NCBI GenBank assembly: GCA_016929235.1
Contig: JAFGJD010000004.1
Span: 128,866-171,163 of the forward strand
Direction of reading: 5' to 3'
Length of the DNA stretch: 42,298 bases
From: Candidatus Babeliales bacterium
Lineage (GTDB): Bacteria; Babelota; Babeliae; Babelales; JABCYS01
In this document: positions 1-42,298 of the stretch, one piece after another
Layout of the letters: each line of letters begins with the position of its first letter
Position numbering within the stretch: position 1 is the first letter of the stretch
The notes under the pieces: model-generated
The model's database searches: none
Seen by the model: the letters and a program-made list of their open reading frames with translations, nothing else
What the model was told of the DNA's origin: nothing
Translations under genes and position numbers: made by a program

Positions 1-942
1 GCTGTTAGTATGGCATTGTATCGTGCACAAAGTATTCAGGAGCAGGTTTCACTGTATGAGATTATTGCATGGTGGTGTGGCAGAGAATCGGTTGCTATGC
101 CAATCCCTTTGTTTAATGTCATTAACGGCGGGGCACATGCAGATAATAATCTCTTGATACAGGAAATTATGGTGGTTCCTGTTGGTGCGCAAAATTTTAG
201 GGATGCCCTTGAATGTTCAATTGTCCTTTATCATGAACTTAAAGCTATCTTGAAAAAGAAGGGCAAAAGTATTGCGGTTGGTGATGAAGGTGGTTTTGCT
301 CCCCAGTTTTCTGATGAAATCGAAGCTCTTAATATATTAAATGAGGCGCTCCTAGCTTGTGATAAACAGCGTAGCAATATCTTCTCTGTTGCGCTTGATA
401 TGGCTGCATCACAGTTTTATAAACCACGCTTAAAAAAATATGACTGGCATGGTGACCAGGTTACGGCAGACCAAATGATTGAATATTACGAACAGCTGAT
501 TGATAACTTCCCTATCTATTCTATTGAAGACGGACTTGCAGAAACTGATTGGGCTGGATGGAAAAAAATGATGAAAAGGCTTGGTGACAGGGTACAAATT
601 GTTGCTGATGATCTTACGGTTACCAATCCTAAATTCATTGAAAAATGCGCAAACGAACAAGCAGCCAATGCCGTGATTATTAAACCAAATCAGATTGGTA
701 CAGTGACTGAAACTTTGCAAGCAATGCAGATAGCTGAAGAACGGGATATGAATATTATCGTATCTCATCGTTCGGGAGAAACCGAAGATACATTTATTGC
801 TGATCTAGCAATTGGTGCTATGGCAGGACAATTCAAAGCTGGTGGTTGTGCGCGTGGTGAACGTATGGCGAAATACAACCGCTTATTGCGTATAGAAGAT
901 ACGTTGATGAATCTTATGATGGATACGAAACTTACAGCGTAA
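1..942 (+). CDS. eno: Enolase (5'-truncated by window edge)
   Basis: Motifs NVINGGAHADN, VGDEGGFAP, IEDGLAE, IIKPNQIGTVTET, VSHRSGETED, ERMAKYNRLLRIE. Frame is open from base 1 (AVSMAL), so the true start is upstream. Confidence 0.97.
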   Translation, partial: AVSMALYRAQSIQEQVSLYEIIAWWCGRESVAMPIPLFNVINGGAHADNNLLIQEIMVVPVGAQNFRDALECSIVLYHELKAILKKKGKSIAVGDEGGFAPQFSDEIEALNILNEALLACDKQRSNIFSVALDMAASQFYKPRLKKYDWHGDQVTADQMIEYYEQLIDNFPIYSIEDGLAETDWAGWKKMMKRLGDRVQIVADDLTVTNPKFIEKCANEQAANAVIIKPNQIGTVTETLQAMQIAEERDMNIIVSHRSGETEDTFIADLAIGAMAGQFKAGGCARGERMAKYNRLLRIEDTLMNLMMDTKLTA

Positions 943-3241
943 AGGCAGGATTTTTCTGATTCTTTTTTAAAATGCCCGCTCTGCGCTTCAATGATGATCC
1001 TGATTGTTGCTTAGGAATGATACTTTTCTCAGGGACTTCCTGTGGGTAGACCTGCTTTGGTTGATCAATACTGGTATCAAGATTTTGATATTGCTTCATA
1101 AGATCAGAGCCACCATGTTCAGGAATTCTAAAGAACCAGTGATTGATAGGATCTTTGAGCTGGCCAAAAAGGTCATTTTCGTCGTTTGAAACAAGATTTT
1201 TCCCGTATGCAAATTTTCGTTCAGTTGCATCAGACATTCCACCTTCTGCCCGTGGACGAATGATAGTTGGTGAAACAAAGATCATTAGATTATCTTTTTT
1301 TGTTGTTTGCACCTTGCCTTTAAAGAGCCACCCGATTATAGGAATCTTGGCAAGAAGAGGCGTTTCTCTGCTCGTATCACTTTCGTGTGTTCTAACTAAT
1401 CCTCCAAGAACAAGCACTTCACCATTCCCAACGGTTGCATTGGTTCTAACTGTTCGTATGGTTTTTGAGTTATCAGTTGCCGTTCTATCGATAAAGTCTT
1501 CAACGTGAATGGCGATGTCGAGATTGATTTTATTGTTTGTGCTAATACGTGGCAAAACATCCACTTCAAGTTTGGCAGGGAAGTTTGTATTTTGAATATT
1601 AATGGTGCCATCAGGCTGAGTAACTGCGCGATCACGGATGAGTCGTGTTTCAGAAAGTGTAATACGAGCTTGTTGATGATTTAACACAATGTTATGAGGA
1701 TGTGACAAAATTTTAGAGTTAGTGTACTCCTTGAGCGTTTGTAATACCCACCAGATTCCACTGCCTATTGTGTCTTGAAAGCTCAGAATGAATGATCCGG
1801 GTGTTGCGAATGATGCAATGTTGCCAGTTGTGCTTCCCGACGTAAACAGTGTGAGCAAGTTCGCAGCCACAGTTGTTGGATTGGTAGCGTTGTCAAGAAC
1901 CGGTGCGGACATGTGAGCTGCTTGAAAATTAGCATTCTTTATCGGTGTATCTTGTTTATTTCGTGTTTGACTTGCCAGAATTTTATCATGATCGAGTGTG
2001 ACGTCAGCAATTAATACTTCGATTGCGACTTGCGATTGTGGCTTATCTAGGGATGCAATCAATTCTTTAATATGAACCCAGTCTCGTTTGTTTGACGCAA
2101 TAAGAAGACGATTTCCACCTCTGAGCACTTTCCCTACTTCACCAATGGATGATTGTGTTTGCAGTGTTTTACCTTGTTCTTCTTCGAATGTTTCCACTTC
2201 AATAATGACATTTTTAAATTGTTCTTCGAGTGGTGTCGTTCCCTTGGATTGGTCATCTGCTTTTTGTGCAGCAATCATACTCTTGAGCGTTGTCTGTAGT
2301 TTTTGTGCATCGAGGTATTGTAGGTCATATACATGAATAAGCGAGTCTCCTGATTCAAGCGGAATATCGACATATTTGTAGATGAAGTCTTTCAGCCGAT
2401 CGACAGCTTTTTCTTTGCCGAGAATGATCAAAGAATTGGTTCGTGTTAGGGGAACAACCTTTGTGCCTTTAACAAAATACTCCGGAGATTCAATGGTTTG
2501 TGCAAAGGTGAACGTTGCTTTCGAATCATTTTGTTTTGTCAGGAGATTGCTATTGATAAAGTTAGATACGAATGTTGCATCGGTATGAGAAAGCTTGATA
2601 ATTTCAACAACTTCACGAAATCCGATCTTATCTAATTCCGTAATGACAGTCATGCCTGTTTTAATGAGATGTGCTTTCCCTATAATAAGCATAGAGTTGC
2701 TTCCAGCGTCAAAACTTACATCAGAAAGCCCAAGATCAGTTAGGATAGTTTTTATCTCATCGGTATAGCGTTTAAGGTTTCCGCTTGGGTCGACCTTAAA
2801 GTGATCAAAATAATAGACATATCGAATTCGCTCATCTGTATGTGGGAGTTCTTCTGGAGGTATACCAATGTAGACCTGAAGAGGATCTTTGACAGAACCT
2901 GTTTTTGCGTTTTCATCCTTCTTTTTAATGATATAGTCATCCCCGTATGGATTCATGTAATATCCTGCAACATCCAGGATGGTATATAAGAAGTTAAATG
3001 CATCTTCAAGGGGAACTTTTTTTTGATTGTGTAATGTAACTTTAAAGGCTAGAGGTATGGCATTAGTATGTATAATGATGTTGACGCGCATTTTCGAGGC
3101 GAGGTAATTGATAATCGTATTTACGTCTTCATTCTCAAAATTAAGACTGATTTTCTTATGGGAGCTAGATGAGGCATACATATCAGAAATGCTTAGTCCG
3201 ACTGTATATGCAAGTAATATTGCAAGAAGCTTCTTCATCAT
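932..3241 (-). CDS. gspD: Type II secretion secretin GspD, second copy
   Basis: Signal peptide, N0 (ISLNFENEDV), three N1-N3 repeats, LDKPQSQVAIEVLIADV, VLVLGGLV, PLLAKIPIIGWLFK, NLMIFVSPTII. Confidence 0.92.
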   Translation of the reverse strand: MMKKLLAILLAYTVGLSISDMYASSSSHKKISLNFENEDVNTIINYLASKMRVNIIIHTNAIPLAFKVTLHNQKKVPLEDAFNFLYTILDVAGYYMNPYGDDYIIKKKDENAKTGSVKDPLQVYIGIPPEELPHTDERIRYVYYFDHFKVDPSGNLKRYTDEIKTILTDLGLSDVSFDAGSNSMLIIGKAHLIKTGMTVITELDKIGFREVVEIIKLSHTDATFVSNFINSNLLTKQNDSKATFTFAQTIESPEYFVKGTKVVPLTRTNSLIILGKEKAVDRLKDFIYKYVDIPLESGDSLIHVYDLQYLDAQKLQTTLKSMIAAQKADDQSKGTTPLEEQFKNVIIEVETFEEEQGKTLQTQSSIGEVGKVLRGGNRLLIASNKRDWVHIKELIASLDKPQSQVAIEVLIADVTLDHDKILASQTRNKQDTPIKNANFQAAHMSAPVLDNATNPTTVAANLLTLFTSGSTTGNIASFATPGSFILSFQDTIGSGIWWVLQTLKEYTNSKILSHPHNIVLNHQQARITLSETRLIRDRAVTQPDGTINIQNTNFPAKLEVDVLPRISTNNKINLDIAIHVEDFIDRTATDNSKTIRTVRTNATVGNGEVLVLGGLVRTHESDTSRETPLLAKIPIIGWLFKGKVQTTKKDNLMIFVSPTIIRPRAEGGMSDATERKFAYGKNLVSNDENDLFGQLKDPINHWFFRIPEHGGSDLMKQYQNLDTSIDQPKQVYPQEVPEKSIIPKQQSGSSLKRRAGILKKNQKNPAFTL

Positions 3242-3242
3242 A

Positions 3243-3800
3243 TTACTCCACGGCTTTCGTTTCTAGGGTTCCAACGGTAAGTTGCACGTCGAGCTTATTT
3301 GTGTTTTCTTGTTTTGTAATAGCGATGTCCTTTGTGTACACGCGTTCACTTTGTTCTAACTTGTGAAGACACTCGGTCAGTTGTTTCATATCAATTCCTG
3401 TTAAGTGAATCGCAACTCGGACCTCTGAATAGCCGGGCATATTCTCAAGGGGCTCTTCGGTTGGCGTCATACTTGCTTTGTACTGAGCAAGTTGGAGAGA
3501 GGCGAGGGTATCATTAAGGTAGCCAACAATTTTAAATGTCGGATCTTTGGCAAGAAGCAGCGCGACAGCTTCTTTCTGTTGTTTGACGTGCTCGTACTGT
3601 CCAAGAAGTTTTTGAGTTATTTCTCGATTATTATTAATGCGGCGAATTTTGCGTTTCATACTCGTCATGGAGTTATAGTGCCGATACATAATGCCACCGG
3701 TGATACCTACGGCGATTGAGAGCGAGCTGATGAGATAGAGCTTGAATTCTCGCGCATCAAGAGAATCAACAAACTGTTTAATAGGAGTGAGAAATTTCAT
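3243..3800 (-). CDS. gspM: GspM-like inner-membrane platform protein
   Basis: SLDARE before one TM helix, then coiled coil and a ferredoxin-like C-terminus (IHLTGIDMKQLTECLHKLE). Directly follows gspL. Confidence 0.7.
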   Translation of the reverse strand: MKFLTPIKQFVDSLDAREFKLYLISSLSIAVGITGGIMYRHYNSMTSMKRKIRRINNNREITQKLLGQYEHVKQQKEAVALLLAKDPTFKIVGYLNDTLASLQLAQYKASMTPTEEPLENMPGYSEVRVAIHLTGIDMKQLTECLHKLEQSERVYTKDIAITKQENTNKLDVQLTVGTLETKAVE

Positions 3801-5251
3801 ATTGACTCCACATCTTTGCTAAGGGTAATGGTAATATTGAATGCAGGTTCCTGTGGCCGAGATACGGTGCCGAGCTGTGCCTTATTCAGTTCTTCCTCGA
3901 ATATCACGAGGGCAGGAATGTCTTTGACTTCTCCCTTGAGTGTGATGAGGTCATGGGTTATCGTGAGATTTTTTAGTTTTAGCTCTGTACTCTCTGTATC
4001 GATCGCCCCGCAAAGTTTCTCGAGATATGTTAGGAATGAAGAGCGGGTTGAACGTGAAAAGGCAAACCAAATTCGATTCTGTGTTTCAACATAACTTTGT
4101 GCTTCTTCGACAAGGCGCTCAACGTTTCGTTCACCAGAAACGTTGAGATTACTTTGGATGGTATTTTTGAGTTTCTGTTCAGATTGTTTAATAGACATTT
4201 CTACTTTAGTGAGTTGCATCTGGCTAATTGTAAACAGCATAATAATGGTAGTGATAAAAAGCCCTAGTGCTGTAAATAGTTGTTGTGCAAATAGGTTCAT
4301 GCTTGGCTTCTCAAATTCCTGGCTCATCAAGGAGCAATATTCAGAGGCATCATTAGGGAGGCTGAGTACGCAACTTATTAGTGCGTCATTTGTTATTTCT
4401 ATGTTGCCCAGGATCCCTTCTTTATTAATAAACGAAGTCCCCTCTAAGATGGTAACGGGCATATTTAGTTTTGAATGCAGGTCTTTCTGAACATTGATTA
4501 GGTTATTTCCTGAACAAATAAAGAGTTCTGTGACCTCTGGGCCAATCCTACCAAAGCTAGTTAACGTTTGGCCTATGCTACTAATAGTTTCTGTAGTGAA
4601 TTCTGATTGCGTTTTGATAGTACGACAGTCAACGAGTTGTCCATTCTTGATATACCCAATGTTGATATGATTCATGCCGAGAATGATTAATGCAGCGGTA
4701 GTTTGTGCTGGGGCATTACATTGTTTCCATATTTCATAAGCTGCAAAAAGGTCGACAATGATACTGGTAGGAGTTAAGCCTCCAGCCTCAAGCTGTGCTA
4801 TGTGTTCAGCAACGTGTTGCTTTTGTGTAGCGGCGACTAAGATTGTTGAATGATTCGTTCCCTTTTCAGTGATGATAAAATCAAGTAGTGCATCCTGCGT
4901 AGAAAAAGGAAGAAGTTTTTCTACCTCATATGGAAGTACCAACTCAATTTTATCCCGGGAAATAAAAGGCAATGTCAGTGAGCGAAATGTTACTAGTGAA
5001 CTAGGGAATGCTGTCCTTAATATATCATATTTCCCTAGTTTGGCCTTAATGTTTGCGAGTGCAGTTGTTAGTGCTTCCGGTATTTCATTGGGTACTGTTT
5101 CTCGAAAGAGTGCTTCGAGCGTTTTGGTTGTCCCATACATATAACTTTTACATGCAATGACTTCGTTAACCCGTATTTCGAGACCAACGGCGCGCTGGGG
5201 AAAGACGTAGTAATCATTCACTTTTTCGGGTAACAGTACATTGCGTATCAT
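3797..5251 (-). CDS. gspL: GspL/PilM-PilN-like protein
   Basis: Actin-like N-domain (AVGLEI, FRSLTLPF, LPYEVEKLLPF), one TM, periplasmic PilN-like end (ITLKGEV). ATGA overlaps with both neighbours. Confidence 0.75.
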   Translation of the reverse strand: MIRNVLLPEKVNDYYVFPQRAVGLEIRVNEVIACKSYMYGTTKTLEALFRETVPNEIPEALTTALANIKAKLGKYDILRTAFPSSLVTFRSLTLPFISRDKIELVLPYEVEKLLPFSTQDALLDFIITEKGTNHSTILVAATQKQHVAEHIAQLEAGGLTPTSIIVDLFAAYEIWKQCNAPAQTTAALIILGMNHINIGYIKNGQLVDCRTIKTQSEFTTETISSIGQTLTSFGRIGPEVTELFICSGNNLINVQKDLHSKLNMPVTILEGTSFINKEGILGNIEITNDALISCVLSLPNDASEYCSLMSQEFEKPSMNLFAQQLFTALGLFITTIIMLFTISQMQLTKVEMSIKQSEQKLKNTIQSNLNVSGERNVERLVEEAQSYVETQNRIWFAFSRSTRSSFLTYLEKLCGAIDTESTELKLKNLTITHDLITLKGEVKDIPALVIFEEELNKAQLGTVSRPQEPAFNITITLSKDVESI

Positions 5252-7560
5252 GATGGCTGCTCTCCTGGCTCTTTGTCAGTCTTTTTGATGTAGTAATCAG
5301 GCTGTGCAATATCAACGCGTCGTTCTTGAAAGCGGCGGCTCATAAAATCATCAAATTCTTCTGTTTTATCATCACTGCTCTTGAAGAACCATCTATGAAT
5401 AGGATCACGTTCTTCTGATCTATCTCGTATGTCATGCATGGTATTGCTCGTATATTTTGCTTTATTTTGTGTATACGAGGAGGCACCACCTTCAGTGAGT
5501 GGCTGGATAATTTCAGGAGTGATAAAAATGAGCAGATTTTGTTTCTCTTTGCTCTTAGATTTGTTTTTGAATAACCAGCCAAGTAGTGGGATATCTCCCA
5601 AAATGGGAATCTTGGTTTGTGTTTCGGTAATCTTGCTTCTGATCAAGCCGCCTATAGCTAATATTTCTTTATTGGCAAGAATGACCTTTGTCTCAACGGT
5701 TTTAATATTACGCGTTGCGTCTGTTGGGTCAGTTGTATTGGTAAACTCGTCAATGCTGATTGATACATCCATCGTAATCATGCCTTCAGAGTTTATCTGA
5801 GGTGTGATTACCACCTTAAGCGATGCCGTTAAGCTATCATCACTGCTAGCGGTATTGGAGCCAGAAATAACCTGACCGACAGCAACCCGACGAGTTTCTC
5901 CAAGCTCGACAGTTGATTGATATTTATTGGCCGTAACAAGAAATGGATTTGATACTATATTGGTTTGTACCTGTGTTGAAAGCATCTTAAAGATTGCCCA
6001 GATATTTCCTTCTTGCCCAAGGGTTAGAAGTGTAGAACCTGCTTCATTGCCCGTAGCAAGACTAATAAGATTAGCCATGATACTGCCAGTTGTTGAATTG
6101 ATGATAGGTGATGTTCCTGAGCCACTTCTGATGAGGCCTGAATTCTGGAAGTTAACATTTGGATTAATCAAGTCGCTTGTTTTATTTCTCATTTGAGAGC
6201 CAAGCACCTTGTTCTTAGATAAGTTGACATCGACAATGAGGACCTCGATTGCAACTTGCGGTTGCATAATATCAAGGCGTTCAATGACTTCCTTTGCTTT
6301 CATGTAGTCATCATAGTTGCCCTTGATAATGAGGCGGTTTCCTTCTGGCTCTGCAGTGAAGGAGATCTTATTGAAATATTTGTCGCCATCGCGAACACTA
6401 CCATGCTGCGCAGGAACGGTACCAATGCCAAATTGTGTAACGTTGTTTAAGATAGTTGCCATGCTTGTAGCATTAGTATGTTGAAGATCGTATACATACA
6501 ATGGAGAAGGGGAACCGATAACTTCGACATCTACTTTTTTGATAAATTCTTCTAGTTTTTGAATTGATTCCTTATTTCCGAGTAATAAGAGAGCATTTGT
6601 TCTTGGTTCTGCAAGTACACTTGTTGATTGCGGGAATAAGAACGACTCTTGGTTTCTTCTGCCGCCAAACAACTGCGCGAGTTTACTTCGCGCTTCTTCT
6701 GTTGGTTTGACCAGATCACTGAATAACTTTTGGATATCTTCAGCATGGGCATACTGCAGTTTCACTACTGAGAGCATTTCAGGCATTTGCGTTGTATCAA
6801 GCTCTTGAACCACTTTCATGAGAGCCTTGATATTGTATGATTTGTCAGTGATGACCAGTGCTCTTAGATTGATAAATGAGCTTAGTGATGAGGTAACGCC
6901 GCGGAGTTGGTCAAGAATAGGGGAAAGACTTTCGACAGAGGTATTTTGTAAGAAGTAGACATATCGAATGCGTGTATCGTTATTTGGTAGATTGCGAGGA
7001 TCAGTACCAATATATGTTGGAAGGGCAACTTTATTTGCCTTGTCGGCCGATGCAGCAACTATCCGATGAACATCGGGGTATGGCGTTTCTGCCAATGAAA
7101 AACCTGCCATATCAAGAAAGACTGTGAACAGGTCCCATGCCTTCTGCCTAGTCATTGGACGCTCTGTTCTAAAAGAAATTTTATGTCCTGAGATGCCGCG
7201 ACCTCCCTGTGATATTGGGTTGACCGAATCGTCCATGATGAATGAAACATTGAATAGATCAGCCATATAATTGATTACATTACTCAATTCAGCGTCTTGG
7301 AAATTGAATTCTATTGTTGCGTCTTCGCCCTCAGCCTGTTCAAGCATGGCATCAATCGTTTTATCAATTTTTTGCTCAGCAGTAAGCGGAGTTGCTTGTG
7401 GTTGAGCTGCAGGAGTTATTGCTTTTTTGCGAGACTTTTTCGTGAGTGAAGATTTTATGCGTCGTTCTGGTTTTTGGGCAGAAAGCAACGACGTTCCCAT
7501 GCCGCATAATATAAGCAGGATTGTGAATGTCGTTGCGATTATGTGTCGTAGACCTTGCAT
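5248..7560 (-). CDS. gspD: Type II secretion secretin GspD, first copy
   Basis: Signal peptide, N0 (IEFNFQDAEL), N1-N3 repeats (AEPRTNALLL), LDIMQPQVAIEVLIVDV, KIPILGDIPLLGWLFK, NLLIFITPEII. Confidence 0.93.
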   Translation of the reverse strand: MQGLRHIIATTFTILLILCGMGTSLLSAQKPERRIKSSLTKKSRKKAITPAAQPQATPLTAEQKIDKTIDAMLEQAEGEDATIEFNFQDAELSNVINYMADLFNVSFIMDDSVNPISQGGRGISGHKISFRTERPMTRQKAWDLFTVFLDMAGFSLAETPYPDVHRIVAASADKANKVALPTYIGTDPRNLPNNDTRIRYVYFLQNTSVESLSPILDQLRGVTSSLSSFINLRALVITDKSYNIKALMKVVQELDTTQMPEMLSVVKLQYAHAEDIQKLFSDLVKPTEEARSKLAQLFGGRRNQESFLFPQSTSVLAEPRTNALLLLGNKESIQKLEEFIKKVDVEVIGSPSPLYVYDLQHTNATSMATILNNVTQFGIGTVPAQHGSVRDGDKYFNKISFTAEPEGNRLIIKGNYDDYMKAKEVIERLDIMQPQVAIEVLIVDVNLSKNKVLGSQMRNKTSDLINPNVNFQNSGLIRSGSGTSPIINSTTGSIMANLISLATGNEAGSTLLTLGQEGNIWAIFKMLSTQVQTNIVSNPFLVTANKYQSTVELGETRRVAVGQVISGSNTASSDDSLTASLKVVITPQINSEGMITMDVSISIDEFTNTTDPTDATRNIKTVETKVILANKEILAIGGLIRSKITETQTKIPILGDIPLLGWLFKNKSKSKEKQNLLIFITPEIIQPLTEGGASSYTQNKAKYTSNTMHDIRDRSEERDPIHRWFFKSSDDKTEEFDDFMSRRFQERRVDIAQPDYYIKKTDKEPGEQPS

Positions 7561-7574
7561 AGTTTACCCCGACC

Positions 7575-8717
7575 CTATAAATCAAACCGAGCTGGGTGAC
7601 TGCCAGCACCATGTTGTTCTAGTGATTTTATTTGCTTTAAGATACTACGTTTCTCACGCTTGCGTATAGTATCGAGTGTTGGGGCAAGCGTTTGCTTTTG
7701 CCTAAAGAGTTCGAGCTTCTCAGCTTCAATATCTTCTTCTGTTTTCTCAGGTGGTTCGACCCGGGGCAGTTCATTTTCATTATCATATGCTATATATGGC
7801 TTGCCCAGGGAATTTAATACTACATTTCTATGAAACTCCGCACCGCCTCGATTTCCTACAACGGAAATCGTTTCGCCAAGGGGGACTTTAAGTACCGCTT
7901 GGTAAATCTCTAGGCGATTTTTGTTGGTAGTGATTGGAATACCATTGACAGAAAGGAGGACATCTCCTTGTGTTAATTCAAGTTCCTTACCTAGTGAGCC
8001 TGATGTAACTTTACCTATACGGATGCCGGCGCTTCTTCCCTTTTTATAGACTGTTGTAATATCAAGCATCTCAATGAGCTGTGCAAGCGATGGTATAATT
8101 TCCTTGAACGCTTGGGGATCAATGATAAAAGTAGAATCTTTAACTTTCTTAATGATGCCATCCCATTGCTCTGCATCGTGAATTTCTGGCCCAAGTTTTG
8201 CATCTTCTTTTCTTAGATATAATAATTCTTCTTGCCCGTTTGCTCGAACAAGGAGGGTTCTGTTTCTAAAAATTCTCAGCACACTTGCATCGTCAATTTT
8301 GTCACCAATCTTAAAACTTTTTTCTTCCTTTGTACGGTTATTTGCAATAATAGCCCTATTAGTTTCATCTTGGCCGGTGATGATACAACCCTTCAGGGTC
8401 AGCTGGAGTGGTTCAACAAATTGCAACGGCTCTGGCTGTGGAATTCTAATTGGCAATGGCTGTGGTGGCGCGGGGAGGGGTGTGACGAAGGATTGTTGTT
8501 GTGGTTGAGGAAGTTGTTTGTGGTATGTCAGAAAGATGTCATTGTTATAGATTGATTCAATATCTATTTTGACATCTTCTTTCGTTTGCTCGGTGTAAGA
8601 AGTGGGTTCAAGAGAAACCCAACGAGGCGTGCGTTGACGAACTGCTATGAGCACCGTGATTGCCGTCACAAAAAGAATGAGCAATGAACTATTTAAAATC
8701 CAAACTGGATGGCGCAT
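7575..8717 (-). CDS. gspC: GspC with PDZ domain
   Basis: N-terminal TM, Pro-rich linker, HR domain (LTLKGCI...RAII...FKIGDKI), PDZ (GIRIGKV...LTQGDVLLSVNG). Immediately upstream of gspD. Confidence 0.85.
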   Translation of the reverse strand: MRHPVWILNSSLLILFVTAITVLIAVRQRTPRWVSLEPTSYTEQTKEDVKIDIESIYNNDIFLTYHKQLPQPQQQSFVTPLPAPPQPLPIRIPQPEPLQFVEPLQLTLKGCIITGQDETNRAIIANNRTKEEKSFKIGDKIDDASVLRIFRNRTLLVRANGQEELLYLRKEDAKLGPEIHDAEQWDGIIKKVKDSTFIIDPQAFKEIIPSLAQLIEMLDITTVYKKGRSAGIRIGKVTSGSLGKELELTQGDVLLSVNGIPITTNKNRLEIYQAVLKVPLGETISVVGNRGGAEFHRNVVLNSLGKPYIAYDNENELPRVEPPEKTEEDIEAEKLELFRQKQTLAPTLDTIRKREKRSILKQIKSLEQHGAGSHPARFDL

Positions 8718-8823
8718 TGATACATTCCTCTCGGCAGAGAATCGTCATGTTACAACAAGCATTGTATTCCCTAAAACCGGCTACCACATATTTGACGAAT
8801 TGACTGTCTAATTCTTACCTGCA

Positions 8824-8853
8824 ACTTTACTTGCTGAGGCCGTTTTTTGTCAA
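8824..8853 (-). promoter_or_regulatory. Putative sigma70 promoter of the T2SS operon
   Basis: TTGACA-18 bp-TAAAGT on the minus strand, about 105 nt upstream of gspC. Confidence 0.5.
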
Positions 8854-8914
8854 GACAATGCCCAGTTTTAGGGCGATTTTACGCTATTTCTGCTCTATAC
8901 GTATTGTTTCCATG

Positions 8915-9901
8915 CTATGGTGTTGGCACTGTCTTTACAATTGTAGTGATAAGATCATCTGTAATGATGTTATCAGCTTCTGCATGATAGGAAAGTGTGA
9001 TCCTATGTCTCATAACAGGTTTTGCCACTGCCTTTACATCGTCTGGCGTAACAAAATGCCGCTGTTGTATGAATGCATGCGCTTGCGCTGCATGGTAGAG
9101 TGCAATTGTTGCACGAGGTGATGCGCCATCTTGTATTGCTTCGGCGAGATTATCCAGTTGATATTTTGTTGGTGTTCGTGTTGCTTCTACAAGTGAAACA
9201 ATATAATCGACAATATGCTGGTTAACATAAACAGAACGGACGAGTTTTTGTGCAGTAGCAATGTCCGCATGGGAGAGAATATTGGTGATAGATGCAGGAT
9301 TAAATACGCGCGCTAATATCTCCTTTTCTTGATCTCGACTTGGGTATGTCATATGTAGTTTAAACATGAAGCGATCTATTTGTGCTTCTGGGAGTCGATA
9401 TGTTCCTTCTTGTTCAAGAGGATTTTGTGTTGCAAATACAAGAAAAGGTGATTCTAGGAGATATGTGTCTGAACCTATGGTCACTTGACGTTCTTGCATG
9501 GCTTCAAGTAAAGCAGCCTGTGCTTTTGCTGGGGCGCGATTAATTTCATCGGCGAGAATGAGGTTAGCGAAAATTGGTCCCCGCTTTGTTTCAAAATCAT
9601 TTGTTTTCTGATTATAGATCATGGTCCCGATGATATCGGCAGGGAGCAGATCAGGTGTGAACTGTAGACGCTTAAATGAAACCCCTAATGTCTGTGCAAC
9701 TGTTTTAATTAAAGTTGTTTTAGCGATGCCTGGAACGCCTTCGATGAGTAGATGGCCATCACACAGTAGGGCAATCATTGTGAATAAAATCGTATCGTGT
9801 TGTCCAACGATTACACGGCTAATCTCGTGGGTGAGCTGCTGAAATGTAATGCTCGCATTCTTGATTGCTTGGGGCTGCTCCTGAGAAAACGCAAGATCCA
9901 T
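8915..9901 (-). CDS. moxR: MoxR-family AAA+ ATPase
   Basis: HLLIEGVPGIAKT, RLQFTPDLLPADIIG, ADEINRAPAK, ATQNPLEQEGTYRLPEAQIDRF, GASPRA. Confidence 0.95.
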   Translation of the reverse strand: MDLAFSQEQPQAIKNASITFQQLTHEISRVIVGQHDTILFTMIALLCDGHLLIEGVPGIAKTTLIKTVAQTLGVSFKRLQFTPDLLPADIIGTMIYNQKTNDFETKRGPIFANLILADEINRAPAKAQAALLEAMQERQVTIGSDTYLLESPFLVFATQNPLEQEGTYRLPEAQIDRFMFKLHMTYPSRDQEKEILARVFNPASITNILSHADIATAQKLVRSVYVNQHIVDYIVSLVEATRTPTKYQLDNLAEAIQDGASPRATIALYHAAQAHAFIQQRHFVTPDDVKAVAKPVMRHRITLSYHAEADNIITDDLITTIVKTVPTP

Positions 9902-9979
9902 AGTGACTCATTCCTTTCGTACAGTTCAAGAGCAAAAGTCTATCATGGGTAGGTTGTTTTTCAATAAAGAGCGTAGTAC

Positions 9980-10008
9980 AAAAAAAGAGGCTGCATGTTG
10001 CAGCCTCT
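9980..10008 (-). terminator. Intrinsic terminator after the pentapeptide-repeat gene
   Basis: Stem AGAGGCTGCA/TGCAGCCTCT with 3-nt loop, followed by a U-tract on the minus strand. Confidence 0.8.
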
Positions 10009-10028
10009 GCATTTATATTTTATTAGAT

Positions 10029-10697
10029 TTATCCGATTGGATTACTCATTTTGCAGCGAACCCATTCCAAGCCATTTTTGTCTTGGCATATATCGTGTTG
10101 TGGATTTAGCCATGGAAGGTTTGGTAAGCCTTGAATTCGTGGAAGAATTTCTTTAAGGCCATTGTCATCTAATTTTACAGCAAGTTGCTCTTGGCTGTAC
10201 TTTTTCCCATCAGGCATAGTGGTTGTTTCATCAATAAGTGCGCCATCCATGTTTGTATTTTTGAATGAAGCAAGGGTAAGATCGGCTCCTCTTAGATCAG
10301 CGCCCTGCAGATTTGCTCCATCAAAAATAGCTTCATACAGTTTTGCTGAGGATATATTTGCCCCTTGCAGCTTTGCACCGGAGAGGTTTGCTTTTTGTCG
10401 GTAACTTTTGCAGGTCGTTCCAACGACAGCAGGACACATTTGGGTATATGTTTTGAGAATTGCCCCCTTAAGGTTTGCGGCTTTCAAGTCTTGATTTCGT
10501 AGGTCAGCACCGCGCATATCAAGACCGGCGCCATTCTTGGTTTCTAGAAAGGTTTGAATATTGCTGCGGATGGCAGGGGTTAATTTTTCTTTGCCGGGTT
10601 TTGCAGGATTAATTGGTTTAAGTTGGGCCTGTTGGGCTCTAGTAGCACTGAAGCACACAGCAAGCAACGACAGCACGATATATTTTTTATCCATCAT
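10029..10697 (-). CDS. Secreted pentapeptide-repeat protein
   Basis: A(D/N)LxG repeats (ADLRN, ANLKG, ANLSG, AKLQG, ANLQG, ADLRG). Signal peptide from ATG 10697/10694 with a GGGAG RBS; the ORF track starts at 10742. Confidence 0.85.
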   Translation of the reverse strand: MMDKKYIVLSLLAVCFSATRAQQAQLKPINPAKPGKEKLTPAIRSNIQTFLETKNGAGLDMRGADLRNQDLKAANLKGAILKTYTQMCPAVVGTTCKSYRQKANLSGAKLQGANISSAKLYEAIFDGANLQGADLRGADLTLASFKNTNMDGALIDETTTMPDGKKYSQEQLAVKLDDNGLKEILPRIQGLPNLPWLNPQHDICQDKNGLEWVRCKMSNPIG

Positions 10698-10783
10698 ATT
10701 TCTCCCTTTTATGAATGATTGGATGGTATCTACCTTTATCATGACATAAGTGGGAAGAAGACATCAAGAATACGTTGAGGTTC

Positions 10784-11551
10784 TTAGACTCGAGTAGTGG
10801 TGTGTGTTATTTCGTTTTGGATTGGGCCTTCGGATAGTCCGCGAATAAATTGATAAACATAAGGATTATCGGTATCCCAGATGGTTTTTGCGTCTCCAAA
10901 GAACTGGATTTTGCCATCATGAAGCAGGGCAACCTTATCAACAAATTTAAAGATTTCTACGTCATGGGAAATCACGATAGACGTAGAATTATTTGCTTGC
11001 TGGATATCAACCATGAGTTCATGAATAACACGGGAAGTGATGGGGTCAAGACCTGTTGTTGGTTCATCATAGAGCATATATTTTGGCTGTGAAATTAAAG
11101 TTCGCGCTAACCCAACTCGCTTTCTCATACCACCGGAAAGCTCAGCGGGATATTTATCAAGGGTGTCCAAATCAAGATGAACAAGTGCAAGTTTTTCTTC
11201 AACAATAGGACGAACTTTATTTTTTGGCATTCCTTGCTCTATGAGCTTGATACCAACATTTTCAAAAACCGTTAGAGAGTCAAGCAGGGCTGCAAATTGA
11301 AAAACGTAGCCGAATTTATCAAAATTTGCGTCAAGTTGTTGTTCTGTGAATTGTGCAGTATCTTCGCCATCTATTAAGATTTTCCCTGCGGTTGGTCGCA
11401 ATAGACCAATGATCTGCTTCAAGAGAACAGACTTCCCCTCACCTGAACGACCAACAATACAGGTGATTTGATTATCAGGAATTTTAAGAGTGACGCCTTT
11501 AGTAACTTTCGTATCACCGAAACTCTTTTCTACATTAATCAGCTCTATCAC
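10784..11551 (-). CDS. mlaF: MlaF/Mkl-family ABC ATPase
   Basis: GRSGEGKS, VFQFAALLDSLTVFENV, ELSGGMRKRVGLAR, YDEPTTGLDPI. Follows mlaE. Confidence 0.92.
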   Translation of the reverse strand: MIELINVEKSFGDTKVTKGVTLKIPDNQITCIVGRSGEGKSVLLKQIIGLLRPTAGKILIDGEDTAQFTEQQLDANFDKFGYVFQFAALLDSLTVFENVGIKLIEQGMPKNKVRPIVEEKLALVHLDLDTLDKYPAELSGGMRKRVGLARTLISQPKYMLYDEPTTGLDPITSRVIHELMVDIQQANNSTSIVISHDVEIFKFVDKVALLHDGKIQFFGDAKTIWDTDNPYVYQFIRGLSEGPIQNEITHTTTRV

Positions 11552-11560
11552 TCTTACTCC

Positions 11561-12340
11561 TTAGTCCCACAAAATAGCTGTTAAGAAGTAGTTTGCTATC
11601 AAGATCATAATCGATCCGATCACCACACTTTGCGTAGTTGCTTTTCCCACACCTCGTGCTCCACCAAATGTGTTGTACCCCTTGAAGGTACCAACCCACG
11701 ATAAAATAAGCCCAAAGACACTGGACTTAATGAGCCCACCAGTAATATCGGAAAGTTCCACATACTCACGGATATTGGAGACATATTCCTCGGGATTCAG
11801 CCCAAGAACATAGGTGCATATAAAGTAACCGCCAACAACACCACAGATCATCGAGATCAAACTTAAAAACGGAAGAATCACAACGCTGGCGAGGATACGA
11901 GGAACAACCAAATATTGCTGAGGGTTAATACCAAGTGTTCTCAGTGCGTCAATCTGTTCCGTGATCCTCATAGTGCCGATTTCAGCAGTGATAGCAGATC
12001 CTGCGCGGCCAGTTACCATGAGTCCAGTGAGTACTGGTCCAAGCTCACGTGTCATACTGAGTGCAACGATCGTTCCTACAAATTCAGTTGCGCCGAATCG
12101 TTTGAAGCCATAATAGCTTTGCATTGCAAGGACCATACCGGTAAAGCTGCCTGTTAGAAAGATAATGGTTGATGAGTTGACACCGATACGCTCCATTTGC
12201 TTGAACATTTTGGAGACTTTTAGTTTAGACGTAAAAAGAGTACGAGCTGATGCAAGAAAGAAGATAAAGAATGTACCGACTGTGTTGCATGTTTCTAAGG
12301 CAGAAGATCCCAATCTATCTACTAACCTTAAGATCATCAT
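11561..12340 (-). CDS. mlaE: MlaE-family ABC permease
   Basis: RELGPVLTGLMVTGRAGSAITAEIGTMRITEQIDAL and GGARGVGKATTQSVV. Confidence 0.95.
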   Translation of the reverse strand: MMILRLVDRLGSSALETCNTVGTFFIFFLASARTLFTSKLKVSKMFKQMERIGVNSSTIIFLTGSFTGMVLAMQSYYGFKRFGATEFVGTIVALSMTRELGPVLTGLMVTGRAGSAITAEIGTMRITEQIDALRTLGINPQQYLVVPRILASVVILPFLSLISMICGVVGGYFICTYVLGLNPEEYVSNIREYVELSDITGGLIKSSVFGLILSWVGTFKGYNTFGGARGVGKATTQSVVIGSIMILIANYFLTAILWD

Positions 12341-12368
12341 CGCCTCATCTCCTTTTCATCCATACGTC

Positions 12369-12689
12369 TTACGAATGGCGCTGGCGAGATTGTTTTACTG
12401 TATTTGCTGGTTGTGATGGTGTTGTTTGTATTTTACTTACGTACTTAAGCCCCTTGGTTTGTTGCGTCTTTGCGATGGCCAAAATTAGTGAACCGCCCAT
12501 AAAGATTGCGCCAAGAATCCAGGTTGCTTTTTGAAAAATATCTTGTCCTCCTGATCCACCAAAGAGCATGGTGTTGGTTCCACCGATGCTACCGATGCCC
12601 ATACTTCCTTTTCCCTTTTGAATAAGAATTAGAAGTACAAGTAGCACACATGCGAAAAAGAAAAGCGTAATGATGAGTCCTAAGAACAT
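12369..12689 (-). CDS. secG: Preprotein translocase subunit SecG
   Basis: Two TMs around ILIQKGKG...LFGGSG...KAT; canonical position after tpiA. Confidence 0.93.
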   Translation of the reverse strand: MFLGLIITLFFFACVLLVLLILIQKGKGSMGIGSIGGTNTMLFGGSGGQDIFQKATWILGAIFMGGSLILAIAKTQQTKGLKYVSKIQTTPSQPANTVKQSRQRHS

Positions 12690-12713
12690 ACCGGTATCTC
12701 CATAAATCCTACA

Positions 12714-13463
12714 TTATTGTGGTGTATAGCAAGAGCGTACTATTTTTTTCAATGCTTGAAAATCTACGCTCGCTCTTCCAATGAGAAACCCATCAATATT
12801 AGACAATGAACTCAAGCGTCCCGCCTCGCTAGGGCTGATGCTTCCTCCATAAAGTAATTGTGGGTCAGAAAAGATGTCACTAAGGTGTTTTTTGAGCCAC
12901 GAACTGGTCTGTTCCAATTCGGTATTAGTTGGGGTCTTCCCTGTGCCAATTGCCCAGATTGGTTCATAGGCCACCCATAGATGGGCTCCTTTGCAGGCGA
13001 GTTTGATGGGTTCTAACTGTTTTTCAAGGATGGCATTGGTCTGGCTTTGAGCGCGTTCTTGCTCCGTTTCTCCGATACACACGATAGGGCAGATACCAGC
13101 TTTGAGCAGAAGCTGGGCTTGCTCGGCAATATTTTGGTTTGTCTCGTGATGCTGTGTTCGCCGCTCACTATGGCCGACGATACAGTGACTGATTCCAATC
13201 TGAGCCAAGGCCGCGGCTGATATATCACCTGTATGAGCCCCGGACCCATATGCAGAACATGCTTGGGCTCCGATTGAGACCTTGGGCGAAGTGGTTATTT
13301 TAAGTGCCTCGGGTAATGAAAGGTAGGAGGGACAGATGACCAGTGATGCTTGATCTGGTATTAAAGCGATCAAGTCGGTACTATAATTCGATAAAAATTC
13401 TGATTCTTCGTTGGGACTCAAATACATTTTCCAGTTGGCTACAAAGGCAAAAGTCGGCTTCAT
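12714..13463 (-). CDS. tpiA: Triosephosphate isomerase
   Basis: ANWKM, GAHTGDIS, VGHSERR, AYEPIWAIGTG, LYGGS. Likely start is ATG 13463 (track gives 13508). Confidence 0.96.
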   Translation of the reverse strand: MKPTFAFVANWKMYLSPNEESEFLSNYSTDLIALIPDQASLVICPSYLSLPEALKITTSPKVSIGAQACSAYGSGAHTGDISAAALAQIGISHCIVGHSERRTQHHETNQNIAEQAQLLLKAGICPIVCIGETEQERAQSQTNAILEKQLEPIKLACKGAHLWVAYEPIWAIGTGKTPTNTELEQTSSWLKKHLSDIFSDPQLLYGGSISPSEAGRLSSLSNIDGFLIGRASVDFQALKKIVRSCYTPQ

Positions 13464-13546
13464 ACGGGACCTTTTGAGAATAAGGGCGGTTTTTGTATGC
13501 TCTACCATACCCTAGAATGGTGCACGTTAGAAGGAGGAATCTTCTT

Positions 13547-14023
13547 ATGAGTATGCAGCGGATGGTGGCGTTTCTTCTGTGCCTGATGATAGCACGGCCT
13601 GTGCTTGCTGAGTTAACTATATCTGAACCTAATCAAACAGCCCCGGCGGGGGAGTCATTTCAACTCAAAGATACATCTTTACCACAAAATTTTACGATAC
13701 AACGTGGCATGACGATGCAGAAAGCAAGGGTGCTTGGGCGCTTTTCTCCCTACGTCGCTGCTGCCGCAGTTGTTATGTATATTGTTGGAGCGAAAGCTTT
13801 CATCATGGCACCTCCATGGTCGATTGTTATTCTTATTGGATTAACTGCGGATTATATCTTTGAGACACTGATTTTCAGTAATAAATTCAGTTCAAAATTG
13901 GCCCCGTTTGCCCTTGTTTCAATGCTAATGAAACAAAATAAACAATTTGGAAAACATGTGGCACAATTCTTGCCTTTACCTAATGATGCAGAAGAGGGTG
14001 TATCTGTCGAAGCAGTGAATTAG
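13547..14023 (+). CDS. Hypothetical membrane protein with signal peptide
   Basis: AGGAGG RBS before ATG 13547; signal-like N-terminus ending VLA, plus 2-3 hydrophobic segments. Confidence 0.7.
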   Translation: MSMQRMVAFLLCLMIARPVLAELTISEPNQTAPAGESFQLKDTSLPQNFTIQRGMTMQKARVLGRFSPYVAAAAVVMYIVGAKAFIMAPPWSIVILIGLTADYIFETLIFSNKFSSKLAPFALVSMLMKQNKQFGKHVAQFLPLPNDAEEGVSVEAVN

Positions 14024-15270
14024 TGTGCATTTCTATGCAGACGATGGTACGTAATAGCAAAATGGTGAGCGTAGTCGCGCAGTGCGATGAGTAGCTTTTC
14101 CGCTTGTTCGTGGATGTCGAGCAATTTTCCTTCTGGATGCCTTTCACTAAATACGCGTTCCTCTCGCTTGGCTAAGCTGATACATGGTCGTGAAATGTTG
14201 AGTTTTAGGATGGCGTTTAGTTGTCCCTTGCCTCCATCAATTAGAATCAAATCTGGCAGATCATTATTTTTATAACGACGTTGCACAATCTCTTGAAGTG
14301 CCGCATAGTCGTTCTGTTGTGTTAGGCTCTTAATCTTGAATCGACGAAACTTATTTTTGTCTGGGATACCGTTGGCGAATCTAACACACGAGCCTACCAG
14401 TGATGTGCTTTGAAAATGTGAAATATCAAAACAATCGATGATACGAGGTGGCTGAGGAAGATCGAGTAACGCTTGTAGGTGTTCTACTGTTGTTTCGTTT
14501 TCAACGATGTTTGACGTTGGTGCAGTTGCCCGGATCGTTTCATGGCGATAAGTTTGTTCATGATACTTAGTTTCTAGTGTTGCAAAAATGGTTACGCTGT
14601 CTTGAAGATAGGTGTTGAGTTTCTGTGCCTTCTCAAACGCTAAGGCATCATTATGGACCTTAATTTTGTTTCGCAATGTCTGTGTGAATTGTTCCGTATT
14701 ACCTTGTAATGCTTCGCGTGCAAGCTCGAGTCTTGTGAGGTAGGCATCTTTATCAAAGTCATCTCGACATGAACCAGCACAGATATCGAGGTGGTAGTCG
14801 AGACACCCCTGCGGGATTTTGCTTGTACATAACTTTAGACGAAAAGTTGTGGCAAGATATTCGTACACACTACGTGCATCTGATTTATACAGGAATGGTC
14901 CAAAGTACCGTCCCTTAGTTTTCTTGGTGCGTACAATCTTCAGAGTTGGCAATGTTTCTTCTGTAAAAAGAAGATATACAAAGGGCTGTCCATCTTTGAG
15001 GAGGGTATTGAACTTGGGCTGATGCTCTTGAATGAGCTGCGCCTCAAGTAGGGCAGCTTCTGTTTCTGTAGGAGTTGTGATGACCGATACATCATGTACA
15101 ACCGCCTGAAGAGCCTTTAGCTTGAGATCATCCTTTGGTTCTTGAAGATAGGATTTTACGCGAGTACGGAGTGAGGTTGCCTTGCCAATGTAGACAATTC
15201 GGCCTTGATCATCCTTAAACAGATACACGCCAGGAGATAAGGGTAAGGTTTTTATATGCAGATGCTTCAT
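14020..15270 (-). CDS. uvrC: Excinuclease UvrC lacking C-terminal HhH domain
   Basis: GIY-YIG (PGVYLF...YIGKA..LRTRV), 4-Cys cluster, UVR-like segment (LAFEKA), RNase H-like domain (FDISH, LIDGGKGQL, RDYAHHFA). Likely start 15270. Confidence 0.92.
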   Translation of the reverse strand: MKHLHIKTLPLSPGVYLFKDDQGRIVYIGKATSLRTRVKSYLQEPKDDLKLKALQAVVHDVSVITTPTETEAALLEAQLIQEHQPKFNTLLKDGQPFVYLLFTEETLPTLKIVRTKKTKGRYFGPFLYKSDARSVYEYLATTFRLKLCTSKIPQGCLDYHLDICAGSCRDDFDKDAYLTRLELAREALQGNTEQFTQTLRNKIKVHNDALAFEKAQKLNTYLQDSVTIFATLETKYHEQTYRHETIRATAPTSNIVENETTVEHLQALLDLPQPPRIIDCFDISHFQSTSLVGSCVRFANGIPDKNKFRRFKIKSLTQQNDYAALQEIVQRRYKNNDLPDLILIDGGKGQLNAILKLNISRPCISLAKREERVFSERHPEGKLLDIHEQAEKLLIALRDYAHHFAITYHRLHRNAH

Positions 15271-15325
15271 GTTCTCATGATAAACTGACCAAAGCCTCTC
15301 AGCAAGCGCCAATGGAGCGTTTGCT

Positions 15326-15355
15326 TTGACGTTTCGCTACATTTGGACTTATACT
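15326..15355 (+). promoter_or_regulatory. Putative sigma70 promoter
   Basis: TTGACG-18 bp-TATACT upstream of the 116-aa ORF. Confidence 0.6.
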
Positions 15356-15392
15356 TTCGAACTAATTATTACTTTCAGATAGGGATGCTTCT

Positions 15393-15743
15393 ATGCGGCG
15401 GTTTCTGTTTTCTTGTATGACTATGATCGTAGCTCTTATTACCCTTGCCGACCAGCAGGTTTCTCAGGAACTACCAGCTCTACATGAACGGCTCTTGCTT
15501 TTTATTGAACGTAATAGCTTGTTTATTGGTGCCTTGGTATACCTCATGACCTATGATCATTTTGGTGATTGGTGGGGAAATGCCCTGCAAAAGCTTTTTG
15601 CTGTGAGATATCTTATGGTGTTGTTTGGCTCCAGTTGCCTGGTAAAATATCTCACCAAGTACATCTTGGGAGCGGTCCACATACCAGAGATGGATGAGGA
15701 ATTAGAGGACGTGGCGAAAAAGCTCTTATATTATACGGCTTAA
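15393..15743 (+). CDS. Small hypothetical membrane protein
   Basis: Own promoter, AGGGA RBS, signal-like N-terminus and two hydrophobic stretches; followed by a terminator. Confidence 0.7.
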   Translation: MRRFLFSCMTMIVALITLADQQVSQELPALHERLLLFIERNSLFIGALVYLMTYDHFGDWWGNALQKLFAVRYLMVLFGSSCLVKYLTKYILGAVHIPEMDEELEDVAKKLLYYTA

Positions 15744-15776
15744 ACATAAGCGCAGGTATACCACAACGCTTAGGTG

Positions 15777-15803
15777 AAAAGGGCGGAAAACATCCGCCCT
15801 TTG
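15777..15803. terminator. Bidirectional intrinsic terminator
   Basis: AAAA-GGGCGGA-aaaca-TCCGCCC-TTT between convergent genes. Confidence 0.85.
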
Positions 15804-15807
15804 TTAT

Positions 15808-18800
15808 TTAAAATCCATCATTATCGTCAGCCCACTCTAGGACAATACCAGAACTGACGGGTTCGGTTCCTGAGGCGTTTGCCTGTTGTTCATTGAGACT
15901 TTGTTCAGGTGCTCCCGTTTCACCAACGTTACCTTCGCCAGAGCCCGTATCGGATGTGGGCGGTTCTGATACATTTTGGGAGTTGGTTGGTACAACAGTT
16001 GGCAATGCATCAGTTGTTTGTTCTTGCGCTGGTTGTGCTTGATATGCTGCTTGTGAAGCTTCGATTTTTGTTTTGAGATTAGTAGATACAATGGATTGAT
16101 AATGCAGAGAATAGATTCGTGTGAAGCCTGTTTGGACCGGTTCTTCTTGTGCGGCTGTATAAGCGCTTCCGCTAACCAGGCTAATGATCCCATTGATATC
16201 AGATGTATATGGCATACCAAACTCGGCAGGCATATTGCTTGCATCTAGGTGTGCCATCACAACATAATCTGCATCAGCTGTGGTATCTGGTTTGATGGCA
16301 GTATAGATAAATACATTATTACCAAGATCAACTAGGCTGCTTGCCTGAAGTCGGTAGGATCCAAAATCAAACGGACCTTGTACAGTTGCAGTATATGCTT
16401 GTTGTAAGGTTACAATGCTTGAGCGTGTGGTATCGTCAATATGGCCATATCGTTGTTCGTATGAGTTGAGCACGGTACTTACCGTATCTGTCACTGTTCC
16501 TCCGGAATCATAAACCTTACCGGTTACTAAACTGACAACACAGTTGCCATCAGTTGGCAGGCACCCAATATCGTTGATCTCGCCAGCGCGTCGTCGATTA
16601 GCAAATACCACATAATCTTGTGTGGCTGCACCCTGTGCGTCGTTGAGTTGTGTACTTGGTGTTGTGTACATGAATTGGCTTAACATGAGATCAGTATCAC
16701 TTACCGCGGTCAGTACGAATGAGCCAAATTGTGGCGATTTACTTTGTGCACGCGCAGCACGCCTGTCTAGTTCACGATCAATTTCATTTTGTTCACGATC
16801 CTGACCGCGAAGCTTTGGTATTGTTTGTGCGGTTATTTCAGGCGATAAGAAGTCAAATTCTACGGATGCTCCTGAGGCAATAAATCCTAAGGTTGTTTCA
16901 TTGGTAGGGGTTACGGCTATGGATGAAAATCCTGGTTCTGTTTCTCCTTCTTTCCATATTTTGACTTGAAGTGTTGAACCGCTAAGTTGTGCCTTCATGC
17001 GATACCATGCACCGACTTCAAATGCAGGGCCTGATAGAGTTCCTTGATACCAGTTGTCGTTGAAAGTTTCTAGCGTGGTGTCATGTTCATACAATCCTAT
17101 GGTTGATGGGGATTCGGCCAGTGTTTTTTTATATACAAACATTTTAGCCAAATGTGCATGGTTGATGATTGTGTCAGATGATGCATTTAGTTCTTCAACT
17201 GTTTCAAATGGTTCTCCACCCAGATATAAACCAATGTGATACGTGCTGAGCACATACTGTGCTTGCCAACGAACCTCCACCTCTGCAAGACTAGATACAG
17301 ACGTTACGACCTTCTGAAGGAACCAGTATTTGGATTCAGGTGAGCTTGATGCAGTGTCATCGGCCGGTTCTACCGTTGAAGGAGATACTGCAATTTCTTG
17401 GCTATATGACTTCCTGCCGTCATTATAGACCGTGAATCCTTGCCCTGGATTCAAATCATTGACTCTTGTTCTAAATCCATAAAGTGAACCGACATCGGCT
17501 GGGATTGCGCCGGTATTTTGATCAGCCGTTAATAACGCAATGTTATAAGCACGAAGATTCTGTGCGAGCTGGCCCTTCGTGCTTTCATAGCGGTTTCCAA
17601 GAAATCCTTGATAGAAGCCAAGAGATCGTTCCATGTTACTGATTTGTGCGCCATATTTTTTATCAAGTTCATCTGCCATCACCTGTTGCAAATGAATCAT
17701 GGTGCTCTCAGTATTGTTGATGAACGTTTCATAATTGGCGACAAATGCATGCTGTTCTTGTTTGCGCTCTAATGCGGCTTCATCTTGTTGTCCTCCACCG
17801 ATTGCGCCAAAAACGCCAAAGGCTGCATCAAGTGTAAGGCCGATACCAAGGATCAGTGGGCCTCCTCCAAGTGCGATCGTAATCACTGCGAATTCTATGC
17901 CAAGAACAATATTGAAAAGTAGGCGCCTGTGGTCTGCTGCCCAGGCGGCAGATTTAGATCGCTGCCACGCATCTACAATATTTTGTCCCTCTACTACAGT
18001 GTGATACAAAGTCTCCAAGCCCCTTACGACGTCTAGAATGACATCTAAGATATAATTTGTAAGGTAGGCGATAAACTTGATTGCATCCTGAAGAATATCT
18101 AATAACTTATCTCCTATGAACGTGAGACTGCTGAGAATTGCGACACCCATGTCTTCGACAATATTTTTAAAATTATTTCCCCATTCGCCGAGGCTTTGTT
18201 CGCCAATTATGACTTCAATTCCTCCAACTAGTAGGTTATTAACGATGCGTATAGTGTCAAAGCCAAGCCTAAAAACCGTGCCGTGAAGTTTCATGACGCC
18301 ACCCGTTACACCCTCAATGGCGTCTACGACTATATCAGCTGCACTATTGAAAAGAGATTCAAATTCTGCCTGTAGAGTTGGATCTCCAAAGCCTAAAACA
18401 AAGCTTAAGCCTGCACCAACGGAGTGTAGCGCTCCTCGCTCAGCTTCCCCAAGATCATTAATAATGGCAACAATGCTATCATTTGCTTTGCCAAACGCTT
18501 TGGATGCCTCATCCATAAGTGCTTGATTGCCGGTGAAAAATCCAACTGTTCCCTTGCTAACGCCCTCCCAAGTGTCAGTAGCCCAATTTGCAATATCTCC
18601 TGGGACATCGGAAAGCGCGTCAACTGCTTCCTTTCCTCCCTCTACTATGCCATCCCAGACATCACTTAAATAGTTTTGTGGAACAACTGTTTCGTTTCGT
18701 GATGTAGATACTGATGAAAGGATAATGTCCTCATTTTCATCATCTTGGAAGGTAATAGGCTGTAGCGTTTCAGTATCATACGCAGCAATGGATCGGCGGG

Positions 18801-19839
18801 TGTCATTAAGCTCGCTAAGGTACACATAGTCATCGAGAGTGTAGGGCAAGATGGATGGTGTGGGGCTACTAGCTGCAAGTGCGGTCATGGTTTGCGAGAA
18901 TTTATCGCGATTAAAGAGTGGATTTAATTTTTTTTGTAATGCTGCTGCCATATGAATGGCTGTAATATAATGGGCTTCGATAGCCGTCAGAGCACCAAGA
19001 GTTGCGTGGTCCGCATTTATTGAATCATCCGACGTTGTCACAAATTGTTCTGGTTGGGAAGCTGCTTGGTAGAATGGTGTTGCTATATAAACTTTGATCT
19101 GATTTGAGAGAGCCGCAAAATTATTTGCGGTTGTTGACCAGGCATCATCAGCGCAGCTTGCTGCAAGGCGTTGTGTTACTGATCGAAGCAGGACGAGATA
19201 ATGTCGCATAAAGTCGATCGTATACCATGTATTGCGGCAGTCTGTTTGATGTATGGCAACATCAAGGTCGGGGAGATATTTATAGGTGCCAAGCTGAAAC
19301 GAGTTTGCATTAGAGGCAATTGATTCCATTTGATTAAATAGCTGAGCAAGCGTGTATTTGATATATGTTTGCCATATAGCTGATGCTTTTACCTCATCGG
19401 CGGTGATGGTTAATTGCGCAAGCGTAGTATTGAGTTGTTGTTGCGCAGTAGAGATAGCCTCATTCCAAGTTGTTTGTTCTGTAGCGGCCGAGTTGTTTTT
19501 ACCAATTGTAGCGATTTTAAGTGCACGCAAAGTGGTTAAAATTTCCTGTTTTTGTGACTCAGACCCTTTTTCATATTTAGCCAGTGTTTCTAAAAAAGCA
19601 TAAAACGATTTTACATACATTACTGTGATGGGATCGGTCGCGGCAAGATTAACTCCTCCTGATCCAAAAAACTGGTCGAGTTTATCCGCGTTGAGCGAAT
19701 CTGAAAGTTGAGTATATCCAGCAAATGCTGTATTCAGAGCATTATTGAGAGTTGCGTCAGATAAAGAAAGATCTTGGTTTTCTTGTGAAAATAACAAAAG
19801 CGTGCTGGCAAGCGGTATTATAAGGGATAGTTTTTTCAT
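15808..19839 (-). CDS. Large exported protein (1343 aa) with hydrophobic hairpin, coiled coil, lectin-like domain and two C-terminal repeats
   Basis: Long ORF with signal peptide. Gly-rich hydrophobic hairpin at aa ~640-683; GAWYRMKAQLSGSTLQVKIWKEGETEP beta-sandwich motif. ATGA-coupled to the upstream gene. Confidence 0.9.
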   Translation of the reverse strand: MKKLSLIIPLASTLLLFSQENQDLSLSDATLNNALNTAFAGYTQLSDSLNADKLDQFFGSGGVNLAATDPITVMYVKSFYAFLETLAKYEKGSESQKQEILTTLRALKIATIGKNNSAATEQTTWNEAISTAQQQLNTTLAQLTITADEVKASAIWQTYIKYTLAQLFNQMESIASNANSFQLGTYKYLPDLDVAIHQTDCRNTWYTIDFMRHYLVLLRSVTQRLAASCADDAWSTTANNFAALSNQIKVYIATPFYQAASQPEQFVTTSDDSINADHATLGALTAIEAHYITAIHMAAALQKKLNPLFNRDKFSQTMTALAASSPTPSILPYTLDDYVYLSELNDTRRSIAAYDTETLQPITFQDDENEDIILSSVSTSRNETVVPQNYLSDVWDGIVEGGKEAVDALSDVPGDIANWATDTWEGVSKGTVGFFTGNQALMDEASKAFGKANDSIVAIINDLGEAERGALHSVGAGLSFVLGFGDPTLQAEFESLFNSAADIVVDAIEGVTGGVMKLHGTVFRLGFDTIRIVNNLLVGGIEVIIGEQSLGEWGNNFKNIVEDMGVAILSSLTFIGDKLLDILQDAIKFIAYLTNYILDVILDVVRGLETLYHTVVEGQNIVDAWQRSKSAAWAADHRRLLFNIVLGIEFAVITIALGGGPLILGIGLTLDAAFGVFGAIGGGQQDEAALERKQEQHAFVANYETFINNTESTMIHLQQVMADELDKKYGAQISNMERSLGFYQGFLGNRYESTKGQLAQNLRAYNIALLTADQNTGAIPADVGSLYGFRTRVNDLNPGQGFTVYNDGRKSYSQEIAVSPSTVEPADDTASSSPESKYWFLQKVVTSVSSLAEVEVRWQAQYVLSTYHIGLYLGGEPFETVEELNASSDTIINHAHLAKMFVYKKTLAESPSTIGLYEHDTTLETFNDNWYQGTLSGPAFEVGAWYRMKAQLSGSTLQVKIWKEGETEPGFSSIAVTPTNETTLGFIASGASVEFDFLSPEITAQTIPKLRGQDREQNEIDRELDRRAARAQSKSPQFGSFVLTAVSDTDLMLSQFMYTTPSTQLNDAQGAATQDYVVFANRRRAGEINDIGCLPTDGNCVVSLVTGKVYDSGGTVTDTVSTVLNSYEQRYGHIDDTTRSSIVTLQQAYTATVQGPFDFGSYRLQASSLVDLGNNVFIYTAIKPDTTADADYVVMAHLDASNMPAEFGMPYTSDINGIISLVSGSAYTAAQEEPVQTGFTRIYSLHYQSIVSTNLKTKIEASQAAYQAQPAQEQTTDALPTVVPTNSQNVSEPPTSDTGSGEGNVGETGAPEQSLNEQQANASGTEPVSSGIVLEWADDNDGF
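16035..16737 (-). repeat. Two diverged ~115-120 aa tandem domains (protein-level repeat)
   Basis: FGSFVL..S..DL...FMYT...DYVVFA...VVSLVTGKVY...QQAY versus FGSYRL..S..DL...FIYT...DYVVMA...IISLVSGSAY...QAAY. Confidence 0.85.
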
Positions 19840-21401
19840 GACGAGCTCCTTTGCTGTAGCTTCGTTGTTACCAGCGTCTTAAAGGTATCAAGTTGATTTT
19901 GCGTATAGCGAAGCTCTTCTGGTTTTTTTACTGTGAATTCTGCTACACAACCGGGCGCCATAAATCCTATACCTCCATACAAAAATCCAAACTGTTCTAG
20001 GTTGTTGATGGTTGTATATTCAAGCGGTTCATTTGCTTGGGTTTCTTGTTCTGTGGCTCCCTGTTCCCACACTTTAAACGATACTTGGTTTGCTGCAGTT
20101 CGTATTTTGAAGATAAGTCGTAGAGTTCCTTCGTTTAATTTTTGTAATTGTTCTTCAGTGAGGACCTGGAAAGCTTGTGACTCAGGTTCGACTAATTGTT
20201 TGATTGGTGTGGTTATAGATAACCCGTCTGCAGTGTTACGAATAATTGTTTGCGCAAAATGAACCGATGCTGCTGGAACATTGTTTATGTTGGTTCCATA
20301 TAATCCGAGTAGTCTGTATTGACGCATACGCTCTGGGCTTCCTGATAACCAACGAGCTTTATTGAACATTATGCCGAGGCAGAATGGATATGAGACGCGA
20401 TGCGGGGTGCATGCAATTTCAATCTCATAGCCGTTAGATGCTGTGACATATTCTGAAAAGATCGAATTATTTTGCGCGTATTCTGGGCTCTTAGGATCAC
20501 TTTGATCAAAGAACGTTTGTAGTTGTGTTTGTATAAATGAATTTGTTGATTCATTAAATTGCCAGTCTCCACAACGTGATACGTTATACCAGCTATAACG
20601 ACCGCTTGGAGTAAACATTGGTGAGTGTGCAAACGCTTTATCCAAATTGATTTGATCGATCAACATCATTTGTTTTGGTAGAGCGATATTGAGAGACTTA
20701 TCTAATGTCATAAGTTGTCGTTCTACTGTAGAACCGCTAGCTTCGTATTGTGCTTCAAGCTGTTCTTGTGCTGCTGCAAAATTACCTGCAAGTTGAGCAA
20801 ATATCGTTTCTTGTTCAACCTGTGCATCATCTATGAACGTGTCGAAGTTTTCTTCGAGGGTTTTACGTTTTTCATCTATGACAGCAAACTCATCCGCGTC
20901 TTTTTGATCTTCCCATTGTGTTAGCATGCCAAGAGCCATTCCAACAGGGAGATACGCTATGATGATGCTAATGGGATTATGAAGAATCTTGCTCATAAGG
21001 GTTGGCATTGCTTGAGTAGCTACATCTCGAATTATTGTTCTTTGGAGAGCTTTTTCAACCCAGCTTGTTCCCATATGTTCAAGTGCAGCTTCTACCGATG
21101 TTCGCATCTCGGCAATTGCTGCGGATCTGGCAAGTTGTTTTGCTGCTACTTTCTCCGCGACTTCCTTTGCGGCTTCTCGCGCGGCAGCGTATGCCGCCTT
21201 TAGTACGGTTCTTCTGATAGCAAGTTCTCCTACAAATGCAGCAATTTTCCCCGCGGCTTCAACCAGAATTGCTCCTATACCCTGTACAATCACGATCTCA
21301 TTGCGTGGTGCGATAGGCGTTTCTGGAATGGTATAGTGATAAACAAAAAACGATGTTCCAAGGACTACGGTGAGGGATGCAGCTAGTACTTTTTTCTTCA
21401 T
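19836..21401 (-). CDS. Exported/anchored protein (521 aa), apparent paralog of the central part of the 1343-aa protein
   Basis: N-terminal signal or anchor, amphipathic Ala-rich helices, one hydrophobic segment, coiled coil, beta-rich end (VSFKVWEQGATE...IGFMAPGCVAEF). Confidence 0.88.
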   Translation of the reverse strand: MKKKVLAASLTVVLGTSFFVYHYTIPETPIAPRNEIVIVQGIGAILVEAAGKIAAFVGELAIRRTVLKAAYAAAREAAKEVAEKVAAKQLARSAAIAEMRTSVEAALEHMGTSWVEKALQRTIIRDVATQAMPTLMSKILHNPISIIIAYLPVGMALGMLTQWEDQKDADEFAVIDEKRKTLEENFDTFIDDAQVEQETIFAQLAGNFAAAQEQLEAQYEASGSTVERQLMTLDKSLNIALPKQMMLIDQINLDKAFAHSPMFTPSGRYSWYNVSRCGDWQFNESTNSFIQTQLQTFFDQSDPKSPEYAQNNSIFSEYVTASNGYEIEIACTPHRVSYPFCLGIMFNKARWLSGSPERMRQYRLLGLYGTNINNVPAASVHFAQTIIRNTADGLSITTPIKQLVEPESQAFQVLTEEQLQKLNEGTLRLIFKIRTAANQVSFKVWEQGATEQETQANEPLEYTTINNLEQFGFLYGGIGFMAPGCVAEFTVKKPEELRYTQNQLDTFKTLVTTKLQQRSSS

Positions 21402-21409
21402 CTATGTTC

Positions 21410-22792
21410 CTAACTACTCATACGTAAGATAATGCCTTCAGTTTCCGGCTTGAGAATATTGAGGCCGATCAGTGCGGTGAAATCTCCAAGACATCCACGG
21501 GTTACCTTAATAATGTCGTCAGGAGAGTTGAGCCATGTAGGCTGTCTTAATAACTCTTGTTCGAAGATTGCATTTCCAGAAGGCATGTTAACAAATAAAG
21601 CTTGTGCTCCTCCTTGACTACTTATTTCATTTCCTTGACTGTCCTTAAAGAAGGCAACCCTAAATGGCAGTTCGGCATTTGTTGCTGCATTCCGTGCATG
21701 TGTTCCTTGAACAGCAGCGGTGACGTATTGTACGGGCCAGTCTATGAGTTGAGATGTTGTAGGAATATTTTCAATAAGCAGAGGAATGACTCGTACGGCA
21801 CGGATAGTTCCTTGTGATGGAAAGAAAAATTGAGGTACAATTGGTTTATTTTGTTCTTGATACGATTTGACTAATGTTCTCATGGATGTCATATCGCGTA
21901 CTAGTTCATTTTCTCCAAGATATGCTTGCGCTGTCGGTTTTTGTAAAATGAGATTGGTGTAGGTTCTAAAGAGGTTGAAGTAAGTGCCAAAGATTTGTTT
22001 ATAAGCCGCCTGTTTATTTTTAACTGCTTCTCGTGTTGGAGCATCTAAGTTAAGGCCCGTTTCCATAGTAGCATCGTCGATTGTAAGAAGTGTCAGGTTC
22101 ACATTTGTGTCATTGTGAAGGATGGTTTTGCCTGTAAAAGCCGCGATCGATTTTGGAAGAGCTGAAAAGAGCGCTTGAGAAAATTTATATGACTGTGCAT
22201 CAACAATGTTAATTAAGTGCTCAACAATAAGAAATTTTTCGTTGAATGCGTATTGTTGTTCATAGGTAACGAATGTATCAAGAGTATCAATTTTGGTGAG
22301 GATAAAAGTTGCAAGTATTTTTTTTAGATGACTGTATAGTTGGCGCAAAACAGTTGTATACATCTGCTTTAGATACACATAAAAAATTGGATCTTGAGCA
22401 ACACTTGTTTGCAGTGATGAGAATGATGATGCAAGCGAGCCGTTATTTGGGAAAAATTGTGATGCGGACGGGTAATTATTTTGAAACAGGTTTGGAATAT
22501 CTGAAATGCAAAATCCACCCCCAATGGCCATCATACCAAACTGGGCGGCAAATGGAGTATTGTATCGGTTATCGTCATTTTTCTTTTCTAAGGTTCCATC
22601 GGGACGTGCAAGTGCATTCAGTAGTTGAGCATCAGTGAATGCTCGCGTTGTGCTGCCCGCCTGCTCTTCTTGTTGATCAGTTGGAGTAATGTCATTTGTA
22701 TCAATGTCGTCCATCGATGGACCGTCATCGAGTGCTTGTATTAGGGCACCGTGCAATGCACAGTAGGCAAGCACGAAAATCCATCGCTTCAT
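21410..22792 (-). CDS. Exported hypothetical protein (460 aa), first gene of the three-gene operon
   Basis: AAGGAG RBS, signal peptide ending IQA, acidic N-terminus, mostly helical-looking; 8 bp gap to the next gene. Confidence 0.88.
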   Translation of the reverse strand: MKRWIFVLAYCALHGALIQALDDGPSMDDIDTNDITPTDQQEEQAGSTTRAFTDAQLLNALARPDGTLEKKNDDNRYNTPFAAQFGMMAIGGGFCISDIPNLFQNNYPSASQFFPNNGSLASSFSSLQTSVAQDPIFYVYLKQMYTTVLRQLYSHLKKILATFILTKIDTLDTFVTYEQQYAFNEKFLIVEHLINIVDAQSYKFSQALFSALPKSIAAFTGKTILHNDTNVNLTLLTIDDATMETGLNLDAPTREAVKNKQAAYKQIFGTYFNLFRTYTNLILQKPTAQAYLGENELVRDMTSMRTLVKSYQEQNKPIVPQFFFPSQGTIRAVRVIPLLIENIPTTSQLIDWPVQYVTAAVQGTHARNAATNAELPFRVAFFKDSQGNEISSQGGAQALFVNMPSGNAIFEQELLRQPTWLNSPDDIIKVTRGCLGDFTALIGLNILKPETEGIILRMSS

Positions 22793-22940
22793 GTATATCT
22801 CTCCTTATGCGGAAGAAAAATCACACATAGGGTAGCCAATGATCTTTTTAAGAATCAATAGCTGTGTAAATTTACCTCTCCTTCAAAAAATATTATAGTT
22901 GCCTCAACATATCAGGAGACATCATAGATGTGGAGTATTC

Positions 22941-24146
22941 ATGGTTAATAGATTCAGATTAGTTTTCATGATGGGTGGATTACTTCTTACAGGATGGGTT
23001 GGATATCGTACGTATCATTATTTTTTTGATGATACCACGCCTGCGGTGATCCTCGATGGAATAGATGCAGAAAAATATTGCGCCGGCAATCTACAATGTA
23101 TTGTTAAGGGTTCAGACAGCTATAATGTTGCTAATCTTTCTATATGGTTAGATGATGTTCCATTGGTAACTAAGTTTCGTATTAATAAAAAAGCATTTGA
23201 GCACCCATTTACCATTAATACACATGCACTCAATAATGGAGTTCATAGATTGCGGGTTGAAGCAGTAAACGGAACGTACCGTCACAATCGGAGCGTTCAT
23301 GATTATTCCTTTAGTGTTGATAATCAACCTCTCCAGGCAGCGTTTGTTCGTCCCGAATCGGACCTAAAGGTATTTCAGGGAAGAACGCTTCATCTTCAAT
23401 TTCAAGTCAACAAGCCTATTAAAGATGCTCGCGTGAAGCTCCTTGCTCAAGAGTTCAAGTGTTATCCCGAATCACAGGGCTCTTCAATCTACGAGGCCTT
23501 CATTCCTATTGATTGTGAAGAGCAGCCTAATGAATACTTACTTGCCCTTGAGATTGAGGATCATGTTGGTAACTCGCAGACGCTGGAAAACAAATTTCAA
23601 GTGCTCATGTTTCCATTTAAAAAGCATACCGTTCGCGTTGACTCAGGCAAGGTTCAGCAGGAGGAAAAGTTAGGTAAGGATGATAAAGAACTTCGTGAAC
23701 TGATTGCACAATGCTGCTCGCAGTCACCACAAGAAAAACTGTGGCGAGGTGCGTTTATTACACCGCTTGAGATGACAACACAGACAGCAGATTTTGGCTC
23801 GATTCGCACTACAGTTGAAAAGGGTCGGTACATGCATAAGGCTGTCGACATCATTGGCCAACCTAAAACGGTGGTTTGGGCATCGCAAGATGGTATTGTT
23901 ATTGCCAAAGATCGTTTCGTTCAATCAGGTAATACCGTTGTGGTCGATCATGGATGTGGTGTAATGTCCTTATATTGTCATTTAGACAAATTTGCGACTC
24001 TTAATGTGGGTGACCACGTGAAGAAAGGTAACCCACTAGGTATTATGGGAAAGACAGGTTTTGCGACGGGTGATCATCTCCATTGGGAACTCGTTATTAA
24101 CGGTATTCCGGTTGATCCGATGCAGTGGACGAAGCAAAATTTCTAA
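22941..24146 (+). CDS. Membrane-anchored M23 metallopeptidase
   Basis: HKAVD, GNTVVVDHG, YCHL, GKTGFATGDHLHWE, VDP. N-terminal TM and Ig-like region. GGAG RBS before ATG 22941. Confidence 0.93.
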   Translation: MVNRFRLVFMMGGLLLTGWVGYRTYHYFFDDTTPAVILDGIDAEKYCAGNLQCIVKGSDSYNVANLSIWLDDVPLVTKFRINKKAFEHPFTINTHALNNGVHRLRVEAVNGTYRHNRSVHDYSFSVDNQPLQAAFVRPESDLKVFQGRTLHLQFQVNKPIKDARVKLLAQEFKCYPESQGSSIYEAFIPIDCEEQPNEYLLALEIEDHVGNSQTLENKFQVLMFPFKKHTVRVDSGKVQQEEKLGKDDKELRELIAQCCSQSPQEKLWRGAFITPLEMTTQTADFGSIRTTVEKGRYMHKAVDIIGQPKTVVWASQDGIVIAKDRFVQSGNTVVVDHGCGVMSLYCHLDKFATLNVGDHVKKGNPLGIMGKTGFATGDHLHWELVINGIPVDPMQWTKQNF

Positions 24147-24366
24147 AAATTTCACACGGTTTAGATCTGATAATTCCATCTCTTAGGTATGGGGGTGGAC
24201 AAAGATCTTTTTTCAAGTTAAGACTAGTTGTAAGCGATTCGGCATAAGACGGGTGTGGTTATGCAGATGTTTTTCGTACTTAGGGTTCTCAGGGAAATCA
24301 CCTTCAAATTATAAGTAGGGAAGCATGTATAGCGACGGCGTTTGTGCGGGAATATTATGAGGACAC

Positions 24367-24726
24367 ATGATGAGATATCAACCCTTTCTTTTTGTTGCAT
24401 TGTTAACTGGTGTTGCATGCGCTGATCGAATTATTGAGGTTGATACTAATATTGAGACAGACCTTACATTGGCGCACCAACAGCAGTCCCTGTTTCAATG
24501 TGTGTTTTCTTCTATTGTTCCAGAGGAAGAAGTGCCGAATTTTTCACCGACAGACTGGTCGTTCTTGTCAGAATATATGAGCTGTCTTTCAGAGAGCGCA
24601 CTTGAAGAAGTGGTGGGTAACGCTTATGCGGAAGTAAGGGAGTTTGTTTCAGTTATTACTGAATCATATGAGGCGAAATGGAGACGCATGCTCATGCAGC
24701 AGGCGTATGCCATTATGGTGAGGTAG
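24367..24726 (+). CDS. Small exported hypothetical protein
   Basis: GAGGA RBS, signal peptide ending ACA, acidic helical body; heads the pil-like cluster. Confidence 0.7.
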   Translation: MMRYQPFLFVALLTGVACADRIIEVDTNIETDLTLAHQQQSLFQCVFSSIVPEEEVPNFSPTDWSFLSEYMSCLSESALEEVVGNAYAEVREFVSVITESYEAKWRRMLMQQAYAIMVR

Positions 24727-24745
24727 CGAGGATAGTAGTGATGTT

Positions 24746-25306
24746 ATGTATTTCATATCTCAAAATAACAGAGTGTATTCATATCTCATTCGAATGTCAC
24801 AGCCAGTATGGTATGTGTTAACAATCGGATGTGGTCTTCTGTTGAGCTTGGTGTGGTGGAAGAGTTGGTATGAGCCGCTTTCGTCTAAAGAGACAAGGTT
24901 CCACGGAGAATATAAAACGCTTTTACAGCAACAAGATGCCTTTGCACGTATTCAGCATGCGAATAAAAAGCTCAAAGATGAAGTTACTTCCTTAGAGGTT
25001 TCGATTACTGATTATCTTGCCCATGTGCATCCTCATGAAATTACTCTCAAAAAATTTATCGACAAAGCACTTGAAGCAGGGCTAACTTTGATTTCCTATG
25101 CCCCGAAGGAAAGTATTGCGACCAAGTGGTACATGATTCATGAAGTCGAGGCTGGGCTTATTGGTTCATATGAAAATATCGTGCGGCTTTTGCATGTTCT
25201 TTCTATTCGCCAAGATTTGCTGGTAATCAAGTCGTTTTCTATTCGTAATGATGGCGACAAGTTGTACTTGTATTGTACCATTCGTGTAAGTGAGGGGTTA
25301 GTATGA
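24746..25306 (+). CDS. pilO: PilO/HofO-like protein
   Basis: TM plus coiled coil plus AGLTLISYAP...LIGSYENIVRLL PilO-type pattern; upstream of a secretin. Confidence 0.7.
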   Translation: MYFISQNNRVYSYLIRMSQPVWYVLTIGCGLLLSLVWWKSWYEPLSSKETRFHGEYKTLLQQQDAFARIQHANKKLKDEVTSLEVSITDYLAHVHPHEITLKKFIDKALEAGLTLISYAPKESIATKWYMIHEVEAGLIGSYENIVRLLHVLSIRQDLLVIKSFSIRNDGDKLYLYCTIRVSEGLV

Positions 25307-25704
25307 AGTATCGGATAGTCCTGGTGTGTTTCATGAGTGCAGCTATTGCTTGTAGTGATATGAAAGAGCATGTATTGCCGCTTGAGCTTGGTAATACACA
25401 GCGGGATCCGTTTGTATGGTCTACGGCTAAAGGAAAAGAGTCTTCCAAAGAAATCATACAAGAGGAACCTATTGTTAATGCGCAGCTTGAGCCGGAGGTA
25501 AGGGTTATTGAAAAACCAGCATGGCGCGTGTTCGGAGCTGCTACAACAAAACGAGATGCATACGCGTTATTGCGAGATGGTGATCACCAGCGGCTCGTAG
25601 AAGCCGGTGCAGATGTTGGTGGTGGATGGAGGGTATCGGAAATTACCACTCATAAAATCATGTATGTACATGAGACAGGAGAGCAATGGATCGTTGGAGT
25701 CTAA
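25303..25704 (+). CDS. pilP: PilP/HofP-like lipoprotein
   Basis: Lipobox-like AIAC, RDPF motif, WRVFG..AYALL..V..GADV..WRVSEIT beta domain. Confidence 0.72.
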   Translation: MKYRIVLVCFMSAAIACSDMKEHVLPLELGNTQRDPFVWSTAKGKESSKEIIQEEPIVNAQLEPEVRVIEKPAWRVFGAATTKRDAYALLRDGDHQRLVEAGADVGGGWRVSEITTHKIMYVHETGEQWIVGV

Positions 25705-27047
25705 TTGTTATAGCATGCTCTATCGGTGTAGGAGTGCATGCTTCCTCAGAAAAGACCTATGATGCGGAAATCATCTGCCAGCTGTCTAACATATTCAAGC
25801 ATAAAGGCCTGGCAGATTGTAGGTTGACCTTGGTATCACAGCCGGGAAATATCAATGAATGTTTGACCCTACTACGTGCTGCATCTGGTCAGGATATTAT
25901 GATAGACCAGCATCTTGCAGGAGAGTGCGGGGCATTTCACTTCTCTGATAAGACGGTAGGCGAAATACTAGACGTGATTTGTTCAAGTTACTCACCGCGT
26001 CTAGCACTGGTATCACAAAGTGGCGTATGGCGCTTGGTTGCATACGATGCTGCATATGAACACTTGAAATCGCAACAAAAAACACAACTGATTCAAAGAG
26101 TGTTTTCGTTAAAACATGCACGATGCGATGATGCATTTATCGAGAAAGTGCAAACAATCTGGAATCTTATTATTAGAGAACAAACTGATGTTGATGCGGC
26201 ATATTGTACGATTGATACAGAGAGCAAGAAAATCTTTGTCAAAGCGCCTAAGAATGCATTAGCTGAATTTGAAAATTTCTTAAAAGAGATTGATTGTGCA
26301 AAACCACAGGTTCGCATCGATGCACTTGTAGCCATTGCAGACAAAAATTACGAGTATGGTCTTGGTATGAATTGGTCAGGTATCTATGACCGGCAAGCAA
26401 GTATGAATGGCAAGTTTGATCTTGCGACCGTTGGTGCAACCGCTGAAAATTATGGCATTAATTTAGTACGAAAGCATGACAGTCCTTTGACGCTTCCGCT
26501 TACGTTTGGTGGTCCGGATCTCAATATTTTGAAACTCAATGTTGAACTACATGCAGCTGAAAATGAAGATCGTGTTCGTATTTTATTAAAACCTTCAGTA
26601 CTTACTAGTCATGAAGAAACTGCAGAGATTCTTATTGGTAAAAGCTTTCCTATCAAAAATATTATAAAAAAGGGCGATGATAAGGCCCCGCCAATTCATA
26701 CTATCGAATACAAGGACATTGGCACTATCTTGAACGTAAAACCATCTGTGAGCCCGAACCAACAAACAGTTCTTTTGGATATTTGGGTTGAAGACTCTGC
26801 TGTAGCCAGTCTTGCCTCTGCTGATCAGGCTCCTATCATCAAAACCATTCGAACAAAAAATAAAGTATTGCTTAAGAGTGGGCAAACGACAGTAATCGGT
26901 GGTTTGATGTTGAATAAACAGGAGCATACGAAGGTTGCTATCCCGGGGCTTGGTAAAGTTCCGTTACTCGGGTGGATGTTTAAGCATGATAAAAAAATAA
27001 AAGAAGATAGCGAGCTGTTGATTTTTATTACACCAACAATTGTGTAA
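25686..27047 (+). CDS. pilQ: Short PilQ/HofQ-like secretin
   Basis: IDCAKPQVRIDALV, YKDIGTILNVKP, LKSGQTTVIGGL, IPGLGKVPLLGWMFK, ELLIFITPTIV at the C-terminus. No AMIN domains apparent. Confidence 0.85.
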   Translation: MDRWSLIVIACSIGVGVHASSEKTYDAEIICQLSNIFKHKGLADCRLTLVSQPGNINECLTLLRAASGQDIMIDQHLAGECGAFHFSDKTVGEILDVICSSYSPRLALVSQSGVWRLVAYDAAYEHLKSQQKTQLIQRVFSLKHARCDDAFIEKVQTIWNLIIREQTDVDAAYCTIDTESKKIFVKAPKNALAEFENFLKEIDCAKPQVRIDALVAIADKNYEYGLGMNWSGIYDRQASMNGKFDLATVGATAENYGINLVRKHDSPLTLPLTFGGPDLNILKLNVELHAAENEDRVRILLKPSVLTSHEETAEILIGKSFPIKNIIKKGDDKAPPIHTIEYKDIGTILNVKPSVSPNQQTVLLDIWVEDSAVASLASADQAPIIKTIRTKNKVLLKSGQTTVIGGLMLNKQEHTKVAIPGLGKVPLLGWMFKHDKKIKEDSELLIFITPTIV

Positions 27048-27063
27048 CTAAAAAATGGGTTTG

Positions 27064-27100
27064 AAAAAAAGCCCTTCAACTTAAGAACTAAGCTGAAGGG
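27064..27100 (-). terminator. Intrinsic terminator (minus strand)
   Basis: CCCUUCAGCUUAG-UUC-UUAAGUUGAAGGG followed by C and U7. The G-U pairs work only on the minus strand. Confidence 0.85.
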
Positions 27101-27168
27101 TTAGGGGGGTGAACAATACTTTTTGTGGTATTGTTCGTTCAGGGACTTTGTTAAATTTTTTCAAATCT
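27064..27168 (-). ncRNA. Candidate ~105-nt small RNA
   Basis: Bounded by a near-consensus promoter and a terminator; internal 9-bp hairpin; no RBS-led ORF on this strand. Confidence 0.55.
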
Positions 27169-27173
27169 GGGAA

Positions 27174-27202
27174 ATCCTAGCAACCGCGATATGGGTTGTC
27201 AA
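27174..27202 (-). promoter_or_regulatory. Sigma70 promoter of the candidate sRNA
   Basis: TTGACA-17 bp-TAGGAT with extended -10 TG. Confidence 0.7.
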
Positions 27203-27208
27203 GCATGC

Positions 27209-27260
27209 AGCTTGGGGGGGTGTGTCAGGGTGTAGATGTGCCCCCTGGGAGCTTTTTTTT
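27209..27260 (+). terminator. GU-rich hairpin plus U-tract (plus strand)
   Basis: AGCTTGGGGGGGTGTGTC...GATGTGCCCCCTGGGAGCT followed by a T-run. Confidence 0.5.
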
Positions 27261-27278
27261 AAGGTTAGCCTGCCCACA

Positions 27279-28130
27279 TTATTCAAGTGCATCCAGGTTT
27301 GAAAAGTTTATAATTTCATTATGGAACCATGAGCAAAAGCGTCTTACGGTTTTTTGTAAATTGATACGTTCATGGGAATCATGCAATTGTGGTTCTACTG
27401 TGGTAAAAAATCGATTCATGTCTCGCCTCATAGTATCTACGGCACGTCGCTTGTAATGATTATTCCCACCGCGATAATACATATAGCCCAGTAGGTATTC
27501 ACATTGACGTTCAAGATGCTGAAGCGTTTTAGCTAATGATTCCTGACAGTATGATTGGTCAGCCTCAGAGATGTTGTACTGTGCGTAGCATGATGTGTAG
27601 TGATCGAGGGTACCAAGCAATTTATTGATGCGAGTTTTTTCTTCAAGAAACAATGTTACTGCATCGTACGGACTACATTTGCCAAGCAGTTCTCGATATA
27701 ACTCAGATATGCCAAAACGGTAAGCAATTGTAGCAATGGCGGTTCCCAAAGCAAATTTTCTAAGGGCAGTGCGTGTTTCATCAGTACTCCAAAACCAGGG
27801 TGTAAATTTACGTCCAGATGGATCAGAGGCATCAAAAATAGCTACCAATTTTCTAAGATATTCGACCATAAGATCTTGGGCATTATCATGATGATGAACG
27901 TTTTTTGTTGTTGTATCTCCGGCATTTCCAAAAATACTTTCATATCCTGCATACAAAACAGCAGTGACCATGGCGGTATTGAAGCTTGTTTTGAGCAATG
28001 TTTTCGTTAAGACGATTAACCGGATTTTTTCTTGATGTGCACGAATTGAGCGCATGTTAATGCGTGCATTCGCTTGTTGTGTACACAGAGAGGCAAGGCA
28101 TACAGTAAGGATTAAACTTCGTTTGATCAT
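27279..28130 (-). CDS. Hypothetical exported/membrane protein
   Basis: GGGAG RBS, signal peptide ending ANA, two short hydrophobic segments, helical C-terminus. Confidence 0.8.
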   Translation of the reverse strand: MIKRSLILTVCLASLCTQQANARINMRSIRAHQEKIRLIVLTKTLLKTSFNTAMVTAVLYAGYESIFGNAGDTTTKNVHHHDNAQDLMVEYLRKLVAIFDASDPSGRKFTPWFWSTDETRTALRKFALGTAIATIAYRFGISELYRELLGKCSPYDAVTLFLEEKTRINKLLGTLDHYTSCYAQYNISEADQSYCQESLAKTLQHLERQCEYLLGYMYYRGGNNHYKRRAVDTMRRDMNRFFTTVEPQLHDSHERINLQKTVRRFCSWFHNEIINFSNLDALE

Positions 28131-28141
28131 CCCGATTCTCC

Positions 28142-29764
28142 CTAAAAAAGCTCATTAATTAAAGAATTGATTTCTTTTGTCGTAATGGGCGACATTGCTC
28201 GATAGAATGTTTCGTCATATTCGCGTGTTTGGACCACAACCGGCATTGCAGCGGCATGTCCAAGGATCAGTGCTTGTTTCTTGGTATCCAACGACGACAA
28301 GATAGATCGTAGATTTGATGCATTATTAACACCACTTAGCACGCCTTGTATGTCTTTTTCGTCATTGAGTTGCGCAATGATCTTAGTTCCGATTTGCGAT
28401 AAGACCTCCTCATCGATACCAGAAGGCCGCTGATCAACGATTAAAAGCGATACGTAATACTTTCTCATTTCACGAGCAATGGTGCCAAAGATAGTTTGGC
28501 GAGCTGCAGATGGGCTCAAAAATTTGTGTGCTTCTTCTATACATATCATCAATTTTTTCGGCTCATCACTTTTATTTTGTGAACCCAAGAACTTTTCGGT
28601 TCGTTCAATGTATTCACTATGGATTCGTCGTGTCAGAATATTGGCAATTAACAAATAACAGAAAGTTGAAGTATAGTTGCCAAATTCCACAATGATGTTG
28701 ATGCCTTTATTGATATAATCCATCATGCGATCAATAACAGATTGGTCTTTATATGCTCCACCAGGATGCATTGGCTTGAAGAAGGGAAATCGTTCAATGC
28801 GTTTTAATTTTCTATACAATGCAGCAATTGATTCTGGATGTGCACCAAGTTCTTGTGCAAATTCCTTTAGATTGTCTCCCTGTTCGAGTAAAACTTGTAG
28901 CCAATCTTTTTTATAGCGTGTTGCGATCAGATAGGCTGCTTCAAATGCTGTCGAGTGAAGGTTGAGTTCATTTTGTAGAGAAAGAATATCTTCAACATGA
29001 ATGGCTTGGTACGGAATTACAATTTCAAAATCAGGGCTTCCACCGCGGCGACGTGTTGATTCTGGATCTAAAGAAAAAATGGCAACACGATCAGGAAAGA
29101 GTGTTTTGAGTCCCTTTACGAAATGCTGAGTAGGCCCTTCTTTGCGTGCTTGTAATCCGTATTCACTGTGCATGTCGAAAATAAGATTGACTGCTTTTTC
29201 GTTTTTAATAAGACCTGCCAATACCAAGCGCGTTAAGAATGTTTTACCTGTACCAGTCTTTCCGAAAATACCATTGCTGCGTTCAGTTAGTTTTTCTAAA
29301 TCAAGACAAACAGGAGTTGTCATATCTAATGGACATCCAATATTGAAATAACGCTGCGATGGATCTGCTTCATCACCAAAGATGAGAGCGACGTCCTGAT
29401 GGGTTGCTTCGTATACATGAGAAAAATGTGGAGGAATTGTCTTAACAGGCATCTTTGTATTTTGTTGATCGAGCATCAGCATTGGTTTAAGAGTTGCCGT
29501 TGCATAAATGTCTTTTTTATACAAAATATTTTTTAATAATGGTTCATCAGGTTCTGGCGGGAATAGTAAAATATCGGGAGATGAGACTTCAAGACGCAGG
29601 TCTGTAATGAGCGAAAAGAACCGATGTGTGCTCCCAGAGACGCACACAAATTTTCCTGTTTTGATATCTTCAAGATGTGTTTCAGGACTAATGCGAATCA
29701 CAAACCCTTCGGTTAATGATCCAGATATGACATGACCTACTACCTTTTTCATGCAGGAAAGCAT
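28142..29764 (-). CDS. herA: HerA/DUF87-family ATPase (DNA translocase-like)
   Basis: HAS-barrel-like N-terminus, Walker A GKTGTGKT, IFDMHSEY, Walker B ICIEEAHKF, IAREMRKY, DQRPS. Alternative start 29752. Confidence 0.9.
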   Translation of the reverse strand: MLSCMKKVVGHVISGSLTEGFVIRISPETHLEDIKTGKFVCVSGSTHRFFSLITDLRLEVSSPDILLFPPEPDEPLLKNILYKKDIYATATLKPMLMLDQQNTKMPVKTIPPHFSHVYEATHQDVALIFGDEADPSQRYFNIGCPLDMTTPVCLDLEKLTERSNGIFGKTGTGKTFLTRLVLAGLIKNEKAVNLIFDMHSEYGLQARKEGPTQHFVKGLKTLFPDRVAIFSLDPESTRRRGGSPDFEIVIPYQAIHVEDILSLQNELNLHSTAFEAAYLIATRYKKDWLQVLLEQGDNLKEFAQELGAHPESIAALYRKLKRIERFPFFKPMHPGGAYKDQSVIDRMMDYINKGINIIVEFGNYTSTFCYLLIANILTRRIHSEYIERTEKFLGSQNKSDEPKKLMICIEEAHKFLSPSAARQTIFGTIAREMRKYYVSLLIVDQRPSGIDEEVLSQIGTKIIAQLNDEKDIQGVLSGVNNASNLRSILSSLDTKKQALILGHAAAMPVVVQTREYDETFYRAMSPITTKEINSLINELF

Positions 29765-29787
29765 AAATCAAAGATAGACAATTGCAA

Positions 29788-30576
29788 CTACGTAAGATAG
29801 GTATCTAATCGCTTAAACCAACCGGGTATAAATTGTTGTTCGTTTCGTGTCGGAGGAGCATGGACGACGCGTTCTTGTAAAACATCTTTAGCATTGGTTA
29901 CAAAGTCTTGGAGCGCCGTTTTTGTGTTTATGCCATTCATTTTTTGAAGAATCTGTAATAAGCCCCATCCATGTCCGTGATACTGCTCTTTTAGTTTAAT
30001 ACCGATACCTTTAAAATTTACGTAGTCAACAAGGGCATAGATTCCATTTGGTGCTTGTGCTACACGGTAAAATTGTTGTTTGATATGAGCGCGTTTAGCG
30101 CGAGGGAGACTTTCGATCATGATAGGTACTGCATCGATCATACGTTGCACGATAAATGCTGCCTGAGCTTCAAATGTGTTTTTTAAAAATACTCGCAACT
30201 CTTTCATGCGCTTGCTATTGAAGTCTCGCATAAATGCATCACGTGTTTTCCAGGGGCAGGGGGTTTGTGGTGTAAGCCACGATGGTAGACTAATGCCCTT
30301 ATTTTGCATGAAGGATAAGACAAGTGGAAATCCTTCAGAAAACGGACATGATGTCCCTTGGGGGCACCAAATAAAATGTCCGATGCCAAGCGATGGGAAT
30401 TCTTCAGCCTGATGCCAAAAGGTGAGATTATCCTCTTTTCCGCCACACTCATTCTGCCAAATCTTATAGCCAATGTTGCGAGCTTGATCTTTCGAAATAA
30501 TGAGTTGTTCTCCATGTATTAGGGGGGACGCAAGCATAGTTGTTGCGTAGAAAAGAGTAAGCTTATACTTCATCAC
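29788..30576 (-). CDS. Secreted conserved hypothetical protein, possible lysozyme-like fold
   Basis: AAGGAG RBS and signal peptide; motif-like blocks IWQNECGG, FPSLGIGHFIW, YALVDYVNFKG, GWGLLQIL, GWFKRLDTY. Confidence 0.75.
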   Translation of the reverse strand: MMKYKLTLFYATTMLASPLIHGEQLIISKDQARNIGYKIWQNECGGKEDNLTFWHQAEEFPSLGIGHFIWCPQGTSCPFSEGFPLVLSFMQNKGISLPSWLTPQTPCPWKTRDAFMRDFNSKRMKELRVFLKNTFEAQAAFIVQRMIDAVPIMIESLPRAKRAHIKQQFYRVAQAPNGIYALVDYVNFKGIGIKLKEQYHGHGWGLLQILQKMNGINTKTALQDFVTNAKDVLQERVVHAPPTRNEQQFIPGWFKRLDTYLT

Positions 30577-30640
30577 TGATTCTCCTTAATATCAGCATGT
30601 AGTGTAAAAAAATGGAATAGAGGAATACAAGGATTCTGGT

Positions 30641-30880
30641 TTATTGGTCGAGTAAAACCATGGCGTTCTCACGAGTTATTTTTATGACCCCGCTAGTGAT
30701 ATCAATAATTTCTTGTTTACCACTGTTGAGCCATATAATGAATCGTGATTTCTCTTTGAGGGTAAGTACTTCGGGAACGTGATCTTTTTTGACAACAAAA
30801 TTACCTACAGGTGTATCGAATTCTATCCATGCAGCATGATAGGTTTGTTGTATGGTTGGGCCAAGAATAATGACTTTCAT
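30641..30880 (-). CDS. atpC: ATP synthase epsilon subunit, N-terminal beta-domain only
   Basis: Directly after atpD; I..P..., TPVGNFVV...HVP, ITSGVIKI pattern; 79 aa. Confidence 0.8.
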   Translation of the reverse strand: MKVIILGPTIQQTYHAAWIEFDTPVGNFVVKKDHVPEVLTLKEKSRFIIWLNSGKQEIIDITSGVIKITRENAMVLLDQ

Positions 30881-30885
30881 GATGA

Positions 30886-32358
<1,473 letters not shown>

Positions 32359-32477
32359 TTACGCATTCTACTGACAAAAAGGCTAATTCAATTGCGCATC
32401 TTTCGCAAGAACATTGTGTTTCAACAGTGCCATACGGTACACTGCAGGCATCGTTATTCAATAGGAGTGAGGGTAGC

Positions 32478-33044
32478 ATGAATAAAAAGATTGTTCCGAT
32501 TTTGATTAGTATTGTTCTTAGTCTCTGCGGTATTTTATATGTAACACGATCGTGGCGCAAAATAGAAGTATGCCCTTCTCCGGGAGCATCTATTGGAACC
32601 GTGGTCATTTGGAATAAAACCGATCAGCAAGTCGAACTTTCTCTAAAACAGATTCGTCATGAAGCACAAACTATTGTGGTTAATAAATGTATTCGCGCGT
32701 GTATGACGGTTCTTACCAAGGATGAGTCATCCAGCGAGGTGGATCCGATATCTCATTTATATGTGACCTATGATGGCAAAAAGTACCGATTCAATGACAC
32801 AGATATGTTGAATGCATTTCCCAATAAGAAAGGTGACAAACCAGATACCAAAATTCCTACCCGTAATTTTGTTCTTTTTGTTATCTCTGCGGGTGTTGGC
32901 GAATGGGAAAATGTAAAAAGACGTCTTGAGGCTGATGGAAAAGAATTGAGCGAAAAATTAAACTACCTCGTACTCAGCAACTATCATAAACTTGCCCATC
33001 CTTGGGATGACGATGCGGTTCTTTCTATTGTAAAATTACACTAA
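32478..33044 (+). CDS. Hypothetical protein with N-terminal membrane anchor
   Basis: AGGAG/GAGGG RBS before ATG 32478 (MNKKIVPILISIVLSL). The track start at 32301 overlaps atpD and is unlikely. Confidence 0.75.
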   Translation: MNKKIVPILISIVLSLCGILYVTRSWRKIEVCPSPGASIGTVVIWNKTDQQVELSLKQIRHEAQTIVVNKCIRACMTVLTKDESSSEVDPISHLYVTYDGKKYRFNDTDMLNAFPNKKGDKPDTKIPTRNFVLFVISAGVGEWENVKRRLEADGKELSEKLNYLVLSNYHKLAHPWDDDAVLSIVKLH

Positions 33045-34144
33045 GAACGCCGGAAAGCTTGTAATAGGTTGCAATCTACCGTTTGCGCTCGGCGCTCGAG
33101 TTCATCCATGGTTAGTAGGCCCGTTTTTGCATCCATGTGCTCTACAGTCGAAGCGGCGTTGATAACGCCATGTCGGATGGCTTCTTCAAGCGATTTTCCT
33201 GCTGCTAATGTTCCTACAAAACTTGAACCAAATGCGTCGCCAGAACCCAATGTATTTACGACAGGCACAGGAATGCTTGGATGAAAATATATCTTGGCAT
33301 CGTGTGCCACATAGACGCCTTCGGCGCCGTTAGTAACAACAACAGTATGAGGTCCTAGGCTTAGTGCTTCAGTGAAGAAGTCTTGTAGACTAAAAACATT
33401 TTCTCCAATCCGATGATGCGAAAGAAGGGTGGGCAATTTGTTTGAAGATGCTTCTTTGAGTTTAATAAGTCGTTGTTTGAGCTGATTATTGTTTTGTGCC
33501 ATAGAAGTAAGGAGCAGTTGAGCCTCAGACGCATTTAGAATCAAAATATCTATATACGGGAGAGATTTTCGGAGCATGTGTGCACCTGCTGTTAGCTGGC
33601 TTCCTCCAGGATTATTTGCGACAGGAATGTTATGCCGTTTTGCTTCCTGAACAATCGTTATAAGGTGGTGTGCTGAATCTCCACTCAACGAGGTGATATA
33701 GAGCTGATCACATGTCTTTAACAAAGAGAGTGGGAGCTCTTGATTTGTTATATGAGCATTGGCTCCACGGTATGCAAAAATGATCCGATCTCCTGATGGA
33801 GCAGGAATGATAAATGAGACACCTGTCCCATATTGATCTGTTTGGACTATATGATCTGTGGGGATACCGGCGGATGTTAGTCGATTAAGAACGTAGGCGG
33901 CCTGTGTATCGCAACCTAATTTGAAAAAAGGGGTGACATCGAAGCCCAAGGTTTTAAAGGCAAAGGAGGCGTTATTTGCGCCGCCTCCTGTTTCATAGGC
34001 TATACGTTCTACTTCGATTTTGCTTCCCTCTTTGAGCATGATGTACTCAAAGAGACCTTCGGGCGTAGCAATATTTTGTGTTTCAGCTCCCGTGTGAAGG
34101 ATGAACACATCTTGCGTTGCGCCACCAATGGTTACTATGTTCAT
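33041..34144 (-). CDS. PfkB/ribokinase-family carbohydrate or nucleoside kinase
   Basis: IGGATQD, TGGGANNAS, LILNASEA, VVTNGAEG, NTLGSGDAF; TAATG overlap with lon. Confidence 0.93.
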   Translation of the reverse strand: MNIVTIGGATQDVFILHTGAETQNIATPEGLFEYIMLKEGSKIEVERIAYETGGGANNASFAFKTLGFDVTPFFKLGCDTQAAYVLNRLTSAGIPTDHIVQTDQYGTGVSFIIPAPSGDRIIFAYRGANAHITNQELPLSLLKTCDQLYITSLSGDSAHHLITIVQEAKRHNIPVANNPGGSQLTAGAHMLRKSLPYIDILILNASEAQLLLTSMAQNNNQLKQRLIKLKEASSNKLPTLLSHHRIGENVFSLQDFFTEALSLGPHTVVVTNGAEGVYVAHDAKIYFHPSIPVPVVNTLGSGDAFGSSFVGTLAAGKSLEEAIRHGVINAASTVEHMDAKTGLLTMDELERRAQTVDCNLLQAFRRS

Positions 34145-36510
34145 TACTTAGATTTCGACTTCTTTTCCTCAGGCCCAGGATTCAATACTCGTTTTATAAC
34201 TTCTTCGGCAGTGTTGACAAAAATGACCTCTATATCTTGTACGATATCTTCCAATCCGACAAGATCATTTTTGTTTTTCAATGGAAGAATGATATGAGGT
34301 ACGCCATTACGTTTTGCTGCGAGTATTTTTTCCTTAACGCCACCAATTGGCATAACATCACCGCGTAAATTAAGTTCGCCAGTCATGGCAAACTTTGCAT
34401 TAATTGGTCGATTGGTGAGTGCGGAAAGAATTGACGAAAGCATCGTGATACCGGCGGATGGACCATCTTTTGGTACCGCTCCTGCAGGGACGTGAATATG
34501 CAGATCATTGTGCGTGAATGTTTTTAGTTCGATGCCAAACTCTTTTGCGTGGGCTCGAGCATAGCTGAGCGCTGCTTGAGCTGACTCTTTCATGACATCC
34601 CCAAGCTGACCCGTGAGGATGAGTCGTCCGCGACCCGGCATTAATACAGCTTCGATACGAATCATTTCGCCACCAGCAGATGTCCAAGCAAGGCCATTGG
34701 TGATACCAACAAGATCAGTATGGTTTACATCGTCTTCAATAAATTTTCTTGGTCCAAGATACTTTTCGATATTTTCTTTATTGAAGGCTGGATTGTTTTT
34801 TGTTTCAACATAGGAGCGGGCTGCTTTTTGGAAAAGTTTACGCACGGTACGTTCGAGCTGTCGTACGCCGGCTTCTCTTGTATAGTTCATAATCAAATCT
34901 AGAAGTACATCATCTGCTACATCTATGTTCCCTTTGAGACCGGAGTCCTCAAATGCTTTTCTGACAAGATGCTGTTTTGCGATTTGCATCTTTTCTTCAT
35001 GCGTGTAGCCAGAAAGATGAATTACTTCCATACGGTCACGGAGAGGATCTGATACGGAATCAATATTATTTGCTGTGGCAATAAAGATTACTTTAGAAAG
35101 ATCAAATGGAACACCAAGGTAGTTGTCATAGAATGATTTGTTTTGTGCAGGATCAAGGACTTCGAGCATTGCTGCTGAAGGATCGCCTCTAAAGTCGGAA
35201 CCAAGTTTGTCAATTTCATCGATGAGAATAATAGGGTTAAGCGATCCTGCTTTCTTAATGGCCTGGATGAAGCGTCCTGGCATTGCGCCTACGTACGTTC
35301 TTCTGTGTCCACGGATTTCTGCTTCGTCTTTTACACCACCAAGGGAAATACGTGCGAACTTTCTTCCCAAACTGCGTGCAATGGATTTACCAAGTGAAGT
35401 TTTACCGGTTCCCGGAGGACCTGCAAAACACAAGATTGGAGTGTGTCCGTCTTGGTTGAGATTTTTTACTGAAATAAAGTCCAGAATTCTATCTTTGATA
35501 TCTTTGAGACCATAATGATCCTCATCAAGAATTTGCTTAGCATTGTTGATGTCCAGATTATCTTTCGTTGATTCATTCCATGGGAGTGAAACGACGAGCT
35601 CAAGATAATTTCGTGTGACAGCTGCCTCCATCGAGTCACTTGCCATTCGTTCAAGGCGGTTGATTTGCCGTTTGATTTCTGAAGAAACTTCTTCTGAAAG
35701 CTCGAGTTCTAATATTTTCTCACGAATCTTGTCGATTTCTTCATCGTCGTCTTCACCGAGTTCCTTTTTGATAGCCTTAAGTTGCTCCCTAAGATAGTAT
35801 TCTTTTTGTGACTGATTCATGGAATCGCGTGCATGATTTTTAATGCGCTCCTGTACTTCTGCAACTTCAATTTCACGAGTTAATTGTTGATAGATTTCTG
35901 AGAGAAATTCTTTTTGACTTTCACATTCAAGGAGTTCCTGTGCTCGCTCCACGGATATATTCAGGTGCGAAAGGATAAAGTCAGCTATCTTTGCAGGATC
36001 TTGTATCTTGGAGAGGATTACATGAAAATCAGGACTAAATGATTTTCCTGATGCAGCCATACGCTCAGCTAGTTCTTTAATGTTTTTAATTTGGGCATCA
36101 AGTTCCGGATCTTCATGATTTTCATCAAAAGGAAGGGCCTTGATTTCTGCAGAGAGAGTGTTTTCATCAGCACTAATATTTTGAACCTCTGCTTTGCAGA
36201 TACCTTGTACCAAAATCTTTATGCCGCCTTCGGGAATACGGATCATACGCATAATGGATGCTACTGTACCGACCGAATAGAGATCCTGTGTTCCGATAGC
36301 TGCCTGTTGATCAGTAACTTGTTTTTGCGCAGCTAAAAGAAGCACCATCTTTGACTGGTCGAGTGCTTTATTGATTCCCTCGATAATGCGCTCATCAAGA
36401 ACAAGGAGCGGTACTATCATGTGAGGAAAAACAACGACATCCATCGTCGGAATTACAGGTAAATGGGTTGGCAAATTCTCGTGACTTAACGCGTTTGCAA
36501 CCGTTTTCAT
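34144..36510 (-). CDS. lon: ATP-dependent protease La
   Basis: N-domain VVFPHM, GPPGTGKTS, IRGHRRTYVGAMPG, DEIDK, PKDGPSAG, GGVKEK. Confidence 0.98.
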   Translation of the reverse strand: MKTVANALSHENLPTHLPVIPTMDVVVFPHMIVPLLVLDERIIEGINKALDQSKMVLLLAAQKQVTDQQAAIGTQDLYSVGTVASIMRMIRIPEGGIKILVQGICKAEVQNISADENTLSAEIKALPFDENHEDPELDAQIKNIKELAERMAASGKSFSPDFHVILSKIQDPAKIADFILSHLNISVERAQELLECESQKEFLSEIYQQLTREIEVAEVQERIKNHARDSMNQSQKEYYLREQLKAIKKELGEDDDEEIDKIREKILELELSEEVSSEIKRQINRLERMASDSMEAAVTRNYLELVVSLPWNESTKDNLDINNAKQILDEDHYGLKDIKDRILDFISVKNLNQDGHTPILCFAGPPGTGKTSLGKSIARSLGRKFARISLGGVKDEAEIRGHRRTYVGAMPGRFIQAIKKAGSLNPIILIDEIDKLGSDFRGDPSAAMLEVLDPAQNKSFYDNYLGVPFDLSKVIFIATANNIDSVSDPLRDRMEVIHLSGYTHEEKMQIAKQHLVRKAFEDSGLKGNIDVADDVLLDLIMNYTREAGVRQLERTVRKLFQKAARSYVETKNNPAFNKENIEKYLGPRKFIEDDVNHTDLVGITNGLAWTSAGGEMIRIEAVLMPGRGRLILTGQLGDVMKESAQAALSYARAHAKEFGIELKTFTHNDLHIHVPAGAVPKDGPSAGITMLSSILSALTNRPINAKFAMTGELNLRGDVMPIGGVKEKILAAKRNGVPHIILPLKNKNDLVGLEDIVQDIEVIFVNTAEEVIKRVLNPGPEEKKSKSK

Positions 36511-36727
36511 AAGATGGCCCCCTTTTTCATTCAGCTATTGTATTCTGATACTCTCTATGCGTGATGGCATAGGTACTGTGGTATTGTGTCCCTCTATCCT
36601 TAGTGTAGAGAAACTTTTTTGCGAAAAACAAGGAACTTTCATACAAGTAGGTTTTTTTTCAGAAACAGCTATTATTTTTGGATCGTTCCTTTGTCATATG
36701 CTTGAATTTTCAATCTGAGGATGATTC

Positions 36728-37414
36728 GTGAAGGACACAGTTTTAGAGCTTTCTCGTGTTTCCAAGTCCTTCCAAGAAGGTAAGACAATATTACGTGTTC
36801 TGGAAGAGATAAATGCGAAGTTTTTTCAGGGGAATTCATATGCAATCTCTGGAGTTTCTGGTTCGGGGAAATCGACCTTAATGCATATCATGGCGGGAAT
36901 TGAATCTCCTGATGGAGGAACAGTTTTCTTTTCAGGGAAATCTCTTTCAACATTTTCTTCTCTAGAACGTTCACAGCTGTTAAATAAGCAGATGGGGCTA
37001 GTGTTTCAGAATCCATACTTAATTAAAGAACTTACTATTCTGGAAAATACTGCGCTTAAGGGACTCATTTCCGGAGAATCTCGCGATGAGAGTTATCAAC
37101 GAGCACGCGTGTTGCTTAAACAAGTTGGTCTTGCGTCAAAAGACCATACATATCCTGGCGCATTGTCAGGAGGACAGCAGCAACGGGCGGCTCTTGCAAG
37201 GGCGCTCTTTCATAGGCCGACAGTAATTCTGGCAGATGAACCAACGGGCAATCTTGATAAAGCTACTGGAAAATCAATAATTGACCTTCTGGTTGAGCAT
37301 CAAAAAAGCGATGGTTCAGCACTCGTTATATGTTCTCATGATCCATATGTTCTTGATACTATGGAGCATGGGTATGTCTTGAGCGGAGGGTTATTGCAAA
37401 AAATTAAAGGTTAG
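36728..37414 (+). CDS. lolD: LolD-like ABC ATPase
   Basis: GVSGSGKSTL, LSGGQQQRAALARAL, ADEPTGNLD; 228 aa. Confidence 0.8.
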   Translation: MKDTVLELSRVSKSFQEGKTILRVLEEINAKFFQGNSYAISGVSGSGKSTLMHIMAGIESPDGGTVFFSGKSLSTFSSLERSQLLNKQMGLVFQNPYLIKELTILENTALKGLISGESRDESYQRARVLLKQVGLASKDHTYPGALSGGQQQRAALARALFHRPTVILADEPTGNLDKATGKSIIDLLVEHQKSDGSALVICSHDPYVLDTMEHGYVLSGGLLQKIKG

Positions 37415-37533
37415 CTTGATGTAATGCTAGTTACCATGATTATGATCATATGGTATAACAAGTAGCATTCTATCGTGGGGGTATGAGGCGCATCTTTTCA
37501 TGTTCTTAAATATGGCATCAGCAAGGAGTTGCA

Positions 37534-39102
37534 ATGAGCAATGTACTGCATAAAAATTCAATTGTGCAAAAGACGATGGAAGTGGCCGGATCTACGTTGT
37601 TAAGTCGAGTCTTAGGCCTAGCGCGGAGTGTGCTTCTTGTGCGATATTTGGGGGCAGATGTTGTTGGTGAAGCCTTCCGTGCGGCGTACAAATTACCCAA
37701 TATGCTTAGACAGATTTTTGCAGAGGGAGCATTAAGTGCTGCGGTCGTTCCTACCTTTGTTGCAAACCTTAAACGCGGGGATAACAAGGAAAAGCTCGGC
37801 AGCTTAATGTCATTATCATTTTTAGTCTTTGAGGGGACTGTATTATTGCTCTGTGTTCTTGCCATGTGGAAGGCGCAGTGGGTAGTGCATTTTTTTGCAC
37901 CCGGATTCCCCGAGGCGAAGATGGAGATTGCGATTCGGCTCTTTCGCATCTTGATGCCGTTTATTTTTTTTATTTCCAGCAGTGCGTTGCTTGCAGGTGC
38001 GTTGCAGTCGCTACATCATTTCTGGGTTCCAGCTCTATCGCCGGCATGGCTTAATGTGGTCTTTATTACTGCGCTTTTGTGCGGCATTTATGCAGGGTAT
38101 TCAGTTGAATTCTTATGTGGTGCGATTCTATTTGGAGGATTTATTCAATTGCTGGCCCATGTAGTGGTGTATTTCCGCTTAGGAATGGGTTTTTCTGGAA
38201 TAACAGATTACGCTTTGAAGAGTTTTAAAACTCTTCTCGCTAAATTTGTTCCTGCGATGTTGGGAATGAGCGTCTTGCAGTTCAGTGTTATCGTAGATAG
38301 TCGTTTTGCTTCATATTTACCTCATGCGTATACCTTAATGGAGATTGCTTCAGGATTTTTAAGAATACCCGTTGGTGTCTTTGCGGTTGCGTTTTCAACC
38401 ATTCTTTTGCCACATTTTTCTAGAGTGCAGACCTATGCCCCTAAGCGTCTTAGTTTTTACCTACTAGAGTCTACGAAATTGGTTTTCTGGGTTACGGTTC
38501 CAACCGCAATATTATTGAGCTTCTTCTCTGAGAAGATTTTTGTGACGCTGTACTTGTCAAAAAAATTTCCCATGGAGTTGGTCATGGAGGCAAAATATAT
38601 TCTGTCAGCATTCTTGCTTGGGTTGTTCTTTTTGTCACTCAATAAGATTTTGATGAATATTTTTTATTCACTTCATCAGCAATGGATTCCTGCGATTGTG
38701 GTGGTATGTGGTACGTGTGTGAATTATGCATTGAATATGTTGATGGTTGGGACATGGAAAGCGACTGGTCTTGCTCTGGCAACATCAGCATCTGTTGCTG
38801 TGCAGGCCCTCCTCTTTTTCATTATCTTGAAATATGGATTTAACTTTAAACTATACTTAGGTGTACTGCTTTCATTTTGTGTCCGTTACATCGTACAGGT
38901 AACTATTGTGTTTGGGCTCTTTTATGGGGTATACATCGGTATAGTTGGTTGGATTGCTTACTTTATTCCTCAGGCAGAGATGCTTCTTACAAAGACTCTG
39001 TGTGTATGGGTTTGGGTCGCTCCGTTATGTGGTGCCGCAATGTATGTGCTTTATAGAACACGGACATGGTTTAGGGTAAGGATTCATTTCCTTAATAGTT
39101 AG
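37534..39102 (+). CDS. murJ: Lipid II flippase MurJ
   Basis: TLLSRVLGLAR, LPNMLRQIFAEGALSAAVVP, many TMs, GLALATS. Confidence 0.96.
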   Translation: MSNVLHKNSIVQKTMEVAGSTLLSRVLGLARSVLLVRYLGADVVGEAFRAAYKLPNMLRQIFAEGALSAAVVPTFVANLKRGDNKEKLGSLMSLSFLVFEGTVLLLCVLAMWKAQWVVHFFAPGFPEAKMEIAIRLFRILMPFIFFISSSALLAGALQSLHHFWVPALSPAWLNVVFITALLCGIYAGYSVEFLCGAILFGGFIQLLAHVVVYFRLGMGFSGITDYALKSFKTLLAKFVPAMLGMSVLQFSVIVDSRFASYLPHAYTLMEIASGFLRIPVGVFAVAFSTILLPHFSRVQTYAPKRLSFYLLESTKLVFWVTVPTAILLSFFSEKIFVTLYLSKKFPMELVMEAKYILSAFLLGLFFLSLNKILMNIFYSLHQQWIPAIVVVCGTCVNYALNMLMVGTWKATGLALATSASVAVQALLFFIILKYGFNFKLYLGVLLSFCVRYIVQVTIVFGLFYGVYIGIVGWIAYFIPQAEMLLTKTLCVWVWVAPLCGAAMYVLYRTRTWFRVRIHFLNS

Positions 39103-39160
39103 GATCTTGCAGGGGAAAGATTCCTTTTACAAATGGTTGTTATAATTACAAGGAGGTTTT

Positions 39161-39592
39161 GTGAGAGAGCAATATTCTGCGGGTATTGTGGTCTTTCGCC
39201 AAATGGACGGTGAAAGAGAGTATCTGTTACTTCATCATGGTGGAGGTCACTGGGATTTTCCTAAAGGCAAAATGGAGCCAGGAGAGTCCAAGCGCGAGAC
39301 AGCTCTTCGTGAGCTCAAAGAAGAGGCAAATATCACAGCTGAAATTCTCGACGGTTTTGAACAGAATCTATCCTATTATTTCAGCGCTCCAGATGGGGAG
39401 CGGATTCATAAAACGGTCTACTTTTTTGTAGGAGAAGCAGGCAGTCGTGCCGTCGTGTCCATCTCTAATGAACACCAAGATTTTATTTGGCTTTCATATG
39501 CCGATGCGATTCAGAAGGTTACCTATAAGAATGCAGAGCAGATCTTAATGTATGCCGATGCTTTCTTGGAGGCTCGGAACAGATATTCCTAG
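39161..39592 (+). CDS. Nudix hydrolase, Ap4A hydrolase-like
   Basis: SAG, YLLL, HWDFPKG, Nudix box GESKRETALRELKEE, SNEHQDFIW. AGGAGG RBS and TGnTATAAT upstream. Confidence 0.92.
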   Translation: MREQYSAGIVVFRQMDGEREYLLLHHGGGHWDFPKGKMEPGESKRETALRELKEEANITAEILDGFEQNLSYYFSAPDGERIHKTVYFFVGEAGSRAVVSISNEHQDFIWLSYADAIQKVTYKNAEQILMYADAFLEARNRYS

Positions 39593-39624
39593 ACAAGACT
39601 AATCGTGTAATAAGGGGGGGAATT

Positions 39625-39701
<77 letters not shown>

Positions 39702-39725
39702 TCATTTCAATCATTAGTGCTATTG

Positions 39726-39753
39726 AGTGTAGGTTAAATAAGAGCTTTGTCAA
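39726..39753 (-). promoter_or_regulatory. tRNA promoter overlapping the acpS 3' end
   Basis: TTGACA-16 bp-TACACT; 16-bp spacing is typical of stable-RNA promoters. Confidence 0.7.
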
Positions 39754-40156
39754 CGAAGGCTAAGAGCGGGTTGGCTCTTTCTGAGCTGTCTAGTATAACG
39801 ATTGCCGATGCAATGGTGCGACTGTGTGTGAGGCTGATAGATATGGTAGGAGATCCAAGCTTCCTATAATAGGAATCTAAGATAGTCATACGTGCTTGAC
39901 CGTGGTGATCGTGGTGTACGTTGCTCATCTTACACAGATGCAGAAACGAAATTGAAGCAACAGTATTAGCTGCTTTAAAAAGTGCTTCTTTCGCTGCGAA
40001 TCTTACTGCAAATCGCTCAGCTGAAGTGGTTTGGTATTGGAGACAATAGTCGATTTCCTCTTTCGAGAAAATACGAGCAAGTTGTTTACGTTTATACGTG
40101 TGCCACTTTTCAAAGCGTTCGATTTCTACTGTGTCTAAACCTAGCCCAATGATCAC
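39734..40156 (-). CDS. acpS: Holo-ACP synthase
   Basis: IGLGLDTVEIERF, IFSKEE, FAVRFAAKEALFKA, ISLTH. Confidence 0.95.
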   Translation of the reverse strand: MIIGLGLDTVEIERFEKWHTYKRKQLARIFSKEEIDYCLQYQTTSAERFAVRFAAKEALFKAANTVASISFLHLCKMSNVHHDHHGQARMTILDSYYRKLGSPTISISLTHSRTIASAIVILDSSERANPLLAFVDKALI

Positions 40157-40316
40157 AGGTAACCTTTTGATAAGCGTTTAATTGTAAATACACTTTAATA
40201 AAATAGTACTCAAATCAAAAGACAATCCTGAAGATTAGCTGGTTTTTAAATCGCAGCACATACAATTTGAGAAGTATGATTGAAGTATCTCGTAGGAATG
40301 TCTCTAAGGAGTCCAG

Positions 40317-40778
40317 ATGCACGGTGTTACTACTCTCAGGATGATGACAGTTTTGGTGCTACTTAGTTTTTCACGAGATGCTTTAGCTCAGTATATTTGG
40401 GTGCAAGAGCGTACGAGGCGCTTTAATTATTTGACAGAGCGTTATGAGGCACGAGTCGTGGACCGGACGGAGCCTCATCCAAGTGTTCTTACAGAGCCGG
40501 GGGGGACAGAAGCGGGTCTTAAGTTTTTCTACCTTATATCGTGTGTTAGTGTACTTGCTTGTTGTTATAAGGGAGCGGTTGCCTGGATATCTTGTTTAGC
40601 CGGAAGAGCATACAATGCATGTGAACTTTGTACTATTCCCTTCTGCTGCTGTTTATGTTGTTGTCTTCTTTGTAGACATGAAAAATGCCAAAAATGTTGC
40701 GAAAGACTTCAAAATTCTTCAAGTGGAGAAGAGCGACTTTTGGACCATGGAGTATCACCACAGGTGTCGGATGTGTAA
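40317..40778 (+). CDS. Cys-rich membrane protein with signal peptide
   Basis: AAGGAG RBS, signal peptide ending ALA, TM segment, 16 Cys including CCCLCCCLLC. Confidence 0.72.
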   Translation: MHGVTTLRMMTVLVLLSFSRDALAQYIWVQERTRRFNYLTERYEARVVDRTEPHPSVLTEPGGTEAGLKFFYLISCVSVLACCYKGAVAWISCLAGRAYNACELCTIPFCCCLCCCLLCRHEKCQKCCERLQNSSSGEERLLDHGVSPQVSDV

Positions 40779-40962
40779 TAGTGTGACCATTTTCCAAAGT
40801 GATATTCAGAGCCATATTGTGTTTTAGGGTCGTTTCTATCGATGGACTCTGAATGATTATAGTCTTTTGATCACTGGTACTTTTTCAAAATTTGCATACA
40901 CTAATTGGCCTAATTATCAGGAGTGTATATTCATCGGATTGTTCTCGAAAAGGATGTATTGT

Positions 40963-42298
40963 ATGAGGTTGGGAACATGGTCCTCTTTTTGTAGCGCCTT
41001 GCTTTTTTCACTTTCACTCCATGCTGCAGTGAAAATTTCGGGTGATGGAACTGATACAAGTTTTACGTTCACCATAGGATCTCATGCCTATGATCTTGTG
41101 GGAGATCTCTTTTATATTGGAGCAGGAACAGCTGTCACTGGTAACACGTATGCCATTGCACAAGCTCCATCAAAAACAAACGATGGCGACCCTGGTTTTT
41201 TTTCGCCAATTACTCCTGCGACAGGAACTGTGAATGGGGTGAATGGTCAAGTTAATCCATTGTATGCGCAGAAAATCCCATATTTAGGGCTTTCTACTTA
41301 TAGGCCATATAGACCGTTTGCCGTTACGGCTAGTGCACCTAGACAAGTGCATTTTATGAGCGCTATCTCAACGAATGCTTCGGAAGCAGAGTTGCTTTCA
41401 ACTCCAATAGTTAGTGATGCCGGAGGAAATGAGACTGATGGTATTGTGGCATTATGTGCGGGACATTACGGAACAACTAATAACGAAAATCAATATTGTT
41501 TTGTAGCAGTGAAGCCTAACGGTGGAAGTTTTGGAGAGGCAGATGGGGGTATTGCCGCAATCAAGCTTTCGACAACATATCTCGATGTGCTGAATGCGAA
41601 TACAGGCATATCACAAGATAATATTGCGCGCGAACTAGATACAACTGCGACTGTTCTTAGAATTTCTGAAGATCTTTCATCAATACAAGCTAATACAGTT
41701 GATATGCATTTTAATACTGATTTGCAGAGACTGTATGTTGCCTTACAAGTCACTGGTAGCACTAAGTCGACAGCTGGTGTGCGCGCAGTGACTGTGGGTC
41801 GTATGAATAATGATATTCTTACATTCGATCCAATTGGACTTGATGCGGTATTTGCAAATGAGGACAAGATTGTTGGAGGGATAGGATCGAGCGCTCAGGT
41901 ATCTATACATAAAGTGAGGACGTTAAAAACATCTACGCATTTGCACTACTTGATTATAGTTGGTGGAAATGGTGCGCCGTCAGCAACAGGGAATACGGTA
42001 TATGCATTGCCGCTTGTTAATAAAAAGCCTGCTGGTATTGGGACGACTGATACTGCACTGGCCGAGGCACTGACAAATCCAGAACACGGAACGCTTGCAT
42101 TGAATTCAAGCGATATTACTGAGAAATATGCCATGAACGGCGTTTTTGTTGATCGTGGATTTACTACAACGGTTCAAAATGCTTCAGACATGTTGACTAC
42201 GACGAGTACTGCGGCGCAAGTTGGTGGTGGCGCATTGCCGTTGGCCGCAAGTCAAACGGTTTCTGATATTGTTGCTCGTCGAGATATAGTGATGGTGA
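40963..42298 (+). CDS. Large secreted beta-rich protein (3'-truncated; absent from ORF track)
   Basis: AAGGA RBS, then ATG 40963 MRLGTWSSFCSALLFSLSLHA-AVKISG. Frame open for 445 codons to the window end; Gly/Thr/Ala-rich beta-strand pattern. Confidence 0.9.
   Translation, partial: MRLGTWSSFCSALLFSLSLHAAVKISGDGTDTSFTFTIGSHAYDLVGDLFYIGAGTAVTGNTYAIAQAPSKTNDGDPGFFSPITPATGTVNGVNGQVNPLYAQKIPYLGLSTYRPYRPFAVTASAPRQVHFMSAISTNASEAELLSTPIVSDAGGNETDGIVALCAGHYGTTNNENQYCFVAVKPNGGSFGEADGGIAAIKLSTTYLDVLNANTGISQDNIARELDTTATVLRISEDLSSIQANTVDMHFNTDLQRLYVALQVTGSTKSTAGVRAVTVGRMNNDILTFDPIGLDAVFANEDKIVGGIGSSAQVSIHKVRTLKTSTHLHYLIIVGGNGAPSATGNTVYALPLVNKKPAGIGTTDTALAEALTNPEHGTLALNSSDITEKYAMNGVFVDRGFTTTVQNASDMLTTTSTAAQVGGGALPLAASQTVSDIVARRDIVMV

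Follow-up and report, generated by a model that had tools for sequence, protein, structure and literature searches.

A three-gene operon of Babeliales encoding signal-bearing proteins with predicted ConA-like domains and a conserved hydrophobic hairpin

The A-B-C operon and the parts of its proteins

Three genes, designated here A, B and C, lie one after the other on the minus strand of the window, i.e. the whole 42,298-nucleotide stretch of DNA that was analysed, which comes from a small genome (809 kb, 99.3% complete) of the Dependentiae/Babeliales. As read from the sequence, A and B are separated by a short gap (TAG, 8 nt, ATG), and B and C are joined by an ATGA overlap. The genes and the parts of their products are as follows.

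21410-22792, minus: gene A, ORF of 460 aa
22733-22792, minus: A residues 1-20, signal-like N-terminus (K/R n-region and hydrophobic h-region)
19836-21401, minus: gene B, ORF of 521 aa
20916-20987, minus: B residues 139-162, hydrophobic segment (Kyte-Doolittle, KD, maximum 1.8)
20691-20906, minus: B residues 166-237, single long predicted helix (AF2, pLDDT about 56-65)
19914-20621, minus: B residues 261-496, predicted ConA-like beta-sandwich (AF2, pLDDT mostly >88)
15808-19839, minus: gene C, ORF of 1343 aa, start codon overlapping the B stop (ATGA)
18790-19632, minus: C residues ~70-350, N-terminal all-helical domain (AF2 model residues 10-290, pLDDT mostly 60-85)
17932-18687, minus: C residues 385-636, Gly-rich region with predicted helices (AF2, pLDDT <50)
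17791-17931, minus: C residues 637-683, strongly hydrophobic Gly-rich two-helix hairpin (KD maximum 2.23)
17530-17790, minus: C residues 684-770, main part of a long predicted helix (AF2 model residues 604-710, pLDDT about 25-37)
16837-17496, minus: C residues 782-1001, predicted ConA-like beta-sandwich (AF2, pLDDT 75-90)
16054-16752, minus: C residues 1030-1262, two tandem ~110-aa domains with the motif S-L-V-T/S-G-x-x-Y (pLDDT 70-85)
15811-16053, minus: C residues 1263-1343, low-complexity tail (from sequence)
15778-15802, no strand assigned: GC-rich hairpin, 10 bp, directly after the C stop (consensus scan only)

The GC-rich hairpin sits between the C stop codon and a convergent ORF (15393-15743), and is likely a two-way terminator. 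Coordinates, junctions and hairpin all bear out the preliminary description of this DNA, which had reported three tightly coupled genes with an 8-nt gap, an ATGA overlap and a terminator; its overall observation is confirmed and its interpretation is supported in part. A, B and C are real genes and not chance ORFs, since orthologs at 22-40% identity keep their length and order in other genomes and a profile search finds the C-terminal half of C in 118 representative clusters at E <= 1e-30.

All three N-termini carry a K/R n-region and, after it, a hydrophobic h-region, in agreement with the export signals noticed earlier. A crude rule of our own recognises such a signal-like N-terminus in 8 of 9 orthologs of A, in 14 of 28 of B and in 8 of 9 of C. 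Taken alone this is not special, as about 44% of the CDS of a cultured Dependentiae carry signal peptides, according to PMC6561590. Beyond its signal-like N-terminus, A appears from its sequence to be a novel protein; no relation to either B or C was detected (sequence comparison with both; hhalign against C was also empty), and the ESM Atlas gave no usable structure for it.

Protein B starts with a signal- or anchor-like N-terminus, after which come amphipathic helices, the hydrophobic segment, the long helix and the ConA-like domain (AF2 model, mean pLDDT 72). In the family alignment D254, Q291, N347, R350 and R363 are conserved polar positions and thus candidate binding residues. Two of the 28 B orthologs have a lipobox, which would suit a membrane-anchored protein.

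Protein C is the largest of the three, and its orthologs are larger still (1440-1715 aa). Within its Gly-rich region hydropathy reveals moderately hydrophobic helices at residues 527-545, 564-584 and 586-608, and a conserved H-R-R directly precedes the first helix of the hairpin. The hairpin itself is conserved: a segment with a KD maximum of 1.69-2.75 is found at the aligned place in 9 out of 9 orthologs, two of which (L041 and L042) have 135-220 charged residues inserted between its helices. The second hairpin helix is predicted, at low pLDDT, to run on continuously into a long helix of about 105-107 residues (C about 664-770). The two tandem copies towards the C-terminus share 36% identity over 77 aa (E 3e-7) and represent an undescribed, beta-rich repeat domain, which also occurs in P0174, a stand-alone paralog in the same genome, and in P0155-type proteins. 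At their C-terminal ends the C orthologs have a conserved R...A.G...GG motif.

Families, distribution and chromosomal neighbourhood

The sequences could not be placed in any known family, as the preliminary description had already indicated. A and B have no match in Pfam or NCBIfam at E <= 1, C has only DUF4452 at E 0.25, and none of 24 orthologs and relatives reaches a Pfam cut-off; neither PADLOC (no match) nor the PDB sequence profiles (nothing below E 0.015) identified any of the three. We conclude that A, B and C are three undescribed protein families, with one undescribed repeat domain in C. A phage tape measure protein was considered for C on account of a match to phrog_167 (E 3.6e-4) and was rejected: among 13 members of the C family two match tape-measure PHROGs, each a different one, and two others match tail-fibre PHROGs, which we read as compositional likeness.

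Among 41 relatives the three genes co-occur perfectly, each being present in the same 12 genomes, and a profile of the B family detects it in 49 of the 261 genomes of the phylum, i.e. in about one fifth of Dependentiae. In all 10 fetched loci the order is A-B-C on one strand, often with 4-nt overlaps, so the synteny check proposed earlier came out in favour of a conserved cluster. The proteins also change size together, as in one family (f12) all three are enlarged (A 1169-1183, B 974-984 and C 1709-1715 aa). Nothing that the preliminary description had named as speaking against it, such as confident assignment to an unrelated known family or an unconserved gene cluster, was found. Few other multi-gene units of unknown function are, like A-B-C, kept intact across at least 8 families of the order.

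In 10/10 loci the gene next to A is one for an M23 peptidase that is transcribed divergently, and in the window it is followed by small ORFs and then a secretin. This neighbourhood, the apparent export of the proteins and the likely inner-membrane anchor of C would all suit a housekeeping role in the envelope, in which the complex works on the wall or outer membrane of the cell itself, e.g. by binding peptidoglycan or envelope glycan, and is tied in function to the M23 peptidase, pilus and secretin genes. However, the M23 gene and its neighbours are kept at 42-60% identity in 5 out of 5 relatives that do not have the cassette, so the adjacency reflects a conserved backbone and not a functional link. 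Moreover, the B-family profile did not find the cassette in 212 of the 261 genomes, including two of the same family that are 92% and 96% complete, which is unlike a core function. We therefore hold the housekeeping role to be quite unlikely. On the other side, 6 of the 8 loci that reach beyond C have a uvrC-like gene after it, and in 3 of 5 cassette-less relatives the M23 and uvrC-like genes are adjacent or one small ORF apart. These observations are best explained by a lineage-specific Babeliales/Dependentiae operon that is inherited at one chromosomal site; the patchy spread says only that the system is dispensable.

ConA-like domains and the relation of B to C

According to hydropathy and AF2 models, B and C have a common order of parts: a hydrophobic segment, a very long helix and a beta-sandwich. 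The preliminary description had proposed the same order, and as architecture this is borne out, also by the solved chains that rank first in VIA-align, which are the same for both sandwiches. In VIA-align, B 261-496 matches the CBM66 structure 4b1m (Z 14.4, rmsd 3.0, 159 aligned), the thrombospondin C-terminal domain 2rhp (Z 13.6) and 3mep (Z 13.0), and C 782-1001 matches the same three (4b1m Z 14.3, rmsd 3.1, 155 aligned; 2rhp Z 13.8; 3mep Z 13.7). Foldseek agrees with this assignment, and the models of these domains have a pLDDT of 75-97 across B and C. As modelled, both sandwiches thus have the ConA-like lectin/glucanase fold at the superfamily level. Membership by sequence in families of the ConA clan (LamG-like, 3-keto-disaccharide hydrolase/DUF1080, CBM) was not found for B, C or 24 relatives in Pfam and NCBIfam; the only sign of it is that the last strands of C give weak profile matches (E 7e-14 to 7e-6) to LamG-like repeats of large glycan-active proteins. 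Solved ConA-like modules typically bind carbohydrate, and the predicted sharing of a domain of this glycan-binding kind by B and C is among the parts of the earlier interpretation that are supported.

The sequence relation between B and C is much narrower. HMM searches with either protein gave no cross-match to the other, and the one match is confined to the last strands of the sandwich (hhalign E 4e-5 to 9.5e-4, probability 22-70%). The motif pairs that had been quoted as common to both are of unequal weight: there is a weak alignment for the beta-sandwich pair (BLASTP E 0.01; hhalign E 9.5e-4 to 4e-5), whereas NFDTFIDD and NYETFINN do not align (BLASTP E 1.3; hhalign E 0.19). The idea of paralogous subunits is not upheld, as A matches neither B nor C and the B-C match is so limited. 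One hydrophobic segment in B had been set beside a hairpin in C. The hairpin is constant in C; in B, a KD of at least 1.5 at the aligned place is seen in only 7 of 28 family members.

Complex prediction, also suggested earlier, was done with C 630-1010 and B 135-521. The median score was 0.40 (runs 0.47, 0.40 and 0.33), the best of three controls scored 0.00, the partner had a pLDDT of 73 or more and the overlap in contacts between runs was 2% or more. Note that 116 of 157 solved complexes but also 2 of 215 mismatches attain the score mark of this method, and that values of 0.60 or below are found in only 18 of the 157 and in both mismatches, so the models lend weak support to a pairing of B and C. 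This modest score and the unrelatedness of A would both be expected if three exported proteins, e.g. adhesins or glycan-binding proteins, acted independently and merely shared an operon. PMC6561590 describes large exported proteins of unknown function as common in the phylum, and P0174 carries the C repeat domain as a stand-alone protein. We find independent action very improbable in view of the perfect co-occurrence among 41 genomes, the fixed gene order with start/stop overlaps in several genomes and the joint expansion in the f12 family.

Comparison with known systems and possible function

It is instructive to compare A-B-C with known systems. The ConA-like proteins considered were CBM66 of Bacillus subtilis SacC (4b1m), the thrombospondin C-terminal L-lectin-like domain (2rhp, 1ux6), ECA2234 (3mep), SraP (4m01) and YwfG (7yl4). 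The B and C domains have the same fold (Z 13-14.4 over 155-181 aligned residues), but identities are only 8-14%, none of the Pfam families in the clan gives a match, and in B and C the domain comes after a hydrophobic segment and a 70-105-residue helix, which is not the case in any matched chain.

Alpha-pore-forming toxins (Hbl, Nhe, YaxAB/XaxAB, ClyA superfamily) bear similarities in as much as their components are encoded in one tight operon and one or more of them have a hydrophobic helical hairpin beside long helices; the Hbl and Nhe components of Bacillus cereus have Sec-type signals as well. ClyA-superfamily toxins are essentially all-helical, however, whereas B and C have ConA-like domains and C has further beta-rich ones, A is unrelated to B and C, and there is no sequence match. 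The T3SS translocators SctE/SctB and the chlamydial Inc proteins, which have a bilobed hydrophobic domain, resemble C in its ~47-residue hydrophobic two-helix unit followed by a long helix, and B in the single hydrophobic segment it sometimes has. Unlike them, A-B-C has Sec-like N-termini and no sequence match, and it resides in a genome in which the T3SS export-gate marker FHIPEP (PF00771) has no match at all, with control genomes positive. The only ATPase of the T3SS-ATPase fold in the window is F1 beta. The analogies drawn earlier to YaxAB/XaxAB, Hbl/Nhe and SctE/SctB find no sequence link in Pfam, NCBIfam or PDB profiles, and the T3SS analogy also lacks the marker. Finally, C resembles clostridial neurotoxin heavy chains and AB toxins in having a hydrophobic helical region, a very long helix, a jelly roll and further domains, and the lectin-like subdomain of the neurotoxin binding domain is among the Foldseek matches of B and C, via the jelly roll only. 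The global rmsd is 13-24 A with TM <=0.2. Neither a catalytic chain nor any similarity in sequence is seen, and C begins with a Sec signal, so the likeness would be an analogy of layout and not membership.

A-B-C probably mediates contact with a membrane or a host surface. The reading that we prefer, tentatively, is a Sec-exported, membrane-anchored, stalked lectin complex. Its core would be C, with an exported helical N-domain, Gly-rich helices, hairpin, long helix, lectin, two novel domains and a disordered tail; B would be a small version of the central module of C, made up of a less hydrophobic segment, a ~70-residue helix and the ConA-like domain, and A a third exported partner. The C hairpin would stop transfer in the Sec translocon and anchor C in the cell's own inner membrane, the long helices of B and C could then pair into a stalk, and the lectin heads and repeat domains might bind glycan on the host or vacuole surface or on the cell's own envelope.

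Alternatively, soluble A, B and C could leave the cell via Sec and then the T2SS, whose genes lie within the window near the operon; the lectins would bind the host or vacuole membrane and the C hairpin, aided by B, would form a pore or translocon. Some such route to the host would be needed, since none of the T3SS, T4SS and T6SS markers tried was found in the 99.3%-complete genome. The conserved hairpin is preceded by ~250 residues of Gly-rich amphipathic helices, the order of C (helical region, lectin-type domain, further binding-type domains) and the weak in-silico B-C pairing fit with a pore, and a three-gene operon with Sec-like signals is also the layout of Bacillus Hbl/Nhe. Against this, no pore-former or translocator family is matched in sequence, the fold searches of B and C, whose lists are filled by the ConA-like domain and whose helical halves are too poorly modelled (pLDDT below 50-65) to yield a fold match, returned only ConA-like matches, the B segment is rarely conserved and the cassette was found in only 49 of 261 genomes. 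One would also expect segments with a KD of up to 2.75 to become stuck in the Sec channel. The charged inserts in L041 and L042 are easily accommodated if the loop is cytoplasmic and hard to reconcile with its crossing a target bilayer; the membrane element proposed earlier thus persists as a conserved hairpin, but its insertion from outside fits poorly with these two orthologs. A pore or translocon is in our view rather unlikely. Its fuller version, a new lectin-targeted, Sec/T2SS-exported device in which the C hairpin, with B as helper, breaches or remodels the protist vacuole membrane in a subset of Dependentiae, and which has no sequence kin among described pore-forming toxins or translocators, seems to us a little more doubtful still.

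The anchored lectin complex has difficulties of its own. A lectin head held in the periplasm would have no obvious ligand, the nearby T2SS could export the proteins, the model of C has a pLDDT <50 in its helical half and the B-C score is weak by the calibration of the tool. If the N-domain is periplasmic, the H-R-R that precedes the hairpin lies on the side opposite to that expected from the positive-inside rule, an established principle, and, given the extra moderately hydrophobic helices upstream of the hairpin, the C-terminal half of C could lie on either side of the membrane.

Dependentiae are widespread obligate parasites of protists, with tiny genomes and many exported proteins of unknown function, and A-B-C bears on the question of how they latch on to host membranes and manipulate them, as it unites two needs of a host interface, a conserved membrane-inserting element and lectin-type heads. 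Perforation of host membranes, if it occurs, would make it a translocon of a new class; if it is only a self-anchored adhesin, it would be a modest addition to the known lectin adhesins. The match lists do include L-type lectin modules of such bacterial adhesins (SraP and YwfG), in line with the anchored reading.

Coding and genomic setting of the cassette

The families of the three proteins A, B and C, and a repeat domain carried by C, are undescribed in the libraries searched. Their genes lie next to each other on the minus strand, among other features of the window as follows.

21410-22792, minus strand: gene A, 460 aa (ORF and translation)
19836-21401, minus strand: gene B, 521 aa (ORF and translation)
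15808-19839, minus strand: gene C, 1343 aa (ORF and translation)
15778-15802: GC-rich 10-bp hairpin, 3' of the stop of C and facing a convergent small ORF (consensus scan)
14020-15312, minus strand: UvrC homolog, 430 aa, with GIY-YIG and RNase H-like endonuclease domains
932-3241 and 5248-7560, minus strand: two tandem GspD-like secretins
25686-27047, plus strand: third, short secretin, 453 aa, with 24367-25704 upstream, after three small unassigned ORFs beside the M23 peptidase gene

The preliminary description had presented the three genes as tightly coupled and all provided with N-terminal export signals, and both points are borne out: the TAG stop of A is followed by 8 nt and the ATG of B, the TGA of B and the ATG of C overlap as ATGA, the hairpin follows C, and each translation begins with a K/R-rich n-region and a hydrophobic h-region. 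A promoter-like consensus site is found some 130 nt before A; the match is weak, and the region holds fewer such sites than shuffled sequence. The search for expression found no RNA run listed with A-B-C; the only run listed with the DNA is a sediment metagenome, which may be its source, and in two RNA runs from that study the sequence words are nearly absent. By a crude rule of our own, a signal-like N-terminus is present in 8 of 9 members in each of the A and C families and in 14 of 28 in the B family, several of the B sequences that fail the rule appearing to be cut at the start. Export signals by themselves are ordinary here, since 44% of the CDS of a cultured Dependentiae member carry signal peptides (PMC6561590). 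In two of the 28 B-family members (P0009 and P0011) the plain signal peptide is replaced by a lipobox (LAGC, LSGC).

It had also been stated that none of the proteins matches a recognised family, and the searches agree with this. Pfam and NCBIfam gave nothing at E <= 1 except DUF4452 for C (E 0.25), PADLOC gave no match and PHROGs no usable family, and the PDB sequence profiles returned for all three families designed or generic helical proteins alone (E >= 0.015). No Pfam cut-off was reached by any of 24 orthologs or more distant relatives, and homologs, where named, are labelled 'hypothetical protein' in the source records. One weak PHROG match would make C a phage tape measure protein (E 3.6e-4); we rejected it, as only 2 of 13 C-family members match, each to a different PHROG. 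In the ESM Atlas, A had no feature match (Atlas model pLDDT 0.34, structure rows at TM <= 0.22), and residues 385-790 of C found one unnamed cluster at 0.77, under the lead level. A shallow, word-indexed homolog search gave 5 matches for C and 4 for A, query included. A paper found for Dependentiae together with pore formation is, going by its title and the start of its abstract, concerned with antiviral defence systems. The operon is absent from the accessible parts of the searched literature on Dependentiae, including PMC4776705 and PMC6561590, the supplementary tables of which might list the genes as hypothetical orthologs.

The source genome (809 kb, 99.3% complete) surrounds the cassette with housekeeping and envelope genes, among them those for GspC/L/M-like proteins, MoxR, MlaE/F, triose-phosphate isomerase, HerA, F1-ATPase beta, Lon and MurJ. 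TM6 genomes are described as having two gspD copies and no pilQ (PMC4776705); the third secretin of the window scores below the cut-offs of both the PilQ and the GspD models. The short UvrC homolog passes the TIGR00194 cut-off yet is shorter than the 574-position model, and similar-sized copies are kept in relatives.

Conservation of the cassette as a unit

The grouping of the three genes, proposed earlier from one genome, is upheld by synteny. A, B and C are each present in the identical 12 of 41 related genomes, and in all ten loci retrieved they follow one another on a single strand as A, B and C, joined by small gaps or 4-nt overlaps. An M23 peptidase gene, divergent and adjoining A, is found in 10 of 10 loci, and, of the 8 loci that reach past C, 6 have a uvrC-like gene 3' of it. 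The M23 ortholog is likewise present in 5 of 5 cassette-less relatives (42-60% identity), in three of which no more than one small ORF separates it from the uvrC-like gene. The backbone is thus conserved with or without the cassette, which therefore occupies one fixed slot. The simplest history would be that the cassette was ancestral to the order and then lost cleanly several times. A housekeeping role tied to the M23 peptidase, its constant neighbour, is unlikely, because the neighbourhood is conserved whether the cassette is present or absent.

Phylum-wide, the B-family profile is present in 49 of 261 genomes, and its frequency by family within the phylum is 14/14 in f5, 14/16 in f12, 8/10 in f10, 5/5 in f15, 4/41 in f2, 0/80 in f19 and 0/35 in f11. 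Searching exhaustively with an HMM of the C-terminal half of C brought up 181 representative clusters at E <= 0.001. The 118 that pass E <= 1e-30 are almost all proteins 1300-2700 aa long, with the region near the C-terminus. The named homologs come from Candidatus Dependentiae, Babeliales or Chromulinivoraceae MAGs, with a few under other submitter labels; in one of the searches every named match is an uncultured MAG. Family f12 (loci L043 and L044) has much longer proteins (A 1169-1183, B 974-984 and C 1709-1715 aa), and as all three are affected this is a joint expansion; its C carries in addition an insert of about 60 residues within the ConA-like domain.

Architecture of B and C

The AF2 model of residues 61-1260 of C (13 sequences) has a mean pLDDT of 56 and falls into the following parts.

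about 70-350: helical N-domain, pLDDT 60-85
352-786: Gly-rich all-helical region, pLDDT <50, including the hairpin and a helix of about 107 residues
637-683: hydrophobic hairpin, KD 2.23, 11 Gly in about 45 residues
782-1001: beta-sandwich, pLDDT 75-90
1035-1260: two alpha/beta domains, pLDDT 70-85

The hairpin is strongly hydrophobic in all nine orthologs, with a conserved H-R-R just before it. In two C orthologs of family f5 (L041:1994-7057 and L042:3711-8753, both minus strand) 135-220 charged low-complexity residues separate the hairpin helices, Ala/Glu/Lys-rich in one and Pro/Asp/Glu/Lys-rich in the other. Towards the C-terminus a repeat domain of about 110 aa has been duplicated in tandem, the copies being 36% identical over 77 aa (E 3e-7). 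P0155-type proteins (1500-1950 aa, no Pfam matches) share this domain, which is therefore an undescribed repeat-domain family. It is also found elsewhere in the source genome, in the stand-alone exported protein P0174 (1793 aa; contig C3, L063:5850-11231, minus strand), which holds several copies with the motif S-L-V-T-G/S-x-x-Y, together with Ala/Gly/Glu-rich helices and a hydrophobic segment.

The model of B (28 sequences, mean pLDDT 72) is helical up to residue 237 at low-to-middling confidence, with a single 72-residue helix at 166-237, followed by a beta-sandwich at 261-496 (pLDDT mostly >88). Hydropathy marks two hydrophobic stretches, 36-62 and 139-162. The family alignment defines a conserved core of pre-helix segment, long helix and sandwich, and contains forms of about 400 aa without the N-terminal helical extension. 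The pre-helix segment is TM-grade in hydropathy in only 7 of 28 members, being elsewhere a Met/Gly/Ala-rich amphipathic stretch.

B and C are alike in architecture, each running from a hydrophobic segment through a very long helix to a ConA-like sandwich, and the common order of parts noticed earlier holds in hydropathy, in the AF2 models and in the top structural chains, which are the same for both (Z for B and C, respectively: CBM66 4b1m, 14.4 and 14.3; thrombospondin 2rhp, 13.6 and 13.8; 3mep, 13.0 and 13.7). The structural likeness proposed for the two proteins stands, in fold searches including Foldseek, for the ConA-like domain, where a weak sequence signal is confined to the final three strands (BLASTP E 0.01; hhalign E 9.5e-4 and probability 22% with whole profiles, E 4e-5 and 70% with cut domains). 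HMM-to-sequence searches of B against C gave no cross-match either way. Homology of the helical parts is unsupported (hhalign E 0.19), and the pair NFDTFIDD and NYETFINN shows no significant similarity by BLASTP or hhalign. B and C may plausibly go back to an old duplication of their central module. A is related to neither B nor C in sequence and profile comparison; a candidate link to the N-domain of C was rejected (BLASTP E 0.37, hhalign E 0.22). Against viral structures, Foldseek matched LamG/ConA-like receptor-binding parts of phage proteins and nothing else.

Complex prediction, the check proposed for a multi-protein assembly, was run with our own alignments on C 630-1010 and B 135-521 (partner pLDDT >= 73). 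The runs scored 0.47, 0.40 and 0.33 (median 0.40), the best of three controls 0.00; at least 2% of contacts agreed between runs. The verdict of the method is 'weak support': of 157 solved complexes 116 reach the mark, as do 2 of 215 mismatches, but those that do so at a score <=0.60 number only 18 of the complexes, besides both mismatches. This is no more than a small nudge towards B binding C.

Possible functions of A-B-C

The function of A-B-C is not readable from homology. We favour a membrane-anchored multi-protein complex of lectin or adhesin type, in which C would be held in the bacterium's own inner membrane by its hairpin and the long helices of B and C would form a stalk bearing lectin-type heads and repeat domains. 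Anchoring in the own membrane is preferred to insertion into a target after secretion because the hairpin is very hydrophobic, because two C orthologs tolerate long charged inserts in the hairpin loop, and because some B orthologs are putative lipoproteins. The structural matches include the adhesins SraP and YwfG, which have L-lectin modules. Some features count against such an anchored lectin: the side on which H-R-R would lie conflicts with the positive-inside rule, extra moderately hydrophobic helices make the topology uncertain, and the nearby T2SS could export A-B-C.

The earlier proposal of a secreted pore-forming or translocon complex seems to us rather improbable, even though it keeps real weight. 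The layout is reminiscent of the heavy chains of AB toxins and of alpha-pore-formers with several components, and none of the markers tried for injection systems turned up in this parasite (FHIPEP for T3SS, VirB4 for T4SS and TssC for T6SS, all matched in control genomes). However, no sequence evidence ties A-B-C to such families, nor does fold evidence from models whose helical parts are of low confidence, the hydrophobic segment of B is not conserved, and the cassette occurs in only a fifth of the phylum's genomes. The specific likeness to YaxAB/XaxAB, Hbl/Nhe and SctE/SctB found no backing in sequence, and the T3SS marker tried was not found in the genome. If the proposal were true, A-B-C would be a bolder thing, a new class of Sec/T2SS-dependent host-membrane translocon.

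Past a low-complexity linker, the aligned C orthologs (A2) end in a conserved R-x-x-x-A-x-G ... G-G, which may serve as a signal for sorting or docking. The tail of C in the window (15811-16053, minus strand) is of low complexity and ends differently, in …DDNDGF.

Follow-up and report, generated by a model that had tools for sequence, protein, structure and literature searches.

A conserved V-x-x-Q site at a domain boundary in paired, probably exported proteins of Candidatus Dependentiae, and a co-distributed subtilase as its candidate protease

Are two neighbouring proteins of Candidatus Dependentiae cut at a common site, and if so, by which enzyme and to what end? A sequence-only reading of this locus had proposed that an RNExVxxQ motif shared by both proteins is an activation cleavage site. 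The coordinates and translations behind this proposal were exact: RNETVVPQ (18676-18699, minus strand) forms aa 381-388 of a 1343-aa open reading frame (ORF), here protein A, and RNEIVIVQ (21282-21305, minus strand) forms aa 33-40 of a 521-aa ORF, protein B. In the window, that is, the whole stretch of 42,298 nucleotides that was analysed, A and B are distant paralogues within a three-gene cassette of order C-B-A, all on the minus strand (Table 1). Neither A nor B had a Pfam, NCBIfam or PDB sequence match (Pfam was searched with 21 A and 79 B members), and profiles of B and C found no PDB sequence match. Scans by DNA pattern, one protein each, returned zero relatives, a promoter scan gave no enrichment over shuffles, and no constant small gene follows A among cassette neighbours. 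The divergent M23 peptidase gene adjoins uvrC in three genomes (G003, G134 and G072). We found no description of the cassette in the literature available as open-access texts without supplements.

Table 1. Positions of the cassette genes, their predicted parts and flanking features in the window.
Feature	Position	Strand	Remarks
Gene C, 460 aa	21410..22792	-	exported-type, mostly helical, motif absent
Gene B, 521 aa	19836..21401	-	leader and short linker ahead of the motif, then an Ala-rich insert of 100 aa, a hydrophobic helix, the stalk and the lectin-fold head
B site VIVQ, aa 37-40	21282..21293	-	predicted P4-P1; matrix rank 6th
B hydrophobic helix, aa 143-161	20919..20975	-	conserved
B concanavalin-A-like beta-sandwich head, ~aa 262-495	19917..20618	-	model of homologue P0030, Foldseek
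Gene A, 1343 aa, N-terminal half	15808..19839 (whole gene)	-	signal peptide and helical front (pro) domain, then the motif and a long amphipathic region
Gene A, rest	15808..19839 (whole gene)	-	hydrophobic hairpin, then coiled coil and beta domain, with two repeats at the C terminus
A front (pro) domain, ~aa 25-345	18805..19767	-	helical
A site VVPQ, aa 385-388	18676..18687	-	predicted P4-P1; Gln in 33/37 homologues
A amphipathic helix, aa 389-406	18622..18675	-	predicted new N-terminus; moment 0.53
A hydrophobic hairpin, aa 640-680	17800..17922	-	two transmembrane-like windows
A coiled coil and beta domain, ~aa 690-1003	16831..17772	-	paralogous to B stalk and lectin-fold head
A C-terminal repeats, two	16030..16752	-	common to unlinked protein D
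M23 peptidase	22899..24146	+	divergent orientation; locus marker, outside the system; in 55/61 genomes
Stem-loop, 10 bp	15778..15802		terminator-like, directly beyond A end

Homologues conserve the core of the motif, [VIAP]-x-[VIPT]-Q, and not its RNE. Among A homologues the Gln was present in 33/37 and among those of B in 75/82, with aliphatic residues or Pro at P4 and P2; Ser, Thr, Ala or Cys replaced it at P1 in 4/37 A sites, at least 5/82 B sites carried a residue other than Gln, and P1' was variable (F, A, M, G, S, D). RNE was dropped from the proposed signal, as it occurred in a single A site of 37, the query itself, and in 0/82 B sites; [ND]-E at P7/P6 is frequent in A (16 and 13 of 37). 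The resemblance between the two query motifs is at chance level, with windows of at least 5/8 identity between A and B arising in 200/200 shuffles (mean 20). The alignments suggest that aliphatic P4 and P2 with Gln at P1 form the determinant. A proteome scan gave no sign that the motif marks secreted proteins in general: RNExVxxQ occurs three times among the genome's 742 ORFs, the third directly after a DKTGT motif in what we take to be a P-type ATPase, and the best matrix matches were mostly housekeeping proteins. When a matrix was trained with the query left out, VIVQ of B came 6th among the 243,995 positions of the genome. One alignment placed the site of B at Q130 (DVATQ) in place of Q40; Q130 was discarded, being absent from the four best matrix scores of B, and homologue L082 repeats the leader-motif-insert layout around Q40. 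IVPQ321 of C scored highly, but its Gln is unconserved (Pro in 33/41), and we attribute the match to chance.

Wherever both are present, the Gln lies directly behind the helical front domain. In B it stands 23 residues past the last conserved front-domain Trp in 64/82 sequences, while the adjacent columns vary, and one homologue with two front domains (P0028) carries V-x-I-Q behind each. The query B is without the ~190-aa front domain present in most of its homologues; the start of the A front domain resembles that of long B homologues (hhalign 84%, over 40 columns only). Of the B proteins, 24 are full-length but lack a front domain; in 18 of these the signal peptide, its end placed by eye, directly joins the post-Gln helix, in 5 a short linker and the motif intervene, and one is ambiguous. 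The two forms are in register, for example VVIQ↓DMMTDMAILIG in P0058 and IHA↓NMMTDMAVMMG in P0014. These comparisons lend good support to the proposed cut after Gln, which would expose the N-terminus that the deletion forms gain from their signal peptides.

The distribution of an exported S8A subtilase adds to this support and makes it a candidate partner of A and B not put forward before. Its gene (G000 C3:122266-123720) is unlinked to the cassette, which lies on C2, and no S8 was recognised among cassette neighbours. The Peptidase_S8 domain scored 93.7 bits against a curated cut-off of 21.8, subtilisin chains matched with E 4e-13, and the Asp-His-Ser triad and oxyanion Asn are intact and in order (D102, H138, N240, S312); most homologues shown keep the catalytic motifs, the oxyanion motif being degenerate in one (G043). 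Of 61 genomes, 18 encode A, B and C together, and Pfam PF00082 was detected in these 18 and in no other. Across the 261 genomes of the order, 49 had B, 48 had S8 and 47 had both; the two B-only genomes contain a diverged S8, and the single S8-only genome is also without the M23 locus marker. The assembly of G003 covers both unlinked loci, from which both genes are cleanly absent. Control peptidases C39 (41/61), C11 (59/61) and M23 (55/61) were rejected as partners because their distributions do not match the cassette. The scan for exported peptidases outside the window covered 233 of 742 ORFs; HtrA, S41, S49, two S26 and A24 peptidases are also encoded, and the distributions profiled were those of S8, C39, C11 and M23. 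Given the conserved Gln site and the near-identical genome distribution, the subtilase likely cuts there. Because the genomes are related to one another, the co-occurrence reflects no more than a handful of independent losses. Identities of S8 and A correlated modestly across 19 genomes (Spearman 0.34, pairs not independent), a figure that we do not count as evidence. By eye, the subtilase's own putative pro-junctions have V/I at P4, I/L/T at P2 and a residue other than Gln at P1; to our knowledge, a Gln-specific bacterial subtilase would be unusual. A giant, repeat-bearing, unlinked protein D (G000 C3:143849-149230), related to A through its C-terminal repeats, occurs in 12/61 genomes, all cassette-positive. 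As D follows the cassette pattern, a larger module is lost together, and the subtilase could act elsewhere within it.

We then asked what the cut would expose. The motif had been placed at the start of an amphipathic segment in both proteins, which holds for A, where the segment behind Gln has a moment of 0.53 reached by 0/2000 shuffles, but not for the query B, where it is hydrophobic (moment 0.26, p 0.09). Post-Gln segments were amphipathic in 27/37 A homologues (p<0.05); B proteins of family f12 carry acidic Ala/Glu-rich inserts behind Gln that do not look lytic. A membrane-active N-terminus is thus a good fit for A and a poorer one for B, where some lineages have this insert. Release from an N-terminal anchor, also proposed for B, is plausible in homologues with lipoprotein-like leaders (P0075 and L079, judged by eye), whereas the leader of the query could be a normal, cleavable signal. 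The B model, that of homologue P0030, runs from front domain through a motif-bearing loop and the hydrophobic helix to a 70-residue stalk and the head. Confidence falls in the loop, the helical domain on one side being confidently modelled and the hydrophobic stretch on the other having low confidence. The head model showed a beta-sandwich fold (Z 12-14, rmsd 3.0-3.8, 158-189 aligned), with the thrombospondin C-terminal domain (VIA Z 14.0, rmsd 3.3, 177 aligned) and CBM66 (Z 13.7) among its matches. The coiled coil and beta domain of A aligned with the B stalk and head (hhalign 77.6%, E 1.9e-5, 296 columns); structure-atlas searches with B gave leads below 0.9 only. The modelled head may bind glycan, although a shared lectin/CBM fold does not establish function.

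On balance we lean towards a model in which the subtilase cuts after Gln and frees a membrane-active N-terminus of A and B, probably for breaching the host vacuole. Motif, boundary, deletion forms, gene order, co-occurrence and the intact catalytic residues of the subtilase were observed, stalk and head were modelled, and the remaining steps we infer. A and B, with their signal-like leaders, would be exported by Sec and then transit through type II secretion, the sole secretion system reported in the account of Babela (PMC4378268). The subtilase, as the most likely enzyme, would then cut behind the conserved V-x-V-Q, removing the front domain that acts as a shield, or the tether, and exposing the hydrophobic or amphipathic N-terminus. 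With the head bound to glycan, A would assemble with B, C serving as chaperone or third subunit, and insertion into the host vacuole membrane would produce a breach or conduit. Adenovirus protein VI is described as lytic whether cut or uncut (PMC4113798), so cleavage need not be the switch.

The same cut could instead mature a tethered surface adhesin with a lectin tip, or a stalk that spans the envelope; the segment set free would then anchor in the bacterium's own membrane or drive pilin-like assembly, with no attack on the host. The lectin-fold head atop a 70-residue helix, the hydrophobic hairpin of A, the variable, acidic post-Gln inserts and the repeat-bearing relative D would suit such a structure. 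We consider it unlikely, however, since the N-terminus of A is a conserved amphipathic Trp/Phe helix (27/37), which would be more typical of lytic, surface-seeking elements than of anchors, and B homologues that lipoprotein-like leaders would already anchor retain the motif behind them. The type IV prepilin motif G↓F-x-x-x-E does not describe these sites, with Gln at P1 and a variable P1', and no N_methyl match was found.

Another agent might make the cut, the subtilase being co-inherited for a different job. Gln/Asn cyclisation occurs in inteins and viral capsid proteins, and self-cleavage of this kind, C as a new cysteine protease, a tandem S26 signal peptidase or a host protease could each act at the Gln. 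C is co-encoded and conserves K186, H192, Q200, G221, C434 and D437, with H192 retained in 39/41, C434 in 38/38 ungapped and D437 in 37/38 sequences, and the genome has two tandem S26 genes. Substitution of P1 by S/T/A/C together with fixed aliphatic P4/P2 nevertheless suits an enzyme pocket better than Gln chemistry, the mostly helical C model matched no protease fold (best Z 4.6, nothing significant), and it is the subtilase profile that matches the cassette distribution; we regard this explanation as rather improbable. Structure-atlas searches with C returned nothing usable, and C gave no profile match as a homologue of A, B or their front domains. That VxxQ stays uncut, as a short binding strand or helix cap docking on C, a paralogue or the secretion machine, would equally explain its retention in B forms without a front domain but is very unlikely, as the motif is dispensable where a signal-peptide end gives the same N-terminus (18/24), lies in a low-confidence loop and belongs to a cassette with a co-distributed protease.

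The favoured model, a subtilase-primed machine acting on membranes, has several possible counterparts. Class I fusion proteins are virus membrane-penetration proteins with a similar maturation. Adenovirus protein VI, as described in PMC4113798, is likewise a precursor trimmed by a dedicated protease to an N-terminal amphipathic/hydrophobic helix before a helical stalk. The likeness is one of analogy only, as A and B are bacterial proteins with signal peptides, and viral-library fold matches concern the beta-sandwich only (TM by query <=0.23). ClyA-family tripartite alpha-PFTs (Hbl, Nhe, AhlABC, SmhABC), in the account of PMC7979752, also comprise three co-oriented genes and paralogous helical subunits that conceal hydrophobic hairpins or amphipathic helices; the switch described there is conformational, not proteolytic, and in contrast to them A and B bear a head of lectin fold and a front domain that would be removable, and C is unrelated to A and B. 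ClyA, Hbl, Nhe and Ahl families gave no Pfam match in 21 A members, 79 B members or C, nor a PDB match for B or C profiles, and the ClyA fold was not among the matches listed for the models of B, whose list is filled by the lectin domain, and of C. For type III hydrophobic translocators (IpaB/SseC), no Pfam match was found in 21 A members, and the A leader is signal-like, unlike the Sec-signal-free start expected of that class.

The accounts of Dependentiae that we consulted leave unexplained how these bacteria pass out of the food vacuole and into the cell of their host. Chromulinavorax passes from vacuole to cytoplasm within 3 h in the cited report (PMC6561590); Babela is described as remaining in the vacuole (PMC4378268). 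The locus offers a candidate machine made of uncharacterised protein families, together with an exactly placed, putative maturation site and an enzyme that may act on it. It is possible, though doubtful, that this is a counterpart of a viral entry machine, in which the subtilase primes lectin-headed, coiled-coil A and B, with C and the giant D, and the freed helices pierce the food-vacuole membrane of the protist or bring about its fusion, and that about one-fifth of Babeliales enter the host cytoplasm in this way.

The peptide used to assay the Plasmodium subtilase SUB1 has Q-D as its scissile bond. Bacterial precedents come from PMC9424270, where S8 peptidases often mature partner substrates: the S8-PTS polymorphic toxin system, mycosins and a Bordetella autotransporter subtilase likewise tie a signal-bearing S8 peptidase to exported partners, with maturation proposed or known. 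As S8-PTS is described there, the S8 gene lies beside the toxin gene, whereas here the peptidase is on another contig; the present site ends in Gln, not basic residues, we saw neither an immunity gene nor polymorphic toxin domains, conservation lies in the C-terminal parts, a BetaH domain seems to be lacking, and the carrier is a Gram-negative protist parasite lineage. In the reports on SUB1 (PMC6993865, PMC7616463), the assay peptide includes ITAQ and the enzyme likewise reads an aliphatic P4, malarial sites using Val there; SUB1 requires Gly or Ala at P2, whereas the sites in A and B have V, I or P.

Both RNExVxxQ octapeptides, in proteins A and B, were confirmed where the sequence-only reading had placed them, and the pattern occurs in 3 of the 742 open reading frames (ORFs) of the 809-kb genome. 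As it had been picked after the pair was seen, a fair test is how often windows with five of eight identical residues arise between two proteins of this size. Such windows arose in 200 of 200 shuffles of A and B, about 20 per shuffle; the pair match is therefore at chance level and is no evidence by itself, which left conservation across homologues to decide. Gln occupied the site column in 33 of 37 A proteins (S, T, A and A in the others), after removal from 41 of one duplicate and three proteins misaligned by duplicated front domains, the helical part before the site and predicted pro-domain. These three carry V-x-I-Q behind the second front domain, and one (P0028) behind the first as well. 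Among the 82 of 124 B representatives with a complete front-domain match, Gln was present in 75, lay two residues earlier in 2 and was absent in 5, and 64 of the 82 had a spacing of 23 residues from the last conserved Trp to the Gln. P4 is V, I, A or P and P2 mostly V, I or P, with variable residues at P3 and P1′; the R, N and E read earlier as part of the signal are not conserved at the aligned sites. We conclude that the site is real and conserved, that a chance triplet helped in finding it, and that it leads to what would be an uncharacterised system primed by a protease. A matrix trained without both query proteins ranked B Q40 (VIVQ) sixth of 243,995 positions and placed A Q388 (VVPQ) outside A's top four, so the A site rests on the alignment. 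Q130 was rejected as an alternative B site.

Natural deletion forms point to the same position. The 34 B proteins that have a hydrophobic N-terminus and lack a front-domain match include 8 with divergent front domains and 2 truncated ones, which we set aside; V-x-[VP]-Q was kept in all five divergent proteins with a visible junction (L092, L093, L094, P0101 and P0109). In 18 of the remaining 24, many of them close kin and with signal ends set by eye, the signal peptide runs directly into sequence found elsewhere after the Gln, several in exact register; five, including query B, retain a short linker and the motif, and one is ambiguous. The giant unlinked protein D has the C-terminal repeats of A (E 1e-25) and opens with an Ala/Gly/Glu-rich segment immediately behind the signal. 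Its homologues (1900-2700 aa) occur in 12 of 61 genomes, all cassette-positive, and the 8 with a visible start begin in the same way. Most simply read, this means that the mature N-terminus has to start at this point, supplied by signal peptidase or by a second cut.

AlphaFold modelling of P0030, a long B homologue (79 sequences, pLDDT 88.8), gave a helical domain up to residue 208, followed by a loop with the motif, a hydrophobic stretch of low confidence (213-240), a single helix of 70 residues and a beta-sandwich resembling concanavalin-like lectin/carbohydrate-binding domains (Z up to 14.0). The amphipathic segment proposed behind both sites held for A, where the 18 residues behind the Gln form such a segment in 27 of 37 homologues (median moment 0.44 versus 0.20 upstream); farther along, at 640-680, comes a hydrophobic hairpin. 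It fitted B less well: the segment is hydrophobic in query B and an acidic Ala/Glu-rich insert in family f12, which counts against one uniform lytic peptide. Protein C is mostly helical, and a fold search with it gave no significant match. Its Cys434, Asp437 and His192 are kept even without a second nearby Cys and, judged from sequence, could form a putative catalytic site; in f12, C is enlarged to ~1200-1400 aa through helical inserts.

The C-B-A run is bounded by a divergent M23 peptidase on one side and by one small gene, then uvrC, on the other. Pfam and NCBIfam gave no family match for A, B or C, and solved-structure sequences gave none to the B and C profiles. Each of the three occurs in the identical 18 of 61 genomes, query included, and gene order is kept in 16 of 16 relatives with the whole stretch on one contig (one with B interrupted by a stop, another with C and B merged across an N stretch). 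The B profile picked out 155 representatives from 1.84 billion, and the scores tailed off into fragments. A and B are paralogous over the coiled coil and beta domain (profile alignment 77.6%, E 1.9e-5), and their front domains match weakly (40 columns, 84%). One relative (G068 C1, L094-L095) has the cassette twice on a single contig, where A and B are broken into pieces.

Coordinates of the cassette and other features (window positions, or contigs C1, C3 and C4 of the query genome, G000, and loci L)
Feature	Location	Strand	Size
Gene C	21410-22792	minus, one run	
Gene B	19836-21401	minus, one run	
Gene A	15808-19839	minus, one run	
C residues Cys434, Asp437, His192	21482-21493, 22217-22219		
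Protein D	G000 C3:143849-149230 = L129:10852-16230	(-)	~1770 aa
S8 subtilase	G000 C3:122266-123720		
Secretin genes	932-8717 and 24746-27047		
HerA-type ATPase	28142-29764		
Helical exported-type protein	L119:4595-9154 (G000 C1:42592-47154)		1520 aa
S26 pair	L121:17277-18973 (G000 C4)		

Candidate enzymes were sought with Pfam in those of the 742 ORFs that lie outside the window, have a hydrophobic N-terminus and encode 140 aa or more (233 in all), which yielded C11, S49, S41, two S26, M23, S8, C39, HtrA, A24 and a Lon. The S8 protein carries a leader, and its catalytic residues are intact; homologues turned up in 16 of the 17 relatives with the cassette and in none of the 43 others, and the S8 Pfam family marks exactly the 18 cassette genomes. 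Across 261 genomes of the order, kin rather than independent and with some incomplete negatives (G109 59%, G131 78%), B occurred in 49 and S8 in 48; 47 had both and 211 had neither. Within families the two occupied identical genomes (f2, 4 of 41; f1, 1 of 3; f10, 8 of 10). The two genomes with B but no S8 match carry diverged S8 genes; the single S8-only genome also lacks the M23 neighbour, suggesting an assembly gap; and G003 lacks both genes at loci that are each assembled in one piece. Profiling covered S8 and the controls C39, C11 and M23, whose distributions depart from this pattern; protein D also co-varies with the cassette. Subtilase homologues (L146-L175) vary in having an N-terminal pro-region and a 150-300-aa catalytic-domain insert; those of genus g7 are short and diverged, and B lacks the front domain in that lineage. 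The tandem S26 signal peptidase genes adjoin an M23 gene, and one of them might have a special specificity.

The logic parallels that of toxin systems processed by an S8 peptidase (PMC9424270), pore formers of several components (PMC7979752) and viral penetration proteins matured by a protease (PMC4113798). Tests of membership placed the cassette outside S8-PTS, type III translocators and prepilins, and by sequence outside ClyA-family toxins. The A, B and C families appear new to the literature, no description having been found in the titles, abstracts and selected passages searched. A and B would be exported through Sec and then type II secretion, as suggested by their leaders, secretin genes in the window and passages reporting type II secretion as the phylum's route (PMC4378268, PMC4776705). 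They are very likely cut after the Gln by some agent; given a cut, the S8 subtilase is the likely one, and cut A and B would probably act on a host membrane rather than as an anchor or adhesin. The full chain of cut, subtilase and host-membrane action we consider somewhat better than evenly balanced.

The 42-kb window itself contains three secretin genes: two are GspD-like and have neighbours of GspC/L type, and the third is PilQ-like and comes after small pil-like genes. The HerA-type ATPase (DUF87) has an unannotated ORF on each side, and a helical protein of exported type, without a Pfam match, carries N-terminal G-S-I-S-G-P-S repeats.
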